A stretch of DNA of 64,000 nt from Terriglobia bacterium (GTDB taxonomy: Bacteria > Acidobacteriota > Terriglobia > 20CM-2-55-15). The first letter of the stretch is position 1; each line of letters opens with the position of its first letter. The stretch lies in NCBI GenBank assembly GCA_963664115.2, contig CAXWPJ010000009.1, forward strand, positions 704,001 to 768,000, written 5' to 3'. Both the position numbers and the translations under genes were made by a program. The notes under the pieces are model-generated. The model did not search any database and was not told the origin of the DNA. It saw only the letters and a program-made list of their open reading frames with translations. Below are positions 1-64,000 of this stretch, one piece after another.

Positions 1-2
1 TC

Positions 3-773
3 TCTGCGGTGGATCGCTTCGTCGCTGTCAGCGAATACTGCCGGCGCTTCATGATGGAGTACCTCCAGATACCTGAGGAGCGCATCGGGGTGGTGCCCCT
101 CGGCATCAACTTGACGGGTTATCCCGACAGTCCAGCATCCAGGAACGACAACGCTGCTTTTCGTATCGGATATTTTGCCCGGGTGGCACCGGAAAAGGGT
201 TTGCATGTGCTGGCCGACGCCTATGTACGGTTACGGCAGCGGATTGGTGACGTTTCGATACGGTTGGAGGCTGCCGGCTACACAGCGCCGGCACACTCCG
301 GATACATGAACCAGATCCGCAATACCCTTGCCGAAGCCGGTTACGCGGACGAGTTTTCCTATCGGGGCGTGGTGGACCGCGAGGGAAAACTCGCTTTTCT
401 CCAGGAACTCGACGTCCTTTCAGTTCCGGCAACCTACGACGAACCGAAAGGCATGTTTCTGCTTGAAGCCATGGCGAACGGCATTCCGGTTGTTCAGCCT
501 CGCCGTGGCGCCTTTACCGAAATCATCGAGAAAACCGGGGGAGGTTTGTTGGTAGATGCCGACGATGCGGAAAGCCTGGCTGAAGGCTTGTGGCAGCTTT
601 GGAAGGATCGTGGACAGCGCGATGCTATCGGTCGACGGGCTTTTGAAGGCGTCCATCAACACTATTCTGTGCGGCACTCGGCAAGCCAACTGATCGAACT
701 ATACGACGAAGTGTTGAATAACTGGTCTGGAACAGACGCCCGGCCGAGAGCGGGTGCTACTCTTAGCGAATAA
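3..773 (+). CDS. Glycosyltransferase family 4 (GT-B), 5'-truncated by the window edge
   Basis: GYFARVAPEKG and EPKGMFLLEAMANGIPVV GT4 motifs; frame open to the window start. Confidence 0.85.
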   Translation, partial: SAVDRFVAVSEYCRRFMMEYLQIPEERIGVVPLGINLTGYPDSPASRNDNAAFRIGYFARVAPEKGLHVLADAYVRLRQRIGDVSIRLEAAGYTAPAHSGYMNQIRNTLAEAGYADEFSYRGVVDREGKLAFLQELDVLSVPATYDEPKGMFLLEAMANGIPVVQPRRGAFTEIIEKTGGGLLVDADDAESLAEGLWQLWKDRGQRDAIGRRAFEGVHQHYSVRHSASQLIELYDEVLNNWSGTDARPRAGATLSE

Positions 774-826
774 GGCTTTCCGATACAAGAAAGGGTCTCG
801 GCCTTGACCGGGGCTCTACAAAAACA

Positions 827-1513
827 TTGCTCAAAGTCTCACATCTAAACAAGCAATACTCGACCCCACGGGGCCCGCTCGTTGTCCTGTCCGATGTCAG
901 TCTGGCCCTTGAGCCCGGCGATGCAGCCGCGATCATGGGGCCATCGGGTAGTGGCAAGAGCTCCCTCCTTTACGTGCTTGGAGGTCTGGAGCCACCGTCG
1001 GCGGGAGGGGTGAGTCTGGATGGACAGGATCTGTTGCGAATGAGTCCTTCTGAACAGGCCAGTTTCCGCAACTCCCGGATCGGCTTCGTGTTCCAGGACC
1101 ACTGTCTGCTGCCCCAATGCTCCGTCATTGAGAATGTGCTTGTTCCAACTCTGGCGCTGCATGGGAAGCAAAGTGAAACGCCTCAAGACTTTACCCCCCA
1201 TGCGCGTTCACTTGTCGAACAGGTCGGATTGGGAGACCGTATCGACCACAGACCGGCCGAGTTGTCCGGCGGCGAACGGCAACGTGTCGCCATCGCCCGG
1301 GCACTGATCCGCCGACCCCGTTTGCTTCTGTGTGATGAACCCACTGGGAACCTCGACGAGGGGACGGCGGAGACGGTCGCATCGCTTCTGCTCGAACTTC
1401 ATCGGGTGCAGAAGAACATCCTGATCGCGGTCACGCATAGCGCTCGTCTTGCCGCCCAGTTTCCGATACGTTTTGAGCTTGCGCAGCAGCGCTTGCGTCG
1501 GGTTGAATCGTAG
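827..1513 (+). CDS. ABC transporter ATP-binding protein (LolD/MacB-like)
   Basis: Walker [17 protein letters not shown] signature, [12 protein letters not shown] Walker B. Confidence 0.92.
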
Positions 1514-1563
1514 GTATCTGAAAATTCACCGAGGAAAACGACTCCACCGGCATACTTACCATC

Positions 1564-4500
1564 ATGTCTAAGCCCATCACACTGCCGCGTCTCGTCATTC
1601 AAAGCCTGACCTTCTATTGGCGGACGAACGTGGCAGTGGTCCTGGGAATCGCCGCGGCCGTTGCCGTTCTCGCCGGCGCCCTGCTCGTAGGTGACTCGGT
1701 GCGCGGCAGCCTCCGGGACCTTGTTCTCTTGAGAATTGGAAACACCGATCAAATCGTCATGTCGACGGACTTCTTCAGGGAGACGCTAGCCACAGATCTT
1801 GGTTCCCATCCCGATTTCGTCGGGAATTTCGACGATGTCTCTCCGATCGTTCTGGCCGAAGGGCTTGTCACGACTCAAACCGGAAGCGGGCGCGTGAATC
1901 AGGTTCGTGTCTACGGTGTCGATGACCGGTTCTGGCGGTTTCACGGTGTCGAGGAGATCAGCGGCCCCGAGGGCCGACAAGCACTCCTCAGCCCCGCTTT
2001 GGCCGAAGCACTGGGGGCGGAACCCGGGGCAACGATCCTGGTCCGAGTTCAGCGACCGTCTGAGATTCCCCTGGAATCAATCCACGGCAACAAGGAAGAC
2101 CTGGGCCGCACGATCCGAGCGAATATGGCGGCTGTGGTCCCTCGTGAAACACTCGGCGAGTTTTCCCTCGAAGCGGCTCAAGGGGAGGTTTACGCGGTCT
2201 TTCTTCCTCTGCGATTGCTCCAGCAGGACCTCGACATCGACCGCCAGGTCAACCTGCTGCTCGTGTCCTCAAGCTTGGATGACGGAGATCTGGCGACCGC
2301 GACGCTCGAGGAGATCGTTCGAAGCGAAGCCGAACTGGGCGATCTGGGTTTGAGCCTCCGATTACTGGAACCACCCGGGGCAATGATCCTCGAGGGTTCC
2401 GGGGGGCTGATCAGCGATGACAAGGAACGTATCGCCCTTGAAGCCGGGGCTGACCTCAACCTGGAAGCCCGCCCGATGTTCACCTATCTCGTCAACAGTC
2501 TCGGAAACGATCGAACCGAAATTCCGTACTCACTGGTCACCGCTACCGACCTTGCAGCGTTGGTCGGGACAGACGATACGTTCACTGCATCCGACATGGA
2601 TCCGATTGTCCTCAGCGACTGGGCAGCGAACGACCTGGGGGTTTCCACCGGCGACCGCCTGTCGATGGAGTACTACGTCTGGGAGGATCCTGGGCAATTG
2701 GTCACTCGCACCGCAGACTTCGAAGTTGCAGCAGTGGTTCCCGTCGACACGGGAGACCGGGCCATGGCGCCCAATTATCCGGGCATCACCGATTCGGCGT
2801 CCGTTGGCGATTGGGACCCGCCGTTCCCGATTGATCTGGGTCGAATTCGTCCTGTTGACGAAGAGTATTGGGATCTTTACCGGACCACACCCAAGGCATT
2901 CATATCTCTCGAAGTCGGCCGCGAGCTCTGGCGGTCCCGATACGGTTCGATCTCGTCCATTCGCTTTACTCCGAACCCGGACCCGGTAGACGCGGCCGCC
3001 CTCGAGGAGACGGTGGCCAACTACGCAGAACGTTTGGCAACGGACCTGGATGCGCTCGGTATCGGCTTGGCAGTCCGTTCGGTGCGATCTGAAAGTATCG
3101 AGGCTTCGCGTGGTGCCACGAACTTTAGTGAGTATTTCGTGTACTTCAGTTTCTTCCTCGTCGTATCGGCGCTTCTGCTGGCGGCTTTGTTCTTCAAGTT
3201 GAGCGTCGAACAGAGGGGACGGGAGCTTGGGTTACTGCGATCGGTCGGTTTTACGCCTCGAATGCTTCGACGCCTGTTTCTGATCGAAGGCCTGGTACTG
3301 TCCTCATTGGGTGCGGTGATCGGCGTGTGGGGTGGGTTGGGATACGCGTGGCTCCTGGTACGCGCGCTGGGCACCTGGTGGGTCGATGCCGTAGGGACCA
3401 CCGCAGTCAGCCTTCATGTTTCGAACCTATCTCTCGCTGCCGGTGCGGTAGGCGGCATCGGTGCGGCCATGGTGTGCATTTGGGCCACTCTCCGCGGCCT
3501 CGGATCGGTGTCCGAACGTCGTCTGCTGGCCGGACAACTGGCCGATGAAGGCGTGGGCGGAACTCGGGGTCGAAACCGCCTGGCACGCGTGGGTTGGATT
3601 GCGTTGGGCGGTGCAGGTGTTCTCCTCATAGCGGGTGCAGGCACCGGTTTCGTCGAGCGGGCTGCTGGGTTTTTCGGTGCAGGCATGGCGTTTCTGGCTG
3701 CCAGCCTGTGCTACCTGGTGGTCCGGTTTCGTCGTCCGGCGGAAAAGATGCTGGAGGGGCAGGGCTGGTGGCCGGTTTCCCGCTTGGGCCTTAGAAACGT
3801 CACATACAGGCCAACACGCAGTGTCACCGCGATTGGCATGATCGCTTCAGCTACATTCATTCTGATCTCAGTCGATGCTTTCCGCAGAGACGCGATCACG
3901 AACGTCGGTCCGACTTCCGGATTGGGGGGTTACACCGTAGTCGTCGAGTCGCTGCTGCCTCTCATACAGGATCCAGCCAGCTTCGAAGGTCAGGCCCAAC
4001 TCGGACTGGAGGGCTTCGATGCGGTCGCCGTAGAGCCTTTCCGCGTCCGGCCGGGCGACGATGCCAGTTGTCTGAACCTATACGAACCGACGAACCCCCG
4101 AATCGTCGCTCCCAGCAACGCGTTTATCGAACGGGGTCGTTTCGCGTTCCTGGATTCCCAGCCTTCGACCGAGGCGGAACGCGCAAACCCGTGGCAGATA
4201 CTCCATCGGGTCGAACCCGACGGTGCGATCCCGGTGATCGCCGACGCGAACTCCATGACCTACGTCCTGCATCGGGAACTCGGTGAGGAGATCATCATCA
4301 CCCAGGGAGACCGCGCGATTCGACTTCGACTTGTGGCGGCGTTGGACGACAGCATATTCCAGGGAGAGCTCCTCATGTCGGAAGAGAATTTCCTGGAGCT
4401 GTTTCCCGAACACGACGGCTATCGTCTCCTGCTTGTGGAGACGGAGCCGGAACGCGAGAGCGAAGCGGTGTCGTCGATTGAAGACGCGCTGGTGGATTTC

Positions 4501-4938
4501 GGTGGATCCGCAACGGGAACCGCCGACCGCCTTGCCCAGTTCCACCGGGTCGAGAACACTTACCTGTCAACTTTCCAGATGCTCGGCGGATTGGGTCTGT
4601 TGCTCGGGACGATCGGTCTGGGTGCAGTGCTGTTACGAAACGTATTAGAGCGTCGACGGGAACTGGCTTTGATGCGCGCCCTTGGCTACCAGCAGTGGGA
4701 TTTTCTGTTGATGTCGATGGCCGAAAGCCTTGCGCTGCTGGTTGCGGGCCTCCTGACCGGCGCAGCCTCGGCGTTCCTCGCCACAGCTCCCGTGGTTTGG
4801 GATCGGGGGGGGCAACTTCCAGGTACGCTTGTTCTCGGATTACTGGGCGGCGTTTTGGTTGTCGGCTTGGTCGCATCGCTGACCGCGACCGCCGCGGCCC
4901 TCAGGTCACCATTGTTACCAGCACTTCGAGAAGAGTGA
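1564..4938 (+). CDS. ABC transporter permease, duplicated FtsX/MacB type
   Basis: 1124 aa, two TM clusters, VEQRGRELGLLRSVG and LERRRELALMRALG FtsX motifs. Confidence 0.88.
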   Translation: MSKPITLPRLVIQSLTFYWRTNVAVVLGIAAAVAVLAGALLVGDSVRGSLRDLVLLRIGNTDQIVMSTDFFRETLATDLGSHPDFVGNFDDVSPIVLAEGLVTTQTGSGRVNQVRVYGVDDRFWRFHGVEEISGPEGRQALLSPALAEALGAEPGATILVRVQRPSEIPLESIHGNKEDLGRTIRANMAAVVPRETLGEFSLEAAQGEVYAVFLPLRLLQQDLDIDRQVNLLLVSSSLDDGDLATATLEEIVRSEAELGDLGLSLRLLEPPGAMILEGSGGLISDDKERIALEAGADLNLEARPMFTYLVNSLGNDRTEIPYSLVTATDLAALVGTDDTFTASDMDPIVLSDWAANDLGVSTGDRLSMEYYVWEDPGQLVTRTADFEVAAVVPVDTGDRAMAPNYPGITDSASVGDWDPPFPIDLGRIRPVDEEYWDLYRTTPKAFISLEVGRELWRSRYGSISSIRFTPNPDPVDAAALEETVANYAERLATDLDALGIGLAVRSVRSESIEASRGATNFSEYFVYFSFFLVVSALLLAALFFKLSVEQRGRELGLLRSVGFTPRMLRRLFLIEGLVLSSLGAVIGVWGGLGYAWLLVRALGTWWVDAVGTTAVSLHVSNLSLAAGAVGGIGAAMVCIWATLRGLGSVSERRLLAGQLADEGVGGTRGRNRLARVGWIALGGAGVLLIAGAGTGFVERAAGFFGAGMAFLAASLCYLVVRFRRPAEKMLEGQGWWPVSRLGLRNVTYRPTRSVTAIGMIASATFILISVDAFRRDAITNVGPTSGLGGYTVVVESLLPLIQDPASFEGQAQLGLEGFDAVAVEPFRVRPGDDASCLNLYEPTNPRIVAPSNAFIERGRFAFLDSQPSTEAERANPWQILHRVEPDGAIPVIADANSMTYVLHRELGEEIIITQGDRAIRLRLVAALDDSIFQGELLMSEENFLELFPEHDGYRLLLVETEPERESEAVSSIEDALVDFGGSATGTADRLAQFHRVENTYLSTFQMLGGLGLLLGTIGLGAVLLRNVLERRRELALMRALGYQQWDFLLMSMAESLALLVAGLLTGAASAFLATAPVVWDRGGQLPGTLVLGLLGGVLVVGLVASLTATAAALRSPLLPALREE

Positions 4939-4939
4939 G

Positions 4940-6310
4940 TTGAGGCTGCGGATGAAAAAGATCAGGAACATCAACCCGAAGAGGCTGTGGGCAGTCGGGG
5001 CAAGTGTCGCTACGGCTTTGCTTGTGACTGTGGCGCTGGGCGGCGGCACGCGTTCGGTGGAAACAGTGGTGTCCCAACAGGCGCTGAACGAGTCCTCCGA
5101 ACCGGGACGGGATGGAGCAATTCGAATGGTTCCCGTCGAGGGCGAAGGGGTGGGATACTGGCCACGCTGGCGCGGACCCTCGGGTCAGGGGCGCGTCGAT
5201 GGCAGCGGTTACCCGGATACCTGGTCGGAGTCCGAAAACGTCCTGTGGAAAACCCCCGTACCGGGGAACGGAAACTCGTCACCCGTGGTGTGGGATGACA
5301 GCATTTTTCTCACGACGGCCGATAACGGCGGCCAACGGCTATCCCTTCTGGCCTACAGCCGGTCCGATGGCGCGCTGCTCTGGGAGAGCTTCGCTCCCGA
5401 GGGGAGATCGGAGCGGGTCCATCAGAAGAACGGTCACGCCTCGGCGACGCCGACGACGGACGGTGAACGCATATATGTCTCCTTCGGCGCCCGTGGATTG
5501 ATGGCCTTCAGTATGGACGGCGACCTGATGTGGAGTCAGGATGTCGGCCAAATCAGCAACTATCACGGAGCAGCCGGTTCACCTCTGGTCTATAAGGACA
5601 AAATCATTATCTTTCAGGATCACTCCGCCGGTTCGTTCGTTGCTGCGTACGACACCCGAACAGGCGAAGAGTTGTGGCGAACTCCGCGGCGAGCGAGCGT
5701 GGGCTGGGGTTCACCGATCGCCGTTCACGTTGACGATCATGACGAGATCATCGTCCACAGCCAGAGACGGGTTCAAGCATATGATCCGGACACCGGACTG
5801 GAGCTATGGTGGTGCAACGGAAACACCTTCGAAGTGATTCCAACGCCGGTGGTCGGTTACGGAATGCTCTTCTGTTCCTCCGGACGCGCGGGTCCGACGA
5901 TGGCGATCCGTCCCGGCGGCGAAGGCGACGTCACCGACAGCCATCTCGTCTGGTCGAGTCCAAGGGGATCGCCATTTGTTCCGTCTCCAATTCTGTACGG
6001 TGACCAGATCTACATGGTCAACGACATGGCGAGCATTGCGACGTCTTTCGATGCGAGAACGGGAGAAACGATGTGGCAGGGACGACTCGGTGTGGCCCGG
6101 CGAGAGGGCTTTTCCGCTTCACCGGTGGCTGTGGACGGCAAGGTGTTCTTCACCAACGATAACGGCGAGACCTTTGTGAGTCGCGCCGGCACAGAATTTG
6201 AAGTGCTGCATGTAAACGACATCGGTGAGCGCACTCTGGCGTCGCCGGCGCTCGTGGATGGAAAATGGTACATCCGCACCGAGCAGAGTTTAATCGCTAT
6301 TGGCGAGTGA
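4940..6310 (+). CDS. PQQ-binding-like beta-propeller protein (BamB-like family)
   Basis: WPRWRGP N-terminal motif, repeated A-x-D-xxTG-xxxW blades. Confidence 0.85.
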   Translation: MRLRMKKIRNINPKRLWAVGASVATALLVTVALGGGTRSVETVVSQQALNESSEPGRDGAIRMVPVEGEGVGYWPRWRGPSGQGRVDGSGYPDTWSESENVLWKTPVPGNGNSSPVVWDDSIFLTTADNGGQRLSLLAYSRSDGALLWESFAPEGRSERVHQKNGHASATPTTDGERIYVSFGARGLMAFSMDGDLMWSQDVGQISNYHGAAGSPLVYKDKIIIFQDHSAGSFVAAYDTRTGEELWRTPRRASVGWGSPIAVHVDDHDEIIVHSQRRVQAYDPDTGLELWWCNGNTFEVIPTPVVGYGMLFCSSGRAGPTMAIRPGGEGDVTDSHLVWSSPRGSPFVPSPILYGDQIYMVNDMASIATSFDARTGETMWQGRLGVARREGFSASPVAVDGKVFFTNDNGETFVSRAGTEFEVLHVNDIGERTLASPALVDGKWYIRTEQSLIAIGE

Positions 6311-6442
6311 AAGAGTTAACCCGCATCCCTCTACTTTTGGAATTACTACTGACGTGTGAACCCACAACTTGAAGGCAGAGCGATGAACCGATGGCCCTAC
6401 CTAAGATTCAACGAAAGCTTTTCGGTTCACGCTTGTCTCTTC

Positions 6443-6488
6443 GCACTCCTGCATAGTGCCTGCCATGCTTGACCCACTCCGTTTGAAC
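6443..6488 (+). repeat. IS91/ISCR oriIS-proximal sequence, copy A, truncated at GTTTGAAC by the last attC
   Basis: 41/46 nt identical to 13027-13072, including a perfect 24-mer ATGCTTGACCCACTCCGTTTGAAC. Confidence 0.75.
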
Positions 6489-6580
6489 GGCACAGCGTTC
6501 AGCCGCAAACGGCGCAACATCCTGTTTCAGTTGCAACGAATCGCCGCGCGCCGTTTGGAGGCTGCAACGTTTTGTTAGGG
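6482..6580 (-). mobile_element. attC site (terminal site of array 1, ORF6N cassette)
   Basis: R'' CCCTAAC, L'' TTGCAGCC, L' GGCTGAA, R' GTTCAAA; imperfect palindrome; R'' complements the cassette-start GTTAGGG. Confidence 0.85.
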
Positions 6581-7108
6581 CTCATCTTTGGCAAAACCGA
6601 TTTGTCGTTTCTTCGGTAAGGCTTCTGGGCTCGCCAGTTGCCTGATCGCCTTGACCAACGCAACAATCTGACCGTCATGGTCGGTCAGCCGCCTCTCAAG
6701 TTGATTCAGTCGCCGAGCCAATTCTTTGTCTTGTCCGACTATTTGACGGAGCTTCACGAATGCCCGTATCACGAACACGCTCATCTCAACGGCCCGGCGG
6801 CTATTCAAGACGCTGGCTGCCATGAGAGCTCCGTGTTCGGTAAAAACGTACGGCAGCGCTTTGGAGAACTTGAGCTTCTCCAGGTGGTCGCAGTTTGCGA
6901 CCACCTCGGACTTTTCAGAGTGCGTCAGCTGAAAAACAAAGTCCGTCGGAAACCGATCTTTGTTCCGCTTGACCTGCTCATTCAATCTCTTCGTGGAAAC
7001 CCCATAGAATCCCGCCAGACCGGCGTCTATTACGACCTTTTCTCCGCGAATCAAGAGAATCTTATTCTCGATTTGACTGCTGCGGATCGCTGGCTTGACT
7101 GAATCCAT
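6575..7108 (-). CDS. ORF6N (KilA-N-like) DNA-binding domain protein, gene cassette
   Basis: IRGEKVVID..LA.FYGV.TKRLNEQVKRN..RFP.DF.FQLT and PYVFTEHGALM motifs; stop codon inside R''. Confidence 0.85.
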   Translation of the reverse strand: MDSVKPAIRSSQIENKILLIRGEKVVIDAGLAGFYGVSTKRLNEQVKRNKDRFPTDFVFQLTHSEKSEVVANCDHLEKLKFSKALPYVFTEHGALMAASVLNSRRAVEMSVFVIRAFVKLRQIVGQDKELARRLNQLERRLTDHDGQIVALVKAIRQLASPEALPKKRQIGFAKDEP

Positions 7109-7172
7109 CCAGCCTTCAGTCTAACGACAGTTCCGGCCGGAAGTGGTCGCATTTTGCGGCCTGCCTTTGTAG

Positions 7173-7266
7173 CCCTAACGGCTCACGATTGAGCTGCAGC
7201 GGCTGCAACCGCTTTTAACAATCTGCCCATACCGCAGCCGCTGCCAGCTCCAATCGGTTGTTAGGC
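7173..7266 (-). mobile_element. attC site
   Basis: GCCTAAC-aaccga-TTGGAGCTG...CAGCTCAA-tcgtgagcc-GTTAGGG. Confidence 0.9.
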
Positions 7267-7267
7267 G

Positions 7268-7945
7268 TCAATAATCCTTTGTCAGGCGCTGCTCTCGATG
7301 GAACAGTTCGTGGCAATCTCGACAGAGGGCGATCAAATCCTTGAAGTATTCGTCGCCGCGCCGCTCGTAGGTTCGATGATGAACGTCGAGTAGAGTATCG
7401 GCAGCATTGCAGATTTGACATCGAAATCCTGCGCTTTTCAGATGACGTGCTCTGCGTTCTTTCCATTCAGGACTCTGTAGATACTCGCGATATGACATGG
7501 TGCGTAGTTCGTGTAAGCGCACTGAAACTTGTCGGTTACGAACCTCCCACTCCTCGCGAGATTTCTGTTGAAGCGCCGTCGAGCAATCTTCGCAAGTCGG
7601 CCTCCCTCTTCGTAGCTCTGTACGGCTTGTGACCGGGACGGACCGCCCACACCGGTTACAAGGAAAGTCGGCCGTGATTGAACCGACCGTCCTCCGTAGC
7701 TCGTACTCATTAGTTCCGAGGAGATCCTTGGCGATTGCCTTCGCGGAAAGTCTAGGCTGGGTCCAATAGAGGTAACGAGCGGCCTCCATTCGCTCAGTCT
7801 CTGAAGGTAACTCCGACGCGATCTTTGATGGGATGTCGCGCAGCCGGTTGCGAAGCTGCTCGATGCCGTCAGTCATCTGGGCGATATCCTCAAGAATAGC
7901 TTCAAGTTCATCGATGGCACGACAAGCTGGCCTCGTAATTGTCAT
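7268..7945 (-). CDS. HNH endonuclease family protein with zinc-binding motifs, gene cassette
   Basis: YLQSPEWKERR...CQIC...LDVHHRTY...LCRDCHELFH; ATG lies 7 nt after the core site GTTATGC (the longer track ORF reads through attC). Confidence 0.8.
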   Translation of the reverse strand: MTITRPACRAIDELEAILEDIAQMTDGIEQLRNRLRDIPSKIASELPSETERMEAARYLYWTQPRLSAKAIAKDLLGTNEYELRRTVGSITADFPCNRCGRSVPVTSRTELRRGRPTCEDCSTALQQKSREEWEVRNRQVSVRLHELRTMSYREYLQSPEWKERRARHLKSAGFRCQICNAADTLLDVHHRTYERRGDEYFKDLIALCRDCHELFHREQRLTKDY

Positions 7946-7952
7946 CTTGTAC

Positions 7953-8018
7953 GCATAACGGTTTGGGCATGAGCCGCGGCGCGTCTTCTGCGCCGTCGGC
8001 TCCATGCCCGTGTTAGGC
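7953..8018 (-). mobile_element. attC site
   Basis: GCCTAAC-acgggc-ATGGAGCCG...CGGCTCAT-gcccaaacc-GTTATGC, 66 bp. Confidence 0.9.
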
Positions 8019-8075
8019 GGCTGGCATCCCTCTCCACGGTCGCCCACAGTTGCTGGGTCACAGCCCTGTCTGTAG

Positions 8076-8942
8076 CTACTCACGACGAAATGCCTCTGCG
8101 AAAGGCGTGAAGTTGTCTGGACCGTAACCGGCCGAGAAAATTGCGAAGGCGACTACGGCAAAGTCTGCCGCACGCGCGGTGATCTCCTCCCAATAGACCT
8201 GTGCGAAGCGATGAGCGGGATTCCGAAAAGCACCACATCCGAATGCGCCGAGAACAACATGGCGAATCCGTTGATCGCGTAACGTGTCTAGTTGTGCCGC
8301 GACTCTCCTCCGAGCGTCATTTGGATCGAAATCGGAACCGTCACGAAGATCTTGAGCTGCCGCGCGAAGTTCGAAAAACGGGAACACTTGGTCCTCTAAT
8401 AGCCAACTATACCCGAGGTCTGCTCTCGATCGATCCTCAGGCCCGCGAATGCAGACGCGCGGGCTTTGTGCATCCAAGTAGACGACGCCGTGTTCAGCCG
8501 AGAGCAGCCTCGTCATCTCGGCGTGGTAGCGATCTAGCCCACGGTCATACTCTTCTTCACCGATCCGATGGTGGCAGTCGGTGCGGCGGAACATGTTCTC
8601 CTCTTGGGCCACCGCGCCCTCGACGTACGCGCCACCAGGCACGTATGCGTTCGCCATGTTGAGAACGGCGAAACACACTCCGTGCGTGCTTGTCAGCGAG
8701 CGGGTGACCTCACCCCAATCCCCTGGAAACACGTCGACGCGAAGCTCTGACTCGGAGGCACCGCTCGTGGCTTGCCAGCGGTCAAGGTTTTCCTTTGCGA
8801 GGCGATGATAGTGATCGGAAGGATCGGATCGGTCGAATGCCGCGATCGTCTCGCGCCGAACCTGGCGCCTGCGCGAGCAGTCGGCGCCACCGAACCCTCG
8901 GTTTATCGCCTCCTCTTCAGAACACAGACGCCGTCCGGTCAT
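8076..8942 (-). CDS. Microbial-type poly(ADP-ribose) glycohydrolase-like macrodomain protein (TIGR02452-like), gene cassette
   Basis: LNMANAYVPGGAYVEGAVAQEENMFRRT (GG-x-QEE catalytic loop) and VLGAFGCGAFRNP. Confidence 0.8.
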   Translation of the reverse strand: MTGRRLCSEEEAINRGFGGADCSRRRQVRRETIAAFDRSDPSDHYHRLAKENLDRWQATSGASESELRVDVFPGDWGEVTRSLTSTHGVCFAVLNMANAYVPGGAYVEGAVAQEENMFRRTDCHHRIGEEEYDRGLDRYHAEMTRLLSAEHGVVYLDAQSPRVCIRGPEDRSRADLGYSWLLEDQVFPFFELRAAAQDLRDGSDFDPNDARRRVAAQLDTLRDQRIRHVVLGAFGCGAFRNPAHRFAQVYWEEITARAADFAVVAFAIFSAGYGPDNFTPFAEAFRRE

Positions 8943-8952
8943 GAGTCTGCCC

Positions 8953-8971
8953 GCCTAACTCATAATTAGCC
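8953..8971 (-). mobile_element. Truncated 19-bp attC/attI hybrid site
   Basis: GGCTAA-T-TATGA-GTTAGGC: R'' remnant joined to an attI-type 5-bp spacer and R box; no stem-loop. Confidence 0.7.
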
Positions 8972-9700
8972 AGCCTTAGGGAACCACTCGTCACTATGCA
9001 ATTCGAAGTACTCAGCCAGTTCGGTGAAAAATGCCCGCGCTGCCTGACAGTATTCCTCAAAGACACCTTCTTGAATGTAGAGGCCCTCTCCTGCGAGAGG
9101 GGAACCTAAGGGTACCCGAGGGCTCCATGCTTCCGGAAATAATAGCTCATCAAAACCGGGGTACCGAAACAGCTCCGGACGTTGGCGGTGCAGCTTCATC
9201 GCTGAAGATCCCTCACCATGTTTGACCGAATTTGCCACAAGGCGCAGTTCTTCGATTGGAGCCCAGGTTCTAAAGTCTCTTAGATCGATTCCGAAGTGGC
9301 GCTTATACCAGTCCGCGACAACCGACAGCTTTGTATCAGTTGGCTGGGGCACACGGAAGGATCCATCGCTACACGTATCCTTCAGCTGCTGCTCGACTAG
9401 GTGGAAGAGCCCTGCCGCGTAAATGCCGATGCTCGAATAGCGCAACGCGAACATCGTCTGATACCAGCCTATTCCGGCGTCTTGGGCCTCCTCCGCAACT
9501 GCTCCCATATCCACGTCGCCGTCTTCTGGAGCCGGCTGTCCAAGAAGCTTCTCCCACTCTCTCTGCGCGACTTCTTCCGCTCTCGCTTCAAGGTCCTTGA
9601 ATGCTGGAAGAACCGTGTCGCAAACACATTCTCCATACATCGCTATGAACTCGAGAGGTGTCCGCACTCTCATCGCCATGTAACTGCCTTGAACGGGCAT
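8966..9700 (-). CDS. Hypothetical protein with HEPN-like RxxxNxxKH motif, gene cassette
   Basis: Helical protein with E(QQL) and IEELRLVANSVKHG; starts just after the GTTAGCC core site. Confidence 0.6.
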   Translation of the reverse strand: MPVQGSYMAMRVRTPLEFIAMYGECVCDTVLPAFKDLEARAEEVAQREWEKLLGQPAPEDGDVDMGAVAEEAQDAGIGWYQTMFALRYSSIGIYAAGLFHLVEQQLKDTCSDGSFRVPQPTDTKLSVVADWYKRHFGIDLRDFRTWAPIEELRLVANSVKHGEGSSAMKLHRQRPELFRYPGFDELLFPEAWSPRVPLGSPLAGEGLYIQEGVFEEYCQAARAFFTELAEYFELHSDEWFPKAG

Positions 9701-9723
9701 GGTTCCATACCCCGAAAACGTCT

Positions 9724-9819
9724 GGCTAACGGCTCGGCGTTCAGCCGCGCCGAGGCGAGCGTCTTTTGCGAGCCGAGGGAACCGCCGAAGGCGGCGTCGG
9801 CTGCAACGCCTTGTTCGGC
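9724..9819 (-). mobile_element. attC site (first cassette of array 1)
   Basis: GCCGAAC-aaggcg-TTGCAGCCG...CGGCTGAA-cgccgagcc-GTTAGCC; R'' complements GTTCGGC at attI. Confidence 0.9.
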
Positions 9820-10391
9820 AGAACCTCCGGGAACAAGCAATCCTCTTCGATTTGCCAGCGCTTCAGCATAACGAAAACTGCACAATACGGTTCTTCAAGG
9901 GATGCTCGACTCTTTCTTCCCATACCCAAGACCAACTGGTTTGCCCAATCAATAGACTTTGGCGGAAGAGAACCGCGCTTAAGACGGAGCGATCGCTTTA
10001 TTGATGATAGTGTGCGCCCCTGTCGAACTCCTTCGCGAGTTCGCCTGACAATCTCGACTTGCGATAGTTTGCTTTGCCAAATCTCGATAACTCCCAGACT
10101 CAAGTTGTATCCAATATGAAGCACCGCGTGGCATGCGACGCAAACGGGCACGAGATTCTTTGGTGAATTACTTCGACTACTCCTCACGTGATGAAGGTTC
10201 ATCCACTTGCGCGCTCTGTGCCCACAAAAAACGCATGTCCAATTGTCCCTCTCCAAGACCGTTTTTCGAAGGCGCCTCCACACTGTCTGTTTCGGCCGTT
10301 TGGGAAACCAATACGCCGGATTGATTACGCCCGGGCGAAGAACCCATTTGCTTTGTGCCTTCGTTGAGGTTTTGCGCCTGACGGTCATCAC
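9741..10391 (-). CDS. HNH endonuclease family protein, first cassette (reads into its attC)
   Basis: WRRLRKTVLERDNWTCVFCG...LHHV...NLVPVCVACHAVLH; the C-terminal PNKALQPT is translated attC. Confidence 0.8.
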   Translation of the reverse strand: MMTVRRKTSTKAQSKWVLRPGVINPAYWFPKRPKQTVWRRLRKTVLERDNWTCVFCGHRARKWMNLHHVRSSRSNSPKNLVPVCVACHAVLHIGYNLSLGVIEIWQSKLSQVEIVRRTREGVRQGRTLSSIKRSLRLKRGSLPPKSIDWANQLVLGMGRKSRASLEEPYCAVFVMLKRWQIEEDCLFPEVLPNKALQPTPPSAVPSARKRRSPRRG

Positions 10392-10399
10392 CCGTTTCT

Positions 10400-10589
10400 G
10401 CCGAACACATAAATGAGCAGACGGGGCGAAAGCGAGTTAATGCATCTCCCATCCGCATAAGTCTATACGAGTTATCTCATTCATTCTGCAAAGTGTCTGA
10501 GTACGAAGATGTTACACGACGTTCGAATCTTGCAGTACGGAATTATCCGGAGGATGGGGACCCACGGGCGGGCGAAGCGGGATAAGGGT
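10400..10589 (-). mobile_element. attI region of integron 1 (core GCTCATT-TATGT-GTTCGGC at 10400-10418)
   Basis: Lies between the intI stop and the first cassette; colinear homology to 35858-36045 ends exactly at the GTT crossover. Confidence 0.8.
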
Positions 10590-11612
10590 TTATTCGGAAG
10601 GGAGGTCCAGGGAATCGAACGGACTCCGGACTCCGTGGGGCCCCCTGTTGAGGACGTGTGTATAGATCATGGTGGTTCGAACGTCCTCGTGGCCGAGGAG
10701 TTTCTGTACGGTTCGGATGTCATGTCCGCTTTCGAGCAGATGTGTGGCAAACGAATGACGAAGGCTGTGTGCGGTGGCAGGTTTGGCGATGCCCGCCTGC
10801 CCGGCGGCGCGTCTCATCTCCTTCTGCACCGAGGATTCATGAATATGGTGGCGTCTTTCCGTCTCCGAGTCCGGGTCGAAGTGACGGCGTGGGGCGGGAA
10901 AGACCCATTGCCAGCTCCACGCGGACTCGGCGTTCGGGTATTTGACTGCCAACGCATTCGGGAGCCGGACGCGTCCGAAGCCGCGAAGCAAATCGTCCAT
11001 GTGGACTGTTCGCGCAGCCCCCAACTGATTCGTCAATTCGACTCTGAGCCGGGAAGGGAGAACCGTCACGCGGTCTTTCCGGCCCTTGCCGCTCCGGACA
11101 AGGATCGATCGGCGCCCGAAGTCGATATCCTTGACGCGCAGCTGCAGCGCTTCAGTCAACCGAAGGCCTGTGCCGTAGAGAACACGACCCAGCAGTGCGG
11201 GAACGCCCCGCATCGCTGCCAATACCCTGGCGACCTCTTCAGTGGTGAGTACGACCGGCAACCGCCTGGGACGGCGTGCTCGAACCGGAGCTTCGATCCA
11301 GTGCGTCGGTCGTCCCAGTACTTCCCGGTACAGATAAAGAATCGCTGCGAGCGCCTGGTTCTGGGTGGATGCGCTCACGTTGCGTTGGACAGCCAGGTAA
11401 GTCAGAAAAACCTCGATATGCGATTCGTCAAGATCCTTGGGATGCTGCAGACCGTGAAAAGAGATATATCGGCGAACCCAGGACGCATACGTCTTCAGTG
11501 TGCGGGGACTGTAGTGGCGGATTCGGAGCGAATCCTTCAAGAGGTCCATTAACTTTCCCCCGGCATTGCCCGGATTTCGGCCCGTCTTCGGTCGGTTTCG
11601 ATTCCCAGTCAT
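10590..11612 (-). CDS. intI: Integron integrase
   Basis: RHYSPRT..Y, SASTQNQALAA, GLRLTE, GKGRKDR, IntI-specific insert LPNALAVKYPNA...WQWVFPA, HSLRHSFATH, LGH..VRTTMIY; start codon inferred. Confidence 0.96.
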   Translation of the reverse strand: MTGNRNRPKTGRNPGNAGGKLMDLLKDSLRIRHYSPRTLKTYASWVRRYISFHGLQHPKDLDESHIEVFLTYLAVQRNVSASTQNQALAAILYLYREVLGRPTHWIEAPVRARRPRRLPVVLTTEEVARVLAAMRGVPALLGRVLYGTGLRLTEALQLRVKDIDFGRRSILVRSGKGRKDRVTVLPSRLRVELTNQLGAARTVHMDDLLRGFGRVRLPNALAVKYPNAESAWSWQWVFPAPRRHFDPDSETERRHHIHESSVQKEMRRAAGQAGIAKPATAHSLRHSFATHLLESGHDIRTVQKLLGHEDVRTTMIYTHVLNRGPHGVRSPFDSLDLPSE

Positions 11613-11805
11613 GGCGCATAGAGAGCACGAGCAGCTCGGACTCCAACTGACACGGGGGAATTGGGGCCCGAGGAAGGCCAGTTCAGGGGGGATCACGGAC
11701 GGTCTCCCCGGCATGACAACACTGCAATGGCCGTTAGGTCCCGGTTGTGGAAGTCGCACAAGGTGGCGACTTCGCGATAATCCGGCGGGAAAACTCGCCC
11801 GCGCG

Positions 11806-12330
11806 TCAGTCGTGTGTGGGTGAATCGGGCTCGGGAAGGGAAGCGAGCAACTGTTCCCCGATCTGCCGCGCCCTCACCGCGCCGCTTTCCGTCAGTTGGT
11901 ACCGGCGCCCGCGATACTTTCCAACAACAAGGATGGATTTCCTCCGCGCATGATTGTTGAGGAGGTAATCGGCGCGGGATACGCGGTGCCCGGACGCGCG
12001 CAGTCCCTGGATGAGCTCGGTTCCGCTGACCAGAGTATTGTTTCGAATCTGTTTTTGGCCCAGCAGCAACACGAGCACAGCTTCCGAAGCCGACCTGGAT
12101 TGGACATTGAGCCACACGACCTTGCCGCTGACACGCATGATCTTGTCCAGGGGAGGTGTCTCTTCTTTCCCCTCCCGGGCTCGGGCAGCGGCGCCCGCAG
12201 CGAGCGTTTCCGCGTTCCCGCCCACGGTCAGCGTCATGAACGCATTGGCCTGCCGCTCGACGATCTCTACGGGACCTTCGGCTTCGAAACGTCTATCACC
12301 GATTTCGATCTTGATCCTCAGGTTTTCCAT
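11806..12330 (-). CDS. Hypothetical protein with probable C-terminal winged helix
   Basis: N-terminal KIEIGDRRFEAEG, C-terminal YQLTESG wing-like motif. Confidence 0.55.
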   Translation of the reverse strand: MENLRIKIEIGDRRFEAEGPVEIVERQANAFMTLTVGGNAETLAAGAAARAREGKEETPPLDKIMRVSGKVVWLNVQSRSASEAVLVLLLGQKQIRNNTLVSGTELIQGLRASGHRVSRADYLLNNHARRKSILVVGKYRGRRYQLTESGAVRARQIGEQLLASLPEPDSPTHD

Positions 12331-12829
12331 AAGAAGTCTATCTGCAACATGATCTCTTCAAGAAGTGCATGTACACGCTGAAATATGCATAGTGCTATTT
12401 ATCTAGACATACACCACTATGAATTAATCTTGTTGACTTGTATTGACACTTTTTCGATCAATATAGTCGTATGTCAGTGCTTTTAACACATATCGCACAT
12501 GAGAATGGCGTTACACAGGTGACGAGCTGTATTAAACGACAACCAATCCATTATTAATTGTATTTAAGATGTTCAAATAAAAATATATGAACTTTAAACT
12601 ATTCAGTGTTGTGTGGCGCTTTATGGAGATGTATAGCTGTTTCGGAAAGCGCGAGTCTAGTCATTGATCTCGAATTTCCGCATTTCGGACTGCAAAACAC
12701 CGCCTTCACTGCCAATGAGAATCAGACGTCCTTCATAAGAGGGCTGCGCTCGTTGTCCACTCGGGGATGTCGTCGGCTATGCCGCTCCACGCGTGTCCGT
12801 CATGACCGAGGAGGCGCCCAGTTGATTGC

Positions 12830-12975
12830 GCGATCACGTTTGTGCAGCGGTTTGGAGGCAGTCTCAATTGTCACCTCCATCCACTTCCACATGCTGGCGC
12901 TCGACGGCGTCTATGCGGCTGCTGAGAACGGGCATCCCCGATTCCACGCGCTGCCTGCCCCGGACGATGCCCATG
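12830..12975 (+). pseudogene. IS91/ISCR-family (HUH Y2) transposase remnant
   Basis: Frameshifted AITFVQRFGGSLN...HFHMLALDGVY, matching the family motif QRFGSALNLNxHFHxLxLDGVY. Confidence 0.85.
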
Positions 12976-13026
12976 TCGTCGAAGGTGCCCGCCGCAAACA
13001 GTCACAACTCCGGTTCGGGGCAACGG

Positions 13027-13083
13027 GCACTCCTGCGTACTGCCATCTATGCTTGACCCACTCCGTTTGAACAGCTTATTCTC
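13027..13083 (+). mobile_element. IS91/ISCR oriIS-like end, copy B (intact)
   Basis: Downstream of the transposase remnant; ends CCGTTTGAACAGCTTATTCTC, resembling the ISCR oriIS GCGTTTGAAyTTCCTATAC as I recall it. Confidence 0.65.
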
Positions 13084-13090
13084 ACGACTG

Positions 13091-14143
13091 ATGAGGAAAT
13101 TTCTACGTTCCGCAACATTGGGTATCGTTATGTTGGCGGCGCCACTCATCGCCTTTGCTCAGGAAGACCTGCCGCGGGTCGTGGTCCTCGCTACGGGAGG
13201 TACGATCGCCAGCACCTACGACGACGCGATCGGTGCGCTGCGTGTCGCCTTGACCGGCGACGAGATCGTGAGCGCGGTCCCGGGCCTGGACGAAATCGCT
13301 CGGATTACGGTTGAAGAAGTTGCGAACGTTAACAGTCGGAACATGACCCCCGCCATCTGGCTCAGCCTCTCCAAAAGGGCGAACGAACTGCTCGCACTGC
13401 CGGATGTTACAGGCCTCGTCGTAACGCACGGCACGGACACGCTCGAAGAGACGGCGTATTTTCTGGATCTCACCGTGACCAGCGACAAGCCGGTCGTCCT
13501 CGTTGGTGCGCAGCGAGCCCCGACAAACTACGACTCCGACGGCCCCCGAAACATGCTCAACGCGGTGCGCGTCGCTGCATCTGCCGAAGCGGTCGGCATG
13601 GGCACGATGGTCGTCATGAACGGGCAGATTAACGCGGCACGAGAGGTCACCAAGACCAACACACTCGACGTTGAGACCTTCCAAACTCTCGACTTTGGTC
13701 TCCTGGGCGTCGCGGATATCGAAGAGGTCCGCTTCTACAGGGCACCGTTTCGTCGCCAAACCATCGCGCTCGACGCAGAAGTTGAATTGGGGAACGTCGT
13801 GATCATCAGTGAGTATGCAGGATCCGATGGTCGGTCCATCGAGCTGCTTCTTGAGGACGGAAACCTCGACGGAGTTGTGATCGCGGGCCTCGGCCTCGCC
13901 CACGTGAGCGATCCGACACTGGAAGCTCTGCGCGCGGTACGCGCACGCGGGATCCCCGTCGTGGTCAGTTCGCGAGTACTGACCGGACGGATCGTCCCGC
14001 TCTACGCAATCAACATCGAGTTGTTGAACATCGGCGCCATTCAGGCGGACAACTTGAGTCCCCAAAAAGCCCGCGTACTTCTCATGGTGGCCATGACGAA
14101 AACCACCGATACCGAGGAACTCCAACGCTACTTCAACCGCTGA
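13091..14143 (+). CDS. L-asparaginase (type II, secreted)
   Basis: Signal peptide, ATGGTIAS and VTHGTDTLEETAYFL motifs. Confidence 0.92.
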   Translation: MRKFLRSATLGIVMLAAPLIAFAQEDLPRVVVLATGGTIASTYDDAIGALRVALTGDEIVSAVPGLDEIARITVEEVANVNSRNMTPAIWLSLSKRANELLALPDVTGLVVTHGTDTLEETAYFLDLTVTSDKPVVLVGAQRAPTNYDSDGPRNMLNAVRVAASAEAVGMGTMVVMNGQINAAREVTKTNTLDVETFQTLDFGLLGVADIEEVRFYRAPFRRQTIALDAEVELGNVVIISEYAGSDGRSIELLLEDGNLDGVVIAGLGLAHVSDPTLEALRAVRARGIPVVVSSRVLTGRIVPLYAINIELLNIGAIQADNLSPQKARVLLMVAMTKTTDTEELQRYFNR

Positions 14144-14269
14144 AGGTAACAGCCTGTGTTAGAACCCTGAAAGGCCCTGTCAACCTGGGAGCGCTGACTC
14201 GCGTTGTTTGAAAGAGCAGTTCCATCGTGCCAGGTGAAAATGTGGGCTGAGTCTCGACAGCCAATGTGG

Positions 14270-15856
14270 CTATCGCACGAAAACGTAGGCTGCGCCGGCG
14301 TCCGGAGCCGAGTTGTCGGTCTCGTTACCGTTGAACTCCCCGGCGGAACTGTCTTCGAAGCGCGCGCCCACGGCCAGGACTGTGCCGTCCTGGTTGAGAG
14401 CGACAGAGCTTCCGAACTCGTCGTATTGCTCCGTGTTCGAACCCTTGACATAGACCTGATGGGTCCAAGCACCGCCGCTCCGCGTATAGACGTAAACCGC
14501 GCCGGATTCCTGGGCCGAGTCGTCGCCCTGATCCCCGGCGAAACCAGTAGCCGCGCTGTCTTCGTTAGGCGCACCGACAACAAGCGTGTTGCCATCGCCA
14601 CTCAGCGCCAGGCGGACACCGAACCAGTCTTCATGTCCTGCGTTCGAGGCTTTGACAAACGCCTGTTGCGACCAACTGCTACCCGCACGTGTAAACACGT
14701 ATGCGGCCCCGGCGGAGGTATTCGTTATTTCATCGGCCCCGCCCTGATCGCCCGGATTGACGCCGGTGAGAAAACTATCTTCGTCGGCGGACCCTGCCGC
14801 CACCGTGTTTCCATCATCGCTGATGGCGACCCAGGCTCCCATCGAATCTCCGGGCTCGCTGTTTGAGGCCTGCAGGCGGTCCTGCTCGGACCACCGATCG
14901 CCACTGCGCGTGAAGATATCGACAGCCCCTCTCCTTCCGTCTCCGTCGTACACCCCCACGGCCAAGGTACCGGCGTTGCCGTCGAGTGCGACGGAGTAGC
15001 CGAACAGAACGTTGGCAGTTGTGTTGGAGCTCTTGATATAAGCTTGCTGGGACCACGTCCCGTCGTCTCGCCGGACGAATACATAAACGGCGCCGGCAGC
15101 GATCGCCGAGTTGTCCAACTGGTTGCTATCGATTCCGCTCGCCCCACTGTCTTCACTGGGAGCTCCCACAGCGAGCGTGCCACCGTCGTCGCTCAGCGCG
15201 ATCGTGTAACCGAACGTGTCTCCGTCCCCGGGTTCACCTGTGTTCGAAGCCTTGATATAGGCGGCCTGCGACCAGGTGGTCCCTGTGCGCGTAAAGACGT
15301 ACACGGCGCCCGACTGGTTGAGGGAGTCGTCGTCCTCCTCGCCATTGACACCAGTAGCGCTGCTGTCCTCGAAGACGGCGGACACAGCCAGCGTGTTGCC
15401 GGCCGCGCTCAGGGCGAGCGCGGATCCGAACTGGTCGTTCGGTCCGGTATTGGAGGCTTTGATGAAGGACTGCTGGGACCAGCTCGCGCTCGCGCCCGTG
15501 TAAACGTACACGGCGCCCGAGCTGTAAGCGGAGTCATCGGCCGGGCTGGGATCGTCGTCATAGACGCCGGTGGCCGAACCCCCGTTCATCGGAGCACCAA
15601 CCGCGAGTGTCGTGCCGTCGCCGCTGAGAGCGATCGCGGATCCGAACTGGTCTCCCGCAATCGGGCTCGACGCATTGATGTGACCCACCTGACTCCATGC
15701 CGGTGGAGAGTTCTCAGTCGAAGACGCGCCCGTTTCGGTTCCCCCGTCCTCGGCGCAGGCCGCGACCAGGAGCATTCCGGCGGCGGCCAGAACGAGTCTG
15801 CCATGGATCGCCCCTCGGACCGCAGCTCTCGCGTCGAGGCCTATTGATCCGCGCAT
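14270..15856 (-). CDS. FG-GAP/integrin-like repeat lipoprotein
   Basis: Lipobox LVAAC; repeated FGxxxALSxDGxTLAVGA...GAVYVF blades. Confidence 0.85.
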   Translation of the reverse strand: MRGSIGLDARAAVRGAIHGRLVLAAAGMLLVAACAEDGGTETGASSTENSPPAWSQVGHINASSPIAGDQFGSAIALSGDGTTLAVGAPMNGGSATGVYDDDPSPADDSAYSSGAVYVYTGASASWSQQSFIKASNTGPNDQFGSALALSAAGNTLAVSAVFEDSSATGVNGEEDDDSLNQSGAVYVFTRTGTTWSQAAYIKASNTGEPGDGDTFGYTIALSDDGGTLAVGAPSEDSGASGIDSNQLDNSAIAAGAVYVFVRRDDGTWSQQAYIKSSNTTANVLFGYSVALDGNAGTLAVGVYDGDGRRGAVDIFTRSGDRWSEQDRLQASNSEPGDSMGAWVAISDDGNTVAAGSADEDSFLTGVNPGDQGGADEITNTSAGAAYVFTRAGSSWSQQAFVKASNAGHEDWFGVRLALSGDGNTLVVGAPNEDSAATGFAGDQGDDSAQESGAVYVYTRSGGAWTHQVYVKGSNTEQYDEFGSSVALNQDGTVLAVGARFEDSSAGEFNGNETDNSAPDAGAAYVFVR

Positions 15857-16272
15857 GGGCCCGGTTCGCGGGGTTGGTTCGGTTCGTTGCCGCGGAAAAT
15901 TTCCTTGCCGTTCGCGTCGATTACCCGGGCTTCTTCAGAGAGGCTCATGTACGGTTGGCCGTTCTTGCGACTTCGGCCGACCATGGTGACTCGATCTCCC
16001 GCCTTGATGACATCCTCGTTCCAGCACCAGTCTCTCAAGTTGCTCGGACGACCCAGCTCTCCCGTCCACCGGACGGTGCGGCCGTTGGGTTCGGTGGTCT
16101 CGAGTTGGAGGAATGAATGGGGATTGAGGAGCTGAATCTCCAGAACCATTCCCGATACCGAAGTCAGGGTATCCTCATAGCGGCCGGCATCTCCATGATG
16201 TGCGACGGCGGGCCCCGACATCAGGACAAGACTAAGGACCATTATTAACCCACGTGCCAAAGCGCTCTGCAT
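15841..16272 (-). CDS. DUF6152-like exported protein
   Basis: Signal peptide followed by AHHG...V.G.V...NPH...W pattern. Confidence 0.7.
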   Translation of the reverse strand: MQSALARGLIMVLSLVLMSGPAVAHHGDAGRYEDTLTSVSGMVLEIQLLNPHSFLQLETTEPNGRTVRWTGELGRPSNLRDWCWNEDVIKAGDRVTMVGRSRKNGQPYMSLSEEARVIDANGKEIFRGNEPNQPREPGPCADQ

Positions 16273-16412
16273 GATCCAAAAACCTCCTGATCTGAACAGC
16301 TTATATAATAGACATCAATAGAGAGGTCAAAATTTTCTGGAATATCGGCCGCGTCGCTTCCTACGCTTTCGCCAAGCCGATGAGACCGAGCCTACTGAAG
16401 ATCGGTGAACCC

Positions 16413-16534
16413 CCAACGGCTTGGGTCATCTTGGCTAAACCGAAATCCAACACCTTCACGGTGCCGTCAGACCGTACCTTCACGCTAGCCGGTTTGAGCT
16501 CCCTACGGATGATCCCTTGATCGTGCGCTGCCTC
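16413..16534 (-). pseudogene. Ser/Thr protein kinase fragment
   Basis: [35 protein letters not shown] = degenerate HRDLKPAN...DFGLAK; no start codon or flanking domains. Confidence 0.8.
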
Positions 16535-16553
16535 CCGACGCTAGGCGCGGTGC

Positions 16554-17777
16554 TCAGTCGAGAGTCCACAGGGTCAGGTTGCTGACGTCCTTCACGTAGA
16601 AAGCGCTTCCTGAAATCGCAGGCTGCGCCCACGTTGCACTGGAGGCGACCTCGTAACGACGAATGGGCTCGAGCCCGGTCCGGCTGGCGTTCAGGACCAG
16701 CATTTCCGCATCATCCTGGAGCGAGAATATCGTGTTGCCGGCTCGGACAATCGCCGCGTTCTCAGCTTGACGCGGGTCGCTCAGCCATAACACTTGTCCC
16801 GAATCGAGGTCCAGGCCGAAGTATTGACCGCTGTTCAAGTGCGAGAGCCCGTAAAGCACGCCGTTGATTTCGACTCCGTTGGTCATATGCAGAGAGACTT
16901 CGTCGGTATGCCAGACATCTTCGGTCGTCCACCCGTCGGCCCCCGAAACGACGCGAAACGCCGTAATGCCGTTTTCGCGGCCAGCCTGGATCACCATGTC
17001 ACCGTAAAGAATAGGTGTCTGGGCGGTTGTGTCGGAGGGCGTCACGAACGGACGGCTCCAGAGCAGTTCACCGCTCGCCACCGCAACACCAACAAGATTC
17101 CGGTTCGTAAACGTCACAACCTGCCGAATTCCTTCCAGTTCGACAACGATCGGTGAACCATAGGCTGGGCTGTCTCCCTCCCATTGCCAACGGGGTTCAC
17201 CTGTAGCGACATCGAACGCCGTAAGTGCCCCGTCACCCGGGCCGCCCACGTGGACGATCATCACATCACCATCGACAACCGGCGACATGCCCGTGTGGTA
17301 TAGAGGTTGCGCCGCCGGTGCTGGGTTCTGCCAGAGCTGCGCGCCGTTCTCCGCATCGAAGGCAGTTACAATGCCGCTCATACCCAAAGTAAAAATACTG
17401 CCGTCGGCGTAGGTGGGTGTGGACTTGGGACCGGGGCCGTGGCGAGCTGTGGAGGAGGACATAACGAACGGGGCCGGATAACTCGTCCGCCAGATCGCTT
17501 CGCCCGTCTCTCGATCCAGCATTTGTAAGACTTCGTCCTCGTTCTGGCGTGTGTAAATGTAGACACGATCGCCCACAACGAGAGGTGTGGCGTAACCGGT
17601 TCCGACCTCCACCTGCCACTGCAGGTTTAACTGATCCGGCCAAGACGCGGGCGTGCTGAACTGAGCGATCGCACCGTCCCGGTTCGGTCCCCTCCACTGC
17701 GGCCAGTCCTGGCCATAGGCCATCGATGTGAGCCCAAAGCCGATGGTGAGGACGGAAAGTAGCCTCAGTTTTCCCAT
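16554..17777 (-). CDS. PQQ-binding-like beta-propeller protein
   Basis: Signal peptide, DWPQWRGPNRDG, PQQ-type blades; start MGKLRLL inferred. Confidence 0.85.
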   Translation of the reverse strand: MGKLRLLSVLTIGFGLTSMAYGQDWPQWRGPNRDGAIAQFSTPASWPDQLNLQWQVEVGTGYATPLVVGDRVYIYTRQNEDEVLQMLDRETGEAIWRTSYPAPFVMSSSTARHGPGPKSTPTYADGSIFTLGMSGIVTAFDAENGAQLWQNPAPAAQPLYHTGMSPVVDGDVMIVHVGGPGDGALTAFDVATGEPRWQWEGDSPAYGSPIVVELEGIRQVVTFTNRNLVGVAVASGELLWSRPFVTPSDTTAQTPILYGDMVIQAGRENGITAFRVVSGADGWTTEDVWHTDEVSLHMTNGVEINGVLYGLSHLNSGQYFGLDLDSGQVLWLSDPRQAENAAIVRAGNTIFSLQDDAEMLVLNASRTGLEPIRRYEVASSATWAQPAISGSAFYVKDVSNLTLWTLD

Positions 17778-17800
17778 AAAAACACCTCGTATGTGATTGG

Positions 17801-18250
17801 TCATGCCGCAGGACGAAAATACAAGACCATCGCGGCCCCGATCGCTGCCAACAGAAAACCCACGTACAACATCGGGTTGATCGGAGTCCGGGGTGGATGG
17901 ATCGCCATGGAGTACAAAACGTTCACGATCGGCGCACCCCCGAAAACGAGCGGCATGACGTATATGGGCAGCCCCCCGGTGCGAAACGCCCAGATAATAC
18001 AAACTGCCCCGATGGCGCCGAGGGCTCCGCCGGCCGTTGCATTGATCAGACCTGTCCGATCAAACCCGGAAAGTCCCCCCCCCACACTGAGGCCCGCCAC
18101 AGGAACCAACACGCCGATCAGAAAATAAGCCGCGCCCACACACAGCAACGCCTTGAGCGGATCGCCCAACTGCGTCTGTCCCTGGTGGAGTAAAACGCCG
18201 TAAACGCCCCAAGCCAGCACAGCCCCGACCACAAAAACGAGCCAACCCAT
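17801..18250 (-). CDS. Small multi-pass membrane protein (EamA/DMT-like)
   Basis: About 5 hydrophobic segments, WGVYG and VMPLVFGGAPIVN; start uncertain (18250-18286). Confidence 0.65.
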   Translation of the reverse strand: MGWLVFVVGAVLAWGVYGVLLHQGQTQLGDPLKALLCVGAAYFLIGVLVPVAGLSVGGGLSGFDRTGLINATAGGALGAIGAVCIIWAFRTGGLPIYVMPLVFGGAPIVNVLYSMAIHPPRTPINPMLYVGFLLAAIGAAMVLYFRPAA

Positions 18251-18508
18251 ACGCCTCAGCCTCCCCGTCATGTTTTCCACAACCACAAGTCCCTCTCCAC
18301 CGTCTGAACGAACAAAGCAAGCCCAACAATTGAAAAGGGTACCCTCTCAATCGCTGTCAAGTCCACCAGTTCCGGTGGATTGCGCGATTCCGGTTCGACG
18401 TCTTCCTTGCAACCGGTGCCCCGTTCATCTTAGAGTACGATCTTAGAATACGAACGCACTCCAGTTACCATTATGTTTCTTCCTTAGACAGCGGGGTATA
18501 GTCTGCTG

Positions 18509-19543
18509 ATGACTTTCTCTGGACCTTCACTACAAATGCTCAGTCATCTCACCCGACTCTCCATTGCCGGATTCATATTGTTGGGGCTAGTCGCCTGTTC
18601 CGGCATCGGCGGAACGGATGAGGTGGTCGTGATCGATGGCGCCACAGTACCCGCCCGTATGCAACTGGCGACAGCGAGCGTCGGGGGTAGCTACTACCCG
18701 GTCGGCAATGCTATCGCGCAGGTCCTCACTGACGGGCTGCCCGGTGTCGTCGTGGCAGCTGAAGTCAGTAGCGGCTCCTCGCAAAACATCCGCATGTTGG
18801 ATGCGAACCAAGTGGATTTGGGCCTTGCCAACGCCGCGATCACGTTTCCTGCGATACGCGGAACCGAAGGTTTTGACAGACCGTTTCCCGTACAAGCGGT
18901 GATTTCCCTCCAGAGCTCCGTCATGACCGTCGTCACTGCCGAGGGCAGCGGAATCTCGACGCTCCGCGATCTTGTCGGCAAGAGGGTCGCCGTCGGCCCG
19001 GCTGGCGCAGGGTGGGATTATTTCATGAGACCCGTCCTGGAGGCTCACGGCGTAAGCTACGAGGACTTCCAGCAGATCTACGAAGGTCAGGCCAACGCCA
19101 TGGAACTGTTAGCCGATGGCGCCGTCGATGCTGTCGTCGCCGGTGGAAGCGTACCCCAACCGTCGATCACGTCAGCCACTGCGACGCAAGATCTGATTTA
19201 TCTGGAGTTTGACGCTGCGGCCTTGGACAGTACCAACATCGAGTACCCGTTCATCCGAAAGGTCACAATTGCCGCGGGCACCTATGAAGGGCTCAACGGG
19301 GACTATCAAACTTTTGATTCAGGCAGCGCCCAGTTGCTTGTGCGGTCCGATGCAGATCCCGACTATGTCTATCTGATTGCCAAGACGATTTACGAGCACA
19401 GGGATCAGATCGGAGAGATGCACCCTGCTGGCCGCGAGATCACGCCCGAACGTGCCGCTATGGATATTGGCATTCCTTACCACGCAGGAAGCCTCCAGTA
19501 CTTTAACGAGATCGGTATCCGGGAACCGTCGACCGGAGAATGA
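18509..19543 (+). CDS. TAXI-family TRAP transporter solute-binding lipoprotein
   Basis: Lipobox LVAC, ATASVGGSYYPVG, GSSQNI, IPYHAGS. Confidence 0.9.
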   Translation: MTFSGPSLQMLSHLTRLSIAGFILLGLVACSGIGGTDEVVVIDGATVPARMQLATASVGGSYYPVGNAIAQVLTDGLPGVVVAAEVSSGSSQNIRMLDANQVDLGLANAAITFPAIRGTEGFDRPFPVQAVISLQSSVMTVVTAEGSGISTLRDLVGKRVAVGPAGAGWDYFMRPVLEAHGVSYEDFQQIYEGQANAMELLADGAVDAVVAGGSVPQPSITSATATQDLIYLEFDAAALDSTNIEYPFIRKVTIAAGTYEGLNGDYQTFDSGSAQLLVRSDADPDYVYLIAKTIYEHRDQIGEMHPAGREITPERAAMDIGIPYHAGSLQYFNEIGIREPSTGE

Positions 19544-19594
19544 CGCTGATTTCGGTGCCGGAGTGCGCAACTTCTACGATAGAGCGCGGAGATC

Positions 19595-21517
19595 GTGGAT
19601 AAGGGAGAGGCACATGGAGTGGAAACGGCCCCGGTACTGAAAGAATCCGGCAGCATGCGGTCTTACCTGGTCCGGGCCCTTGCTGTTGGATTCTCCCTAT
19701 TCGCGATAGCTGAAGTCAATCGCCTGACCCTACCTCCGTTTCAACAGCGGGCCGTCTTCCTCCTGATCCCGCTCGCCCTGGCCTTCCTGATTCCTCAAAC
19801 AACGCGTGGGAGTCGGAGTCGGGGCCGCGTCTTGCGGAACCTCGACTACGTGCTGGCCGCCCTGGGCGCCATCTGCTGTGCCTACATCGTCGTGGAATAC
19901 GAGGGCTTGATCGTTCGAATGGGCTCACCGACGACCCTCGATCTGATCATCGGAACCATCGGTATTGTTCTGATCCTGGAGGCGACACGCAGGCGGGTGG
20001 GATGGACCCTCCCTGCCATGGCCGTGGTGTTCATAGTGTATGCCTACGGTGGAAGAATGTTGCCGATAGCCCTGGCCGGTCACGCCGGGTACCCGGTGAA
20101 CCGAATCATCACACAATCCTTTCTGACCATGGAAGGCATTTTCGGTATTCCTCTGGCCGTTATGTTCACTTACGTGTTTCCCTTCGTCCTCTTCGGAGTC
20201 GTCCTCGAAGCGATCGGCGGCCTGGGATTCGCTATCGATCTGGCCGAGGCCCTATTGGGACGCTTCCGGGGTGGCCCCGCAAAGGTCGCAGTAGTCTCGA
20301 GCGGTATCTTCGGAATGGTTAACGGGAGCGCGGTCGCGAACGTCGTCACTGCCGGATCCTTCACGATACCCATGATGAAGAAAACCGGCGTGCAGCCTCA
20401 CGTGGCCGGAGCGGTCGAAGCTGTAGCCTCGACCGGGGGACAGCTCATGCCGCCGGTCATGGGCGCCGCTGCCTTCATGATGGCTGAATATCTGGGTCTC
20501 CCTTATCTGACGATCGCAACGGCGGCGTTGATTCCCGCGTTTCTCTATTATCTGGCTCTGTTCACGACGATCCATTGCTACTCGGTCCGTCATGATATCG
20601 GCGGGGTTGCGGTCACAGGGCAGGGCGCGCTGATCGCAGCCATCCTGAGACGGAAGGAACTCTATCTGTTCACCGTCCCCTTCGGCTGTTTGATAGCCTC
20701 CTTGCTATGGGGATTCACGCCCACGAGGTCCGTGTCGTATGCCATTCTGGTGGCGGTTGGGGTCAGTCTGTTCGTCCGGAAGCGACGACTGACACCACTC
20801 CGTGTTTTCGAAGTCCTTGAAAAGGCGGGAAGAGACGCGATTTCACTCACCTGTGCCACCGCATGTGTGGGCATCGTCATCGGGCTCATACTGATGACTG
20901 CTCTAGGGGCCCGTTTCACTCCCATGATCGCGGAACTCTCCGGTGGAAACATCTACATCGCACTGCTTCTGGTGATGTTCTCTTCGGTGGTCCTTGGAAT
21001 GGGTCTCCCGACGACGGTCTGCTATGTCCTGCTGGCGACGCTTGCCGCCCCTGCGCTCGTGAACCTTGGCATCATGCCGCTGGGGGCACACCTGTTCATT
21101 CTGTATTTCGGAATGATGTCGATGGTGACCCCGCCCAGCGCCCTCGCCGCTTACGCAGGGGCGATGATCGCGGGAGCGGACATCATGAAAACGGCATTCA
21201 CGGCTTGGTTTTTTTCCCTTTCGGGCTACTTGCTGCCTTTCGCGTTCGTTTTGAGTCCAGCGTTGCTCATGATCGGACCCGTTCCCGAGATCGTGCTGGC
21301 AACTGTCACAGCAGGGATCGGCGTCATGGCACTGGGTGCCGCCGTAGCCGGACACTTGAAGATGTCACTCAGGGCGCTTGAGCGCGGGACCCTCTTCCTT
21401 GCAGCTGTGGTGTTGATAAATACAGGATTGCTAACGGATCTTGTTGGCCTGGTTCTGCTCGTCCCCATCTTGCTTCGGCACTACAAACCGAGCGGGCTAC
21501 ACTCGTCACCCATTTAG
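19595..21517 (+). CDS. TRAP transporter fused 4TM/12TM permease
   Basis: GGPAKVAVVSS, GSAVANVV, EAVASTGGQLMPPVMGAAAF, LGMGLPT. Confidence 0.92.
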   Translation: MDKGEAHGVETAPVLKESGSMRSYLVRALAVGFSLFAIAEVNRLTLPPFQQRAVFLLIPLALAFLIPQTTRGSRSRGRVLRNLDYVLAALGAICCAYIVVEYEGLIVRMGSPTTLDLIIGTIGIVLILEATRRRVGWTLPAMAVVFIVYAYGGRMLPIALAGHAGYPVNRIITQSFLTMEGIFGIPLAVMFTYVFPFVLFGVVLEAIGGLGFAIDLAEALLGRFRGGPAKVAVVSSGIFGMVNGSAVANVVTAGSFTIPMMKKTGVQPHVAGAVEAVASTGGQLMPPVMGAAAFMMAEYLGLPYLTIATAALIPAFLYYLALFTTIHCYSVRHDIGGVAVTGQGALIAAILRRKELYLFTVPFGCLIASLLWGFTPTRSVSYAILVAVGVSLFVRKRRLTPLRVFEVLEKAGRDAISLTCATACVGIVIGLILMTALGARFTPMIAELSGGNIYIALLLVMFSSVVLGMGLPTTVCYVLLATLAAPALVNLGIMPLGAHLFILYFGMMSMVTPPSALAAYAGAMIAGADIMKTAFTAWFFSLSGYLLPFAFVLSPALLMIGPVPEIVLATVTAGIGVMALGAAVAGHLKMSLRALERGTLFLAAVVLINTGLLTDLVGLVLLVPILLRHYKPSGLHSSPI

Positions 21518-21526
21518 GCGCGCCTA

Positions 21527-22507
21527 TCAATCCGCTTCGAAGCGATAGTAATGCGAGAAGCGCTTCAGCGGCTCGTCCGACAAATCGAAAAGCACGGCGT
21601 CGTTCGCCGCGTTGTGTGTGAACTTGTTCCACGCTGGTATGGCAAACGTGTCGCCGAACTCCCATTCGATCTGTTCTCCACCCACAATCGTTTCGCCGTT
21701 CCCTTCGAGCACAACAAAAACGTGATCAGCCGTCGATCGCTGGCGCCGGGTCTTGAAACCTGATTCGAGTCGTTCCACATGGATCCCCATCGTCGGCAGA
21801 TCGGGAGCTTCGAGCTCGATGCGTGGCCCGTGGAATCCGTCGACATCCACTTTCGCCTTATCCAGGCCACTTTTGATGGAATCCCGGGTAAACCGGAAAG
21901 GTGAAGTTGTGACGACAGAAACGACCTTCTCATAGCGATCCGGATGATTCTCATAGAACATTGGCTCGAGCAGCTGGGTGAGCGGAACGTCCAGACCGTC
22001 AACCCAGTAAGCAGGAACGTCGCCGTCGTGACCGTGGCCATGCCAACACCACCCGGGCGTCAAGACCACGTCTCCGGTTTCCATCGGCGTCCTGACTCCG
22101 TCGACGATAGTGAAAGAATCCGTGGCGTCCAGAATGACGCGAAGGGCGTGTGGTGCATGGCGATGTGACCGCACCCTCTCGCCCGGGAGAAGCATCTGGT
22201 ACGCACAGACCAGTGTATTGGTGGTTGCAAAATTGTTATCGATTATCGGATTGCGTAGAACGAGGTTGCGCCGCTCGGCCAGGGAGACGTCAATCAAGCG
22301 ACCGGCGGCATCAATAGCCGCTTTCATTTCCGCATAGCGCCATAGGGCAGGAACGAACTTCGATCGGGGCTCGTCCCATAGGATCGGTTCTTCACGGTCC
22401 ACCCATCCTGGAGTTACGGCGAAATGAAGGAGTTCTTCGTAGAGAAGCTCAAGGGTAGAAACGTTGCTGATAATTTTGAGGTGCTCCATCTGGGCAACAT
22501 CAGACAT
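21527..22507 (-). CDS. Gentisate 1,2-dioxygenase-like bicupin
   Basis: AERRNL.L.NP, SHRHAPHALR, GDVVLTPGWCWHGH, DGLDVPL. Confidence 0.85.
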   Translation of the reverse strand: MSDVAQMEHLKIISNVSTLELLYEELLHFAVTPGWVDREEPILWDEPRSKFVPALWRYAEMKAAIDAAGRLIDVSLAERRNLVLRNPIIDNNFATTNTLVCAYQMLLPGERVRSHRHAPHALRVILDATDSFTIVDGVRTPMETGDVVLTPGWCWHGHGHDGDVPAYWVDGLDVPLTQLLEPMFYENHPDRYEKVVSVVTTSPFRFTRDSIKSGLDKAKVDVDGFHGPRIELEAPDLPTMGIHVERLESGFKTRRQRSTADHVFVVLEGNGETIVGGEQIEWEFGDTFAIPAWNKFTHNAANDAVLFDLSDEPLKRFSHYYRFEAD

Positions 22508-22564
22508 TGTTACTCTCCTTCTCGCAGTCACAGCCGACAACCGGCGGGCATGGGCAGTGTGGGA

Positions 22565-23410
22565 TCAGGATGACGACATCAATGACTTGCCGAACACTTC
22601 AATGTGCCAGGACTCTCGCATTGGAACTTCCCATCGACCCGCAACGAGTTCACCCACGGTCTGAATGACGTTATTGAAAACGATCGTCTCTTCATTGACA
22701 GCGCCCTGCTTCGCCAGACTGCGGAAGGTCAACCGGTCAACACACAGGACCGCACCAGTGTCGTCCCTGTAAAACACCTGGTTACCCGAACTCGCAAATT
22801 TCACACCCGACGCTCTATTAAAAGCCTCCAATGCATGGAACATGCTGTCAATAGAGCATCCGGAAAGGTTCATCGCCGTCTCATCGGCGCTGATAATGAC
22901 AAACTGATCGTGCACGAGCTGCCAACCCGGCATCACTTTCTGCTGGTGAGAATTCCACTCGGCCAGGAACCCTTCCATATGTGCGTCGAGAGCCTGGCAC
23001 TGCGGCAACGTCAGAGCCTCCTCGGCGCCATAAATCCAGACTCGGGCCGTTTCGGGAAGACTGGAGATTCCGTTCCCAACAGCAGCCGGCTTAAAAGGAG
23101 TCCCGCCTGAATGGGCCTGCCAGGCTTCATAGCCGCCGTCCAGGCTGTATGTTTCCTTAAAACCGTTCGCGCTGAAGTACTCGGCCGCCCCCTGGCTCAA
23201 GTTTCCATGGTAGCAACACACTATTAGAGGACGGTCGAGGGCAGCCTCCTCAATAAAGGTCCGAACGTTCACATCATCTACGGACTCCGCGCCTGGAATG
23301 TGTCCGGCTGTGTAGGAATCGGTGTCTCGAACGTCGACTACACGGGCATTATTTGCCGCTATTAACTCGCGCGCCTCTTCCACGTTGATGCGCTTATAGC
23401 TCATCGACAT
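22565..23410 (-). CDS. GlpE-like rhodanese fused to an uncharacterised SGCSID-motif domain
   Basis: N-terminal DVR...GHIPGA...CYHGNLSQ...SLDGGYEAW; C-terminal ARVWIY...W.SH...SGCSIDS. Confidence 0.8.
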   Translation of the reverse strand: MSMSYKRINVEEARELIAANNARVVDVRDTDSYTAGHIPGAESVDDVNVRTFIEEAALDRPLIVCCYHGNLSQGAAEYFSANGFKETYSLDGGYEAWQAHSGGTPFKPAAVGNGISSLPETARVWIYGAEEALTLPQCQALDAHMEGFLAEWNSHQQKVMPGWQLVHDQFVIISADETAMNLSGCSIDSMFHALEAFNRASGVKFASSGNQVFYRDDTGAVLCVDRLTFRSLAKQGAVNEETIVFNNVIQTVGELVAGRWEVPMRESWHIEVFGKSLMSSS

Positions 23411-23470
23411 CTCCTCTGGGGTGGCTGGGGAATGATCACTTCATACATGATACTGCACTGGCCCGGTGTG

Positions 23471-24796
23471 CTAAACGACGGAACGGACCAATCTCGGATA
23501 ATAGTAAGACAGCGTGCCAATGCGTGCCAGATAGTGGACGTAGAGCGCGGCCCAGAGTCCATGATTTTCGAACGGAGTCAACATCCACCAGGCAAAGAGA
23601 AAAACGGCAAGTGAAATCAGCATCGCGTTGCGCATGTCAGCAGTGCGCGTCGCTCCGATAAAAACGCCATCGAGTTGAAACGCCCAGACACCCAGCAAAG
23701 GTGCAGCCCCAGCCCATGGAAGATACGTGCGGGCAGCCTCACGAGCGGCGGCATCAACAGTCAACACGTCGATAAACAGCGTACCGGCAACGATCAGCAC
23801 CAGTGAAATCACGACTGCCACACCCACCGACCAGAGCGTCGTCATGCGGGCGGCGGCTTCGAGACCCGCTCGATGCGCAGCGCCCACTGCACGCCCGACC
23901 AATACCTCGGCCGCAAACGCGAGACCATCGAGGAAGTAAGCACTCACCGACACGAAGTGCATCAGGACGGCATTCGCGGCGAGAATCACGTCACCCTGTT
24001 GTGCGCCTTTAGCCGTGAACCAGCTAAACGCAAATACCAAGGCCACAGAGCGGATCATGATATCGCCGTTGACGGCAATAGTTCGCCTCAGCTGCTGGGG
24101 CTTTAGAATGCGGTCCAACGTCCACCCGGCGCCGAGACCACGCAGATGCCGTGCCGCGATCACCAGACCGACCGAAACCGCGAGTACTTCGGCGAGGACG
24201 GTTCCCAGTGCTACCCCACTTACGTCCCAACCAAATCCGACAACGAATAACGCATCCAGCGCCATGTTGCTAAGGTTCAATACGAGCTGCAGCACAAGAC
24301 CAATATCGGTGCGGCCGAGTCCAATGAACCATCCCAGCAACGCGTAGTTCGCGAGCGTCGCAGGGGCTGCCCAGATTCGGACACTGAAGTATTCTCGCGC
24401 AAGAGTCTCGACCTGGGCTGAACCCTCCAGCAATGCGAACGCAATTTCCTCGATGGGCCACTGCAATAGAATCAGTCCGGCACCGGCCAGCAACGCAATC
24501 ATCAAGGCTCGGCCCAGGCCCGCGACCAACTCGTCGCTATCACCGGCGCCGGCGGCCTGAGCCGTCAGGCCGGTCGTTCCCATCCTCAAGAAACCGAAAG
24601 CCCAGAAAACGAACGTGAAGATCAATGAGCCTATGGCTACGGCCCCGATATAGGCGGGATCTGGAATCTGACCCATGACGCCGGTATCGACAACGCCGAT
24701 GAGCGGCGTCGATACGTTGGAGATCATTACGGGCAGAGCCATCGTAAGGATCGCGCGATGCGTCAAACGCCCTCCAAGGGCGCCGTTCTGTCCCAT
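23471..24796 (-). CDS. MATE family efflux transporter (DinF-like)
   Basis: SNVSTPLIGVVDT, FGFLRMGTTGLTAQA, FQLDGVFIGAT. Confidence 0.92.
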   Translation of the reverse strand: MGQNGALGGRLTHRAILTMALPVMISNVSTPLIGVVDTGVMGQIPDPAYIGAVAIGSLIFTFVFWAFGFLRMGTTGLTAQAAGAGDSDELVAGLGRALMIALLAGAGLILLQWPIEEIAFALLEGSAQVETLAREYFSVRIWAAPATLANYALLGWFIGLGRTDIGLVLQLVLNLSNMALDALFVVGFGWDVSGVALGTVLAEVLAVSVGLVIAARHLRGLGAGWTLDRILKPQQLRRTIAVNGDIMIRSVALVFAFSWFTAKGAQQGDVILAANAVLMHFVSVSAYFLDGLAFAAEVLVGRAVGAAHRAGLEAAARMTTLWSVGVAVVISLVLIVAGTLFIDVLTVDAAAREAARTYLPWAGAAPLLGVWAFQLDGVFIGATRTADMRNAMLISLAVFLFAWWMLTPFENHGLWAALYVHYLARIGTLSYYYPRLVRSVV

Positions 24797-24887
24797 CAGG
24801 AATCCTTCATCTCTGGAAACACCTCTTCGGTCGACCAACCACCATCGAGGGCTCAACCCCCCGCAGCAGCGGGTCTGACTGGAGATG

Positions 24888-25829
24888 TTATGACCTGTAG
24901 GGAGTTGACCGCCCTTCCATCAGACGCGTGAGGTTGCCGCCCAGTATGGCCCGAACCGCTCCCTCTGCAACACCCAGGTTTTTGAGCACTGAAGTCTGCG
25001 CATCAAAGACGGTATGGTTCCAGCCTCGCGGAAAGAAAGAAGAGTCGGTGCCGAAAAGGAGCCGCCCGGGCCCGTATATTTCCAGGGCTTTGCGAAAAAC
25101 ACCCTCGAGAGTCGTCTCCGGTAGCAGGTACTTGATCCATGAATTACTGCTGGAAGTATCCAGATAGACGTTTTCAACCAGGTCACCCAGCATGAGTACT
25201 TCCCGAAAAAACCCCGCACCAAAATGAGGAATAACAAATTTAGCCTTCGGGTACTCCATAGCCACGCGATGCAGGTCGATGGGGTTTGAGAGACTCATAT
25301 CGAACTTTGAAGCCAGTCCGAGTTTGTTGCGCACACCAACCGTCAGAACCCCTGTGTGAACGAAGATCACGACGTCGGGCCGTTCACTGGCCAATTCGTA
25401 GATAGGGTCGAGACGTGCGTCCTGAACAGAAAAATGGTGCATGGCCGGAAACAGGCACAACCCCTTCAGCCCGAACTGATCGAAAGCACGGAGGGCCCGC
25501 GCCTTCGCGTCGGGCGCCAGCGGGTTGAACATGAAGTATCCATAGAAGCGGTCCGGACGCGCACGCACGATCTCGGTCGCCGATTTTTCGTCCCCGGGAA
25601 CAGACGACATCAGGACAGATCGGGCAACGAAGTGTAAATCCAGTTCTCTGACCCACCGGGTGGCCAGTTCAGAGTTGTCCTTCGGCGGAACCTCCCAGCC
25701 CACTTCGTTGACCAGGTCCTCGACACTCTCAGACTGCCCCCTTTGGCCGGCAAGCATTTGAAAAAAGGCGTATGAGAAGAGGTGGGCATGAGCGTCGGCG
25801 ACTTCGATCTCTCCCCAGGGTGTTTGCAT
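24888..25829 (-). CDS. Amidohydrolase family (Amidohydro_2) protein
   Basis: DAHAH, FVHTG, IPHFG, YLDTSS, LLFGTDS. Confidence 0.85.
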   Translation of the reverse strand: MQTPWGEIEVADAHAHLFSYAFFQMLAGQRGQSESVEDLVNEVGWEVPPKDNSELATRWVRELDLHFVARSVLMSSVPGDEKSATEIVRARPDRFYGYFMFNPLAPDAKARALRAFDQFGLKGLCLFPAMHHFSVQDARLDPIYELASERPDVVIFVHTGVLTVGVRNKLGLASKFDMSLSNPIDLHRVAMEYPKAKFVIPHFGAGFFREVLMLGDLVENVYLDTSSSNSWIKYLLPETTLEGVFRKALEIYGPGRLLFGTDSSFFPRGWNHTVFDAQTSVLKNLGVAEGAVRAILGGNLTRLMEGRSTPYRS

Positions 25830-25833
25830 AGCT

Positions 25834-27027
25834 CTAGACTAACGCGACCGACAGCGCATCGTAGTTGTAAAGCCACTGATTGCGCTCGGCGCCCAGCTTG
25901 CGCTTCCCGAAAGCTTCGCGGAAACTTTCTTCCCTCTTCAAATGAAAAAACCTGCTGTTGGCGCTGGACTCGGCAACAACGCGACTGGTCCGGGGAATGC
26001 GATTCCTCTGGTAAACGTCGAGCGCTTCTTCAATTGAATCGAATGTATCCAGACAACGGGTGAGCACTGCGGCATCTTCAATCGCCATAACCGCACCCTG
26101 TGCGAGATACGGCAACATCGGATGTGCGGAATCACCCAGCAAAGTGACGTGCCCCTGGCTCCATCGATCCGCTTTCGGACGGTCAAACAGTGCCCATCGG
26201 TAGCACTGATCCTTATCAGCGTTGTCAATGATGCGAATAATATCGCTATGCCAGGCTGAGAAATCATCCCGCATTTCCGACCAGTCCGATTTGACGATCC
26301 AGGATTCGATTTTCCAATTGGGATTCTCGACCAGACCGACAAAGTTAAGCAGACCACCGCCGCGCACGTAATAGGTAACCGCGTGAGCCCCGGGACCTAC
26401 CCATACCGTTATGACGCGATCCATAAAGTCGTTCCCGAGACGTCCTTTGGGCACAAGAACCCGCCAGGCGGTGTCCCCTGTGAAGTGGGCTTCGGTTGCG
26501 CCCAGGATCTGCTCGCGGATGACGGACTTAATGCCGTCGGCGCCTATGAGTACATCGCCCTCCTCGCGCCGTCCGTCGCTGAGGTGTAATACAACTGTTG
26601 ACCCCGTCTCGGTGAACCCTTCAGCAGTCGAATTGAGAGCGATGGCTTCAGGATCTAGTTGCTGGACTCTCCGGACCAGCAATTCATGAAGATCCGCACG
26701 ATGAAAATGATAGTAGGGCGCACCGTTGAGGCGATCGTGTTCCTCGCCTAACGCAAAGGTCTGCAGGATTTCACCAGTTTGGAACAATCTAAAAACATAG
26801 GCCTTCGGTTTAGTACCTATTTTGTCCAAATCATCGGCCAACCCCAAATGCCACAGGACTTTGACGGCGTTCGCGCTCAGATGAATACCGGCCCCCACCT
26901 CGCCCAACTCCGGAGCCTGTTCAAAGACGCGCACGCGGTAGCCTTTTTGCAGCAGGCATCCGGCAGCCGCCATACCGCCGAGACCAGCGCCGGCGATGAG
27001 AACCTTTAGTTTTTCAGACACGCTCAC
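25834..27027 (-). CDS. FAD-dependent monooxygenase (salicylate/hydroxybenzoate hydroxylase-like)
   Basis: GAGLGG, LGEVGAGI, IGADGIKS, LLGDSAHPMLPYLAQGAVMAIEDA. Confidence 0.88.
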   Translation of the reverse strand: MSVSEKLKVLIAGAGLGGMAAAGCLLQKGYRVRVFEQAPELGEVGAGIHLSANAVKVLWHLGLADDLDKIGTKPKAYVFRLFQTGEILQTFALGEEHDRLNGAPYYHFHRADLHELLVRRVQQLDPEAIALNSTAEGFTETGSTVVLHLSDGRREEGDVLIGADGIKSVIREQILGATEAHFTGDTAWRVLVPKGRLGNDFMDRVITVWVGPGAHAVTYYVRGGGLLNFVGLVENPNWKIESWIVKSDWSEMRDDFSAWHSDIIRIIDNADKDQCYRWALFDRPKADRWSQGHVTLLGDSAHPMLPYLAQGAVMAIEDAAVLTRCLDTFDSIEEALDVYQRNRIPRTSRVVAESSANSRFFHLKREESFREAFGKRKLGAERNQWLYNYDALSVALV

Positions 27028-27293
27028 TCCCTCGAAGCTTCAATCCTCCTGCGCCAGGAAACCCAACATCGCCGATAGGAGGATGGGCTCCCTGATCTGC
27101 GATTCTCTTCATACCGGTGAATACCACCAACACTAAGGTATACAGAAGCTCGGCAGACGTAGGATCCGTGTTCCCCATGGAAAGCAAGGACTGTATAGAA
27201 TTAGAATTACGGGGATAGACTACTCGATTACCAATCTAGCTTTCCAATGTGTTTGGAGAAACGGGTTTCGAGTAGTCTGTTTCCGCAACTAAA

Positions 27294-28037
27294 ATGACCA
27301 ATCAAATGGATCTCAGTAACGAAGTGGCCTTGGTCACAGGTGGAAGCCGAAACATCGGGCTCGCGATTGCCCGTGCACTAGGCGCGTCAGGTGCGCGCAT
27401 CTGTATCTGGGGAGGCTCTGATGCCGTGGCGATGGACAAAGCTTTAAGCTTACTCAACGGGGACGAAGAATCTCGAATCGGGATGCTCGTGAAAGTCGAG
27501 GACGAAGACGCGGTCGTCGATGCTTTTGATCAAATCGAAGCACGCATGGGCCCGGTATCCATCCTCGTCAACAATGCCGCTCTGCGGCCGTACGAACCAC
27601 TGAATTCGATGAGCCTGGAAGCGTGGACCTCGGTTCTGGATGTTATCCTGACTGGCGCCTTCCTGACTTCGCGCGAATTGTTCCGCCGTTTGCCCGAAGA
27701 ACGAAACGGAGCGATCGTAAACATAGGCGGCATCAGCGCGCATCGTCCAGCATCGAACCGGGCACACGTGATCACAGCGAAAGCTGGACTCATCGGCCTG
27801 ACACGGGCCTTGGCCCAAGAAGGTCTCGGGCGCATCCGGGCCAACTGCGTGGTACCCGGCGCTATCAATACCGAAACCCGGCCGGGTGGACAGCGTCCAC
27901 GGTTCCTAGACGACAAGGATCATACCCCAGGTCACGTTGACGACGTCGCCAGTGCCGTTTTGTCGTTCGCAAACCCCAACGCACAGTATGTGACCGGCCA
28001 GACCGTTCACGTCAGCGGGGGCCGTTTTATGCCGTAA
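27294..28037 (+). CDS. SDR family oxidoreductase
   Basis: TGGSRNIG, LVNNAA, ANCVVPG, YVTGQTVHVSGG; His occupies the catalytic Tyr position (HVITAK). Confidence 0.88.
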   Translation: MTNQMDLSNEVALVTGGSRNIGLAIARALGASGARICIWGGSDAVAMDKALSLLNGDEESRIGMLVKVEDEDAVVDAFDQIEARMGPVSILVNNAALRPYEPLNSMSLEAWTSVLDVILTGAFLTSRELFRRLPEERNGAIVNIGGISAHRPASNRAHVITAKAGLIGLTRALAQEGLGRIRANCVVPGAINTETRPGGQRPRFLDDKDHTPGHVDDVASAVLSFANPNAQYVTGQTVHVSGGRFMP

Positions 28038-28108
28038 TTTCCCGACATTGGAAGAGAGCGCGTCGCGCTCGTGTATATTAACGCTACCACCAAACCCAAG
28101 GCATAACG

Positions 28109-29110
28109 ATGGACAGACTCAAGTTCTCATCAATTCTAATTGCACTCGTGGTACTGCTCGCCGGTTGCACGGCTGAAGACGGCGACTCCGATTCCGATCG
28201 CCTGCAAACCGGTCAAGCCACATCAGCAGGCCGATACCCGCACGATGTAGTGACACTGATTACGCACTCCAGCCCCGGCGGCGGAAGCGATGTATTTCTT
28301 CGGGAACTTATCAGACATCTGGGGCCTCAGATGGGTATAGATTTCGTCGTCGAAAACGTCAGAGGTGGGGGGGGTGCGCGGGCGATGAGTCGGCTTGCCA
28401 ACTCACCTGCGGACGGCAGCGTTTTCTACGCCTCGACGCCAAGCTTTATCTTCACGTCGTTGATGAGCCAACCGGCGAATACATACGACGATCTGGATCC
28501 GATCGTGAACGTGTTCTTGGATCAGGAGGTCATCTACACACGCACGGAGAGCCCGTTCGAAACACTGGCCGACGTTATTCAAACGGCACGCTCGGAAAGA
28601 GGCCGATGGGGCGCCGCGACACCCGGGTCGCTGGAACGACAAGCCCTGGAGCGTCTCAAGCAGGCAGCGGCCGTCGACGCCGCAATCGTCAGCCATGACG
28701 GTGGTGGCGATCTCATACTTAACGTGTTGAACGGCACGCTCGACATCGGGGTCGGCGAGGCTCAGGAAATCCGGAGCCAACTCGACGCCGGTCAGCTGCG
28801 CTTGCTTGCCGTGTTCAGCGAAATGCGATTGCCCGAACTGCCGGAGTTGCCGACAGTAAAGGAATCAGGCTACGACGTCGTCGTTACGAAGTTTCGGGGA
28901 CTGATGGGACCACGAGACACACCACCGCAAATTGTTGAAGCCTGGGAAAGTGCAGTACGGGAAGTGCTTGAGAACCCGGACTACCGGCAGGTATATTCGG
29001 GTGCGATGCTCTCGCCCGCCTATATGCCGCAGAGCGAGTACGGCGGCTTCATCGATACTTTCGCCAGCGACACCCAAACGTTTCTACGCGAATCCGGTGT
29101 CATCAACTAG
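28109..29110 (+). CDS. Tripartite tricarboxylate transporter substrate-binding protein (TctC/Bug)
   Basis: Lipobox LAGC, SPGGGSD, VENVRGGGG, PELPTVKESG. Confidence 0.88.
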   Translation: MDRLKFSSILIALVVLLAGCTAEDGDSDSDRLQTGQATSAGRYPHDVVTLITHSSPGGGSDVFLRELIRHLGPQMGIDFVVENVRGGGGARAMSRLANSPADGSVFYASTPSFIFTSLMSQPANTYDDLDPIVNVFLDQEVIYTRTESPFETLADVIQTARSERGRWGAATPGSLERQALERLKQAAAVDAAIVSHDGGGDLILNVLNGTLDIGVGEAQEIRSQLDAGQLRLLAVFSEMRLPELPELPTVKESGYDVVVTKFRGLMGPRDTPPQIVEAWESAVREVLENPDYRQVYSGAMLSPAYMPQSEYGGFIDTFASDTQTFLRESGVIN

Positions 29111-29134
29111 TCGATCGACAACGATGGCATATTC

Positions 29135-29623
29135 ATGTTGAAGGATCTGATTGGCGCACTGATCCTGTTGCTGATCGCCTCCGGCTACTACGTCCTCACA
29201 GGTGACATTAATTCAAGCGCTCTAGCTGATGAAATCGGAGCGGCCGGAGTTCCTGTAGTCTACGCAATCCTCCTGGCCGCAATCGCTCTCAGCCTTGCCG
29301 CAAAAGCGCTGATCAGACGGCGCTTCACACGTGCCGGCGACCTGGAGCCGATCAACGATCTTCAAGGGGAAGGCCGCAAGTTATCTGGCGCGGCCGGAAT
29401 GCTGGCTATCGGAATAGCCTATGTTGGGGCCGTCACGTTCGTCGGCTACTTAATTTCTATAGCTACGGTGATCGCCTGTGTCGCTCTGTATCAGGGCGAG
29501 CGTGTGGGTTGGCGTCTCGCCCGAATCGCGATTGGTGGCGGCATAACGTTCTGGATTTTCTTTGATCGCTTGCTTGGAGTCGACATGCCATCCGGATTCT
29601 GGTCGGCGTTGGGGGGGGCATGA
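29135..29623 (+). CDS. Tripartite tricarboxylate transporter small subunit TctB
   Basis: Small multi-TM protein, F..LLGVDMP.G C-terminus, located between tctC and tctA. Confidence 0.85.
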   Translation: MLKDLIGALILLLIASGYYVLTGDINSSALADEIGAAGVPVVYAILLAAIALSLAAKALIRRRFTRAGDLEPINDLQGEGRKLSGAAGMLAIGIAYVGAVTFVGYLISIATVIACVALYQGERVGWRLARIAIGGGITFWIFFDRLLGVDMPSGFWSALGGA

Positions 29624-29770
29624 CAGCAGCCTGACAGCAGGGGGGGGACATGACAGCAGCCTGGGGGGGGGGACATGACAGCAGCCTGGGGGGGGGACAT
29701 GACAGCAGCCTGGGGGGGGACAGCCTGGGGGGGGACAGCCTGCAGCAGCCTGGGGGGGAGATGATAGCAG
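29611..29770 (+). repeat. Poly-G tandem repeat (G7-10 + ACATGACAGCAGCCT units) at the tctB/tctA junction
   Basis: Seven G runs (29611, 29640, 29663, 29688, 29712, 29727, 29752) separated by complete or partial ACATGACAGCAGCCT. Confidence 0.9.
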
Positions 29771-31263
29771 CAGTACTTGAAGGACTCAACTTGCTGGTCA
29801 CAACACCCCTCGCACTGGCAGCCCCCGCTGGAGTCGCTTGGGGGATTCTCGGTGGAGCGCTGCCAGGTATTTCACCCTCGATCAGCATGGCTTTGTTGTT
29901 GCCGTTCACCTATGGCATGGAACCCATCTCGGCGATCGTCTTACTGGCATCGACGTATATCGGAGCGGAATACGGAGGCTCGATACCCGCGATTTTGATC
30001 AATACGCCGGGCACCAATGCCGCGGGTGCTACGCTGCTCGATGGTTATCCGATGAAGCAGCAGGGCCGGGGCGGCGAGGCCCTGGGTATTTCCCTCTACT
30101 CCGGTGTCATCGGAAGTTTTTTCGGATTGTTGATGTTAGTCCTGTTGACGAGGCCGCTGGCGAGCCTCGCTCTTCGGTTCACCCCGATGTCGTATTTTGC
30201 TCTGGGTGTCCTCGGTTTGAGTGTGATCGCGTCGTTGGCGGGCAAGTCAATATTGAAGGGCCTTGCTGCCGGCCTGTTGGGTTTGATGCTCTCAACCGTC
30301 GGAACCGACCCAATCTCCGGAGTGCCACGCTTCACCTTCGGACAGGCGGCCCTCCTCGACGGCATCGCGCCCATCCTTGTCATGATCGGACTCTTCGCAG
30401 TCAGCGAGTTATTCCTTCAGTCAAGCCAGCCCGCGTGGGAAAAGGCGCCACCCGAGTCCACAAAGATCCGTTTTCCGGACAGGAAGATGCGGCGGCGGCT
30501 TTTTAAGCCTCAATTGATTGGCTCCGTGGTTGGTACGGTTGAAGGCGTGATTCCAGGGGCCGGAGGAACGATCGCATCGTTTCTGTCCTACAACGAAGCA
30601 CGCCGCTGGTCGGCGACCAAAGAGGAATTCGGACGGGGATCACCGGAAGGCGTCGCAGCGCCTGAGACCGCCAACAACACGGTCGCGACAACAGCATTGG
30701 TTCCCTTGTTAAGTTTCGGAATTCCCGGATCGAATTCCGCCGCGATTCTGCTCGGAGGCCTTCTGGTTCACGGTCTCGTACCGGGCCCCCGTCTTTTCGA
30801 GGAGAACGCCGATGCGGTGATCGGTCTATATACCGGATTGTTTGTCGCGAGCTTATCATTGCTGGTGATCGGCAGTGCCATCCTGCCGCTGTGCCTGTGG
30901 TTGGTGAATCGGCCTAAGGCGGTACTGATGGCTTTCATATACGCCCTGATCTTCTCGGGCATTTACACGATCAATTACAGCCTGGTCGATGTAGGCCTAG
31001 TGCTCGCCGCCGGCACGGTGGGCCTTGTGATGCGGATTCTGGGATTGCCGTTGCTTCCCGCCGTGCTCGGTGTGGTGTTGGGTTTTCTTGTCGAATCGAA
31101 CTATCGCCGATCGCTTGTACTATCGGGCGGTGAACACTCGATTTTTCTCGAGGATCCCATTGCTACGAGTCTCCTTTTAGTCGCGGCACTGTTTATTATT
31201 GGTTCCATCGCTACAAGAATCTGGTCAAGCCGTCGCGGTGGAAAAGAAGCCTCACACGCGTAG
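29761..31263 (+). CDS. Tripartite tricarboxylate transporter permease TctA
   Basis: GALPGIS, YGGSIPAILINTPG, GVAAPETANN, GIPGS; alternative in-frame ATG at 29650. Confidence 0.92.
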   Translation: MIAAVLEGLNLLVTTPLALAAPAGVAWGILGGALPGISPSISMALLLPFTYGMEPISAIVLLASTYIGAEYGGSIPAILINTPGTNAAGATLLDGYPMKQQGRGGEALGISLYSGVIGSFFGLLMLVLLTRPLASLALRFTPMSYFALGVLGLSVIASLAGKSILKGLAAGLLGLMLSTVGTDPISGVPRFTFGQAALLDGIAPILVMIGLFAVSELFLQSSQPAWEKAPPESTKIRFPDRKMRRRLFKPQLIGSVVGTVEGVIPGAGGTIASFLSYNEARRWSATKEEFGRGSPEGVAAPETANNTVATTALVPLLSFGIPGSNSAAILLGGLLVHGLVPGPRLFEENADAVIGLYTGLFVASLSLLVIGSAILPLCLWLVNRPKAVLMAFIYALIFSGIYTINYSLVDVGLVLAAGTVGLVMRILGLPLLPAVLGVVLGFLVESNYRRSLVLSGGEHSIFLEDPIATSLLLVAALFIIGSIATRIWSSRRGGKEASHA

Positions 31264-31267
31264 AGGA

Positions 31268-32641
31268 ATGAGTAAAGAGCAGCCACAACAACCGATCGCT
31301 AAGACCCTGGCGCATTGGATCGAAAATCTCTCTTCTACAGATTTACCCGACGCTGTCACGAGAGCCTGCGCAAATACGGTCATCGATACGATGGGTCTCG
31401 CATTCTCCGCCCGCAACACTGACTACGTCCGAGCGCTTAGGGATTCGTGGACCGGAGAAGGACTCTGCTCGGTAATTGGCACCGGGGACCATCTTACGGC
31501 CGAGGCCGCAGCGATGATCAACGGCACGGCGGCACATGGTGAGGACTTCGACAACACGTTCGAAGGATGCCCGGTACATCCGGGAGCCGTTATCGTACCG
31601 GCGGTGCTGGCGATCGCCGAGAACGAACAACTCTCGGGAACCGACGTTCTGCGCGGCATCGCTGTAGGACAGGAACTCATGTGCCGTATGGGCTTAGCCG
31701 CACAAAAGGGAATACATGCCGCGGGTTTTCATCCAACAGCAGTGATCGGCGCTATGGGAGCCACGGCAGCGGTCGCGGCGGCCACTCGTACGACTCCCGT
31801 CGCGACTGCCAACGCGCTTGGTGTGGCCGGAAGCATGGCGTCAGGCATCATCGAATATCTAGCTGACGGTTCGTGGACCAAAAGGATGCATGCGGGTTGG
31901 GCCGCGCAGTCGGGATTGCGAGCACTCGCAATGGGTCGAGCGGGATTCCAGGGCCCAGTCACTGTGTTTGAAGGTACACATGGATTCTTTCATGCCTTCG
32001 CACCTTCAGTGTCTCCCGACCTCAGCTTGTTGACCACCCGGCTTGGCGAACGATGGGAAATAGCAGGCCTCGCGTTCAAACCCTTTGCTTGCGGAACAAT
32101 GGCACAGCCTTTCGTCGACTGCGCAATCGGCCTGGCAAAGCGTGGAATTCGCGCGGACGACATTCGAAACTTAGAATGCTCCGTCGGTGAGGGCACAGTG
32201 CATCGGCTGTGGGAACCTCTGGAGCTCAAGCAAAACCCACCCACCGCTTACGCCGCGAAATTCAGCACACCTTACTGTATCGCCATTGCCTTTCTTCGCA
32301 GCGATGCGGGATTGGCCGAGTTCGATGAAACGTCGATCAGAGATTCCAGCGTCCTCGCCCTTTCACGTCGAGTCAGTTATGTCATTGACCCTGAAAACGA
32401 ATATCCGCAGAACTATAGCGGTCACATCCGCGCAACGCTAAGCGATGGGACCGTCGTGGAGGAGCGCCAGCCTTATCTTCGTGGTGGCGTTCAGGAGCCT
32501 TTGGAACGGACTGCGTTGATCAAGAAATGTGCGGCCAACATAAGTTACGGTGGTTCTGATCCCGCACTCGCGACTACGGTCGCGCAGTGGGCAGACCGAC
32601 TGCATCAGGACGCCACAACGATTCGACTACCCCGGCTATAG
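31268..32641 (+). CDS. MmgE/PrpD family protein
   Basis: NGTAAHGEDFD, HPGAVIVP, GFHPT, KRMHAG, AKFS. Confidence 0.9.
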   Translation: MSKEQPQQPIAKTLAHWIENLSSTDLPDAVTRACANTVIDTMGLAFSARNTDYVRALRDSWTGEGLCSVIGTGDHLTAEAAAMINGTAAHGEDFDNTFEGCPVHPGAVIVPAVLAIAENEQLSGTDVLRGIAVGQELMCRMGLAAQKGIHAAGFHPTAVIGAMGATAAVAAATRTTPVATANALGVAGSMASGIIEYLADGSWTKRMHAGWAAQSGLRALAMGRAGFQGPVTVFEGTHGFFHAFAPSVSPDLSLLTTRLGERWEIAGLAFKPFACGTMAQPFVDCAIGLAKRGIRADDIRNLECSVGEGTVHRLWEPLELKQNPPTAYAAKFSTPYCIAIAFLRSDAGLAEFDETSIRDSSVLALSRRVSYVIDPENEYPQNYSGHIRATLSDGTVVEERQPYLRGGVQEPLERTALIKKCAANISYGGSDPALATTVAQWADRLHQDATTIRLPRL

Positions 32642-32712
32642 AAACGGCCTGACTCCAGGCTACTTTCACCGCGTTGCCGCAATGGCACGAAACCGGTAAA
32701 CTTTTCCTCGGC

Positions 32713-34128
32713 ATGAAACAAGAAGATGCGCTTCGGGCCTTACGCGAGGGTGATTACGAAACCGCCGCGAACCTGCTCGAAACAGTCGTTCGGGAAAACC
32801 GATTCAGCTCGGATGTTCTAAACAACGCGTACACGATCGCGCTCTACTCAGCAGGCAATACTGGAGAGCTCGCCGACGCTGCGTTTCGAATCGGTCAGGT
32901 TTACGAGGAAACGAATCCCGGCCTTGCACTCGACTATTACCAACGGGCCGTTTACTCCGGACTGGATCCATCCCGAGTTCGTAGCGTTTGCGAGTTCCAG
33001 ACACGATCAACCCTACCGCTCGACACGCGTCCTTCAAGCAACATTCGCACTGGCCATATCGCGCACGTGATCGGTTGCTTCCAACCGGGTCACGCGCCGA
33101 GCCTCTATATTCAGTTGATGGCGAAAGCACTCGCCGAACACGGCGTCCGATCAACTGTATTTACGACAGAGTGGGCGTCGGACTGGTTTTTCAACCCCCC
33201 CGGACGACAATCGAAACCGGTCGATGTCGAGGCAGAAACCTTCGTGGGTCCCGAACGTGGCAACTTCCTCGAACGCGCTGAGCGGGTAGCCACTGCGCTT
33301 CGCGATCGGGACATCGACATCGCTTTTTATCATTGCGGGCCGACCGAATAGATAACCGTTCGAGTGGCAGCATTTCGGCCAGCGCCGATTCAGATCAACG
33401 TCAACCATGCCACCGAAGTCGACGCCGACATCTTCGAAGGTTTCGCCCATCTCTTCCAGAACGGTTTGGAAAGAAGCCGGTATCGGCATCGTCCATCGCG
33501 TTGGATTCCATTGATTTCCGATATCGTAGAACGTCTGAAATCATGCGTGCCCCGCAAGCGCGACGAATTTGGCATTGCGGGGGCCGAAACCATTTCGGGC
33601 ACGTACGGTAACCTTTTCAAAGCCAGTCCGGATTATGTGCGGACCCTCATCCGGATTATGCAGAAATTTCCCACACACCATCACTTCTTCGCAGGATCGG
33701 GAGACCCGGCCCCCATCCAAAAACTCCTGGAAGCCGCTGGACTGATGCCCCGCGTCCGATTCCTCGGATTTATGGACGACATTGCGAACCTCCTGGACAT
33801 GACCGACCTCTACCTGAATACCTTTCCTGTTTCTGGCGGACAGTCGGTACTGGAACCGATGGCAGCCGCCAAGCCGGTTGTCATATTGCGGCACGCGGAG
33901 GCAACGCACTGTAATGCAGGAGCCGAGCTGGCCGGAATCGAAGAAGTCTCGGTTTATACCGAGGACGATTACGTGGAGCTGGCCGCAAGGTTGATCGAGA
34001 ATCCGGCGTTACGCCGACAGTACGGCGAGAGACTGCAGGGACGTTTCCAAGAAAATTTCCGGCCGACGGATCTGGGGCCCAAGTACATGGATTTCATGAA
34101 GGAAGTCATAGAAGAATCAGGGCGTTAA
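32713..34128 (+). pseudogene. TPR plus GT-B glycosyltransferase (O-GlcNAc transferase-like) interrupted by an in-frame TAG at 33349-33351
   Basis: Track ORFs 32674-33351 and 33364-34128 share one frame; RPAPIQIN and DLYLNTFPVSGG motifs. Confidence 0.75.
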
Positions 34129-34159
34129 ATCATCCCGTTTGTTGCAGAATATAAGAAGG

Positions 34160-35575
34160 ATGAGACGCAACCCAACCCGACTGCTTGCCATCGTATTGTT
34201 TACAACTCTCGTGAGCGCTTGCGGTGGTCCCGCCCCGCAAGACGAACCCATACCCGCAGCAGTCACCCCCTTCGCCCCAACACTGTCCAGGATTGCGACA
34301 CCCGTCCTGGTTCCTGTCGCCCAGCTCCGTACTCTTGTCGATCGACGGCTGTCGGGGGAACTCTATTCCGAATCGCGCCAGATCACGACCGGCGTGACGC
34401 TCGACATCGTCCTCAATCGGCGCAACGCACCGATCACAATGGAGATGACCGGGGACACGCTGACAACGGAAGTGCCCCTCAACGTGAACGGGAGAGTAAC
34501 TCTGGGACTGGGTCCGTTCAGCATCGGACGGCCCGAAGGATTCGACGCAGATCTGGACGTGCAACTCAAAACAGCAGTGAGACTGAATCCGGACTGGACG
34601 GTAGCTTCGGATTCTACCGTCTCAATCAACGTCCAGCGTGCCGAGATCACTGTGCCTGGATTGGAATTGAACGTATCGGCGATCATCGAGGAGATACTCC
34701 AGAGAAACTCCGAAAGAGTCGCGGCCCCTCTGGACAACTATCTCGCCGACCTCGATGTTCGAGGAATGTTGGAGCCGGTCTGGGAAGGCTTCGCCGAACC
34801 CATTCAGCTCACCGAGGACCCGTCGGTGTGGCTCCGTATTGAACCTGTCGCTTTCAATCTGTCACCGGCCGAAGCTTCAAGCGGAAACATGCGGTTCGAT
34901 GTCGGTATGGAAATGTACATCGACTCCGTTGTCGGAGAGCGACCCGAGTCGTTGACGCTGGGACCGATACCGCAGCTGGGAGCGGCACCGGAAGGCACTG
35001 GTGCATTTCAGATTGCGATTCCGATCAGACTCGAATTGGATGAAGCGACGGAGGCTATCTCGGGTCAGATCGTTGGACGCGAGGATGAAATCGGAACAAG
35101 CGCTCGAGTTCGATGGCTGGGAATCGAATTATCCGGAAGCGATGACCGCCTGAGGGCCGCCGTCCGCTTCGAAGCAGATACGGGCCTGTGGTTTGTTGAC
35201 GAATTGTCTGGAGAGATGGCGCTGGAGGGCCGTCCGTCCTATGACCGGGATACGCATACTCTGAGAGTGACGGGTGTCGACTATCAACTTGAGTCTGACA
35301 GCAGGCTCGCCTGGATTGCCGACCGATTGCTTCACCGGAGACTTCGGGATCGCATACAGGAGGCACTCGTGTTTCCGCTCGAAACGGTTATCGAGGATAT
35401 TCGCGAGCGTCTCCAGAGCGAACTGGAAGGCATTTCGCTCAGCAGCTACGGAACCATGAACGCGCAGATTGACACACTGAGCCCGGAATCGGTTCGTGTG
35501 GACGGCTCGGTCTTAGAGCTTTTGATACGAGCGGACGGAACGATGGGTTTGAACCTGACCTTACCTGCCAACTAG
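34160..35575 (+). CDS. DUF4403-like lipoprotein
   Basis: Lipobox VSAC, beta-rich body, PSVWLRIEP motif. Confidence 0.65.
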   Translation: MRRNPTRLLAIVLFTTLVSACGGPAPQDEPIPAAVTPFAPTLSRIATPVLVPVAQLRTLVDRRLSGELYSESRQITTGVTLDIVLNRRNAPITMEMTGDTLTTEVPLNVNGRVTLGLGPFSIGRPEGFDADLDVQLKTAVRLNPDWTVASDSTVSINVQRAEITVPGLELNVSAIIEEILQRNSERVAAPLDNYLADLDVRGMLEPVWEGFAEPIQLTEDPSVWLRIEPVAFNLSPAEASSGNMRFDVGMEMYIDSVVGERPESLTLGPIPQLGAAPEGTGAFQIAIPIRLELDEATEAISGQIVGREDEIGTSARVRWLGIELSGSDDRLRAAVRFEADTGLWFVDELSGEMALEGRPSYDRDTHTLRVTGVDYQLESDSRLAWIADRLLHRRLRDRIQEALVFPLETVIEDIRERLQSELEGISLSSYGTMNAQIDTLSPESVRVDGSVLELLIRADGTMGLNLTLPAN

Positions 35576-35588
35576 AGTCTAGCCAACT
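35571..35588 (+). repeat. 18-bp direct repeat, left boundary of integron island 2
   Basis: ACTAGAGTCTAGCCAACT, identical at 40434-40451 and 40660-40677. Confidence 0.85.
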
Positions 35589-35682
35589 GCGGAACCTATT
35601 ATACCCTCGTCTGACTTCTGCGGTCCGCTCGCCTCTTGGCTCGCGCAGTCGCATTCGCGACACAAAAAAGATCTCCCGAGGG

Positions 35683-35840
35683 AGGTTCAGCCACTTCCTT
35701 GACCGGATGCCCCTTCTCGGCGACCTGCCGGATCGATTCCCGCCGGAACTCTTCCGTGTATCGCTGCTGTCTCATACTTACACTCCTGAGGTTGCCTCAT
35801 TTTAGCCCTCACAAATGTCTACGAAAGTATGGGCATTCCA
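35683..35840 (-). mobile_element. IS3-family remnant (left IR plus start of orfA)
   Basis: TG-initiated end TGGAATGCCCATACTTTCGTAGACA, RBS, then MRQQRYTEEFRRESIRQVAEKGHPVKEVAE (HTH_Tnp_1-like), truncated. Confidence 0.8.
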
Positions 35841-35845
35841 TCGCG

Positions 35846-36045
35846 CCTTCCGAATAAACCCTTCTCCACTTCGCCAGCTTGTACGCACATCTCCAACGGA
35901 AACTTCCTTACAGCAAGTTACGAACGTCATGTAAGATCTTGATACTTGAACACACTGCAAAAAGGATGAGATAACTCATAAAGACTTAATGAGGTGGGAG
36001 TAGCGTGACTCGCTTTTCCCGCGTCCGCTCATTTATGAGTTGGGC
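35846..36045 (+). mobile_element. intI 3' vestige (CCT TCC GAA TAA) plus attI region of integron 2 (core GCTCATT-TATGA-GTTGGGC at 36027-36045)
   Basis: Colinear homologue of 10601-10400 (minus); same last codons PSE* as intI; stop-to-crossover distance 182 vs 184 bp. Confidence 0.85.
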
Positions 36046-36145
36046 GGACAAGCAAGAACGATGCGTCAGTGACATGCAGAACACATTGAGGCGAGTCCAA
36101 TCGCGATAGGCTATTCCAAGGATCGGACGTTGAACAGGATCAAAC

Positions 36146-36382
36146 ATGCATGACTCCAATACGCGACGGTGTGCTGTATGCGGACGGGAGTATCAGTGGG
36201 AACCGCACAGGTACGATGGCGAATACATTCCGAGGTATCAGCTAAACGCATGTTCACCTTGCTATATGGGGAATTGGGATGGCTGGAATCCCCATTTCGA
36301 ATCCAAGTTAGTTAAGCATCTCGAGTCAAAGGGCCTCCCTCTGCCCGAGAGGAACGAAAGAGGGTGGTTTCCGAGGGACTAA
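36146..36382 (+). CDS. Small CxxC...CxxC protein, cassette gene
   Basis: CAVC...CSPC...NWDGWNP; within the first cassette of array 2. Confidence 0.6.
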   Translation: MHDSNTRRCAVCGREYQWEPHRYDGEYIPRYQLNACSPCYMGNWDGWNPHFESKLVKHLESKGLPLPERNERGWFPRD

Positions 36383-36409
36383 TGACGCCCGACGATCTGA
36401 GGTTGCAAG

Positions 36410-36886
36410 ATGAGCTTGAAGGATGAGATCGAAAAGCTAATCCAGGACGAACAGCGGAAGATCCGAGACCGCGACCGTGAGACCAAGAAGTACTACTCAA
36501 AGCTGCGAGAATGCTTTGCACCGCTCCGCAAACTGCTAGAACAACTAGTCGTTTCAATTGAAAAGCCTTACATCAAATCACGCATTGACGACCAGAAAGC
36601 AACTTTGGAAGTCGGACGTGAGGAGAATGGTCGTTTCTTGGCAGACGTGCGTTGGGAAATTGAACCACATTATTCTACAGACACAGCCGATCACGAGGAG
36701 AGCCTCTCACAACCTGTCGTATTCTCCATCGGGGAGACTCACTATTTCCGAATGGAGGATGAGGTCTTGGAGAACGCCGAGCGCTTCGATACAGATCATG
36801 CCGTCGTCGAGTACCTCATGAGGTGCATTGCTGAAAAGATTGCCCATTACCGCCATCTTCAGTCCTTGGTTCGTCCCACGGAATGA
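36410..36886 (+). CDS. Hypothetical protein, second gene of the same cassette
   Basis: 158-aa ORF with RBS, ends 16 nt before attC. Confidence 0.65.
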   Translation: MSLKDEIEKLIQDEQRKIRDRDRETKKYYSKLRECFAPLRKLLEQLVVSIEKPYIKSRIDDQKATLEVGREENGRFLADVRWEIEPHYSTDTADHEESLSQPVVFSIGETHYFRMEDEVLENAERFDTDHAVVEYLMRCIAEKIAHYRHLQSLVRPTE

Positions 36887-36902
36887 ACAGCCGAATGTGG
36901 CC

Positions 36903-37022
36903 GCCCAACAAGGCAATGAAGCAGTCAGACCGTGAACGCGATAGGCACTGCAGCTTTTCTCAGGCACTGTCGGTTGGCGTCGCCCATCGCACGACCTGCA
37001 GCTTATTGCCGGACGGTTAGAC
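36903..37022 (+). mobile_element. attC site
   Basis: GCCCAAC-aaggca-ATGAAGCAG...CAGCTTAT-tgccggacg-GTTAGAC; R'' complements GTTGGGC at attI. Confidence 0.9.
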
Positions 37023-37093
37023 GCACCCAGGAGGAGACAGTTGTTACTACAGATCGCACGTCGTGAGGACTCGGGTGTCAGGATCGAACGCAG

Positions 37094-37523
37094 ATGAGGG
37101 TTGAAGAAGAATACGCAGACGTCCTCCAAAATATCGAGTCGGCCATCGTGGCCGTCTTCGATGCGGATCCGAAAGTGGCTGATCGCGATGTGCTCGCTGC
37201 GGTCGATGCGCTGACGAGAAGTTACATGCGTGACAAGGCCGGGCGTGGCACTGAAGCACCAGGGCCGCCCGGCCGGGCGCGAGCTGTGTATCAGCAATGT
37301 CGACGTATCTGCGAATGGCGCCTCGGTCGACAGTCCCTGAACGAGGGGGGAACCCAGTCAAGATGATCCTCAATTGGACGAACTATCAGTGTCAGAGATG
37401 ATCCTGTGTCTGAAACGACTCCGGAAGTCCATTCGTTTGTGGCACTCAGAAGGAGGACGCCAAGGGTATCTGAGATACGTCCGTCAATTCCTTGACGATG
37501 CGGCCTCTCAATCGGGAGTCTAA
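37094..37523 (+). pseudogene. Hypothetical cassette gene frameshifted in a G6 run (37345-37350)
   Basis: Removing one G joins MRVEEEYADVLQNIE... to ...CLKRLRKSIRLWHSEGGRQGYLRYV...* with the stop in R''. Confidence 0.7.
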
Positions 37524-37577
37524 CAAGGCAATGAAGCTGCCAGTCCGTAGGTGTTCTTACGGGGAAGGACGTTATAG
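37518..37577 (+). mobile_element. Degenerate/chimeric attC site
   Basis: Good left half GTCTAAC-aaggca-ATGAAGCTG; right half poorly complementary, ending GTTATAG. Confidence 0.6.
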
Positions 37578-38039
37578 GTGAACATCAGTAGAATAGCGAG
37601 CCGTGTTTCCGGAAAGTGTATATCTCACCTGACAGCGCCCGAAAACGGACAGTTCGCGATTCACTTCGTAGATGGCTCCGCGCTCCTCATCGTACGGCTG
37701 CGAGGAGGTCTGGCTATCGACTTCATATCGCAGAACCGTTCCAGCGACTGCCCGGTCGCGGTTCAGCCCACGTCACGCCAACGCGAGTATCTCGACTTCA
37801 TCAAGAAATACATCGTCCGCTTTGGCTTATCTCCCGCGGAATCTGACATTCAGCGGCACTTCCTTGTGTCTGCGCCCTCAGTGAATCAGATGATGCAGGT
37901 GCTTGAACGACACGGCTTTATCATGCGACAGCGGGGAGTGCCACGGTCGATCCGTCTGGTTGAGGCCACCGACTGTTCGGTCTGTGGAAGTACTCATCAC
38001 GTAAAGGGCGCGGGCCCTGGAGGCATAACAAGGCGATGA
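37578..38039 (+). CDS. LexA-type winged-helix DNA-binding protein without peptidase domain, cassette
   Basis: TSRQREYLDFI..Y....G.SP...DIQRHF.VSAPSVNQM...LER.G.I.R..G.PRSIRL. Confidence 0.75.
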   Translation: MNISRIASRVSGKCISHLTAPENGQFAIHFVDGSALLIVRLRGGLAIDFISQNRSSDCPVAVQPTSRQREYLDFIKKYIVRFGLSPAESDIQRHFLVSAPSVNQMMQVLERHGFIMRQRGVPRSIRLVEATDCSVCGSTHHVKGAGPGGITRR

Positions 38040-38146
38040 ACCCGCCGTCGCAGATTCGGGCCCCGCTGCAATTGCCTCGAATTTTAGTGCTGTCGGCCCG
38101 CAAAAACAGTTCGCTGGCGGCTCGGGTTATCGCCAATCCGTTATGC
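38023..38146 (+). mobile_element. attC site
   Basis: GCATAAC-aaggcg-ATGAACCCG...CGGGTTAT-cgccaatcc-GTTATGC. Confidence 0.9.
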
Positions 38147-38169
38147 CGACAATCTCGCCTACGTAGGAC

Positions 38170-38198
38170 TTGCCCATACTGCGCCAATGGCGTAGCAT
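38170..38198 (+). promoter_or_regulatory. Cassette-internal TA promoter with operator palindrome
   Basis: TTGCCC-17 bp-TAGCAT with an overlapping near-palindrome TGCGCCA-A-TGGCGTA. Confidence 0.65.
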
Positions 38199-38203
38199 GA
38201 AGT

Positions 38204-38521
38204 GTGCTCATCGTTGAGACTCCGATCTTCACGAAACGGCTTCGCCAGGCTCTCGATGAGGAACAGTACCGCTTGCTTCAGGCAGCCCTGGTTGCTTCCC
38301 CTGACTTGGGTAAAGTTGTCCCGGGTGGTGGTGGCATCCGAAAGCTTCGTTGGGCAGGGAGTGGTCGAGGCAAGCGGGGTGGAGCCAGAGTTATGTATCA
38401 ATGGTCGCAGACGCACGAAAGACTCTTGATGCTGTTCATCTTCTTGAAGAACGAAAGGTCAGATCTAAGCGCTCGACAGTTGAGGCAACTTCGCCGCGTC
38501 GTGGAGAGTGAATTGGAATGA
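38204..38521 (+). CDS. higB: Type II TA toxin, RelE/HigB family
   Basis: ETPIF...P..G.VVPGGGGIRKLRW...GRGKRGGARV.Y...KNERSDL; toxin-first gene order. Confidence 0.85.
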   Translation: MLIVETPIFTKRLRQALDEEQYRLLQAALVASPDLGKVVPGGGGIRKLRWAGSGRGKRGGARVMYQWSQTHERLLMLFIFLKNERSDLSARQLRQLRRVVESELE

Positions 38522-38829
38522 AGAAGGAAATGTTTGAGGAACTGCTTGAGAGTGTCCGCCAAGGGGGTGAGATCCGGCGGGGCGAGCGCAAGCCTGCACG
38601 TGTCTTCGTAGCTGCAGAGCCGGATGCGCGAAAGATCCGCGAGTTGTACGGCCTCTCGCAGGAAAAGTTTGCCAATCTCATTGGCATTAGTGTGGCTACC
38701 CTACGTAATTGGGAGCAAGGCCGTCGAACGCCGGAAGGCCCGGCGAAGGTCCTGCTTCGGGTTGCGGCAAAACACCCGGAGGCCATTTTGGATGTTGTGC
38801 GAGAACGCAAAACACGAAAAACGGCATAA
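38518..38829 (+). CDS. higA: Type II TA antitoxin, HigA (XRE HTH)
   Basis: FEELLESV...LSQEKFA.LIGISVATLRNWEQGRR.PEGPA; 4-nt overlap with the toxin gene. Confidence 0.88.
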   Translation: MKKEMFEELLESVRQGGEIRRGERKPARVFVAAEPDARKIRELYGLSQEKFANLIGISVATLRNWEQGRRTPEGPAKVLLRVAAKHPEAILDVVRERKTRKTA

Positions 38830-38917
38830 CAAGTGGCTGCACCAAGAAGGCGGCCGCAGGTTATCTCTTGAATTCAATCGGAAGTGGCCGCCGCAAGTGA
38901 GCCACAATCCGTTAGGC
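38824..38917 (+). mobile_element. attC site
   Basis: GCATAAC-aagtgg-CTGCAC...GTGAG-ccacaatcc-GTTAGGC. Confidence 0.85.
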
Positions 38918-38956
38918 GGTCGAGGTTCAAGCTCGGGGACAGAAGGTCAACTGACG

Positions 38957-39250
38957 ATGAAAAAGCCACGGTCGCGTCGACAACTATCCCCGGATGCAAG
39001 GTTGAAGAATGCACGAAAATGGCTCGCCGAAAGACCCACTGAGGATCTGCTGAATCAGTATCGCCGTTGCTACCATGTGACGGAAATGGTCGCGTATGTC
39101 GAGCTTGTTCAACTGGGCTACGAAGACACTCTGAGAATACAGGCGTACGAAAGGGACGGCATCGCGTGGGGATATATGGTCGATGGGTATAGCGGTGACA
39201 TGAAGGTCGTACCGAAAGGGATGCCAGAGTGGGAACTGCATCTGTACTGA
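38957..39250 (+). CDS. Hypothetical protein, cassette gene
   Basis: ATG with RBS after the core site; RLKNARKW...Y...Y.V....A..EL..LG. Confidence 0.6.
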   Translation: MKKPRSRRQLSPDARLKNARKWLAERPTEDLLNQYRRCYHVTEMVAYVELVQLGYEDTLRIQAYERDGIAWGYMVDGYSGDMKVVPKGMPEWELHLY

Positions 39251-39323
39251 GAACTGGATGTAGGAGCTCGGAAAAGAGCAGTCGCTCGTATGTTCCATAG
39301 CACACATCACTCGGAGGTCGCGG

Positions 39324-39650
39324 ATGAGAGTCGACATTGACAAGCTTAGCGAGGAAGAACTTGTTGATCTCAACAACAGGATCGTCGAGCGGCTCAAATT
39401 CTTGGAGCACGCGCGAGCACACACAACAATGTTGGAGTTTCGAATTGGCGACCGCGTCACCTTTACCGCTGCTGGCCGTCCTCAAGTGGTTGGAGTTCTG
39501 ACGAAATACAATCGAAAGACGGTAACAGTGATTAGCGACGATGGACGAAGATGGAACGTTTCACCCAGCTTCTTAGAGCGAACGCCTTCATCGGATCAGA
39601 AGTCAGCCGGTGGAAAAGTGATTCCGATCAAGAAGGGCTACCGTGAGTGA
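39324..39650 (+). CDS. Hypothetical protein with SH3/KOW-like C-terminal part, cassette gene
   Basis: GGAGG RBS; FRIGDRVTF...G.L.KYNRKTVTV.....RWNVSP. Confidence 0.7.
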   Translation: MRVDIDKLSEEELVDLNNRIVERLKFLEHARAHTTMLEFRIGDRVTFTAAGRPQVVGVLTKYNRKTVTVISDDGRRWNVSPSFLERTPSSDQKSAGGKVIPIKKGYRE

Positions 39651-39653
39651 GCC

Positions 39654-39753
39654 GTCTAACAAGGGCGTGAAGCAGACGATCCTGCGGTGTCACGGCCCAT
39701 GTGCGCACGTCCCGCGCCACCACGGCCTGCAGCTTATTTCCGAGCCGTTAGAC
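39654..39753 (+). mobile_element. attC site
   Basis: GTCTAAC-aagggc-GTGAAGCAG...CAGCTTAT-ttccgagcc-GTTAGAC. Confidence 0.88.
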
Positions 39754-39765
39754 GGATGGATCACC

Positions 39766-40161
39766 ATGTGGAACCTAGATGATTCGGCGCTCTACTTCAA
39801 GCTATTGTGCGAGACCATACCCTACGCGTTCACATGGGGTGAAAAGGACCGCGAAAAGCGCGAGAAGATCAGGGCGGCAATAGCTTCTAAGTTTCCCAAC
39901 GAGATTCCGCAAGCGCGATGGTGGGCGTTTCGGCTGTACGCAAAGAAAGGCGGGCACAACGGCTACGATGTCGAGAACATCCCGAAGCTGATCGTCGATG
40001 CTTTTAGTGGAACGCTGTTACGACAGGATGACTCGAGCTTCCATCAACTGGAGCTCTACGCGGACGACAAGGTCGGCAGGGTCGCGATGGTGCAGGTCCG
40101 TGGCGAAGCGTTTGAGGGCGGTGATTCCAGGAGGATCGAGATCTTTGGGCGGCGTGCGTAA
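39766..40161 (+). CDS. RusA-like resolvase/nuclease, last cassette gene (no attC recognised)
   Basis: DVENIPKLIVDA...YADD matches the RusA D-x-D/E-N-xx-K-xxx-D and DD pattern. Confidence 0.6.
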   Translation: MWNLDDSALYFKLLCETIPYAFTWGEKDREKREKIRAAIASKFPNEIPQARWWAFRLYAKKGGHNGYDVENIPKLIVDAFSGTLLRQDDSSFHQLELYADDKVGRVAMVQVRGEAFEGGDSRRIEIFGRRA

Positions 40162-40189
40162 CCGCGCGTGGAAGATTCTGGCTGACGCA

Positions 40190-40422
40190 TCGGCTCGCGC
40201 CGTGTTCGAGATCGAGTGCGTGCTCGCGGTCGCGCACCGGACATACGGGGCTACCATCCCACGGCATTAGAAACCGCGCCGTCGTCGTGTCCGATTGACT
40301 CACTCAAAGCAGCAAGAGAATCGAGCGATTTTTCGATTTCGGGTGAATTCGCCGGGGACAGGCCTCGCCATCATCCTAATGGCGAGGGTCGCCGGTCGTT
40401 CGGCCAGGATGGCCGTTTGAAC
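40190..40422 (+). mobile_element. Probable degraded IS91-family 3' end (transposase C-terminus plus oriIS-like CCGTTTGAAC)
   Basis: Frameshifted LA(R)VFEIE..., HTGLP...; ends in the same CCGTTTGAAC as 6479-6488 and 13063-13072. Confidence 0.45.
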
Positions 40423-40691
40423 GGACCGAGCACACTAGAGTCTAGCCAACTTCAGTCAACGCCAAGACATACGGGGCTACCATCCCACGGCATTAGAAAC
40501 CGCGCCGTCGTCGTGTCCGATTGACTCACTCAAAGCAGCAAGAGAATCGAGCGATTTTTCGATTTCGGGTGAATTCGCCGGGGACAGGCCTCGCCATCAT
40601 CCTAATGGCGAGGGTCGCCGGTCGTTCGGCCAGGATGGCCGTTTGAACGGACCGAGCACACTAGAGTCTAGCCAACTTCAGTCAACGCCAA
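40240..40691. repeat. Exact 226-bp tandem duplication
   Basis: 40240-40465 equals 40466-40691. Confidence 0.92.
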
Positions 40692-42932
40692 GCGCTCTTT
40701 CGCAATTTGACGCATGGACCCGATCGCGGCCGGATCACTCGCGACACCTTCGAGAGCGGCCCGTGCAGCCTCAAGGTGTCCGAGAGACAGGAGAAGATCG
40801 AAGCTGAAAACACCGCCATGCTGCGGCCTCGGATCACGCCCGTAGTCTCCCTGTTCTTCTTTCGAACCCAACAGTAGATCGTCAATCAACCGTTCTACGA
40901 CGTCACCCGGCAGGGAGGCATCTTCGCAAACCAATCCCGTGACGAACTCCAGCCGCAGATCACGCCCGGACGCCAGAATGTGGTTGACGACGTCGATGCG
41001 ATCGTCGAGTTCACCAAGGAGCTGGATCGCGAAGGACGGCGTCTTGCCCCAATTCGCATCAAACCAGCGACCTTTGATCTCCTTGATCAATCCATCGATA
41101 TCGGAATGCGAGTTCACCAGATAGGATGCAGCAAAGTAATCTCGGAAGGAACGATGGGACCAGTAATAGCGCTCTCCCGCGCCACGCAAGAACAAGCTAT
41201 CGACTTCAGCGAACGCGCCGAAACGCGCGGCCGCGTCGCGAGCCTTGCCCTCATCGAAGCTGTGATGCACCCGAAAATATCGCGCTACAGTTTCTTCGAG
41301 CCAATCACGATGCAATATGGTCGCCGAACGGATTATTTCGAGCGCGAGAAATCCGAGCACACCTAGCGCATTCGTTAGAATATCCTCGCCGTACTCCTTG
41401 GCAAGGTTATGCTCCTTCCATCTCTCAAGACACTCCGTCACCATAGCGCCGTAAAGTTCTACGACCTTGGTCGAGAGAAGGCCTCCGTGTCTCTCATACA
41501 AAGCCAGCGCTACAGATAGGACCAGTGGAGACGACAATAAATTGGATTCGAGCAGATCATGATTCTGCTCAAGAAACCCTTGAGCGCCGTCGCCGAGCCA
41601 CTGTCGAGCGGTCCGCTCTATTGAATCGGGTCGAAGAGGAAGAATTTCATAAACATCGAGGTCGGAGTACCGGAAGTGTTCGGCTGAAGTCGGCCGAGAC
41701 GTGAGAACGAGCTGAGTCCTGGACCCGAAACCTGGATCTCCCTGAACACGTCCGATGAGATCCACCAGATCGGCGAGGTCCCTTGTGTTCTGAATCTCGT
41801 CCACACCGTCCAGCATGATCAGAAGACGAAGACCGGGTATTTCTGCAAGGTCGCTCAGAAACCCCGATGGCAACGATGTCTGTGCCCCTGAATCGTTGCT
41901 GTTTCGAATGGCGTTCAAAATCAGCTCTTCCACCGATCCCTCGCCGGAGGTCAGTTGATTGGCTCTGAGAAGAATCGGGAACAAGCAGTCGGAGCCGCGG
42001 GGACTCAAGCTCTTGCACGAAGTCATGGCCCTAAAGCTGAACAAACGGAGGAGGCTCGACCGGCCAGATCCAGCCTGACCCACCACAAGCAAGCTCCGAT
42101 TGGATTTTCGAATGCGATCCAGCAGTTCGTCGATACTCACGCTATCGGTCTGGCCCACGCCTGAATCCATCGACAGGACCTTGAACGCAGTTGGCGAAAG
42201 CAGGTCCATGGCGCTCGTGTCACCTCTCGGAGCCAGGATCGGTTGAATGGGCTCCTCTGCAGTTGCCCTGATTGCCATCAGATGAGATCGAGCCGCGAAC
42301 ACCGTGCCCACGATACCCGTGCAATCGAACCACGGGGATTTTTCTTCGTGATTGCGGTCATGAATCGCCTGAATGTCCGGGAAAAGGTCTGAAAGAGTTG
42401 AAACCGGGATCGCCCGTCCCTCCAACTCGACTGACAGTCCCGCAGCCGTGTTGAGAATGGCACACACTCCTCCCGTGCGCAGGTTCAACACAGGTGCTCC
42501 GCTGAGTGACGAATCCCGAGGTGCTGACTTGAGTTTAAGAGTCGCCCCCCCCGCCTCCAATCCCTCAAGCAAAAGGCACACAGCCTTGCCACTCCCTGCG
42601 TCCGAGAAACCGCAGACGTACAAGGTGTCGTCCGGACGGAAAGATTCAAACAAATACGCGCATGGATGATCCTTGAGATCCGTTTCGAGAATGGCGAGAT
42701 TAGGACTGGGACTGGCGCCGTAGCGGATCACCCGCGCCCCGTAGCGCTGGCCACCCCAGTGGACATCGACCTCCGAGGTTGGGTAGTCTCCGCTTTTGGC
42801 GTCCTCGATCACATGCGCACACGTCAGTACGAGACCTGGCGCGATAAAGAAACCGGTTCCCCTTCGTCCGCTTACCTCAACACGCACGGTGCAGTCGATG
42901 AGGAAATTCTGGATATCGGAAGAGTTACTCAT
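40668..42932 (-). CDS. Trypsin-like peptidase plus NACHT-type STAND NTPase
   Basis: GTGFFI...TCAHV...LSGAPV; GQAGSGRS (Walker A), LIMLDGVDE (Walker B), LTSRP, SPLVL, W.HRSFRDYFAA. Confidence 0.8.
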   Translation of the reverse strand: MSNSSDIQNFLIDCTVRVEVSGRRGTGFFIAPGLVLTCAHVIEDAKSGDYPTSEVDVHWGGQRYGARVIRYGASPSPNLAILETDLKDHPCAYLFESFRPDDTLYVCGFSDAGSGKAVCLLLEGLEAGGATLKLKSAPRDSSLSGAPVLNLRTGGVCAILNTAAGLSVELEGRAIPVSTLSDLFPDIQAIHDRNHEEKSPWFDCTGIVGTVFAARSHLMAIRATAEEPIQPILAPRGDTSAMDLLSPTAFKVLSMDSGVGQTDSVSIDELLDRIRKSNRSLLVVGQAGSGRSSLLRLFSFRAMTSCKSLSPRGSDCLFPILLRANQLTSGEGSVEELILNAIRNSNDSGAQTSLPSGFLSDLAEIPGLRLLIMLDGVDEIQNTRDLADLVDLIGRVQGDPGFGSRTQLVLTSRPTSAEHFRYSDLDVYEILPLRPDSIERTARQWLGDGAQGFLEQNHDLLESNLLSSPLVLSVALALYERHGGLLSTKVVELYGAMVTECLERWKEHNLAKEYGEDILTNALGVLGFLALEIIRSATILHRDWLEETVARYFRVHHSFDEGKARDAAARFGAFAEVDSLFLRGAGERYYWSHRSFRDYFAASYLVNSHSDIDGLIKEIKGRWFDANWGKTPSFAIQLLGELDDRIDVVNHILASGRDLRLEFVTGLVCEDASLPGDVVERLIDDLLLGSKEEQGDYGRDPRPQHGGVFSFDLLLSLGHLEAARAALEGVASDPAAIGSMRQIAKERLALTEVG

Positions 42933-43049
42933 TCGCTATGCTCGAAATCCGTATCAGAATCGGCTCACGCCGCCATGCAGGGATTCTCGAAGGCTTCATA
43001 CCACTCAGTCGTGTGTACATCGTCGGTCATTACCAAACCGCGGACGCTA

Positions 43050-43337
43050 TCAGGTTCCTTCAACGACTATCATCTGAGAACTGGCGGCTCGATGTCGAAG
43101 CTGCTTCGGAACCCGGTACTCTTCCGAAGACCACCATGCCTTCGCCTGAGAAACGCTGTCGAATTCGAGAATCACCATACGAGAGGGATTCCAATCACCT
43201 TCGAGCGTTTCGAGGATCCCGCCACGGACGGCGTACCGCCCACCATACGCTTCAATAGTAGGTGATACGAGCGTTTTGTATTTCTCAAATTCTTCAGGAT
43301 CGTGTACTTCAATCTGGACCACAACGTAGGCGGACAT
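43050..43337 (-). CDS. DUF1330 family protein
   Basis: MSAYVV..I.V.DPE.F..Y...YGGRY.VRGG...LEG.W...VILEFDS...AKAWW.S.EY. Confidence 0.85.
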   Translation of the reverse strand: MSAYVVVQIEVHDPEEFEKYKTLVSPTIEAYGGRYAVRGGILETLEGDWNPSRMVILEFDSVSQAKAWWSSEEYRVPKQLRHRAASSQMIVVEGT

Positions 43338-43374
43338 GAAAAAACTCCTGCCGTTGCCAGGTGGGTACGCCGGA

Positions 43375-44004
43375 TCAGGGCACGCTGAAAAACCCGAAAC
43401 CGCGTTCGTCCCTGTGTGGAACGAACGGACCATTTTCCAACTTGAAGCGGACGGAATAACCATTCGGTTTCTCCCGAAGAGTCACGGTCATGGAAAACGA
43501 TCCGGTATCCCCGGGGGCAAGAATCGAAGGGACAACAGGGATCTCCAGCGTCGCCGGAAAGCGGCCCGTCGTATCTTCAGCACGGATGACCGCCACCACA
43601 TTTTCGACTCCGTCCGAACTCACATTGGTCACCCGGCCGTCAACGGAAAGCGTGTTGCCGTTTAATCGCTGCTCCAGTTCGTCGAGTATGAAGGGTTCCG
43701 TCCCATCCTCCGTTGGAGGGACCAGAACGTCTAAGTAGCGGTCTTCCATCGGCAGAATGAGTGAAGAAAGATCCGTCACTGAAAACAAGACGATACCCAC
43801 GATAACCAGACCGATAAAGGTCCCTGAAATTATCCGCAGGTAATCGAATCTCGGCTTGGAACCGGGAAGGTCGAGGGAAAACTGGGGATCGTCACCGACT
43901 TCCTCATCGCGAATTTCATCCCCGGTATTCGCTCCGGGCTCATCACCCTGAGCTTTAAGGGGAGGAGCCTTGGGATCGGTTTGCTCGTGGGGATTCTCAT
44001 CCAT
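43375..44004 (-). CDS. Hypothetical single-pass membrane protein with Ig-like C-terminus
   Basis: One TM segment, then V.GRVTN...LAPGDTGSF. Confidence 0.65.
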   Translation of the reverse strand: MDENPHEQTDPKAPPLKAQGDEPGANTGDEIRDEEVGDDPQFSLDLPGSKPRFDYLRIISGTFIGLVIVGIVLFSVTDLSSLILPMEDRYLDVLVPPTEDGTEPFILDELEQRLNGNTLSVDGRVTNVSSDGVENVVAVIRAEDTTGRFPATLEIPVVPSILAPGDTGSFSMTVTLREKPNGYSVRFKLENGPFVPHRDERGFGFFSVP

Positions 44005-44053
44005 GGTCTAATCATACTCCCAAAGTCGAGCAAATCCGGAACTGACAGTAACA

Positions 44054-44152
44054 GGATTTTCAACACGAAGACACGAAGATAACGAAGCTTGGATTTCCAG
44101 ACCCAGACCGTTTCGTTACTCTCCGATTCCTTCCTGTCTTCGTGTTGAATCC
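44054..44152. repeat. Intergenic hairpin with ACACGAAG repeats
   Basis: TTCAACACGAAGACA pairs with TGTCTTCGTGTTGAA; three periodic ACGAAG units. Confidence 0.65.
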
Positions 44153-44190
44153 GAGCACTGAATGCCCTTACAGGGCGCTGCAACTTCGGG

Positions 44191-46149
44191 TTAGACCAGC
44201 AGAGGGGCCATCACCAGAGACACGATGGACATAAGCTTGATGAGAATATTCATCGACGGTCCGGACGTGTCTTTGAAGGGATCGCCCACCGTATCTCCGA
44301 CTATTGCAGCCATGTGCGCGTCCGATCCCTTGCCACCCAGGTTTCCGGCTTCGATGTACTTCTTGGCGTTGTCCCAGGCACCTCCACCGTTCGACATCAT
44401 AATTGCAAGCAGAACACCGCTTACAGTGGCGCCCGCCAGGAAACCACCTAAGGTTTCGGGACCAAAGCCGAAGCCGATGACAACAGGGGTCACCACGGCA
44501 AGTAGACCCGGAAGGACCATTTCGTTAAGCGCAGCTGTAGTTGCAATGTCCACGCAGGTGGCATTGTCGGCCTTTGCAGTACCTTCCATCAAACCGGGTA
44601 TTTCGCGAAACTGGCGGCGCACTTCATTGACCATCTTAAAGGCGGCCCGGCCGACGGCACTCATCGTTAACGAGGCCAACACGTAGGGCATAACGCCTCC
44701 CAAAAAAAGACCAATGACCACGTTAGCTTCGGTCAGGCTGATGGTTGTCAGGTTGACTGTCTGCGTATACGCCGAAAACAGCGCAAGAGCAGTCAAGGCC
44801 GCCGATCCGATCGCAAAACCCTTACCGATGGCAGCCGTCGTGTTGCCCAAAGCGTCCAGACGGTCCGTAATTTCACGGATCTCGGGACCAGCGGCCGACA
44901 TCTCCGCGATGCCACCCGCATTGTCCGCAATCGGGCCGTAAGCATCGACAGCCATCGTTACACCAATCGTGGACAGCATGCCGACCGCCGCGATCGCGAT
45001 TCCGTACAAACCGTTCAGGCTGAACGACACCCAAATCGCAGCGCAGATAGTCAGAATCGGCAGTAATGTGCTTTCGAATCCGACAGCAAGCCCGCTAATG
45101 ATGGTCGTCGCCGGGCCGGTCTGACTGGCTTCGGCGATCTTCACAACGGGTCTGCCCGAGGTGTAGTACTCGGATTCAAAACCAATCAACACGCCCGCGA
45201 TGAGACCGGCCAGCACCGCCCAGAACGCCGAAAGCTCACCCATCACGTTATTCACGATCGCAAAGGCAGCGACCAGAAACAGTGCGCCGGCCAGGTAAGT
45301 CGGCATGTGGAGCGCACGTTCAGGGTTCATTTTCTTAAAAATACCGATAGAAAAAACACCGATCAGCGAACACCCAAGTCCCGCCATGATCAGAAGAAGC
45401 GGCAAAGCCATCGAATTGAAATTGTCACCGAGCGAGGCACCGAGCGCCATAGTCGCAATGACGGAACCAACGTACGACTCGAACAGGTCGGCACCCATTC
45501 CCGCAGTGTCCCCAACACAATCACCGACGTTGTCAGCAATCGTGGCCGGGTTTCGCGGGTCGTCCTCCGGAATCCCCGCTTCCACCTTACCTACGAGATC
45601 AGCACCAACATCAGCGCTCTTGGTGAATATGCCTCCGCCGACGCGTGCGAAAAGGGCAATCGAACTCGCACCCATCGCAAAACCGTTGATGATTGCCGGA
45701 TCTTTAGTGACCATATACCAGATCCCGAGTCCCAACAGGCCAAGCGAAGCCACGGAAATTCCCATGACCGCCCCACCGTTGAAAGCTACGGTCAGGGCCG
45801 CACTCGTACCGCCATCCTTGGCTGCCTGTGTTGTCCTCACGTTAGCCCGTGTGGCCGCCTTCATCCCGAAGAATCCAGCTATCATCGAAAACGCCGCACC
45901 CGTCAGGAAAGCAACGCCCGTCCATATGCTGAGCATGAGGCTCAAGGCGATAAAGAGCACCGCGACGAAAATCGACACGATCGTGTACTCGCGTTTGAGA
46001 AACACCATCGCTCCCAGATGGATACTGTCGGCGATTTCCCGCATTTGCTCCGTCCCAGCCGGCATGCGGATAATTCGCATATAGATGAAGCCAGCCATTG
46101 CCAGACCGACCAGGCCAAGGATGGGAGCGATTTGTGTCAGTTCCTGCAT
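44191..46149 (-). CDS. hppA: K+-dependent membrane pyrophosphatase (probably Na+-translocating)
   Basis: [40 protein letters not shown]; GNTTAA (Ala = K+-dependent type). Confidence 0.93.
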
Positions 46150-46162
46150 TGATTTCCTCCGA

Positions 46163-46213
46163 AATCGAAAACCGCCGGGCACTGCGGCCCATGCAACGGC
46201 ATCTCACCGAACT
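46163..46213 (-). ncRNA. Candidate Na+ riboswitch (DUF1646/Na+-I-like) in the hppA leader
   Basis: UUCGGUGAGAUGCCG-UUGCAU-GGGC-CGCAGU-GCCC-GGCGGUUUUCGA forms nested stems directly upstream of the RBS; resembles the motif consensus from memory. Confidence 0.55.
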
Positions 46214-46277
46214 TGCTTGAGTCGAAAAGTTTTGCTGTAGGAGAGCTCTCTCAGGTCACAAAAAGCTCATTACCGAA

Positions 46278-46311
46278 ACAAGCCCCATTTTCTAAGGAAA
46301 ATGGGGCTGTT
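46278..46311 (-). terminator. Intrinsic terminator after rplQ
   Basis: 12-bp perfect stem AGCCCCATTTTC/GAAAATGGGGCT with 4-nt loop, short U-rich tail. Confidence 0.75.
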
Positions 46312-46338
46312 CAACATTCAGATCATGTTCAAGGGTGA

Positions 46339-46773
46339 CTACTCTTTCTCCTCCGCGGCCTTTTCGCCCTTCGAGTCTTCAGATTCCGTGGTGTCTTCGG
46401 CCTTCTTCACCTCTTGACCGCTTCCTAGAAGTTCGATTACGGCAACATCGGCACCATCACCCACTCGCGGCCCCAACCGGACAATCCGGCTATAGCCGCC
46501 AGGTCTGTCGCTGAATCTCGGTGCAATCGTATCGAATACTTTCTTGGCGGTGGAATCATCGAGCAGATACGCGCTCACCTGCCTTCGGGCATGTAGCGTG
46601 TCGCGTTTTCCGAGCGTTATCATTTTCTCCGCAAGAGGTCGCAGTTCCTTCGCCTTCGGAAGAGTGGTTACCAATCGTTCATGTTGCAGAAAGGACGTTA
46701 CAAGGTTACGGAGCATCGCACGCCGGTGCGACGGATTCCGGCCCAGTTTCCTTCCAGCTATCTTGTGCCTCAT
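46339..46773 (-). CDS. rplQ: 50S ribosomal protein L17
   Basis: [12 protein letters not shown]...RPGGYSRI. Confidence 0.97.
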
Positions 46774-46815
46774 ACTTACCGAGCTCCTACGGGGAACAGG
46801 GAACGCTCACTTTCC

Positions 46816-47823
46816 TTACTCGACGTTCTGCTCCAGGACAACGCCGGAGCCGGAAGGACGACCTTGCTCGTCCAATCTCATTCCAAGTCCCAAATTCATC
46901 GAGGACAGGATTTCCTTGATTTCGTTCAACGACTTGCGGCCAAAGTTCTTCGTTTTGAGCATTTCGGCTTCAGTTCGCTGCACCAGTTCCCCGATCGTCC
47001 GGATGCTGGCGTTCTTCAGGCAGTTGTAAGAACGTACTGAGAGCTCCAATTCTTCGACCGACTTGTTCAGATGCTCCATCACGCCGTCGTGCTTCACTTC
47101 GGCCAACTCTTCTTCGGGCTCGTCCTTTTCTTCAAACTGAATAAAGATCTGCATGTGATCCTTTACCAGTTTGGCGGCGAGTCCAAGCGCGTCCGTGGGC
47201 GTGATCGCGGCATTCGTCCACAACTCAACTGTAAGCTTGTCGTAATCGGTCACCTGCCCGAGCCGCGCCGCTTCGACAAAGTGGTTCACCTTCCGAACCG
47301 GGGAGTGCACCGAATCAACCGGAATGAAACCCACGCCCAGATCTTCGTCGAAGTTCCGGTCCGCCGAAACATAGCCGCGACCGTTTTTGATCCTCATCTC
47401 AAGGTTCAACAAACCGCCTCCGCTAACGGTTGCTAAATAGACGTTGTCGTCGAGAATTTCGACTTCAGGACCATGTTCGATTTTCTTCGAGGTATATACA
47501 CCCTCTGCGCTAGCCTTCAGGAAAATTGTCGTCGGCTCGTCGCTGTGAAGCTTTATCGGAATCTGTTTCAGGTTCAGGATGATATCGGTGGCGTCTTCTA
47601 CGACACTGGGAATCGACGAAAATTCATGCAGTACCCCGTCCATCTTGACAGCAGTCACCGCCGCTCCTTCTATCGACGAAAGCAATACCCGCCTGAGCGC
47701 ATTACCAATCGTCGTCCCGAAACCTCGCTCGAACGGTTGTGCGCTAAACACGGCGTAGCTCTCAGTAGCCGTATCGGGGTCCATGACCAATCTCTTCGGT
47801 TTCTGGAAACCTTTCCAAAGCAT
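46816..47823 (-). CDS. rpoA: RNA polymerase alpha subunit
   Basis: [37 protein letters not shown]. Confidence 0.98.
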
Positions 47824-47889
47824 GTATATTTGACCTCGGTATTGTCTTCCGGTCTGCGACATCTTTGCCGAGACCGAGTCGGTGTCTGA

Positions 47890-48513
47890 TTATTTCGAGT
47901 ACAACTCGACAATCATGTGTTCTTCGATTGGCATCGTGATGTCTTCACGTTTAGGCAGCGCCAAGACCTTGCCGGTCATGGAATTTGGATCGACTTCCAA
48001 CCAGGCTGGAATGGCCTGGCTGATCTCCAAAGCGCTCAGGATTTGAACGTTTTTCTGGGACTTTTCCTTGACCCTCACCTCGTCACCCACACGTACCAGA
48101 AAAGAAGGAATGTTGACCTTCCTGTTATTGACACGAATATGGCCATGACGAACGAACTGCCGGGCCTGCGCGTGCGACGCGGCAAGTCCAAGCCGGAGCA
48201 CAACATTGTCAAGACGCCGCTCCAGTTGAGAAAGAAGGTTTTCGCCAGTAACACCTTTTTGGCGGACGGCTCGCTCGAAATACAAATGGAATTGGCGCTC
48301 GAGAATGCCATACATCCGCTTGACCTTCTGTTTCTCCCGAAGCTGCAGACCGTACCCGACAATCTTCGCTCTGCGATCCCGGCCATGTTCTCCAGGGATA
48401 TAATTGCGTTTCTCGATACCACACGACGGTTTGAAACAGCGTTCGCCCTTGAGAAACAACTTCATCCCTTCCCGACGACATAGCCGACAAACTGGACCCG
48501 CGTATCTAGCCAA
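47890..48513 (-). CDS. rpsD: 30S ribosomal protein S4
   Basis: [31 protein letters not shown]. Confidence 0.98.
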
Positions 48514-48554
48514 TGAATCTTCCTCCGTTCATGGATCTCATTCCTACTATCCGA

Positions 48555-48950
48555 TCACACCCGCCGCTTCTTCGGAGGCCGGCAACCATTGTGCGGCATC
48601 GGCGTGACATCTCGGATCGTGCGAATTTCCAAACCCGCGCTCTGCAAACCTCGAATCGCCGAATCCCGGCCGGACCCCGGACCCTTGACACTCACTTCGA
48701 TCGTCCTCATACCCACATCCCGCGCCTTCTTAGCAGCCGTCACCGACGCCTGCTGGGCGGCAAACGGCGTACCCTTACGGGAACCCCTGAACCCGAGAGA
48801 TCCGGCGCTGGACCAGCACACGACGTTCCCATCGGTGTCGGAAATCGTTACGATCGTATTGTTAAACGTCGCCTGAATATAGGCGTGTCCAGCAGGAACG
48901 ATCTTCTTTTCGCGCTTTTTCCCTGTTCTCTTCTTCCCTTTGGCCATCAA
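48555..48950 (-). CDS. rpsK: 30S ribosomal protein S11
   Basis: [26 protein letters not shown]. Confidence 0.98.
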
Positions 48951-49022
48951 TAACTCCTAGTGATCGGCAACAAGCGAGGACCTCCACTCATATGCTCGTC
49001 ACTTGTCACGCGTCTCTAATCA

Positions 49023-49409
49023 CTACGTCTTTGCGGTCGCTTTCCTCCGGACCGACACAGCACCGCGCTTCGGCCCCTTCCGAGTACGAGCGTTCGTGTG
49101 GGTTCGCTGCCCTCTCGCCGGTAATCCTCGCCGATGCCTGAAGCCTCTGTAAGATCCGATTTCCATCAAACGCTTGATGTTGACGGAGACTTCTTGTCGA
49201 AGATCGCCTTCAACGATGTAATCGTCTTCAATGAGTTTCCGGATCTTTGTCGTCTCTTCGTCATTCAAGTCGCGCACTTTCCGGTCCGGACTGATGCCGG
49301 CATCGGTGACGATTTTGGTCGCCAATGACCTGCCAATTCCGAAGATATAGGTCAAGCCAATCTCAATTCTCTTGTTCAGCGGAAGATCGACTCCAGCTAT
49401 TCGTGCCAT
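49023..49409 (-). CDS. rpsM: 30S ribosomal protein S13
   Basis: [24 protein letters not shown]. Confidence 0.98.
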
Positions 49410-49501
49410 AAAAAATCCTCTAAAGTTAAGAGTCATGAGTCATGGACCCTGAATCCAGACTCATCTCTTAACTGGTCACTCTTGACTCTTAACTATCCCG
49501 T

Positions 49502-49615
49502 TCATCCCTGGCGCTGTTTGTGTTTTGGGTTGGAACAAATGACACGGACAACGCCACGCCGGTGTACCAACTTACACTTGTCACAGATTTTTTTTACCGA
49601 TGCCCTTACTTTCAT
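49502..49615 (-). CDS. rpmJ: 50S ribosomal protein L36 (not in the ORF track)
   Basis: Translated manually: [37 protein letters not shown]. Confidence 0.97.
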
Positions 49616-49655
49616 AATTTCTTCCCGTTTTCAGCTTTCAACCGAGGACCCAACG

Positions 49656-49874
49656 CTACTTATACCGATACACAATCCGACCTCGCGTGAGATCGTAAGG
49701 CGACAACTCCACGGCCACCCGATCGCCAGGAAGTATGCGTATAAAGTGCTTCCGCATCTTTCCCGAAATGTGCGCTAGAACCTGATGCTTGTTCTCCAGT
49801 TCTACCTTAAACATCGCGTTGGGAAGGTGCTCGACGACCGTGGCCATCACTTCAATCGCGTCTTCTTTCGGCAA
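49656..49874 (-). CDS. infA: Translation initiation factor IF-1
   Basis: [12 protein letters not shown]...HISGKMR...[13 protein letters not shown]. Confidence 0.98.
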
Positions 49875-49880
49875 ACCTGG

Positions 49881-50546
49881 CTAGTCTCCCTGACCGACGG
49901 GAAGTCCGATAGTCGACACCAGGTCTTCAGAAACCTGATCAATCGCTCCCATCCCATCGATTTGATGATAGACGCCGAGTGACCGATAGTACTCCACCAA
50001 TGGCTCGGTTTCGGCTCTATAGGTCCGCATGCGGTCCCGAATCACATTTTCTGTATCGTCGGGTCGCTGCATCAAACTGCCCCCACATATGTCGCAAACG
50101 CCTTCTTGTCTTGGAGGTCTACTATCAACATTGTAGATCGCCCCGCACTGTCCGCACGTGCGACGTGCTGTCAAACGCTTCACCACGAATTCGGTATCCA
50201 CCCCAAGCCCGATGACCAGCAGATTGTCGCCCGTTTCGAGCCGAGCTCCGAACATCTCTGCCTGGTTTAGGTTTCGCGGATACCCGTCAAGTATGAACCC
50301 CCCGGCGCAATCGGGAGCGGCAATACGCTCGACAACGATGCCGTTCACAAGCTCGTCATTCACAAGCTCTCCCGCTTCAAGGACATTCTTGGCTTCAACT
50401 CCAAGCGGCGTCTTTCGCCGAACTGCGTCCCGGAGCATGTCTCCAGTTGAAATCTGGGGAAGCCCCAACTGCTCTGTCACGGCCTTAGCCTGGGTTCCCT
50501 TACCGGCTCCCGGCGGTCCCAGCAGGATGACGACATTCCTCGCCAT
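49881..50546 (-). CDS. adk: Adenylate kinase
   Basis: GPPGAGKGTQ, ISTGDMLR, LDGYPR, zinc lid. Confidence 0.97.
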   Translation of the reverse strand: MARNVVILLGPPGAGKGTQAKAVTEQLGLPQISTGDMLRDAVRRKTPLGVEAKNVLEAGELVNDELVNGIVVERIAAPDCAGGFILDGYPRNLNQAEMFGARLETGDNLLVIGLGVDTEFVVKRLTARRTCGQCGAIYNVDSRPPRQEGVCDICGGSLMQRPDDTENVIRDRMRTYRAETEPLVEYYRSLGVYHQIDGMGAIDQVSEDLVSTIGLPVGQGD

Positions 50547-51922
50547 TACGAACTGCGCCTCCCCCGAACACGGCCCTTCTTCAGAAAACCGTCATAGTGA
50601 CGCATGATGAGCTGGGATTCGATTTGCTGCACTGTATCCATCGCCACGCCAACAACGATCAACAATGAGGTGCCCCCAAAGTAAAACGTCACCTGAAGAC
50701 CTTGCGTAACAAACTGCGGCAGCGCCGAGTCCAGGCCTGGCCCCACGAACGGTATATTCTGCACGTGGAAACCGGTCATCATGAACTCGGGAAGGATTGA
50801 AACCAGAGACAGGTACAAGGCCCCTACCAGGGTCAATCGGGTCAAAATTGTGTTCAAATATTCAGCCGTGCGCCTGCCCGGACGGATGCCCGGGATAAAA
50901 CCCCCGTACTTGCGCATGTTGTCCGCCACTTCGTTGGGATTGAAGATGATGGACGTGTAGAAGTAACAGAAGAAGATAATCGCGGATACGAAGAAAAGAT
51001 TGTATAGAGGCTCACCGAAGGTCAGCGCACTGCTGACTCCCTGCAGAAACCTGTTTTCACTCATCACCAGACCAAAGGTTTGCGGGAACGTCAGGATCGA
51101 AGACGCGAAGATAACCGGAATCACTCCGCCGGTGTTGACCTTCAGGGGCAGGTGCGTCGATTGCCCGCCCATCACGCGCCGCCCGACAACTCGCTTCGCA
51201 TACTGAACCGAGATCCTGCGTTGACCTCGCTCCACCATCACGATGAAAGCTACGACAGAAACCATCAAACCCAGGAGAAGGATCAGCGTCAATACCGACC
51301 ACTCGTTAGTACTCAACTTGTCGAAGATCTCACTGATGGCGCTGGGCAACCCGACAATAATGCCCGCGAAGATAATCAGCGACATCCCATTTCCGATTCC
51401 TCGTTCCGAGATCTGCTCGCCAAGCCACATGATGAAGGCCGTGCCGGTGGTCAATGTGAGCATCGTCATGAGAACGAAGGTGAGTCCCGGATTGATGACG
51501 AATTGCCCGTCGCGCTGTAGTGCGTATGCAATACCGCCGGACTGAACCGCGGCTAACACGATCGTGAGGTATCGGGTATAGGTTGTGATCTTGCGTCGCC
51601 CCAGCTCACCTTCTTTTTTTAATTTCTCCAGGTAGGGCCAAACCACCGTCAGCAACTGTAAGATGATCGACGAGGTGATGTAGGGCATGATCCCTAGAGC
51701 GAAGATCGTCATACGACTGAAATTGCCCCCGGAAAAGAGATCAAAAAATCCCAGTACGGTACCCGAAGCGGTCTCGGCAAAGAAGACCTCGAGGGCGGCA
51801 AAATCGACTCCCGGCGTCGGGATAAAAGCGCCGATACGGTAGACGGCCAACATGCTCAGCATGAAGAGAACCCGTCTACGCAGATCCGGAACGTTAAAAA
51901 CATTTTGTATAGCGTCGATCAA
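50546..51922 (-). CDS. secY: Preprotein translocase SecY
   Basis: [36 protein letters not shown]. Confidence 0.98.
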
Positions 51923-52383
51923 CGGGCTACGACCTCGCAGGTTCCACCGGCAGTCGTAATTTTTTCTTCGGCGCCTTTCGTGAAGTGCTGCGCTATAAGA
52001 TGCAACGGGCGTTCAATGGCGCCTCCGCCCAGGACTCGAAGACCATCCTTTCCCAGCTTACGTACGATACCTGCGGCGACAAGCTCATCTGCACCTATCT
52101 TGGCTCCGGCTTCGACGTCGCCCAAGCGGATCAAATCGCCGACATTTACGGTCGAATGTTGCTTCTTGAAAATGGCATTTGTGAAACCACGCTTAGGTAG
52201 CCGCCGATGCAAGGGCATCTGGCCGCCCTCAAATCCACGCTTCGAATGGTATCCCGACCGCGAGCGCTGACCCTTATGGCCCCGGCCCGCTGTCTTGCCG
52301 GTGCCCGAGCCCATGCCCCGGCCAATCCTCTTTCTCTGGCGTGTGGCGCCGGGATTCGGCTTTAGGTCGTTAATTCCACTCAT
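51919..52383 (-). CDS. rplO: 50S ribosomal protein L15
   Basis: [24 protein letters not shown]. Confidence 0.97.
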
Positions 52384-52403
52384 TCTTCCGTCCTTAACAC
52401 TGC

Positions 52404-52601
52404 CTAGTCGACGACGCGGACCAGATGCGGCACCTTGGCAATCATTCCCCGCACGTCGGGCGTGTCCTTAAGTTCGCGAACCGCGTTCAAACGCCGTAAT
52501 CCAAGCCCCTTGACGACACGCTTTTGATCCCTGCTGAATCCGATAACGCTCCGATAATACTGAACCTTCAACATTGACGACTTTTTCTTCCGGCCAGCCA
52601 T
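52404..52601 (-). CDS. rpmD: 50S ribosomal protein L30
   Basis: RSVIG...GLGLRR...[11 protein letters not shown]; operon position. Confidence 0.95.
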
Positions 52602-53179
52602 TATCCGGTCAACTCCTCAACGGCCTTGCCCCGCAAACGGGCAACGTCCTTAGGGTTTTTCAACGACTTCAATCCCTCAAAGGTAGCTTTGACAACGTTG
52701 TGAGGGTTCGCCGTTCCGATCGACTTCGTGAGAATGTTGCTGATGCCGGCTGCCTGCACGACGGCACGCACAGCGCCTCCCGCGATCACACCCGTTCCTT
52801 CCGCCGCCGGTTTCAGCAGAACGCGACCGGCACCAAAGACACCAACGACCCGGTGGGGTGTCGTGTTATTGATGATCGGCACGCTGATCAAATTTCGTTT
52901 GGCGATCTCAATACCTTTGCGTATGGCAGCGGGCACTTCTTTGGCCTTACCGTTGCCGTACCCGACGCGGCCTTTTTCATCGCCGACAACGACCAGCGCG
53001 CTGAAACTCAGATTCTTGCCGCCCTTGACAACCTTGGTGACACGATTGATGGAAACAACCGTATCCGTAAACCCGTCGCCTAGTTCGTCTCTGGGATTCC
53101 TTGATCTCGGATTTCCTGATCTGGGATTTCCTGATCTGGGATTTCCCCCTCCCGGATTCATATTTCTCTGATTTGCCAC
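52601..53179 (-). CDS. rpsE: 30S ribosomal protein S5
   Basis: [25 protein letters not shown]. Confidence 0.97.
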
Positions 53180-53190
53180 CGATGCTCCTC

Positions 53191-53559
53191 TTAGAATTTC
53201 AATCCCGCTTCGCGAGCCGACTCCGCGAGCGCTTGAACCCGCCCGTGATAAATGTATCCGCCACGATCAAAAACGACGCCATCCACGCCTTTGCCTTTTG
53301 CCCGTTCCGCGATTAAACGTCCAACCGCCTTGGCAGCCTGTACATTGCCGCCGTTTGACAAGTCCTTTTTGGCTTCAGCTTCGTTTGATGCGGCAGAAGC
53401 GAGTGTCACCCCACTCCCATCATCAATCAACTGGGCATAGATGTTCTTGTTGCTCCGGAAAACAGCAAGGCGCGGTCGTCGGCCCGATCCAGCGATTTTC
53501 TTCCGGATCCGGCTATGGACGCGGCTTCGAAAATCGTAACGTGATACCAATCGTGCCAT
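53191..53559 (-). CDS. rplR: 50S ribosomal protein L18
   Basis: [23 protein letters not shown]. Confidence 0.97.
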
Positions 53560-54107
53560 TAAGCTGCAGCGCCTCCAGCGGTCTTGCCGGCCTTCTTCTT
53601 CAAAACCTCGCCAACGTAACGAATCCCTTTATTCTTGTACGGATCCGGCTTTCTCAAACTGCGAATAACCGCAGCCACCTGGCCAACTTGCTGCCGGTCT
53701 ACACCGGAAACCGTCAATCGGGTCTGCTTCTCTACCTTGACCTCGATACCCTCGGGAATCGGATATTCAATCGGATGAGAGAAACCGAGACTGAAGATCA
53801 CGGACTGACCTTTCGTTTCGGCTCTGAATCCTATGCCAACGATATCCAGTTCCTTGGTAAAACCCTGGAAAACTCCCTGAACGGCATTGGCGGCCAGCGC
53901 GCGCGCCAGACCATGAAAAGCCCGCTGCGGCCCCGTATCATCACTCCGCGAAAATACCAGTTCGTTGTCGTTCTGCTTACAAGCGATTCCCTGTGGAATG
54001 GGAGAGGTCGTGCTACCCTTCGGTCCCGACACCTGAATCTCGCTTGTTCCGATCTGAACCTTGACCTTCTCAGGGATGGGAATGGGATGTTTTCCTATTC
54101 GTGACAT
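53559..54107 (-). CDS. rplF: 50S ribosomal protein L6
   Basis: [23 protein letters not shown]. Confidence 0.97.
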
Positions 54108-54117
54108 AACTTAATGT

Positions 54118-54510
54118 TCAATAAACATCGCAAAGGACTTCTCCGCCGAATCCTTTTTTTCGAGCAACCTGGCCCGTCATTACGCCGCTGGAAGTGCTGA
54201 GAATGTTGATTCCTAGGCCCCCAAGCACCCTCGGAATGTCCCTGTTGCTCACATAGACTCGGCAGCCCGACCGACTGACCCGCTTGAGTGACGTAATCAC
54301 ATCCTCGCCCTTGGAGCCGTATTTCAGAGTCACCGTCAGGGCAAGCTTGCCCTCAACTTCAGCACATTTGTAAGTGGTGACATATCCCTCTGCCTTCAGT
54401 ATCCGCGCGATTTCGACCTTGAGATTCGAGGCTGGGATCAGCACTCTCTCGTGTCGCGCCTGCAATCCGTTGCGGAGTCGGGTCAACATGTCTGCAATTG
54501 GATCAGTCAT
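54118..54510 (-). CDS. rpsH: 30S ribosomal protein S8
   Basis: MTDPIADMLTRLRN, GLGINILSTS. Confidence 0.97.
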   Translation of the reverse strand: MTDPIADMLTRLRNGLQARHERVLIPASNLKVEIARILKAEGYVTTYKCAEVEGKLALTVTLKYGSKGEDVITSLKRVSRSGCRVYVSNRDIPRVLGGLGINILSTSSGVMTGQVARKKGFGGEVLCDVY

Positions 54511-54522
54511 TTTCTTTCACCC

Positions 54523-54708
54523 TCACCAACTTGACTTCACCACTCCGGGAATCTCGCCTGCTAGAGAAAGACTCCGGAAACAAATCCGACAGAGCTGAAA
54601 CTTGCGCATAAAACCTCGAGGACGCCCGCACCTCTTGCACCGATTCCGGTAACGGACAGTAAATTTCTTCTTCTTAGCTTCCTTGGCCACTGATGACGTA
54701 CGTGCCAT
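54523..54708 (-). CDS. rpsN: 30S ribosomal protein S14, zinc-binding short type
   Basis: RCKRCGRPR...LCRICFR...IPGVVKSSW. Confidence 0.97.
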
Positions 54709-54716
54709 TCAATCTC

Positions 54717-55259
54717 CTACTGTTGACGAAACGGCATTCCCAGCAAACGGAGTAATTCCCGTCCCTCATCGTCGGTTTTAGCCGTAGTAACGAGTGTCAC
54801 GTTCATGCCCTTGATCTTGTCGACCTTGGAATAGTCGACCTCCGGAAATATCAACTGATCCTGCAATCCCAGCGTGTAATTACCTCTACCATCGAAAGAA
54901 CGCGTCGGTATACCCCGAAAGTCACGCACACGAGGCAGCGCCAGGCTTATGAGACGATCGACGAACTCATACATCCGCTCTCCCCTCAACGTCACGGCCG
55001 CACCGATGGGCATCTTTTCGCGCAATTTGAAATTGGCGATCGACTTCTTCGCATGCGTAATGATCGGACGCTGACCTGTAATCGTTCCGAGCTCATCGAC
55101 TGCCGAATCGAGAATCTTACTGTTTTGAATCGCCTCGCCGAGCCCCATGTTTACGACAATCTTCTCCAGGCGAGGCACGGCCATAACGTTTGCGTATTTG
55201 AAATGCTTGATCAGAGCGGGAACGACTTCGCTTTTATATTGTTCTCTCAGTCTTGACAA
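54717..55259 (-). CDS. rplE: 50S ribosomal protein L5
   Basis: [25 protein letters not shown]; TTG start inferred from the RBS. Confidence 0.97.
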
Positions 55260-55273
55260 GTTCGTACTCCCGC

Positions 55274-55603
55274 CTAACCCAATGCGTTTCCGCACTTCTT
55301 ACACGTTCGCTCCCGCCGTCCGTCCGCAAGCACAGTCATACCAATGCGGGTACGCTCCTTGCAGTTCTTGCAAACAAATGCGACGTTCGATATATGAATT
55401 GAGGCTTCCTTCTCGACGATGCCACCTTTGATGTTCTTCTGAGGGTTGGGTCGTGTGTGACGCTTGATCATTTGCACGCCCTCGACAACAATCCGCTGCT
55501 TCTGCGGAATGACAATCAGCACCCGGCCGGTCTTCCCGCGGTCCTTACCCCGAAGAACATAAACTTCGTCGTTTTTTCTAATCGGAGTAATCCCCGGCAT
55601 CAA
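55274..55603 (-). CDS. rplX: 50S ribosomal protein L24
   Basis: [23 protein letters not shown]. Confidence 0.97.
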
Positions 55604-55971
55604 ATTACCTCCGGAGCCAGTGAAACAATCTTCATAAATTGCTTCTCACGAAGCTCCCGGGCCACTGGCCCGAAAACACGGGTACCGATGGGCTCGCGCT
55701 GCTCGTCTATCAACACGGCAGCGTTCTGATCAAATCTGATATGAGTACCGTCCTTCCGGCGATGCTCTTTACACGTCCGCACAATCACTGCCTTCACCAC
55801 AGTGCCCTTCTTGACGTTGCTTGCCGGGCTGGCCTCTTTCACCGACGCGGTTATGATGTCCCCCAAGCCCGCATGCCTTCCTACCGAACCACCCAACGGC
55901 AATATGCAGGCGATTTTTTTCGCGCCTGAATTGTCAGCCACCTCAAGGACGGTTCTCATTTGAATGCTCAT
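55600..55971 (-). CDS. rplN: 50S ribosomal protein L14
   Basis: [26 protein letters not shown]. Confidence 0.98.
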
Positions 55972-55986
55972 AGCAATTACCTTGCG

Positions 55987-56286
55987 CTACACGCCCCGAG
56001 AGGACGAGGGCTGCACGATCTCCCGAAGGCGCCAACGTTTGTGCTTGCTCACCGGCCGTGTCTCAACGATCCGCACCACGTCGCCGGTGTGAGCCTTACC
56101 TTCCTCGTCATGGACAAGGAACTTGGACCGGCGGGCAATGATTCGCTTATACAGCGGATGCTGCACACGCCGACTTACCTCGACCACGATGGTTTTCTGC
56201 ATCTTGGTCCGCGTAACGACACCGACTTTTTCCTGCCGATGGCGGACCCTGCCGGTCTCTTTCGATTGACTTGTTTCCTCTACCAT
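55987..56286 (-). CDS. rpsQ: 30S ribosomal protein S17
   Basis: KMQKTIVV, HPLYKR, ETRPVSKHKRW. Confidence 0.97.
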   Translation of the reverse strand: MVEETSQSKETGRVRHRQEKVGVVTRTKMQKTIVVEVSRRVQHPLYKRIIARRSKFLVHDEEGKAHTGDVVRIVETRPVSKHKRWRLREIVQPSSSRGV

Positions 56287-56342
56287 TTCCTAGCCATGTT
56301 TAGTCAATGCCCCAAAATAGTGCACTCTTACGCCTGCCTGGA

Positions 56343-56561
56343 TTAATCGCCCTTCTGTTCCTCCACCCGATTCTCCCGAAGCAAAGTCAGCACGCGCGCC
56401 CGGTCCCGGCGGAGTTCCCGCATCTTCTTGAGCGCCTCGGCTTGCCCCATCGTAAACTGGAATCGGAGCCGAAAAGATTCTTCCGACATTTCTTCCTTCC
56501 GGTCAGTGAGCTCTTCGACGGAAAGGTCCTTCAATTTATTGAGACGATCCGTCGACTTCAT
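56343..56561 (-). CDS. rpmC: 50S ribosomal protein L29
   Basis: FRLRFQ...RRDRARVLT; operon position. Confidence 0.93.
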
Positions 56562-56992
56562 GAGGATGTCTCCTCTGTAGTACGTTCCATGCGCGCGACA
56601 AATTTCGTCCGAACCGGGAGCTTTTGCGCGGCCAGGCGCATGGCCTCGCGCGCCACTGATTCGGGTACGCCCTCCATCTCATACAGAATTCGACCGGGCT
56701 TTACAGGCGCCACCCAGTATTCGGGTGCGCCTTTCCCCTTGCCCATCCGTGTTTCCGCGGGTTTTTTTGTCACAGGCTTGTCCGGAAATATTCGGATCCA
56801 CACCTTTCCTCCACGCTTTACCGAACGCGTCATCGCAACCCGTGCTGCTTCGATCTGACGATCTGTGAGCCACGCCGCATCCAGCGTTTTCAGTCCGTAG
56901 TCTCCGAATTCCAAGCTCGACCCGCGCCAGGCCTTGCCCTTCATCCGACCGCGCTGTTGCTTGCGGTGCTTGACTTTTTTCGGCATCAACAT
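56558..56992 (-). CDS. rplP: 50S ribosomal protein L16
   Basis: [25 protein letters not shown]. Confidence 0.98.
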
Positions 56993-57020
56993 ACGAACAA
57001 TTCCTCAAACAAGCTCAATT

Positions 57021-57680
57021 CTAAAGCTCAACAGGACCCGGTTTCGTCGACACTTTCGACAGGATATCTCCCTTGTACGTCCAACACTTCACGCCGATTA
57101 CGCCGTAAGTGGTATAGGACTCTGCAAAACCATAGTCGATGTCCGCGCGGAGCGTGTGCAGCGGAAGCTGGCCCTGCAGATACCATTCCGACCGTGCTAT
57201 TTCCGCGCCATTCAGCCGGCCGCTCACCCGCACCTTGATACCCTTCGCACCGAATCTCAGCGCCGAATCGACGGCCTTACGCATTGCCCTGCGAAACGCA
57301 ATTCGTTTCTCAAGTTGCATCGCGATGGATTCGGCAACTAACTGCGCATCCAATTCGGGCCTGTGGATCTCCTGAATATTGATGTAGACCTCGCGGTTCG
57401 TCTGCTTCTGGATGTCACCCTTGAGCCTGTCGATCTCCGAACCCTTACGGCCGATGATGATGCCGGGACGGGACGTATAGATCGTGATCCGAAGCTTGTT
57501 CGCCATCCTCTCGACTTCAATGCTGCTGACGCCTGCATGGGAGAGCTGCTTCTTCAGCCTCCTCTTTAGATCCAGATCTTCGTGAAGCAGCCTGCCGTAT
57601 TCCTTCGTAGCAAACCACCGCGATCTCCACGGCTTGGTAATCCCGAGCCGAAACCCGTACGGATGTGTCTTTTGACCCAT
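57021..57680 (-). CDS. rpsC: 30S ribosomal protein S3
   Basis: [34 protein letters not shown]. Confidence 0.98.
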
Positions 57681-57765
57681 TAACCCCTCGTTTCGCAGTG
57701 ACGAGTGAAGAGTGACAGGGGCAGGGACGGCCCTCGCGCATCACGCGTCACTGGCCATTTGTCAC

Positions 57766-58104
57766 TCATTCCTTTTCCCCCAACTCAATCGTGATATGGC
57801 TCATCCTTCTCTGGTAGCGAAAAGCCCGTCCCATCGGAGCCGGACGGATGCGTTTCAGCCGCGGCCCTTCATTAATGTAAGCCTTTTCGATGAACAGCTT
57901 ATCGACATCAATCGTTTCTGACTGCTCTGTCGCATTGGCCACCGCGGAGCGAACAACCTTTTCAATCGGCTCCGTGGCACGCTTATTCGTGAACTGCAAC
58001 GTCATAAAAGCATCGTTCACATTTTTGCCGCGGATAAGGTCCACCACCAGACGGACTTTCTGAGGCGACATGCGTATGAACCGTGCTGTAGCTTTTGAAA
58101 TCAT
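57766..58104 (-). CDS. rplV: 50S ribosomal protein L22
   Basis: SPQKVRLVVDLIRG, SAVANA, PAPMGRA. Confidence 0.97.
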   Translation of the reverse strand: MISKATARFIRMSPQKVRLVVDLIRGKNVNDAFMTLQFTNKRATEPIEKVVRSAVANATEQSETIDVDKLFIEKAYINEGPRLKRIRPAPMGRAFRYQRRMSHITIELGEKE

Positions 58105-58245
58105 GCTTTCTTCTGTGAGTGCGCTGGTGGCTATCAGGAGCCGGCGCCTGTTAGCAATTCCCAGCGTGGGGCTCACCGCCCATCGATGGTTTCCCCATGC
58201 ACAAACGCACATCCCAATAATGTGCGGTCGTAGACCTCAGCTTCA

Positions 58246-58527
58246 CTATCGTGGCGTCACTGCCTTGCCGCCGGCCGAATGCCCACGGAACGTCCGAGTC
58301 GGGGCGAATTCCCCGAACTTATGGCCAACCATATTTTCTGTGACGTAAACCGGTATGAATTTCTTCCCGTTGTGTACGGCAATTGTATGGCCCACCATCT
58401 CGGGTGTCACAGTTGAGCGCCTGGACCAGGTCTTGTGCACCTTTTTTTCGTTCCGGGCATTCATTCCCGCAATCACCTTCTCCAGATGATCGTCGATAAA
58501 GTAGCCCTTCTTGACCGATCGTCCCAT
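58246..58527 (-). CDS. rpsS: 30S ribosomal protein S19
   Basis: [24 protein letters not shown]. Confidence 0.98.
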
Positions 58528-58532
58528 AAAAC

Positions 58533-59354
58533 CTACTTCTTCCTCTTGACGATAAACTTGTCGGTCCGCTTGTTGTTGCGTGTCCGATAACCCAAGGTCG
58601 GTTTGCCCCAGGGCGTCATGGGATTATTACCCTTGACGCGTCCTTCTCCACCCCCATGGGGATGGTCCACCGGGTTCATGACCACGCCTCGCACGGTAGG
58701 TCGAACGCCACGGTGTCGCATCCGGCCGGCCTTGCCGAGGCTGATGTTTTCGTGATCCAGGTTGCCCACCTGTCCCACCGTAGCGGTGCAATTGACAGCG
58801 ACGAGTCGGACTTCGCCCGAAGGCAGCTTGATATGCGCGTACTTTCCCTCTTTGGCAACCAGCTGGGCCGAACCACCCGCCGCACGCACCATCTGGGCAC
58901 CCTTTCCGGGACGGAGTTCGATATTGTGGATCGTCGTACCCAAAGGAATGTTCTTAAGCGGCAACGCGTTGCCGACCAGAATATCCGCGTCGGGACCCGA
59001 CACAACCTTCATACCGACTTTGAGCCCAACCGGTTGAAGGATGTATCGCTTTTCACCGTCCACATACGAGAGCAGCGCGATAAAGGCCGACCGATTGGGG
59101 TCGTACTCGATCGTCTCAACACTGGCCGGAACCCCTGCTTTGTCGCGCTTGAAGTCGATCACCCGATACTGCTTCTTGCTTCCGCCGCCTCGGTGCCGGA
59201 TGGTGATATGCCCATAGTTGTTTCGACCGCTGATCCTTTTCTTGGATTCAAGCAGCGGCTTGTGCGGCTTATCCGTAGTGAGCTCCTTCTTGTAATCGAT
59301 CACTTCCTGGAATCGCCGCGACATCGGAGTCGGTTTGAATTTCTTTATTGCCAT
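58533..59354 (-). CDS. rplB: 50S ribosomal protein L2
   Basis: [26 protein letters not shown]. Confidence 0.98.
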
Positions 59355-59387
59355 CTAAGTGTTCCGTCCTAGCCAAACGAACTCGCT

Positions 59388-59681
59388 CTATACTTCGTCC
59401 CCATACTCAATCATTTTTTCGCCCTCGACCAACTTCACATATGCCTTCTTCCAGGACGGTTGGTATCCAACGAAGCGGCCGCGACGACGCATTTTCCCTC
59501 GTACGACCATCGTCCGGACATCCTCGACCTTGACCTTGAAAATCCGTTCCACGGCTTGTCGGATTTCCTGCTTACTGGAGTCCGACTCCACCCTGAAGCA
59601 GAGCGTTCGCTCCTCTTCCTTCAGACCGAGTCCCTTCTCGGTAATTACGGGGCGGCGAATTACGTCGAAGAGCGTAGTCAC
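59388..59681 (-). CDS. rplW: 50S ribosomal protein L23
   Basis: PVITEK, VERIFKVKV, WKKAYVKL. Confidence 0.96.
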   Translation of the reverse strand: MTTLFDVIRRPVITEKGLGLKEEERTLCFRVESDSSKQEIRQAVERIFKVKVEDVRTMVVRGKMRRRGRFVGYQPSWKKAYVKLVEGEKMIEYGDEV

Positions 59682-60304
59682 TTCACCAGAACCTCTTGAA
59701 GGCCTTGGATCGCGGCCTTCGTGAAGATCACGTGCCGAGAGTTCAAAAGCTGATATGGAGTCACTTGAAGGTTTGCGATCAAGCGAACCTCGGAGAGGTT
59801 CCGGGAAGCCATGTGGAGATTCTGATTCTCCTCGTGATCAACTAAGAGCACTTTGCGCTTGAAACCCAATTTGTCGAGTGTCTCTACAAAAGGCTTCGTC
59901 CGATGGCTCCCAAGGCTGAACGCATCGACAACGCTGAGTTCAGAATCCCGAAGCTTCACGGTTAGGGCAGATCGTAACGCCGCACGAAACATTTTTTTCG
60001 GAAGCTCATAGCCGTATTTTCTAGGTTTCGGACCGAACACTATGCCCCCGGCTCGCCACAGCGGGTTCCGCGCCTCTCCGACCCGCGCACGTCCCGAGCC
60101 TTTCTGACGCCAAGGCTTTCGACCGCTACCCCGCACTTCAGCACGCGTCTTGGTGGAATGGGTTCCTGCACGGTGGCTCGCCAGATATTGCCGAACCGCA
60201 TCGTGCATCAAACCCTCGTTGACGGGAGCATCGAATACGACCTCAGAGAGTTCGATCGTCTCGACGACCTTGTTTTCCAGATTCTTAACTTTGATTTTCG
60301 GCAT
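59678..60304 (-). CDS. rplD: 50S ribosomal protein L4
   Basis: KPWRQKGSGRARVG, GGIVFGPKPR. Confidence 0.97.
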   Translation of the reverse strand: MPKIKVKNLENKVVETIELSEVVFDAPVNEGLMHDAVRQYLASHRAGTHSTKTRAEVRGSGRKPWRQKGSGRARVGEARNPLWRAGGIVFGPKPRKYGYELPKKMFRAALRSALTVKLRDSELSVVDAFSLGSHRTKPFVETLDKLGFKRKVLLVDHEENQNLHMASRNLSEVRLIANLQVTPYQLLNSRHVIFTKAAIQGLQEVLVK

Positions 60305-60305
60305 G

Positions 60306-60944
60306 CTACCCTGCCCGCTGAACCACAACGTATCCGCCGTTGGGTCCCGGTACGGCGCCTCTCACCAAAATCAGGTTCTTTTCTTCGTCCACTCCGTGCA
60401 CGCGCAGCCCGCGGGTCGTCACCCGCGCCGCTCCCATATGACCTGGCATCCGAGTCCCCTTCAACACGCGGGAAGGATAAGCAGACTGTCCGATCGATCC
60501 CGGCGCGCGGTGGAACATGGACCCGTGGGTTGCTCGGCCACCGGAAAAACCGTGACGTTTGATGACTCCAGCGAAACCGCGGCCCTTACTCGTTCCGGTC
60601 ACATGAACCCGATCACTGGATTTAAAGATATCGACCTGTACGCGGTCGCCCGTCTTCACGTCATCGTCACCGCTGAGAGCCACCTCCCGTAAAAAACGTA
60701 CAGGCGGTACGCCTGCTTTCTTGAAATGTCCAGCCATCGGTTTGCCAACACGCTTTTCCTTCACAAATTCCACCAAACCCAACTGCGCAGCTTCGTACCC
60801 ATCACGTGCGACCGTCTTTCGCTGCACGACAACACATGGGCCGACTTCAATGACGGTTACAGGCACAGCCGTCCCATCCTCTTCCAGTACCTGGGTCATG
60901 CCAACTTTCTTGCCTAAGAGTGCGTCTACCATTTTCCTGCTCAC
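60306..60944 (-). CDS. rplC: 50S ribosomal protein L3
   Basis: [35 protein letters not shown]. Confidence 0.97.
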
Positions 60945-60986
60945 GTCGAGGCCACGCCCTTAATTGCCGCGGCCCTTCCAACCGTC

Positions 60987-61316
60987 CTAGGTTCCGTGCT
61001 CTCGTCCAAAAGCCTTGATCTCGACATCAACACCAGCGGGCAGGTCCAACTTCATCAAGGCATCCACCGTTTGGGGTGTCGGCTCGAGAATGTCCAGCAA
61101 CCGTTTGTGAGTCCGGATCTCAAACTGCTCCCGCGACTTCTTATCGACGTGGGGCGAGCGTAAGACGGTGTACTTGTTGATGACCGTTGGGAGGGGAATC
61201 GGACCGGCCACTCGGGCACCGGTACGTTTTGCCGTATCCACGATCTCGCTCGATGATTGATCCAGTATCCTCGAGTCGTAAGCCTTAAGCCGAATGCGAA
61301 TTTTCTCGTTTAACAT
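60987..61316 (-). CDS. rpsJ: 30S ribosomal protein S10
   Basis: [29 protein letters not shown]. Confidence 0.98.
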
Positions 61317-61330
61317 CGTGATGAATATTT

Positions 61331-62521
61331 TCAGTCTTCTGTAATTTCAGTGACGGTACCGGCACCCACTGTGCGGCCGCCTTCCCGGATCGCAAATCGC
61401 AGACCCTTCTCCAGAGCCACCGGCGTGATCAACTCAATCTTCAAACTCACGTTGTCTCCGGGCATCACCATCTCCACCCCTTCCGGTAGCGACGATGACC
61501 CCGTCACGTCTGTGGTCCGAAAATAAAACTGCGGCCGATACCCGTTGAAAAACGGCGTGTGCCGACCGCCCTCGTCCTTTGTCAGCACATACACCTCGGC
61601 ATTGAACTTCGTGTGCGGCAGGATCGACCCCTTCTTCGCCACCACCTGTCCCCGCTCCACTTCGTCCTTCTTCGTCCCCCGCAACAACAACCCCACGTTG
61701 TCGCCGGCCTGCCCCTGATCGAGCAGCTTCTTGAACATTTCCACGCCCGTGATCACCGTCTTGAACGTCGGCGTAAATCCCACGATCTCCAACTCTTCGC
61801 CAACCTTCACGATCCCGCGCTCGACTCGGCCCGTCACCACCGTTCCACGTCCTGATATCGAGAAAATATCCTCGATCGGCATCAAGAACGGCTTGTCCAC
61901 ATCCCGCTCCGGTATCGGTATGTACTCATCCACCTTTGCCATCAACTCTTCGATCTTGGCCACAGCCGCCTCGTCTTCTTCCAGCGCCTTCAGTGCCGAC
62001 ACTCGCACGACCGGCACGTCATCCCCCGGAAATCCATAGGACGTCAACAATTCCCGTACTTCCATCTCCACCAACTCCACCAACTCCTCGTCTTCCACCG
62101 CGTCGCACTTATTCAATGCAACCACCACATAGGGCACGCCCACCTGCCGCGCCAGCAATATGTGCTCCCGCGTCTGCGGCATCGGCCCATCTGTGGCCGC
62201 CACCACCAGGATTGCACCGTCCATCTGCGCTGCTCCCGTGATCATGTTCTTGATATAGTCGGCGTGTCCCGGACAGTCCACGTGCGCGTAGTGCCGATTC
62301 GATGTCTCATACTCCACATGCGCTGTTGCGATCGTGATCCCACGCGCTTTCTCTTCAGGCGCATTGTCGATCGAATCAAACGACCGGTACAACACCTTGT
62401 CATTATTCTTCGCCAACGTCTTCGTTATCGCCGCCGTCAACGTCGTCTTCCCATGATCGATATGTCCGATCGTCCCGACGTTGATGTGCGGCTTGTTTCG
62501 CTCAAATTTCTCTTTCGCCAT
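61331..62521 (-). CDS. tuf: Elongation factor Tu
   Basis: [37 protein letters not shown]. Confidence 0.99.
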
Positions 62522-62585
62522 GGCTTCTCTTCCTCGTCTGGTTTCTCTGTCTTCTGTTCGGGCCGTCTATGACCACCCTGCCTCT

Positions 62586-64000
62586 TTATGCCGGCTTGAA
62601 TTCCCGCCCTTGAGCCCTCGCAACGATCTCATCCTCGATCTGGGAGGGCACCTCTGAATATTGTCCAAAATGCATCGAGAAAGTTGCGCGTCCCTGGGTC
62701 ATCGATCGGAGGTCCGTGGCGTAACCGAACATCGTCGCCAACGGAACAAGTGCTCGAACAATTTGAGTTCCTTGACGCGCTTCCATACCTTCCACGTGTC
62801 CTCGGCGGGAATTCAAATCTCCGATCACATCCCCCAAGTACTCCTCAGGAAGAACCGCTTCAACTCGCATCACAGGTTCCAACAAGACTGGAAACGCCTT
62901 TGCACATGCCGTCTTGAACGCCATTGACCCCGCAATTTTGAACGCGATTTCTGAAGAATCCACATCGTGGTAAGACCCATCAAACAACGTAACTTTCAGA
63001 TCACGCACCTCATATCCCGCTAAAATCCCGGACGTCATCGCCTCGGTGATTCCTTGCTGTACAGGCTTAACAAACTCTTTGGGAATCGAACCGCCGACGA
63101 TCTTATTGACAAATTCCAGGCCCGTACCGGATTCGGCAGGTTCAATCTTTATCTTGACGTGACCGTATTGGCCCCGGCCACCGGTTTGCCGAACGTAACG
63201 CCCCTCAGCCTCAGCTGCTTTACGAATCGTTTCCTTATAAGAGACCTGAGGCTTACCAACATTTGCACCCACGCTGAACTCTCTCAGCATCCTGTCGACA
63301 ATGATTTCCAAATGCAGTTCACCCATCCCGGAAATAATGCTCTGTCCGGTATCCATGTCGGTATGCATTCGGAAAGTGGGATCCTCCTGAGCCAGTTTTC
63401 CCAGCGCCATTCCCATCTTTTCCTGGTCAGCCTTAGTCTTTGGTTCGATCGCAACCGAAATAACGGGCTCTGGGAAATCCATGGCTTCGAGAAGAATAGG
63501 CGCATGTTCGTCGCAAATTGTATCCCCCGTCGTCACAGCCTTTAATCCGATGGCGGCCGCAATATCTCCGGTATAGATGCCTTTTATTTCTTCACGCTTG
63601 TCCGCATGCATCTTCAACAGGCGGCCGATGCGTTCGCGTTTATTTTTCGCCGTGTTGTAAACGTACGATCCGGCATCAATATGACCCGAATACACTCTGA
63701 AGAAGGCCAGCTGCCCGACAAAAGGGTCGTACATGATTTTGAAAACGAGCGCCGAAAACGCCTCTGAATCATCGGCGTTTCGGGTGACTTCTGAAGATCG
63801 GTCGGACGTAAAGCCTGAAATCGGGGGCACGTCGAGAGGAGAGGGAAGGAATTCGACAACGGCATCAAGGAGGGTTTGGACACCTTTATTCTTGAAGGCG
63901 GAGCCACACAGGACCGGTGTCATCTTCATCTCGATTGTGGCACGCCTGACACCCGCCTTGAGCTCATCCTCAGAGATTTCCTTGCCATTGACAAACTTCT
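62586..64000 (-). CDS. fusA: Elongation factor G (5' part outside the window)
   Basis: [47 protein letters not shown]. Confidence 0.98.

Follow-up and report, generated by a model that had tools for sequence, protein, structure and literature searches.

Organization of the locus

The window analyzed here, i.e. the whole 64,000-nucleotide stretch taken from an environmental Terriglobia genome, holds an integron located between a PQQ/BamB-like beta-propeller gene and a type II L-asparaginase gene. The features of this region are listed below by window coordinates, with strand in brackets.

4940..6310 (plus): PQQ/BamB-like beta-propeller gene (Pfam PQQ_2, 1.6e-31), the conserved left flank of a variable region
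6359..6420 (plus): IS256-family fragment, 5' UTR and approximately the first 10 transposase codons (80% over 60 nt to C4:20912-20971 of the same genome)
6432..6488 (plus): left copy of the asparaginase 5' flank (90% identity, 60 nt, with the regions upstream of the asparaginase genes of G007 and G017)
6482..6580 (minus): terminal attC (attC_a), R'' CCCTAAC, R' G|TTCAAAC, crossover between 6487 and 6488
6488..13071 (minus): inserted unit, from the terminal attC to the second promoter copy (6,584 bp, from repeat spacing and a contig of run X5)
6575..7108 (minus): cassette 4 ORF with ORF6N domain (Pfam ORF6N 2.5e-28; PADLOC candidate PDC-S05 6.7e-54)
7172..7267 (minus): attC_b (canonical hairpin, z -4.3; model match 101 bits)
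7268..7945 (minus): cassette 3 ORF with HNH-like C-terminus (Pfam HNH 1.2e-3; ZorE-type HNH 4e-7)
7953..8017 (minus): attC_c (hairpin z -6.9; model match 70.5 bits)
8076..9700 (minus): cassette 2 with two ORFs (8966-9700 weakly HEPN-like; 8076-8942 microbial PARG-like / TIGR02452)
9724..9819 (minus): attC_e (model match 102 bits), R'' GCCGAAC matching the cassette 1 start TTCGGC
9741..10388 (minus): cassette 1 ORF, HNH-like by profile matches
10406..10589 (minus): attI, crossover G|TTCGGC between 10405 and 10406
10590..11552 (minus): intI, integron integrase (440 bits with TIGR02249, whose cut-off is 265; match spanning model positions 2-315 of 315)
11806..12330 (minus): orf174, an ORF next to intI
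12331..12660 (no strand): AT-rich spacer (GC 0.36, region about 0.6)
12664..12832 (no strand): gene fragment (81% over 169 nt to G003:C8:6546-6714)
12828..12996 (plus): internal, frameshifted fragment of an IS91-family (Y2 HUH) transposase gene (169 bp, too short for Pfam)
13027..13072 (plus): right copy of the asparaginase 5' flank, running directly into the gene and homologous to relatives
13053..13082 (plus): promoter-like site, TTGACC, 18 nt, TATTCT (consensus scan 9/12; block conserved in relatives)
13091..14143 (plus): type II L-asparaginase gene with signal peptide (316.6 bits with TIGR00520, whose cut-off is 314.3; Pfam Asparaginase and Asparaginase_C)

The flank carrying the PQQ gene is syntenic in G001, G002 and G004 up to approximately 6310-6337, and 6338-16553 forms a lineage-specific island, where G004 has about 200 bp and G002 a different 4.5 kb. 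The genomic match of the IS256-family fragment is the start of a 424-aa Transposase_mut ORF (PF00872, 475 bits).

The integrase is intact, with a full-length TIGR02249 match and the Pfam domains Phage_integrase and SAM_4, and the attC sites are canonical. The gene lies on the same strand as the cassettes, a co-oriented layout that is also seen in four relatives, around whose intI genes a covariance model built from the four attC sites gave 29 matches (E <= 0.1), all cassette-side of intI. The boundary between attI and cassette 1 was taken from reading the sequence; a second attI at 35838-36045 is ~78% identical to 10406-10589, with homology stopping at GTT(C/G)GGC. Cassette starts agree fully or partly with their own R'' boxes, exactly so for cassettes 1 and 4, and the start of cassette 3 was set at the ATG at 7945 because the longer frame crosses attC_c. 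Neither sequence reading nor the covariance model found an attC between the two ORFs of cassette 2.

Upstream of intI lies what appears to be debris. No Pfam, NCBIfam or PADLOC match was obtained for orf174, its Atlas matches are exclusively hypothetical proteins, and no homologue was present at the intI loci of 11 relatives, i.e. it is not conserved beside intI. The gene fragment at 12664-12832 would, by our reading and with its frame judged by eye, be the 3' end of a minus-strand gene, and its matching locus in G003 has no IS91 protein match. The HUH transposase remnant that the initial annotation placed before the right repeat copy is present, and is 76% identical over 169 nt (E 1e-28) to an IS91-family gene of the same genome (C5:280594-280758). 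It includes HFHMLALDGVY and matches approximately residues 150-209 of a 479-codon frame, and is a mid-gene piece, not the 3' end of the transposase gene.

Identity of the flanking repeat

A 46-bp direct repeat containing a perfect 24-mer had been proposed to surround the cassette array, attI and intI, and recomputation recovered it: 6443-6488 and 13027-13072 bracket the integron, with 41/46 positions identical (43/49 over the longer span 6443-6491 vs 13027-13075) and a start-to-start spacing of 6584. The perfect 24-mer, ATGCTTGACCCACTCCGTTTGAAC, occupies 6465-6488 and 13049-13072; two matches never arose in 100 dinucleotide shuffles, and a scan of the 4.89-Mb genome allowing up to 3 mismatches found just these two copies.

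The repeat is the conserved 5' flank, a promoter-like -35 region, of the asparaginase gene at 13091-14143. The same sequence occurs in single copy upstream of the asparaginase gene in three genomes of the same genus (G002, G004, G001), two of another genus (G007, G017) and two metagenome contigs (L061, L064), and in all seven the homology runs past GAAC into CGCTTGTTCTC / AGCTTATTCTC and the gene, as it does in the right copy; in the left copy, which has a -35-like TTGACC and is truncated at GTTTGAA|C, homology ends at GAAC and the attC starts there. All five mismatches between the copies fall inside a 12-nt core that varies among relatives, the other 34 positions, which flank it, being identical, and the two copies therefore look like different alleles as opposed to a fresh duplication. 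Outside the 46 bp their distal flanks differ, the left one resembling G007, G017 and G004 and the right one G002. On the right side, BLAST homology to G002 begins at 12995 and that to other relatives at 13024-13042.

An empty site in a related strain

That the insert forms a discrete unit is shown by a related strain in seawater metagenome run X5, which has the empty site. One X5 contig (499 nt, depth 10.9, with neighbouring contigs at 9-10) joins 6464 to 13049, skipping 6,584 bp, the same length as the repeat spacing; 24 letters fit both sides of the joint and mask its exact position. Over its 6130-6464 part the contig shows 11 differences from the window, over 13049-13212 it shows 13, and it has the left-type core (at most one difference). 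X5 does not cover 6704-8208 of the insert at all, and depth is <1 in two bins up to 10616. The skipped unit comprises four cassettes, attI and the intact integrase gene, together with an orphan ORF, the AT-rich spacer, two gene fragments and the second promoter copy. On the empty-site contig the PQQ gene, the IS256 fragment and the left copy form one uninterrupted stretch, and because of this arrangement we take the left copy as the resident one.

The structure joining integron and promoter is not an assembly artefact: independent per-run assemblies of X7, X8 and X11, from three studies, each contain a single contig across both junctions, and X12, from a fourth study, has two contigs, one per junction. 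The X5 empty site could be a later precise deletion between the repeats and not the ancestral state. Divergence between X5 and the window is clustered, with 13/94 positions differing in 13084-13177 and <1% in 13189-13413, which could mean that the donor tract reaches beyond GTT into the coding sequence, the right side having joined by homologous recombination, or simply that the signal-peptide region is fast-evolving.

The left junction coincides with an integrase crossover

The homology of the left copy stops exactly at the G|TT crossover of an R' box. Its end, GTTTGAAC (6481-6488), reads on the minus strand as G|TTCAAAC, the R' box of the terminal attC, which folds with an L-box stem and matches the covariance model at 82 bits. 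The initial annotation had located the end of the left copy in this box and taken the attC for a hybrid, and both points hold: the 3' half of R' (TTCAAAC...) derives from the repeated sequence and is foreign to cassette 4, since the R'' of attC_a matches the cassette's own start, TTAGGGC, and TTCAAAC does not match that R''. The crossover lies between 6487 and 6488 with a target reading 5'-GTT, and a homology stop at this point is the trace expected from an IntI reaction at a GTT site, a sequence that fits the GWT target consensus reported in the work on attC x attG insertion (bioRxiv 10.1101/2022.09.11.507474). The corresponding point on the right, 13071|13072, falls within the spacer of the putative promoter at 13053-13082.

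Origin of the insertion

We consider that the 6,584-bp insertion in the asparaginase promoter was probably made by its own integrase, acting between the terminal attC and a secondary site of the attG type at GTT. The donor lineage would have carried the integron upstream of another allele of the same asparaginase gene, and IntI would have excised a circle by an attC x GTT reaction; the same preprint (bioRxiv 10.1101/2022.09.11.507474) also reports excision, taking place where insertion had occurred or at genomic sites close by. Besides the cassettes, attI and intI, such a circle would contain orf174, the gene fragments and a stretch of donor promoter of ~46-77 bp. Its point of entry in the resident promoter would have been the same GTTCAAAC, via IntI or via homologous recombination within the shared 24-46 bp. 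On the left, this would orphan the resident -35 half; on the right, it would join the donor -35 half to the resident -10 and gene, and the asparaginase promoter would therefore stay whole. The distal part of the right copy (from ~12995) would likewise have come in with the unit. No circular form or excision joint was seen in the contigs of eight runs, which cannot reveal rare molecules, and a donor with the integron beside an asparaginase gene but no left copy was not found in 401 genomes of the class, nor in the genome_contigs and metagenome_contigs scans. When the flank past the last detected attC was compared with the 9-10 kb on the upstream side of intI, 0/4 integrons of relatives had shared repeats, and the repeat-bracketed arrangement is therefore not a general habit of the clade.

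The initial annotation's proposal of an IntI cut at GTTCAAAC is retained as probable, while its oriIS and rolling-circle components did not survive. It had read the repeats as oriIS ends of an IS91/ISCR element, with IntI joining attC to oriIS and the right oriIS able to mobilize the integron, a scheme to which we give almost no credence. A genuine IS91-family tnpA fragment does lie 30 bp upstream of the right copy, the repeat includes GAAC, the complement of the IS91-family target GTTC given in PMC13181058, and a 7-copy IS91-family element of the genome bears GGTT(A/T)GAAC at one boundary. However, the ten other PF04986 loci of the genome, with their ends and flanks, lack the 46-mer, which terminates no IS91-family element of this genome; it is instead asparaginase 5' flank in the seven other sequences, and no IS91-family transposase was found within 16-18 kb around the asparaginase or PQQ gene at 8 loci in relatives, including the asparaginase flanks of the five genomes. 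The tnpA piece is internal and connected to no IS end, and therefore provides no oriIS from which rolling-circle mobilization could start. The right copy is followed by AGCT, where CTTG/GTTC would be expected beside oriIS according to PMC13181058, and the left copy is adjoined by the IS256 fragment, with no transposase remnant of the IS91 type. IS91 has no role here; its transposase piece simply travelled with the unit, as did several other dead fragments.

Two further explanations have to be weighed against insertion by IntI. Linear DNA of a relative, holding an integron, donor promoter and the 5' part of an asparaginase gene, may have been taken up by homology without IntI acting at this locus, with homologous recombination on the right, within the asparaginase gene or its promoter, and, on the left, illegitimate joining at AAC microhomology or a donor already so built, the match to the attC crossover being inherited from an older event or due to chance. 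The X5 divergence cluster, adjoining a near-identical stretch, would suit a tract ending in the gene; IS and gene fragments litter the island; and identity between two genera is 86-90% for the asparaginase module but ~73% for the PQQ genes, so this module recombines or transfers often. We nonetheless regard this route as unlikely: it does not explain a left breakpoint on the sole phosphodiester of a 99-nt attC that IntI cuts, at a 5'-GTT target, and a donor with the ready-made structure merely moves the origin one step back. Quite improbable, in our view, is an in-situ rearrangement of an ancestor with two asparaginase loci, in which IntI or another process fused the terminal attC to one promoter, deleting its gene and leaving the orphan left copy, with the second locus by chance on the other side of the integron and the empty site a later deletion between the repeats. 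IntI-driven deletions from attC to nearby sites are described in the attC x attG preprint (bioRxiv 10.1101/2022.09.11.507474), and 24 nt of identity would permit a precise deletion yielding exactly the X5 joint. Yet this scenario requires two paralogous loci in the same orientation and separated by 6.6 kb, and more events than a single insertion; a DNA search of 40 relatives gave at most one full-length asparaginase match per genome; and X5 has the left-type promoter running straight into the gene, with no cover of 6704-8208 and virtually none up to 10616. If IntI did place the unit at the GTT site, the whole integron would behave as one giant mobile cassette.

Comparison with known systems

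Secondary sites of integrons were reportedly addressed in earlier work by Francia, Recchia and Hansson. A close parallel is attC x attG insertion as presented by Loot et al. (bioRxiv 10.1101/2022.09.11.507474), which shares with our locus a junction at the R' G|TT, a 5'-GWT target lacking attI or attC structure, and a position beside or inside a resident promoter, and which employs an IntI1 assay, whereas our junction arose naturally, in the genome of an environmental member of the Terriglobia. Here, moreover, 6.6 kb with intI, attI, four cassettes and non-integron debris was inserted, not one ORF plus attC, and the inserted DNA brings an allelic copy of one target arm, which is why 46-bp imperfect direct repeats flank the insertion.

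The integron also resembles the 'inverted integrase' group, e.g. that of Treponema denticola, in which intI is on the cassette strand: intI, attI and cassettes are on one strand, with attI just past the 3' end of intI. This likeness concerns the platform type alone and has no bearing on the junction. ISCR1, one of the IS91/ISCR rolling-circle elements, adjoins complex class 1 integrons, and here too IS91-family HUH transposase sequence adjoins an integron. Unlike the IS91 elements treated in PMC13181058, however, it is just a 169-bp internal frameshifted fragment with no oriIS or terIS, and the repeat is host promoter DNA.

Comparison can finally be made with prophages and genomic islands. In these, attP may carry the end of the target gene; integration then makes the gene whole again, with a diverged copy of its end remaining at a displaced position. 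Our unit differs in using an integron integrase, in having a folded attC hairpin as one 'att' arm in place of a duplex core with arm sites, and in that no excisionase is evident and a circular form is hypothetical. The shared traits are direct repeats of target sequence that flank the unit, one resident and one element-borne and diverged, a recombinase encoded inside the unit, an empty site in a relative, and a promoter rebuilt from the element's copy.

The direct repeat and the integron it encloses

A minus-strand integron (locus A) lies inside a 6,584-bp unit (6488-13071) and is enclosed by two direct repeat copies, a left one at 6443-6488 and a right one at 13027-13072, that are identical at 41 of 46 positions, or at 43 of 49 over 6443-6491 and 13027-13075, with a start-to-start spacing of 6,584 bp. 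The copies share a perfect 24-mer, ATGCTTGACCCACTCCGTTTGAAC, which occurs twice in the window (two matches in 0/100 shuffles) and has no further place in the 4.89-Mb genome with up to three mismatches. Both junctions are covered by separately assembled contigs from four public runs of four studies, i.e., one 13,884-nt contig covering 5500-13208 in each of X7 and X8, a contig covering 5996-13363 with 12 differences in X11, and two contigs across the junctions in X12. Because these independent contigs cross both junctions, the integron and repeat structure is not an assembly artefact. The repeat stands as the initial annotation had described it.

Features of locus A and of the DNA upstream of intI
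10590-11552, minus strand: intI, hit to TIGR02249 'integron integrase' (440.4 bits, cut-off 265) over positions 2-315 of the 315 in the model
10406-10589, minus strand: attI, directly after the intI stop codon, with cassette 1 starting at G|TT
9724-9819, minus strand: attC site (this and the next three with R''/R' boxes and hairpin folds)
7953-8017, minus strand: attC site
7172-7267, minus strand: attC site
6482-6580, minus strand: terminal attC site
11806-12330: orphan ORF, orf174
12331-12660: AT-rich stretch, 330 bp, GC 0.36
12664-12832: DNA fragment, 81% identical to a place in another genome (G003)
12828-12996: IS91-family transposase gene piece, 169 bp, internal and frameshifted, with the right repeat copy coming next

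The integrase gene is intact and matches the model of integron-type tyrosine recombinases over its full length, and the 184 bp between its stop codon and cassette 1 are ~78% identical to a second attI in the window (35838-36045), with the homology of the two attIs stopping at GTT. All four attC sites fold as hairpins (z -2.2 to -6.9), and a covariance model built from them recovers all four; in the DNA around the intI genes of four relatives it gives 29 further hits (E <= 0.1), each of them on the cassette side, and in a second array of the window (locus B) another four. The layout is common to the four relatives, and since intI and the cassettes are co-oriented on the minus strand, cassette read-through from intI is possible. 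Cassette starts (TTCGGC, TTAGCC, TTATGC, TTAGGGC) match their own R'' fully or partly, and exactly for cassettes 1 and 4; cassette 1, for example, runs from 10405 downward and begins with TTCGGC, in agreement with its own R'' GCCGAAC. The exception is the terminal attC, in which R'' is CCCTAAC, yet R' is G|TTCAAAC (box definitions and crossover point as in PMC12901181).

The cassette genes (6575-10388) appear defence-related. An ORF6N cassette ORF matches the PADLOC candidate PDC-S05 (6.7e-54), two cassette ORFs are HNH-like, and one cassette has two genes, of which one is weakly HEPN-like and the other resembles microbial PARG (TIGR02452). No Rfam family was detected in 5500-14500 at E <= 0.1. 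Upstream of intI, orf174 has no family in Pfam, NCBIfam or PADLOC, and its Atlas matches are hypothetical proteins, with a weak Penicillinase_R lead (0.76). The IS91-family piece shares 76% identity (E 1e-28) with a gene of this genome at C5:280594 and carries the HUH motif HFHMLALDGVY, which bears out the HUH transposase remnant noted earlier ahead of the right copy.

The repeat is the 5' flank of an asparaginase gene

The two copies had been taken for oriIS ends of an IS91/ISCR element, with the right-hand one potentially able to mobilise the integron by rolling circle, given a transposase in trans. The repeat lies directly upstream of a type II asparaginase gene (13091-14143, TIGR00520), and among 40 relatives searched a single copy was found upstream of asparaginase in G001, G002 and G004 of the same genus and in G007 and G017 of another, with the same 5' flank in metagenome contigs L061 and L064. 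All seven sequences, like the right copy, go on past GTTTGAA(C) to CGCTTGTTCTC / AGCTTATTCTC and then the gene, and in the left copy homology ends at GAAC, followed by the attC. A promoter-like TTGACC-18-TATTCT, which is a pattern match only from a consensus scan, falls at 13053-13082 in this conserved block and so places the crossover point in the spacer of the predicted promoter.

The genome holds two copies of the 46-mer, neither of them beside any of the ten other PF04986 loci, and the sequence is thus not a conserved end downstream of tnpA; it is also unlike those loci and their mapped ends. As had been proposed, relatives of the transposase piece were followed up, and neither the mapped ends of a seven-copy IS91-family element nor the sequences on either side of the closest gene (C5) proved related to the 46-mer. 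A blastn comparison (word size 7) of both repeat regions against the genome returned nothing like it beyond the 8-mer GTTTGAAC, which has 246 occurrences in the genome, and no IS91-family protein was matched in eight loci of 16-18 kb each around the relatives' asparaginase and PQQ genes. PMC13181058 places terIS 5' of tnpA and oriIS 3' of it, with CTTG/GTTC directly outside; at locus A, AGCT follows the right copy and GGCA the left. Since the 46-bp repeat is not the terminus of intact IS91-family elements, the oriIS reading fails on the very point named at the outset as decisive against it, and rolling-circle mobilisation from the right-hand copy is rejected together with it. A short repeat beside a transposase fragment resembled an IS end, and proved to be host promoter DNA.

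The asparaginase gene and ~60-100 bp of its 5' flank (12995-14189; loci L047-L051) form a module with sharp boundaries. Its identity between two genera is 86-90%, against ~73% for their PQQ genes, and its context differs in every genome examined, which points to repeated horizontal transfer of the asparaginase gene.

An empty site and the origin of the two copies

The PQQ gene (4940-6310) and the gene at 16554-18002 border a variable hot spot, which spans 10.2 kb in the window and contains an IS256 fragment, the integron unit, the asparaginase gene, an FG-GAP repeat protein gene and DUF6152. The same two genes are ~200 bp apart in G004 and separated by an unrelated 4.5 kb in G002 (L052, 7909-12464), and therefore 6338-16553 is a lineage-specific island with the asparaginase gene already inside.

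In a seawater metagenome (X5), a contig of 499 nt (depth 10.9, neighbours similar) joins 6130-6464 (11 differences) to 13049-13212 (13 differences); the 6,584 bp in between are missing, and 24 letters at the joint fit either side. The same run leaves 6704-8208 uncovered and reaches only a depth below 1 in two bins up to 10616. The related strain in X5 so carries the PQQ gene, the IS256-family fragment (6359-6420), one promoter copy and the asparaginase gene, without the integron. Locus A hence combines flanking direct repeats with an empty site in a relative, as integrative elements do. The X5 contig follows the left-type core (the ten of its 11 differences that are listed all lie at or before 6394), which identifies the left copy as the resident one, and unit 6488-13071 would have brought the distal part of the right copy with it. 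Divergence in X5 is clustered at 13084-13177 (13/94), adjoining nearly identical sequence, a cluster that may reflect a tract of homologous recombination extending into the gene, or no more than rapid evolution of the signal peptide. Just 3' of the asparaginase gene (14171-14267), 95 bp are swapped for 92 other letters in the X5 strain, another small allelic swap at the 3' edge of the asparaginase module.

Alternative histories of the locus bear on both the empty site and the repeat. A unit once present might have been lost later by precise deletion, leaving the empty site. With respect to the repeat, all five mismatches between the copies lie within a 12-nt core that is variable among relatives too, the other 34 positions being identical, and beyond the 46 bp the distal flanks differ, the left one (CTTGTCTCTTCG) being like those of G007, G017, G004 and L061, and the right one like that of G002 (BLAST, from 12995; 12995-13026 is a weak extension). 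A recent in-situ duplication should leave identical copies in identical distal flanks, as should a sister-chromatid exchange, and both are rejected on this ground. The pattern of differences fits two copies that diverged as promoters in separate lineages and were later brought together.

A joint at G|TT and a possible route of insertion

The left copy, compared with the right copy and with seven other asparaginase flanks, is homologous up to C6488, which is the complement of the R' G, confirming that this copy stops at the G|TT of the attC R' box. The left joint is the phosphodiester 6487/6488, where that of an attC x attG product lies, and the target is a 5'-GTT, of the 5'-GWT form of genomic targets, within GTTCAAAC on the minus strand, in the promoter-like block conserved in relatives. 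Of the earlier proposal that IntI had joined an attC to oriIS, the suggested use by IntI of the GTT in GTTCAAAC stands, and the identity of the target as oriIS does not. According to 10.1101/2022.09.11.507474, IntI places DNA that bears an attC into genomic GWT sites ('attG'); an insert close to a promoter can be expressed, and excision is possible where the DNA was inserted or at a genomic site nearby. We favour, as moderately probable, a joint made by IntI together with insertion of the unit.

A scheme of such an insertion would begin with a donor that had the integron upstream of a different asparaginase allele. Recombination by IntI between the terminal attC and the GTT of the donor promoter would yield a 6.6-kb circle, with the hybrid attC followed by 46-77 bp of donor promoter. 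The circle would then be integrated at that same GTT in the resident promoter through IntI, or through homologous recombination within the 24-46 bp that both promoters share; the two routes are expected to give an identical product. The product would read resident distal promoter / attC ... cassettes, attI, intI ... donor distal promoter / resident -10 and gene, and the proposed steps reproduce the observed order of promoter halves, cassettes, attI and intI. To the full circle scenario, with IntI driving both steps, we would assign at best somewhat less than an even chance.

Relics of such events were sought elsewhere. The pattern GCTTGACCNNCTCCGTTTGAA occurred at five loci in one scan of genome_contigs (three known relatives and two unrelated) and at six loci in one scan of metagenome_contigs (two asparaginase flanks and four unrelated), none of them with an attC, and the attC joints to the repeat that the initial annotation had suggested looking for in genomes and metagenomes did not appear. 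The donor arrangement was found neither in one scan of each of these collections nor in 401 genomes of the class, in which platform DNA (10400-13071) gave only distant intI matches (65-77%) and fragment matches. No circular joint (13071>6488) or excision variant was reported in eight runs, as assembled contigs only, and no joint skipping the unit in the contigs of X7, X8, X11 and X12. A low-depth joint in X11, 7263>9726 (depth 4.3, side 33), links two attC halves; it was considered as a cassette excision and set aside, the link not being an excision product and probably belonging to another organism's array. In the integrons of four relatives (G001, G002, G020, G033), no repeats are shared between the flank past the final attC detected and the sequence upstream of intI; the arrays of these relatives may extend past the DNA compared.

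A second integron-derived insertion and other elements

Features of locus B
35589-40674, plus strand: integron-derived insertion, with an IS3-type HTH_Tnp_1 transposase fragment, the last ~12 nt of intI, and an attI ~78% identical to that of locus A
36903-37021, plus strand: attC (attC model; at least four in all)
38024-38145, plus strand: attC
38820-38922, plus strand: attC
39650-39758, plus strand: attC

Locus B is absent from four same-genus relatives, in which a DUF4403 gene abuts a trypsin/NACHT gene, and holds at least four cassettes, including a RelE/Xre pair and a LexA-DNA-binding-like ORF. It is flanked by a perfect 18-bp repeat, unique in the genome (35571, 40434, 40660), each copy of which lies ~20 nt downstream of a GTTTGAAC. 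Its geometry matches that of locus A, in that the repeats begin at a GTT..AAC core and run downstream in the integron orientation. At its right joint, the attC model recognised no attC with filters off, and locus B is for this reason a lead rather than a second proven case. The right edge also carries a perfect 226-bp tandem duplication (40240-40465 / 40466-40691) that includes the 18-bp repeat; it may have arisen recently in the genome itself or be a product of assembly.

Elsewhere in the genome, a 2.48-kb element is present in seven near-identical copies (e.g. L003, G000:C1:92879-95358). It encodes a tyrosine recombinase (Phage_integrase + SAM_4, with ~32% identity to IntI) and, after it, a Y2 transposase of the IS91 family (398-codon frame). 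The element has GGTT(A/T)GAAC|TAAGCCGCAGG at its left boundary, and the left flanks of its copies are loosely alike, as if it targets a repeat family.

Taken one step further, locus A could be a self-moving integron, in which IntI excises and re-inserts platform plus array as a giant cassette by way of the terminal attC, a quasi-palindromic genomic GTTYRAAC site and an attP-like target arm, recurrently so given the footprint of GTTTGAAC-linked unique repeats of the target at locus B, 25 kb away. We regard this extension as rather unlikely.

Comparison with known systems

Mobile integron classes ride transposons, sedentary ones are thought to be fixed, and IntI puts single cassettes into genomic GTT sites; to our knowledge, the relocation of chromosomal integrons is poorly understood. 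Locus A presents, in a natural genome, the same joint as a single-cassette insertion with a whole integron as the inserted piece, together with an empty site in a related strain and a target promoter rebuilt from the copy on the insert. If IntI made the insertion, an integron can itself play the part of an integrative element, and recombination of attC with attG can relocate platforms as well as cassettes; if the self-moving reading were true, chromosomal integrons would have a recurrent relocation route. The case is directly testable with the IntI of locus A, its terminal attC and the 46-bp site. A full-text literature search returned no title or abstract on whole-integron movement by attC x secondary-site recombination.

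The closest likeness is to the attC x attG product, as described in 10.1101/2022.09.11.507474, with which locus A shares the joint at G|TT, a GWT target and a location in ordinary genomic DNA. The usual insert in that system is a cassette, i.e., one ORF and an attC, whereas that of locus A is 6,584 bp with intI, attI, four cassettes and other DNA. Because the insert is not a cassette, locus A is a variant of the attC x attG product and not a plain member. The unit as a whole behaves like integrative elements that carry a copy of the target in their attachment site; what is unusual at locus A is that the inserted piece is an entire integron with its integrase gene.
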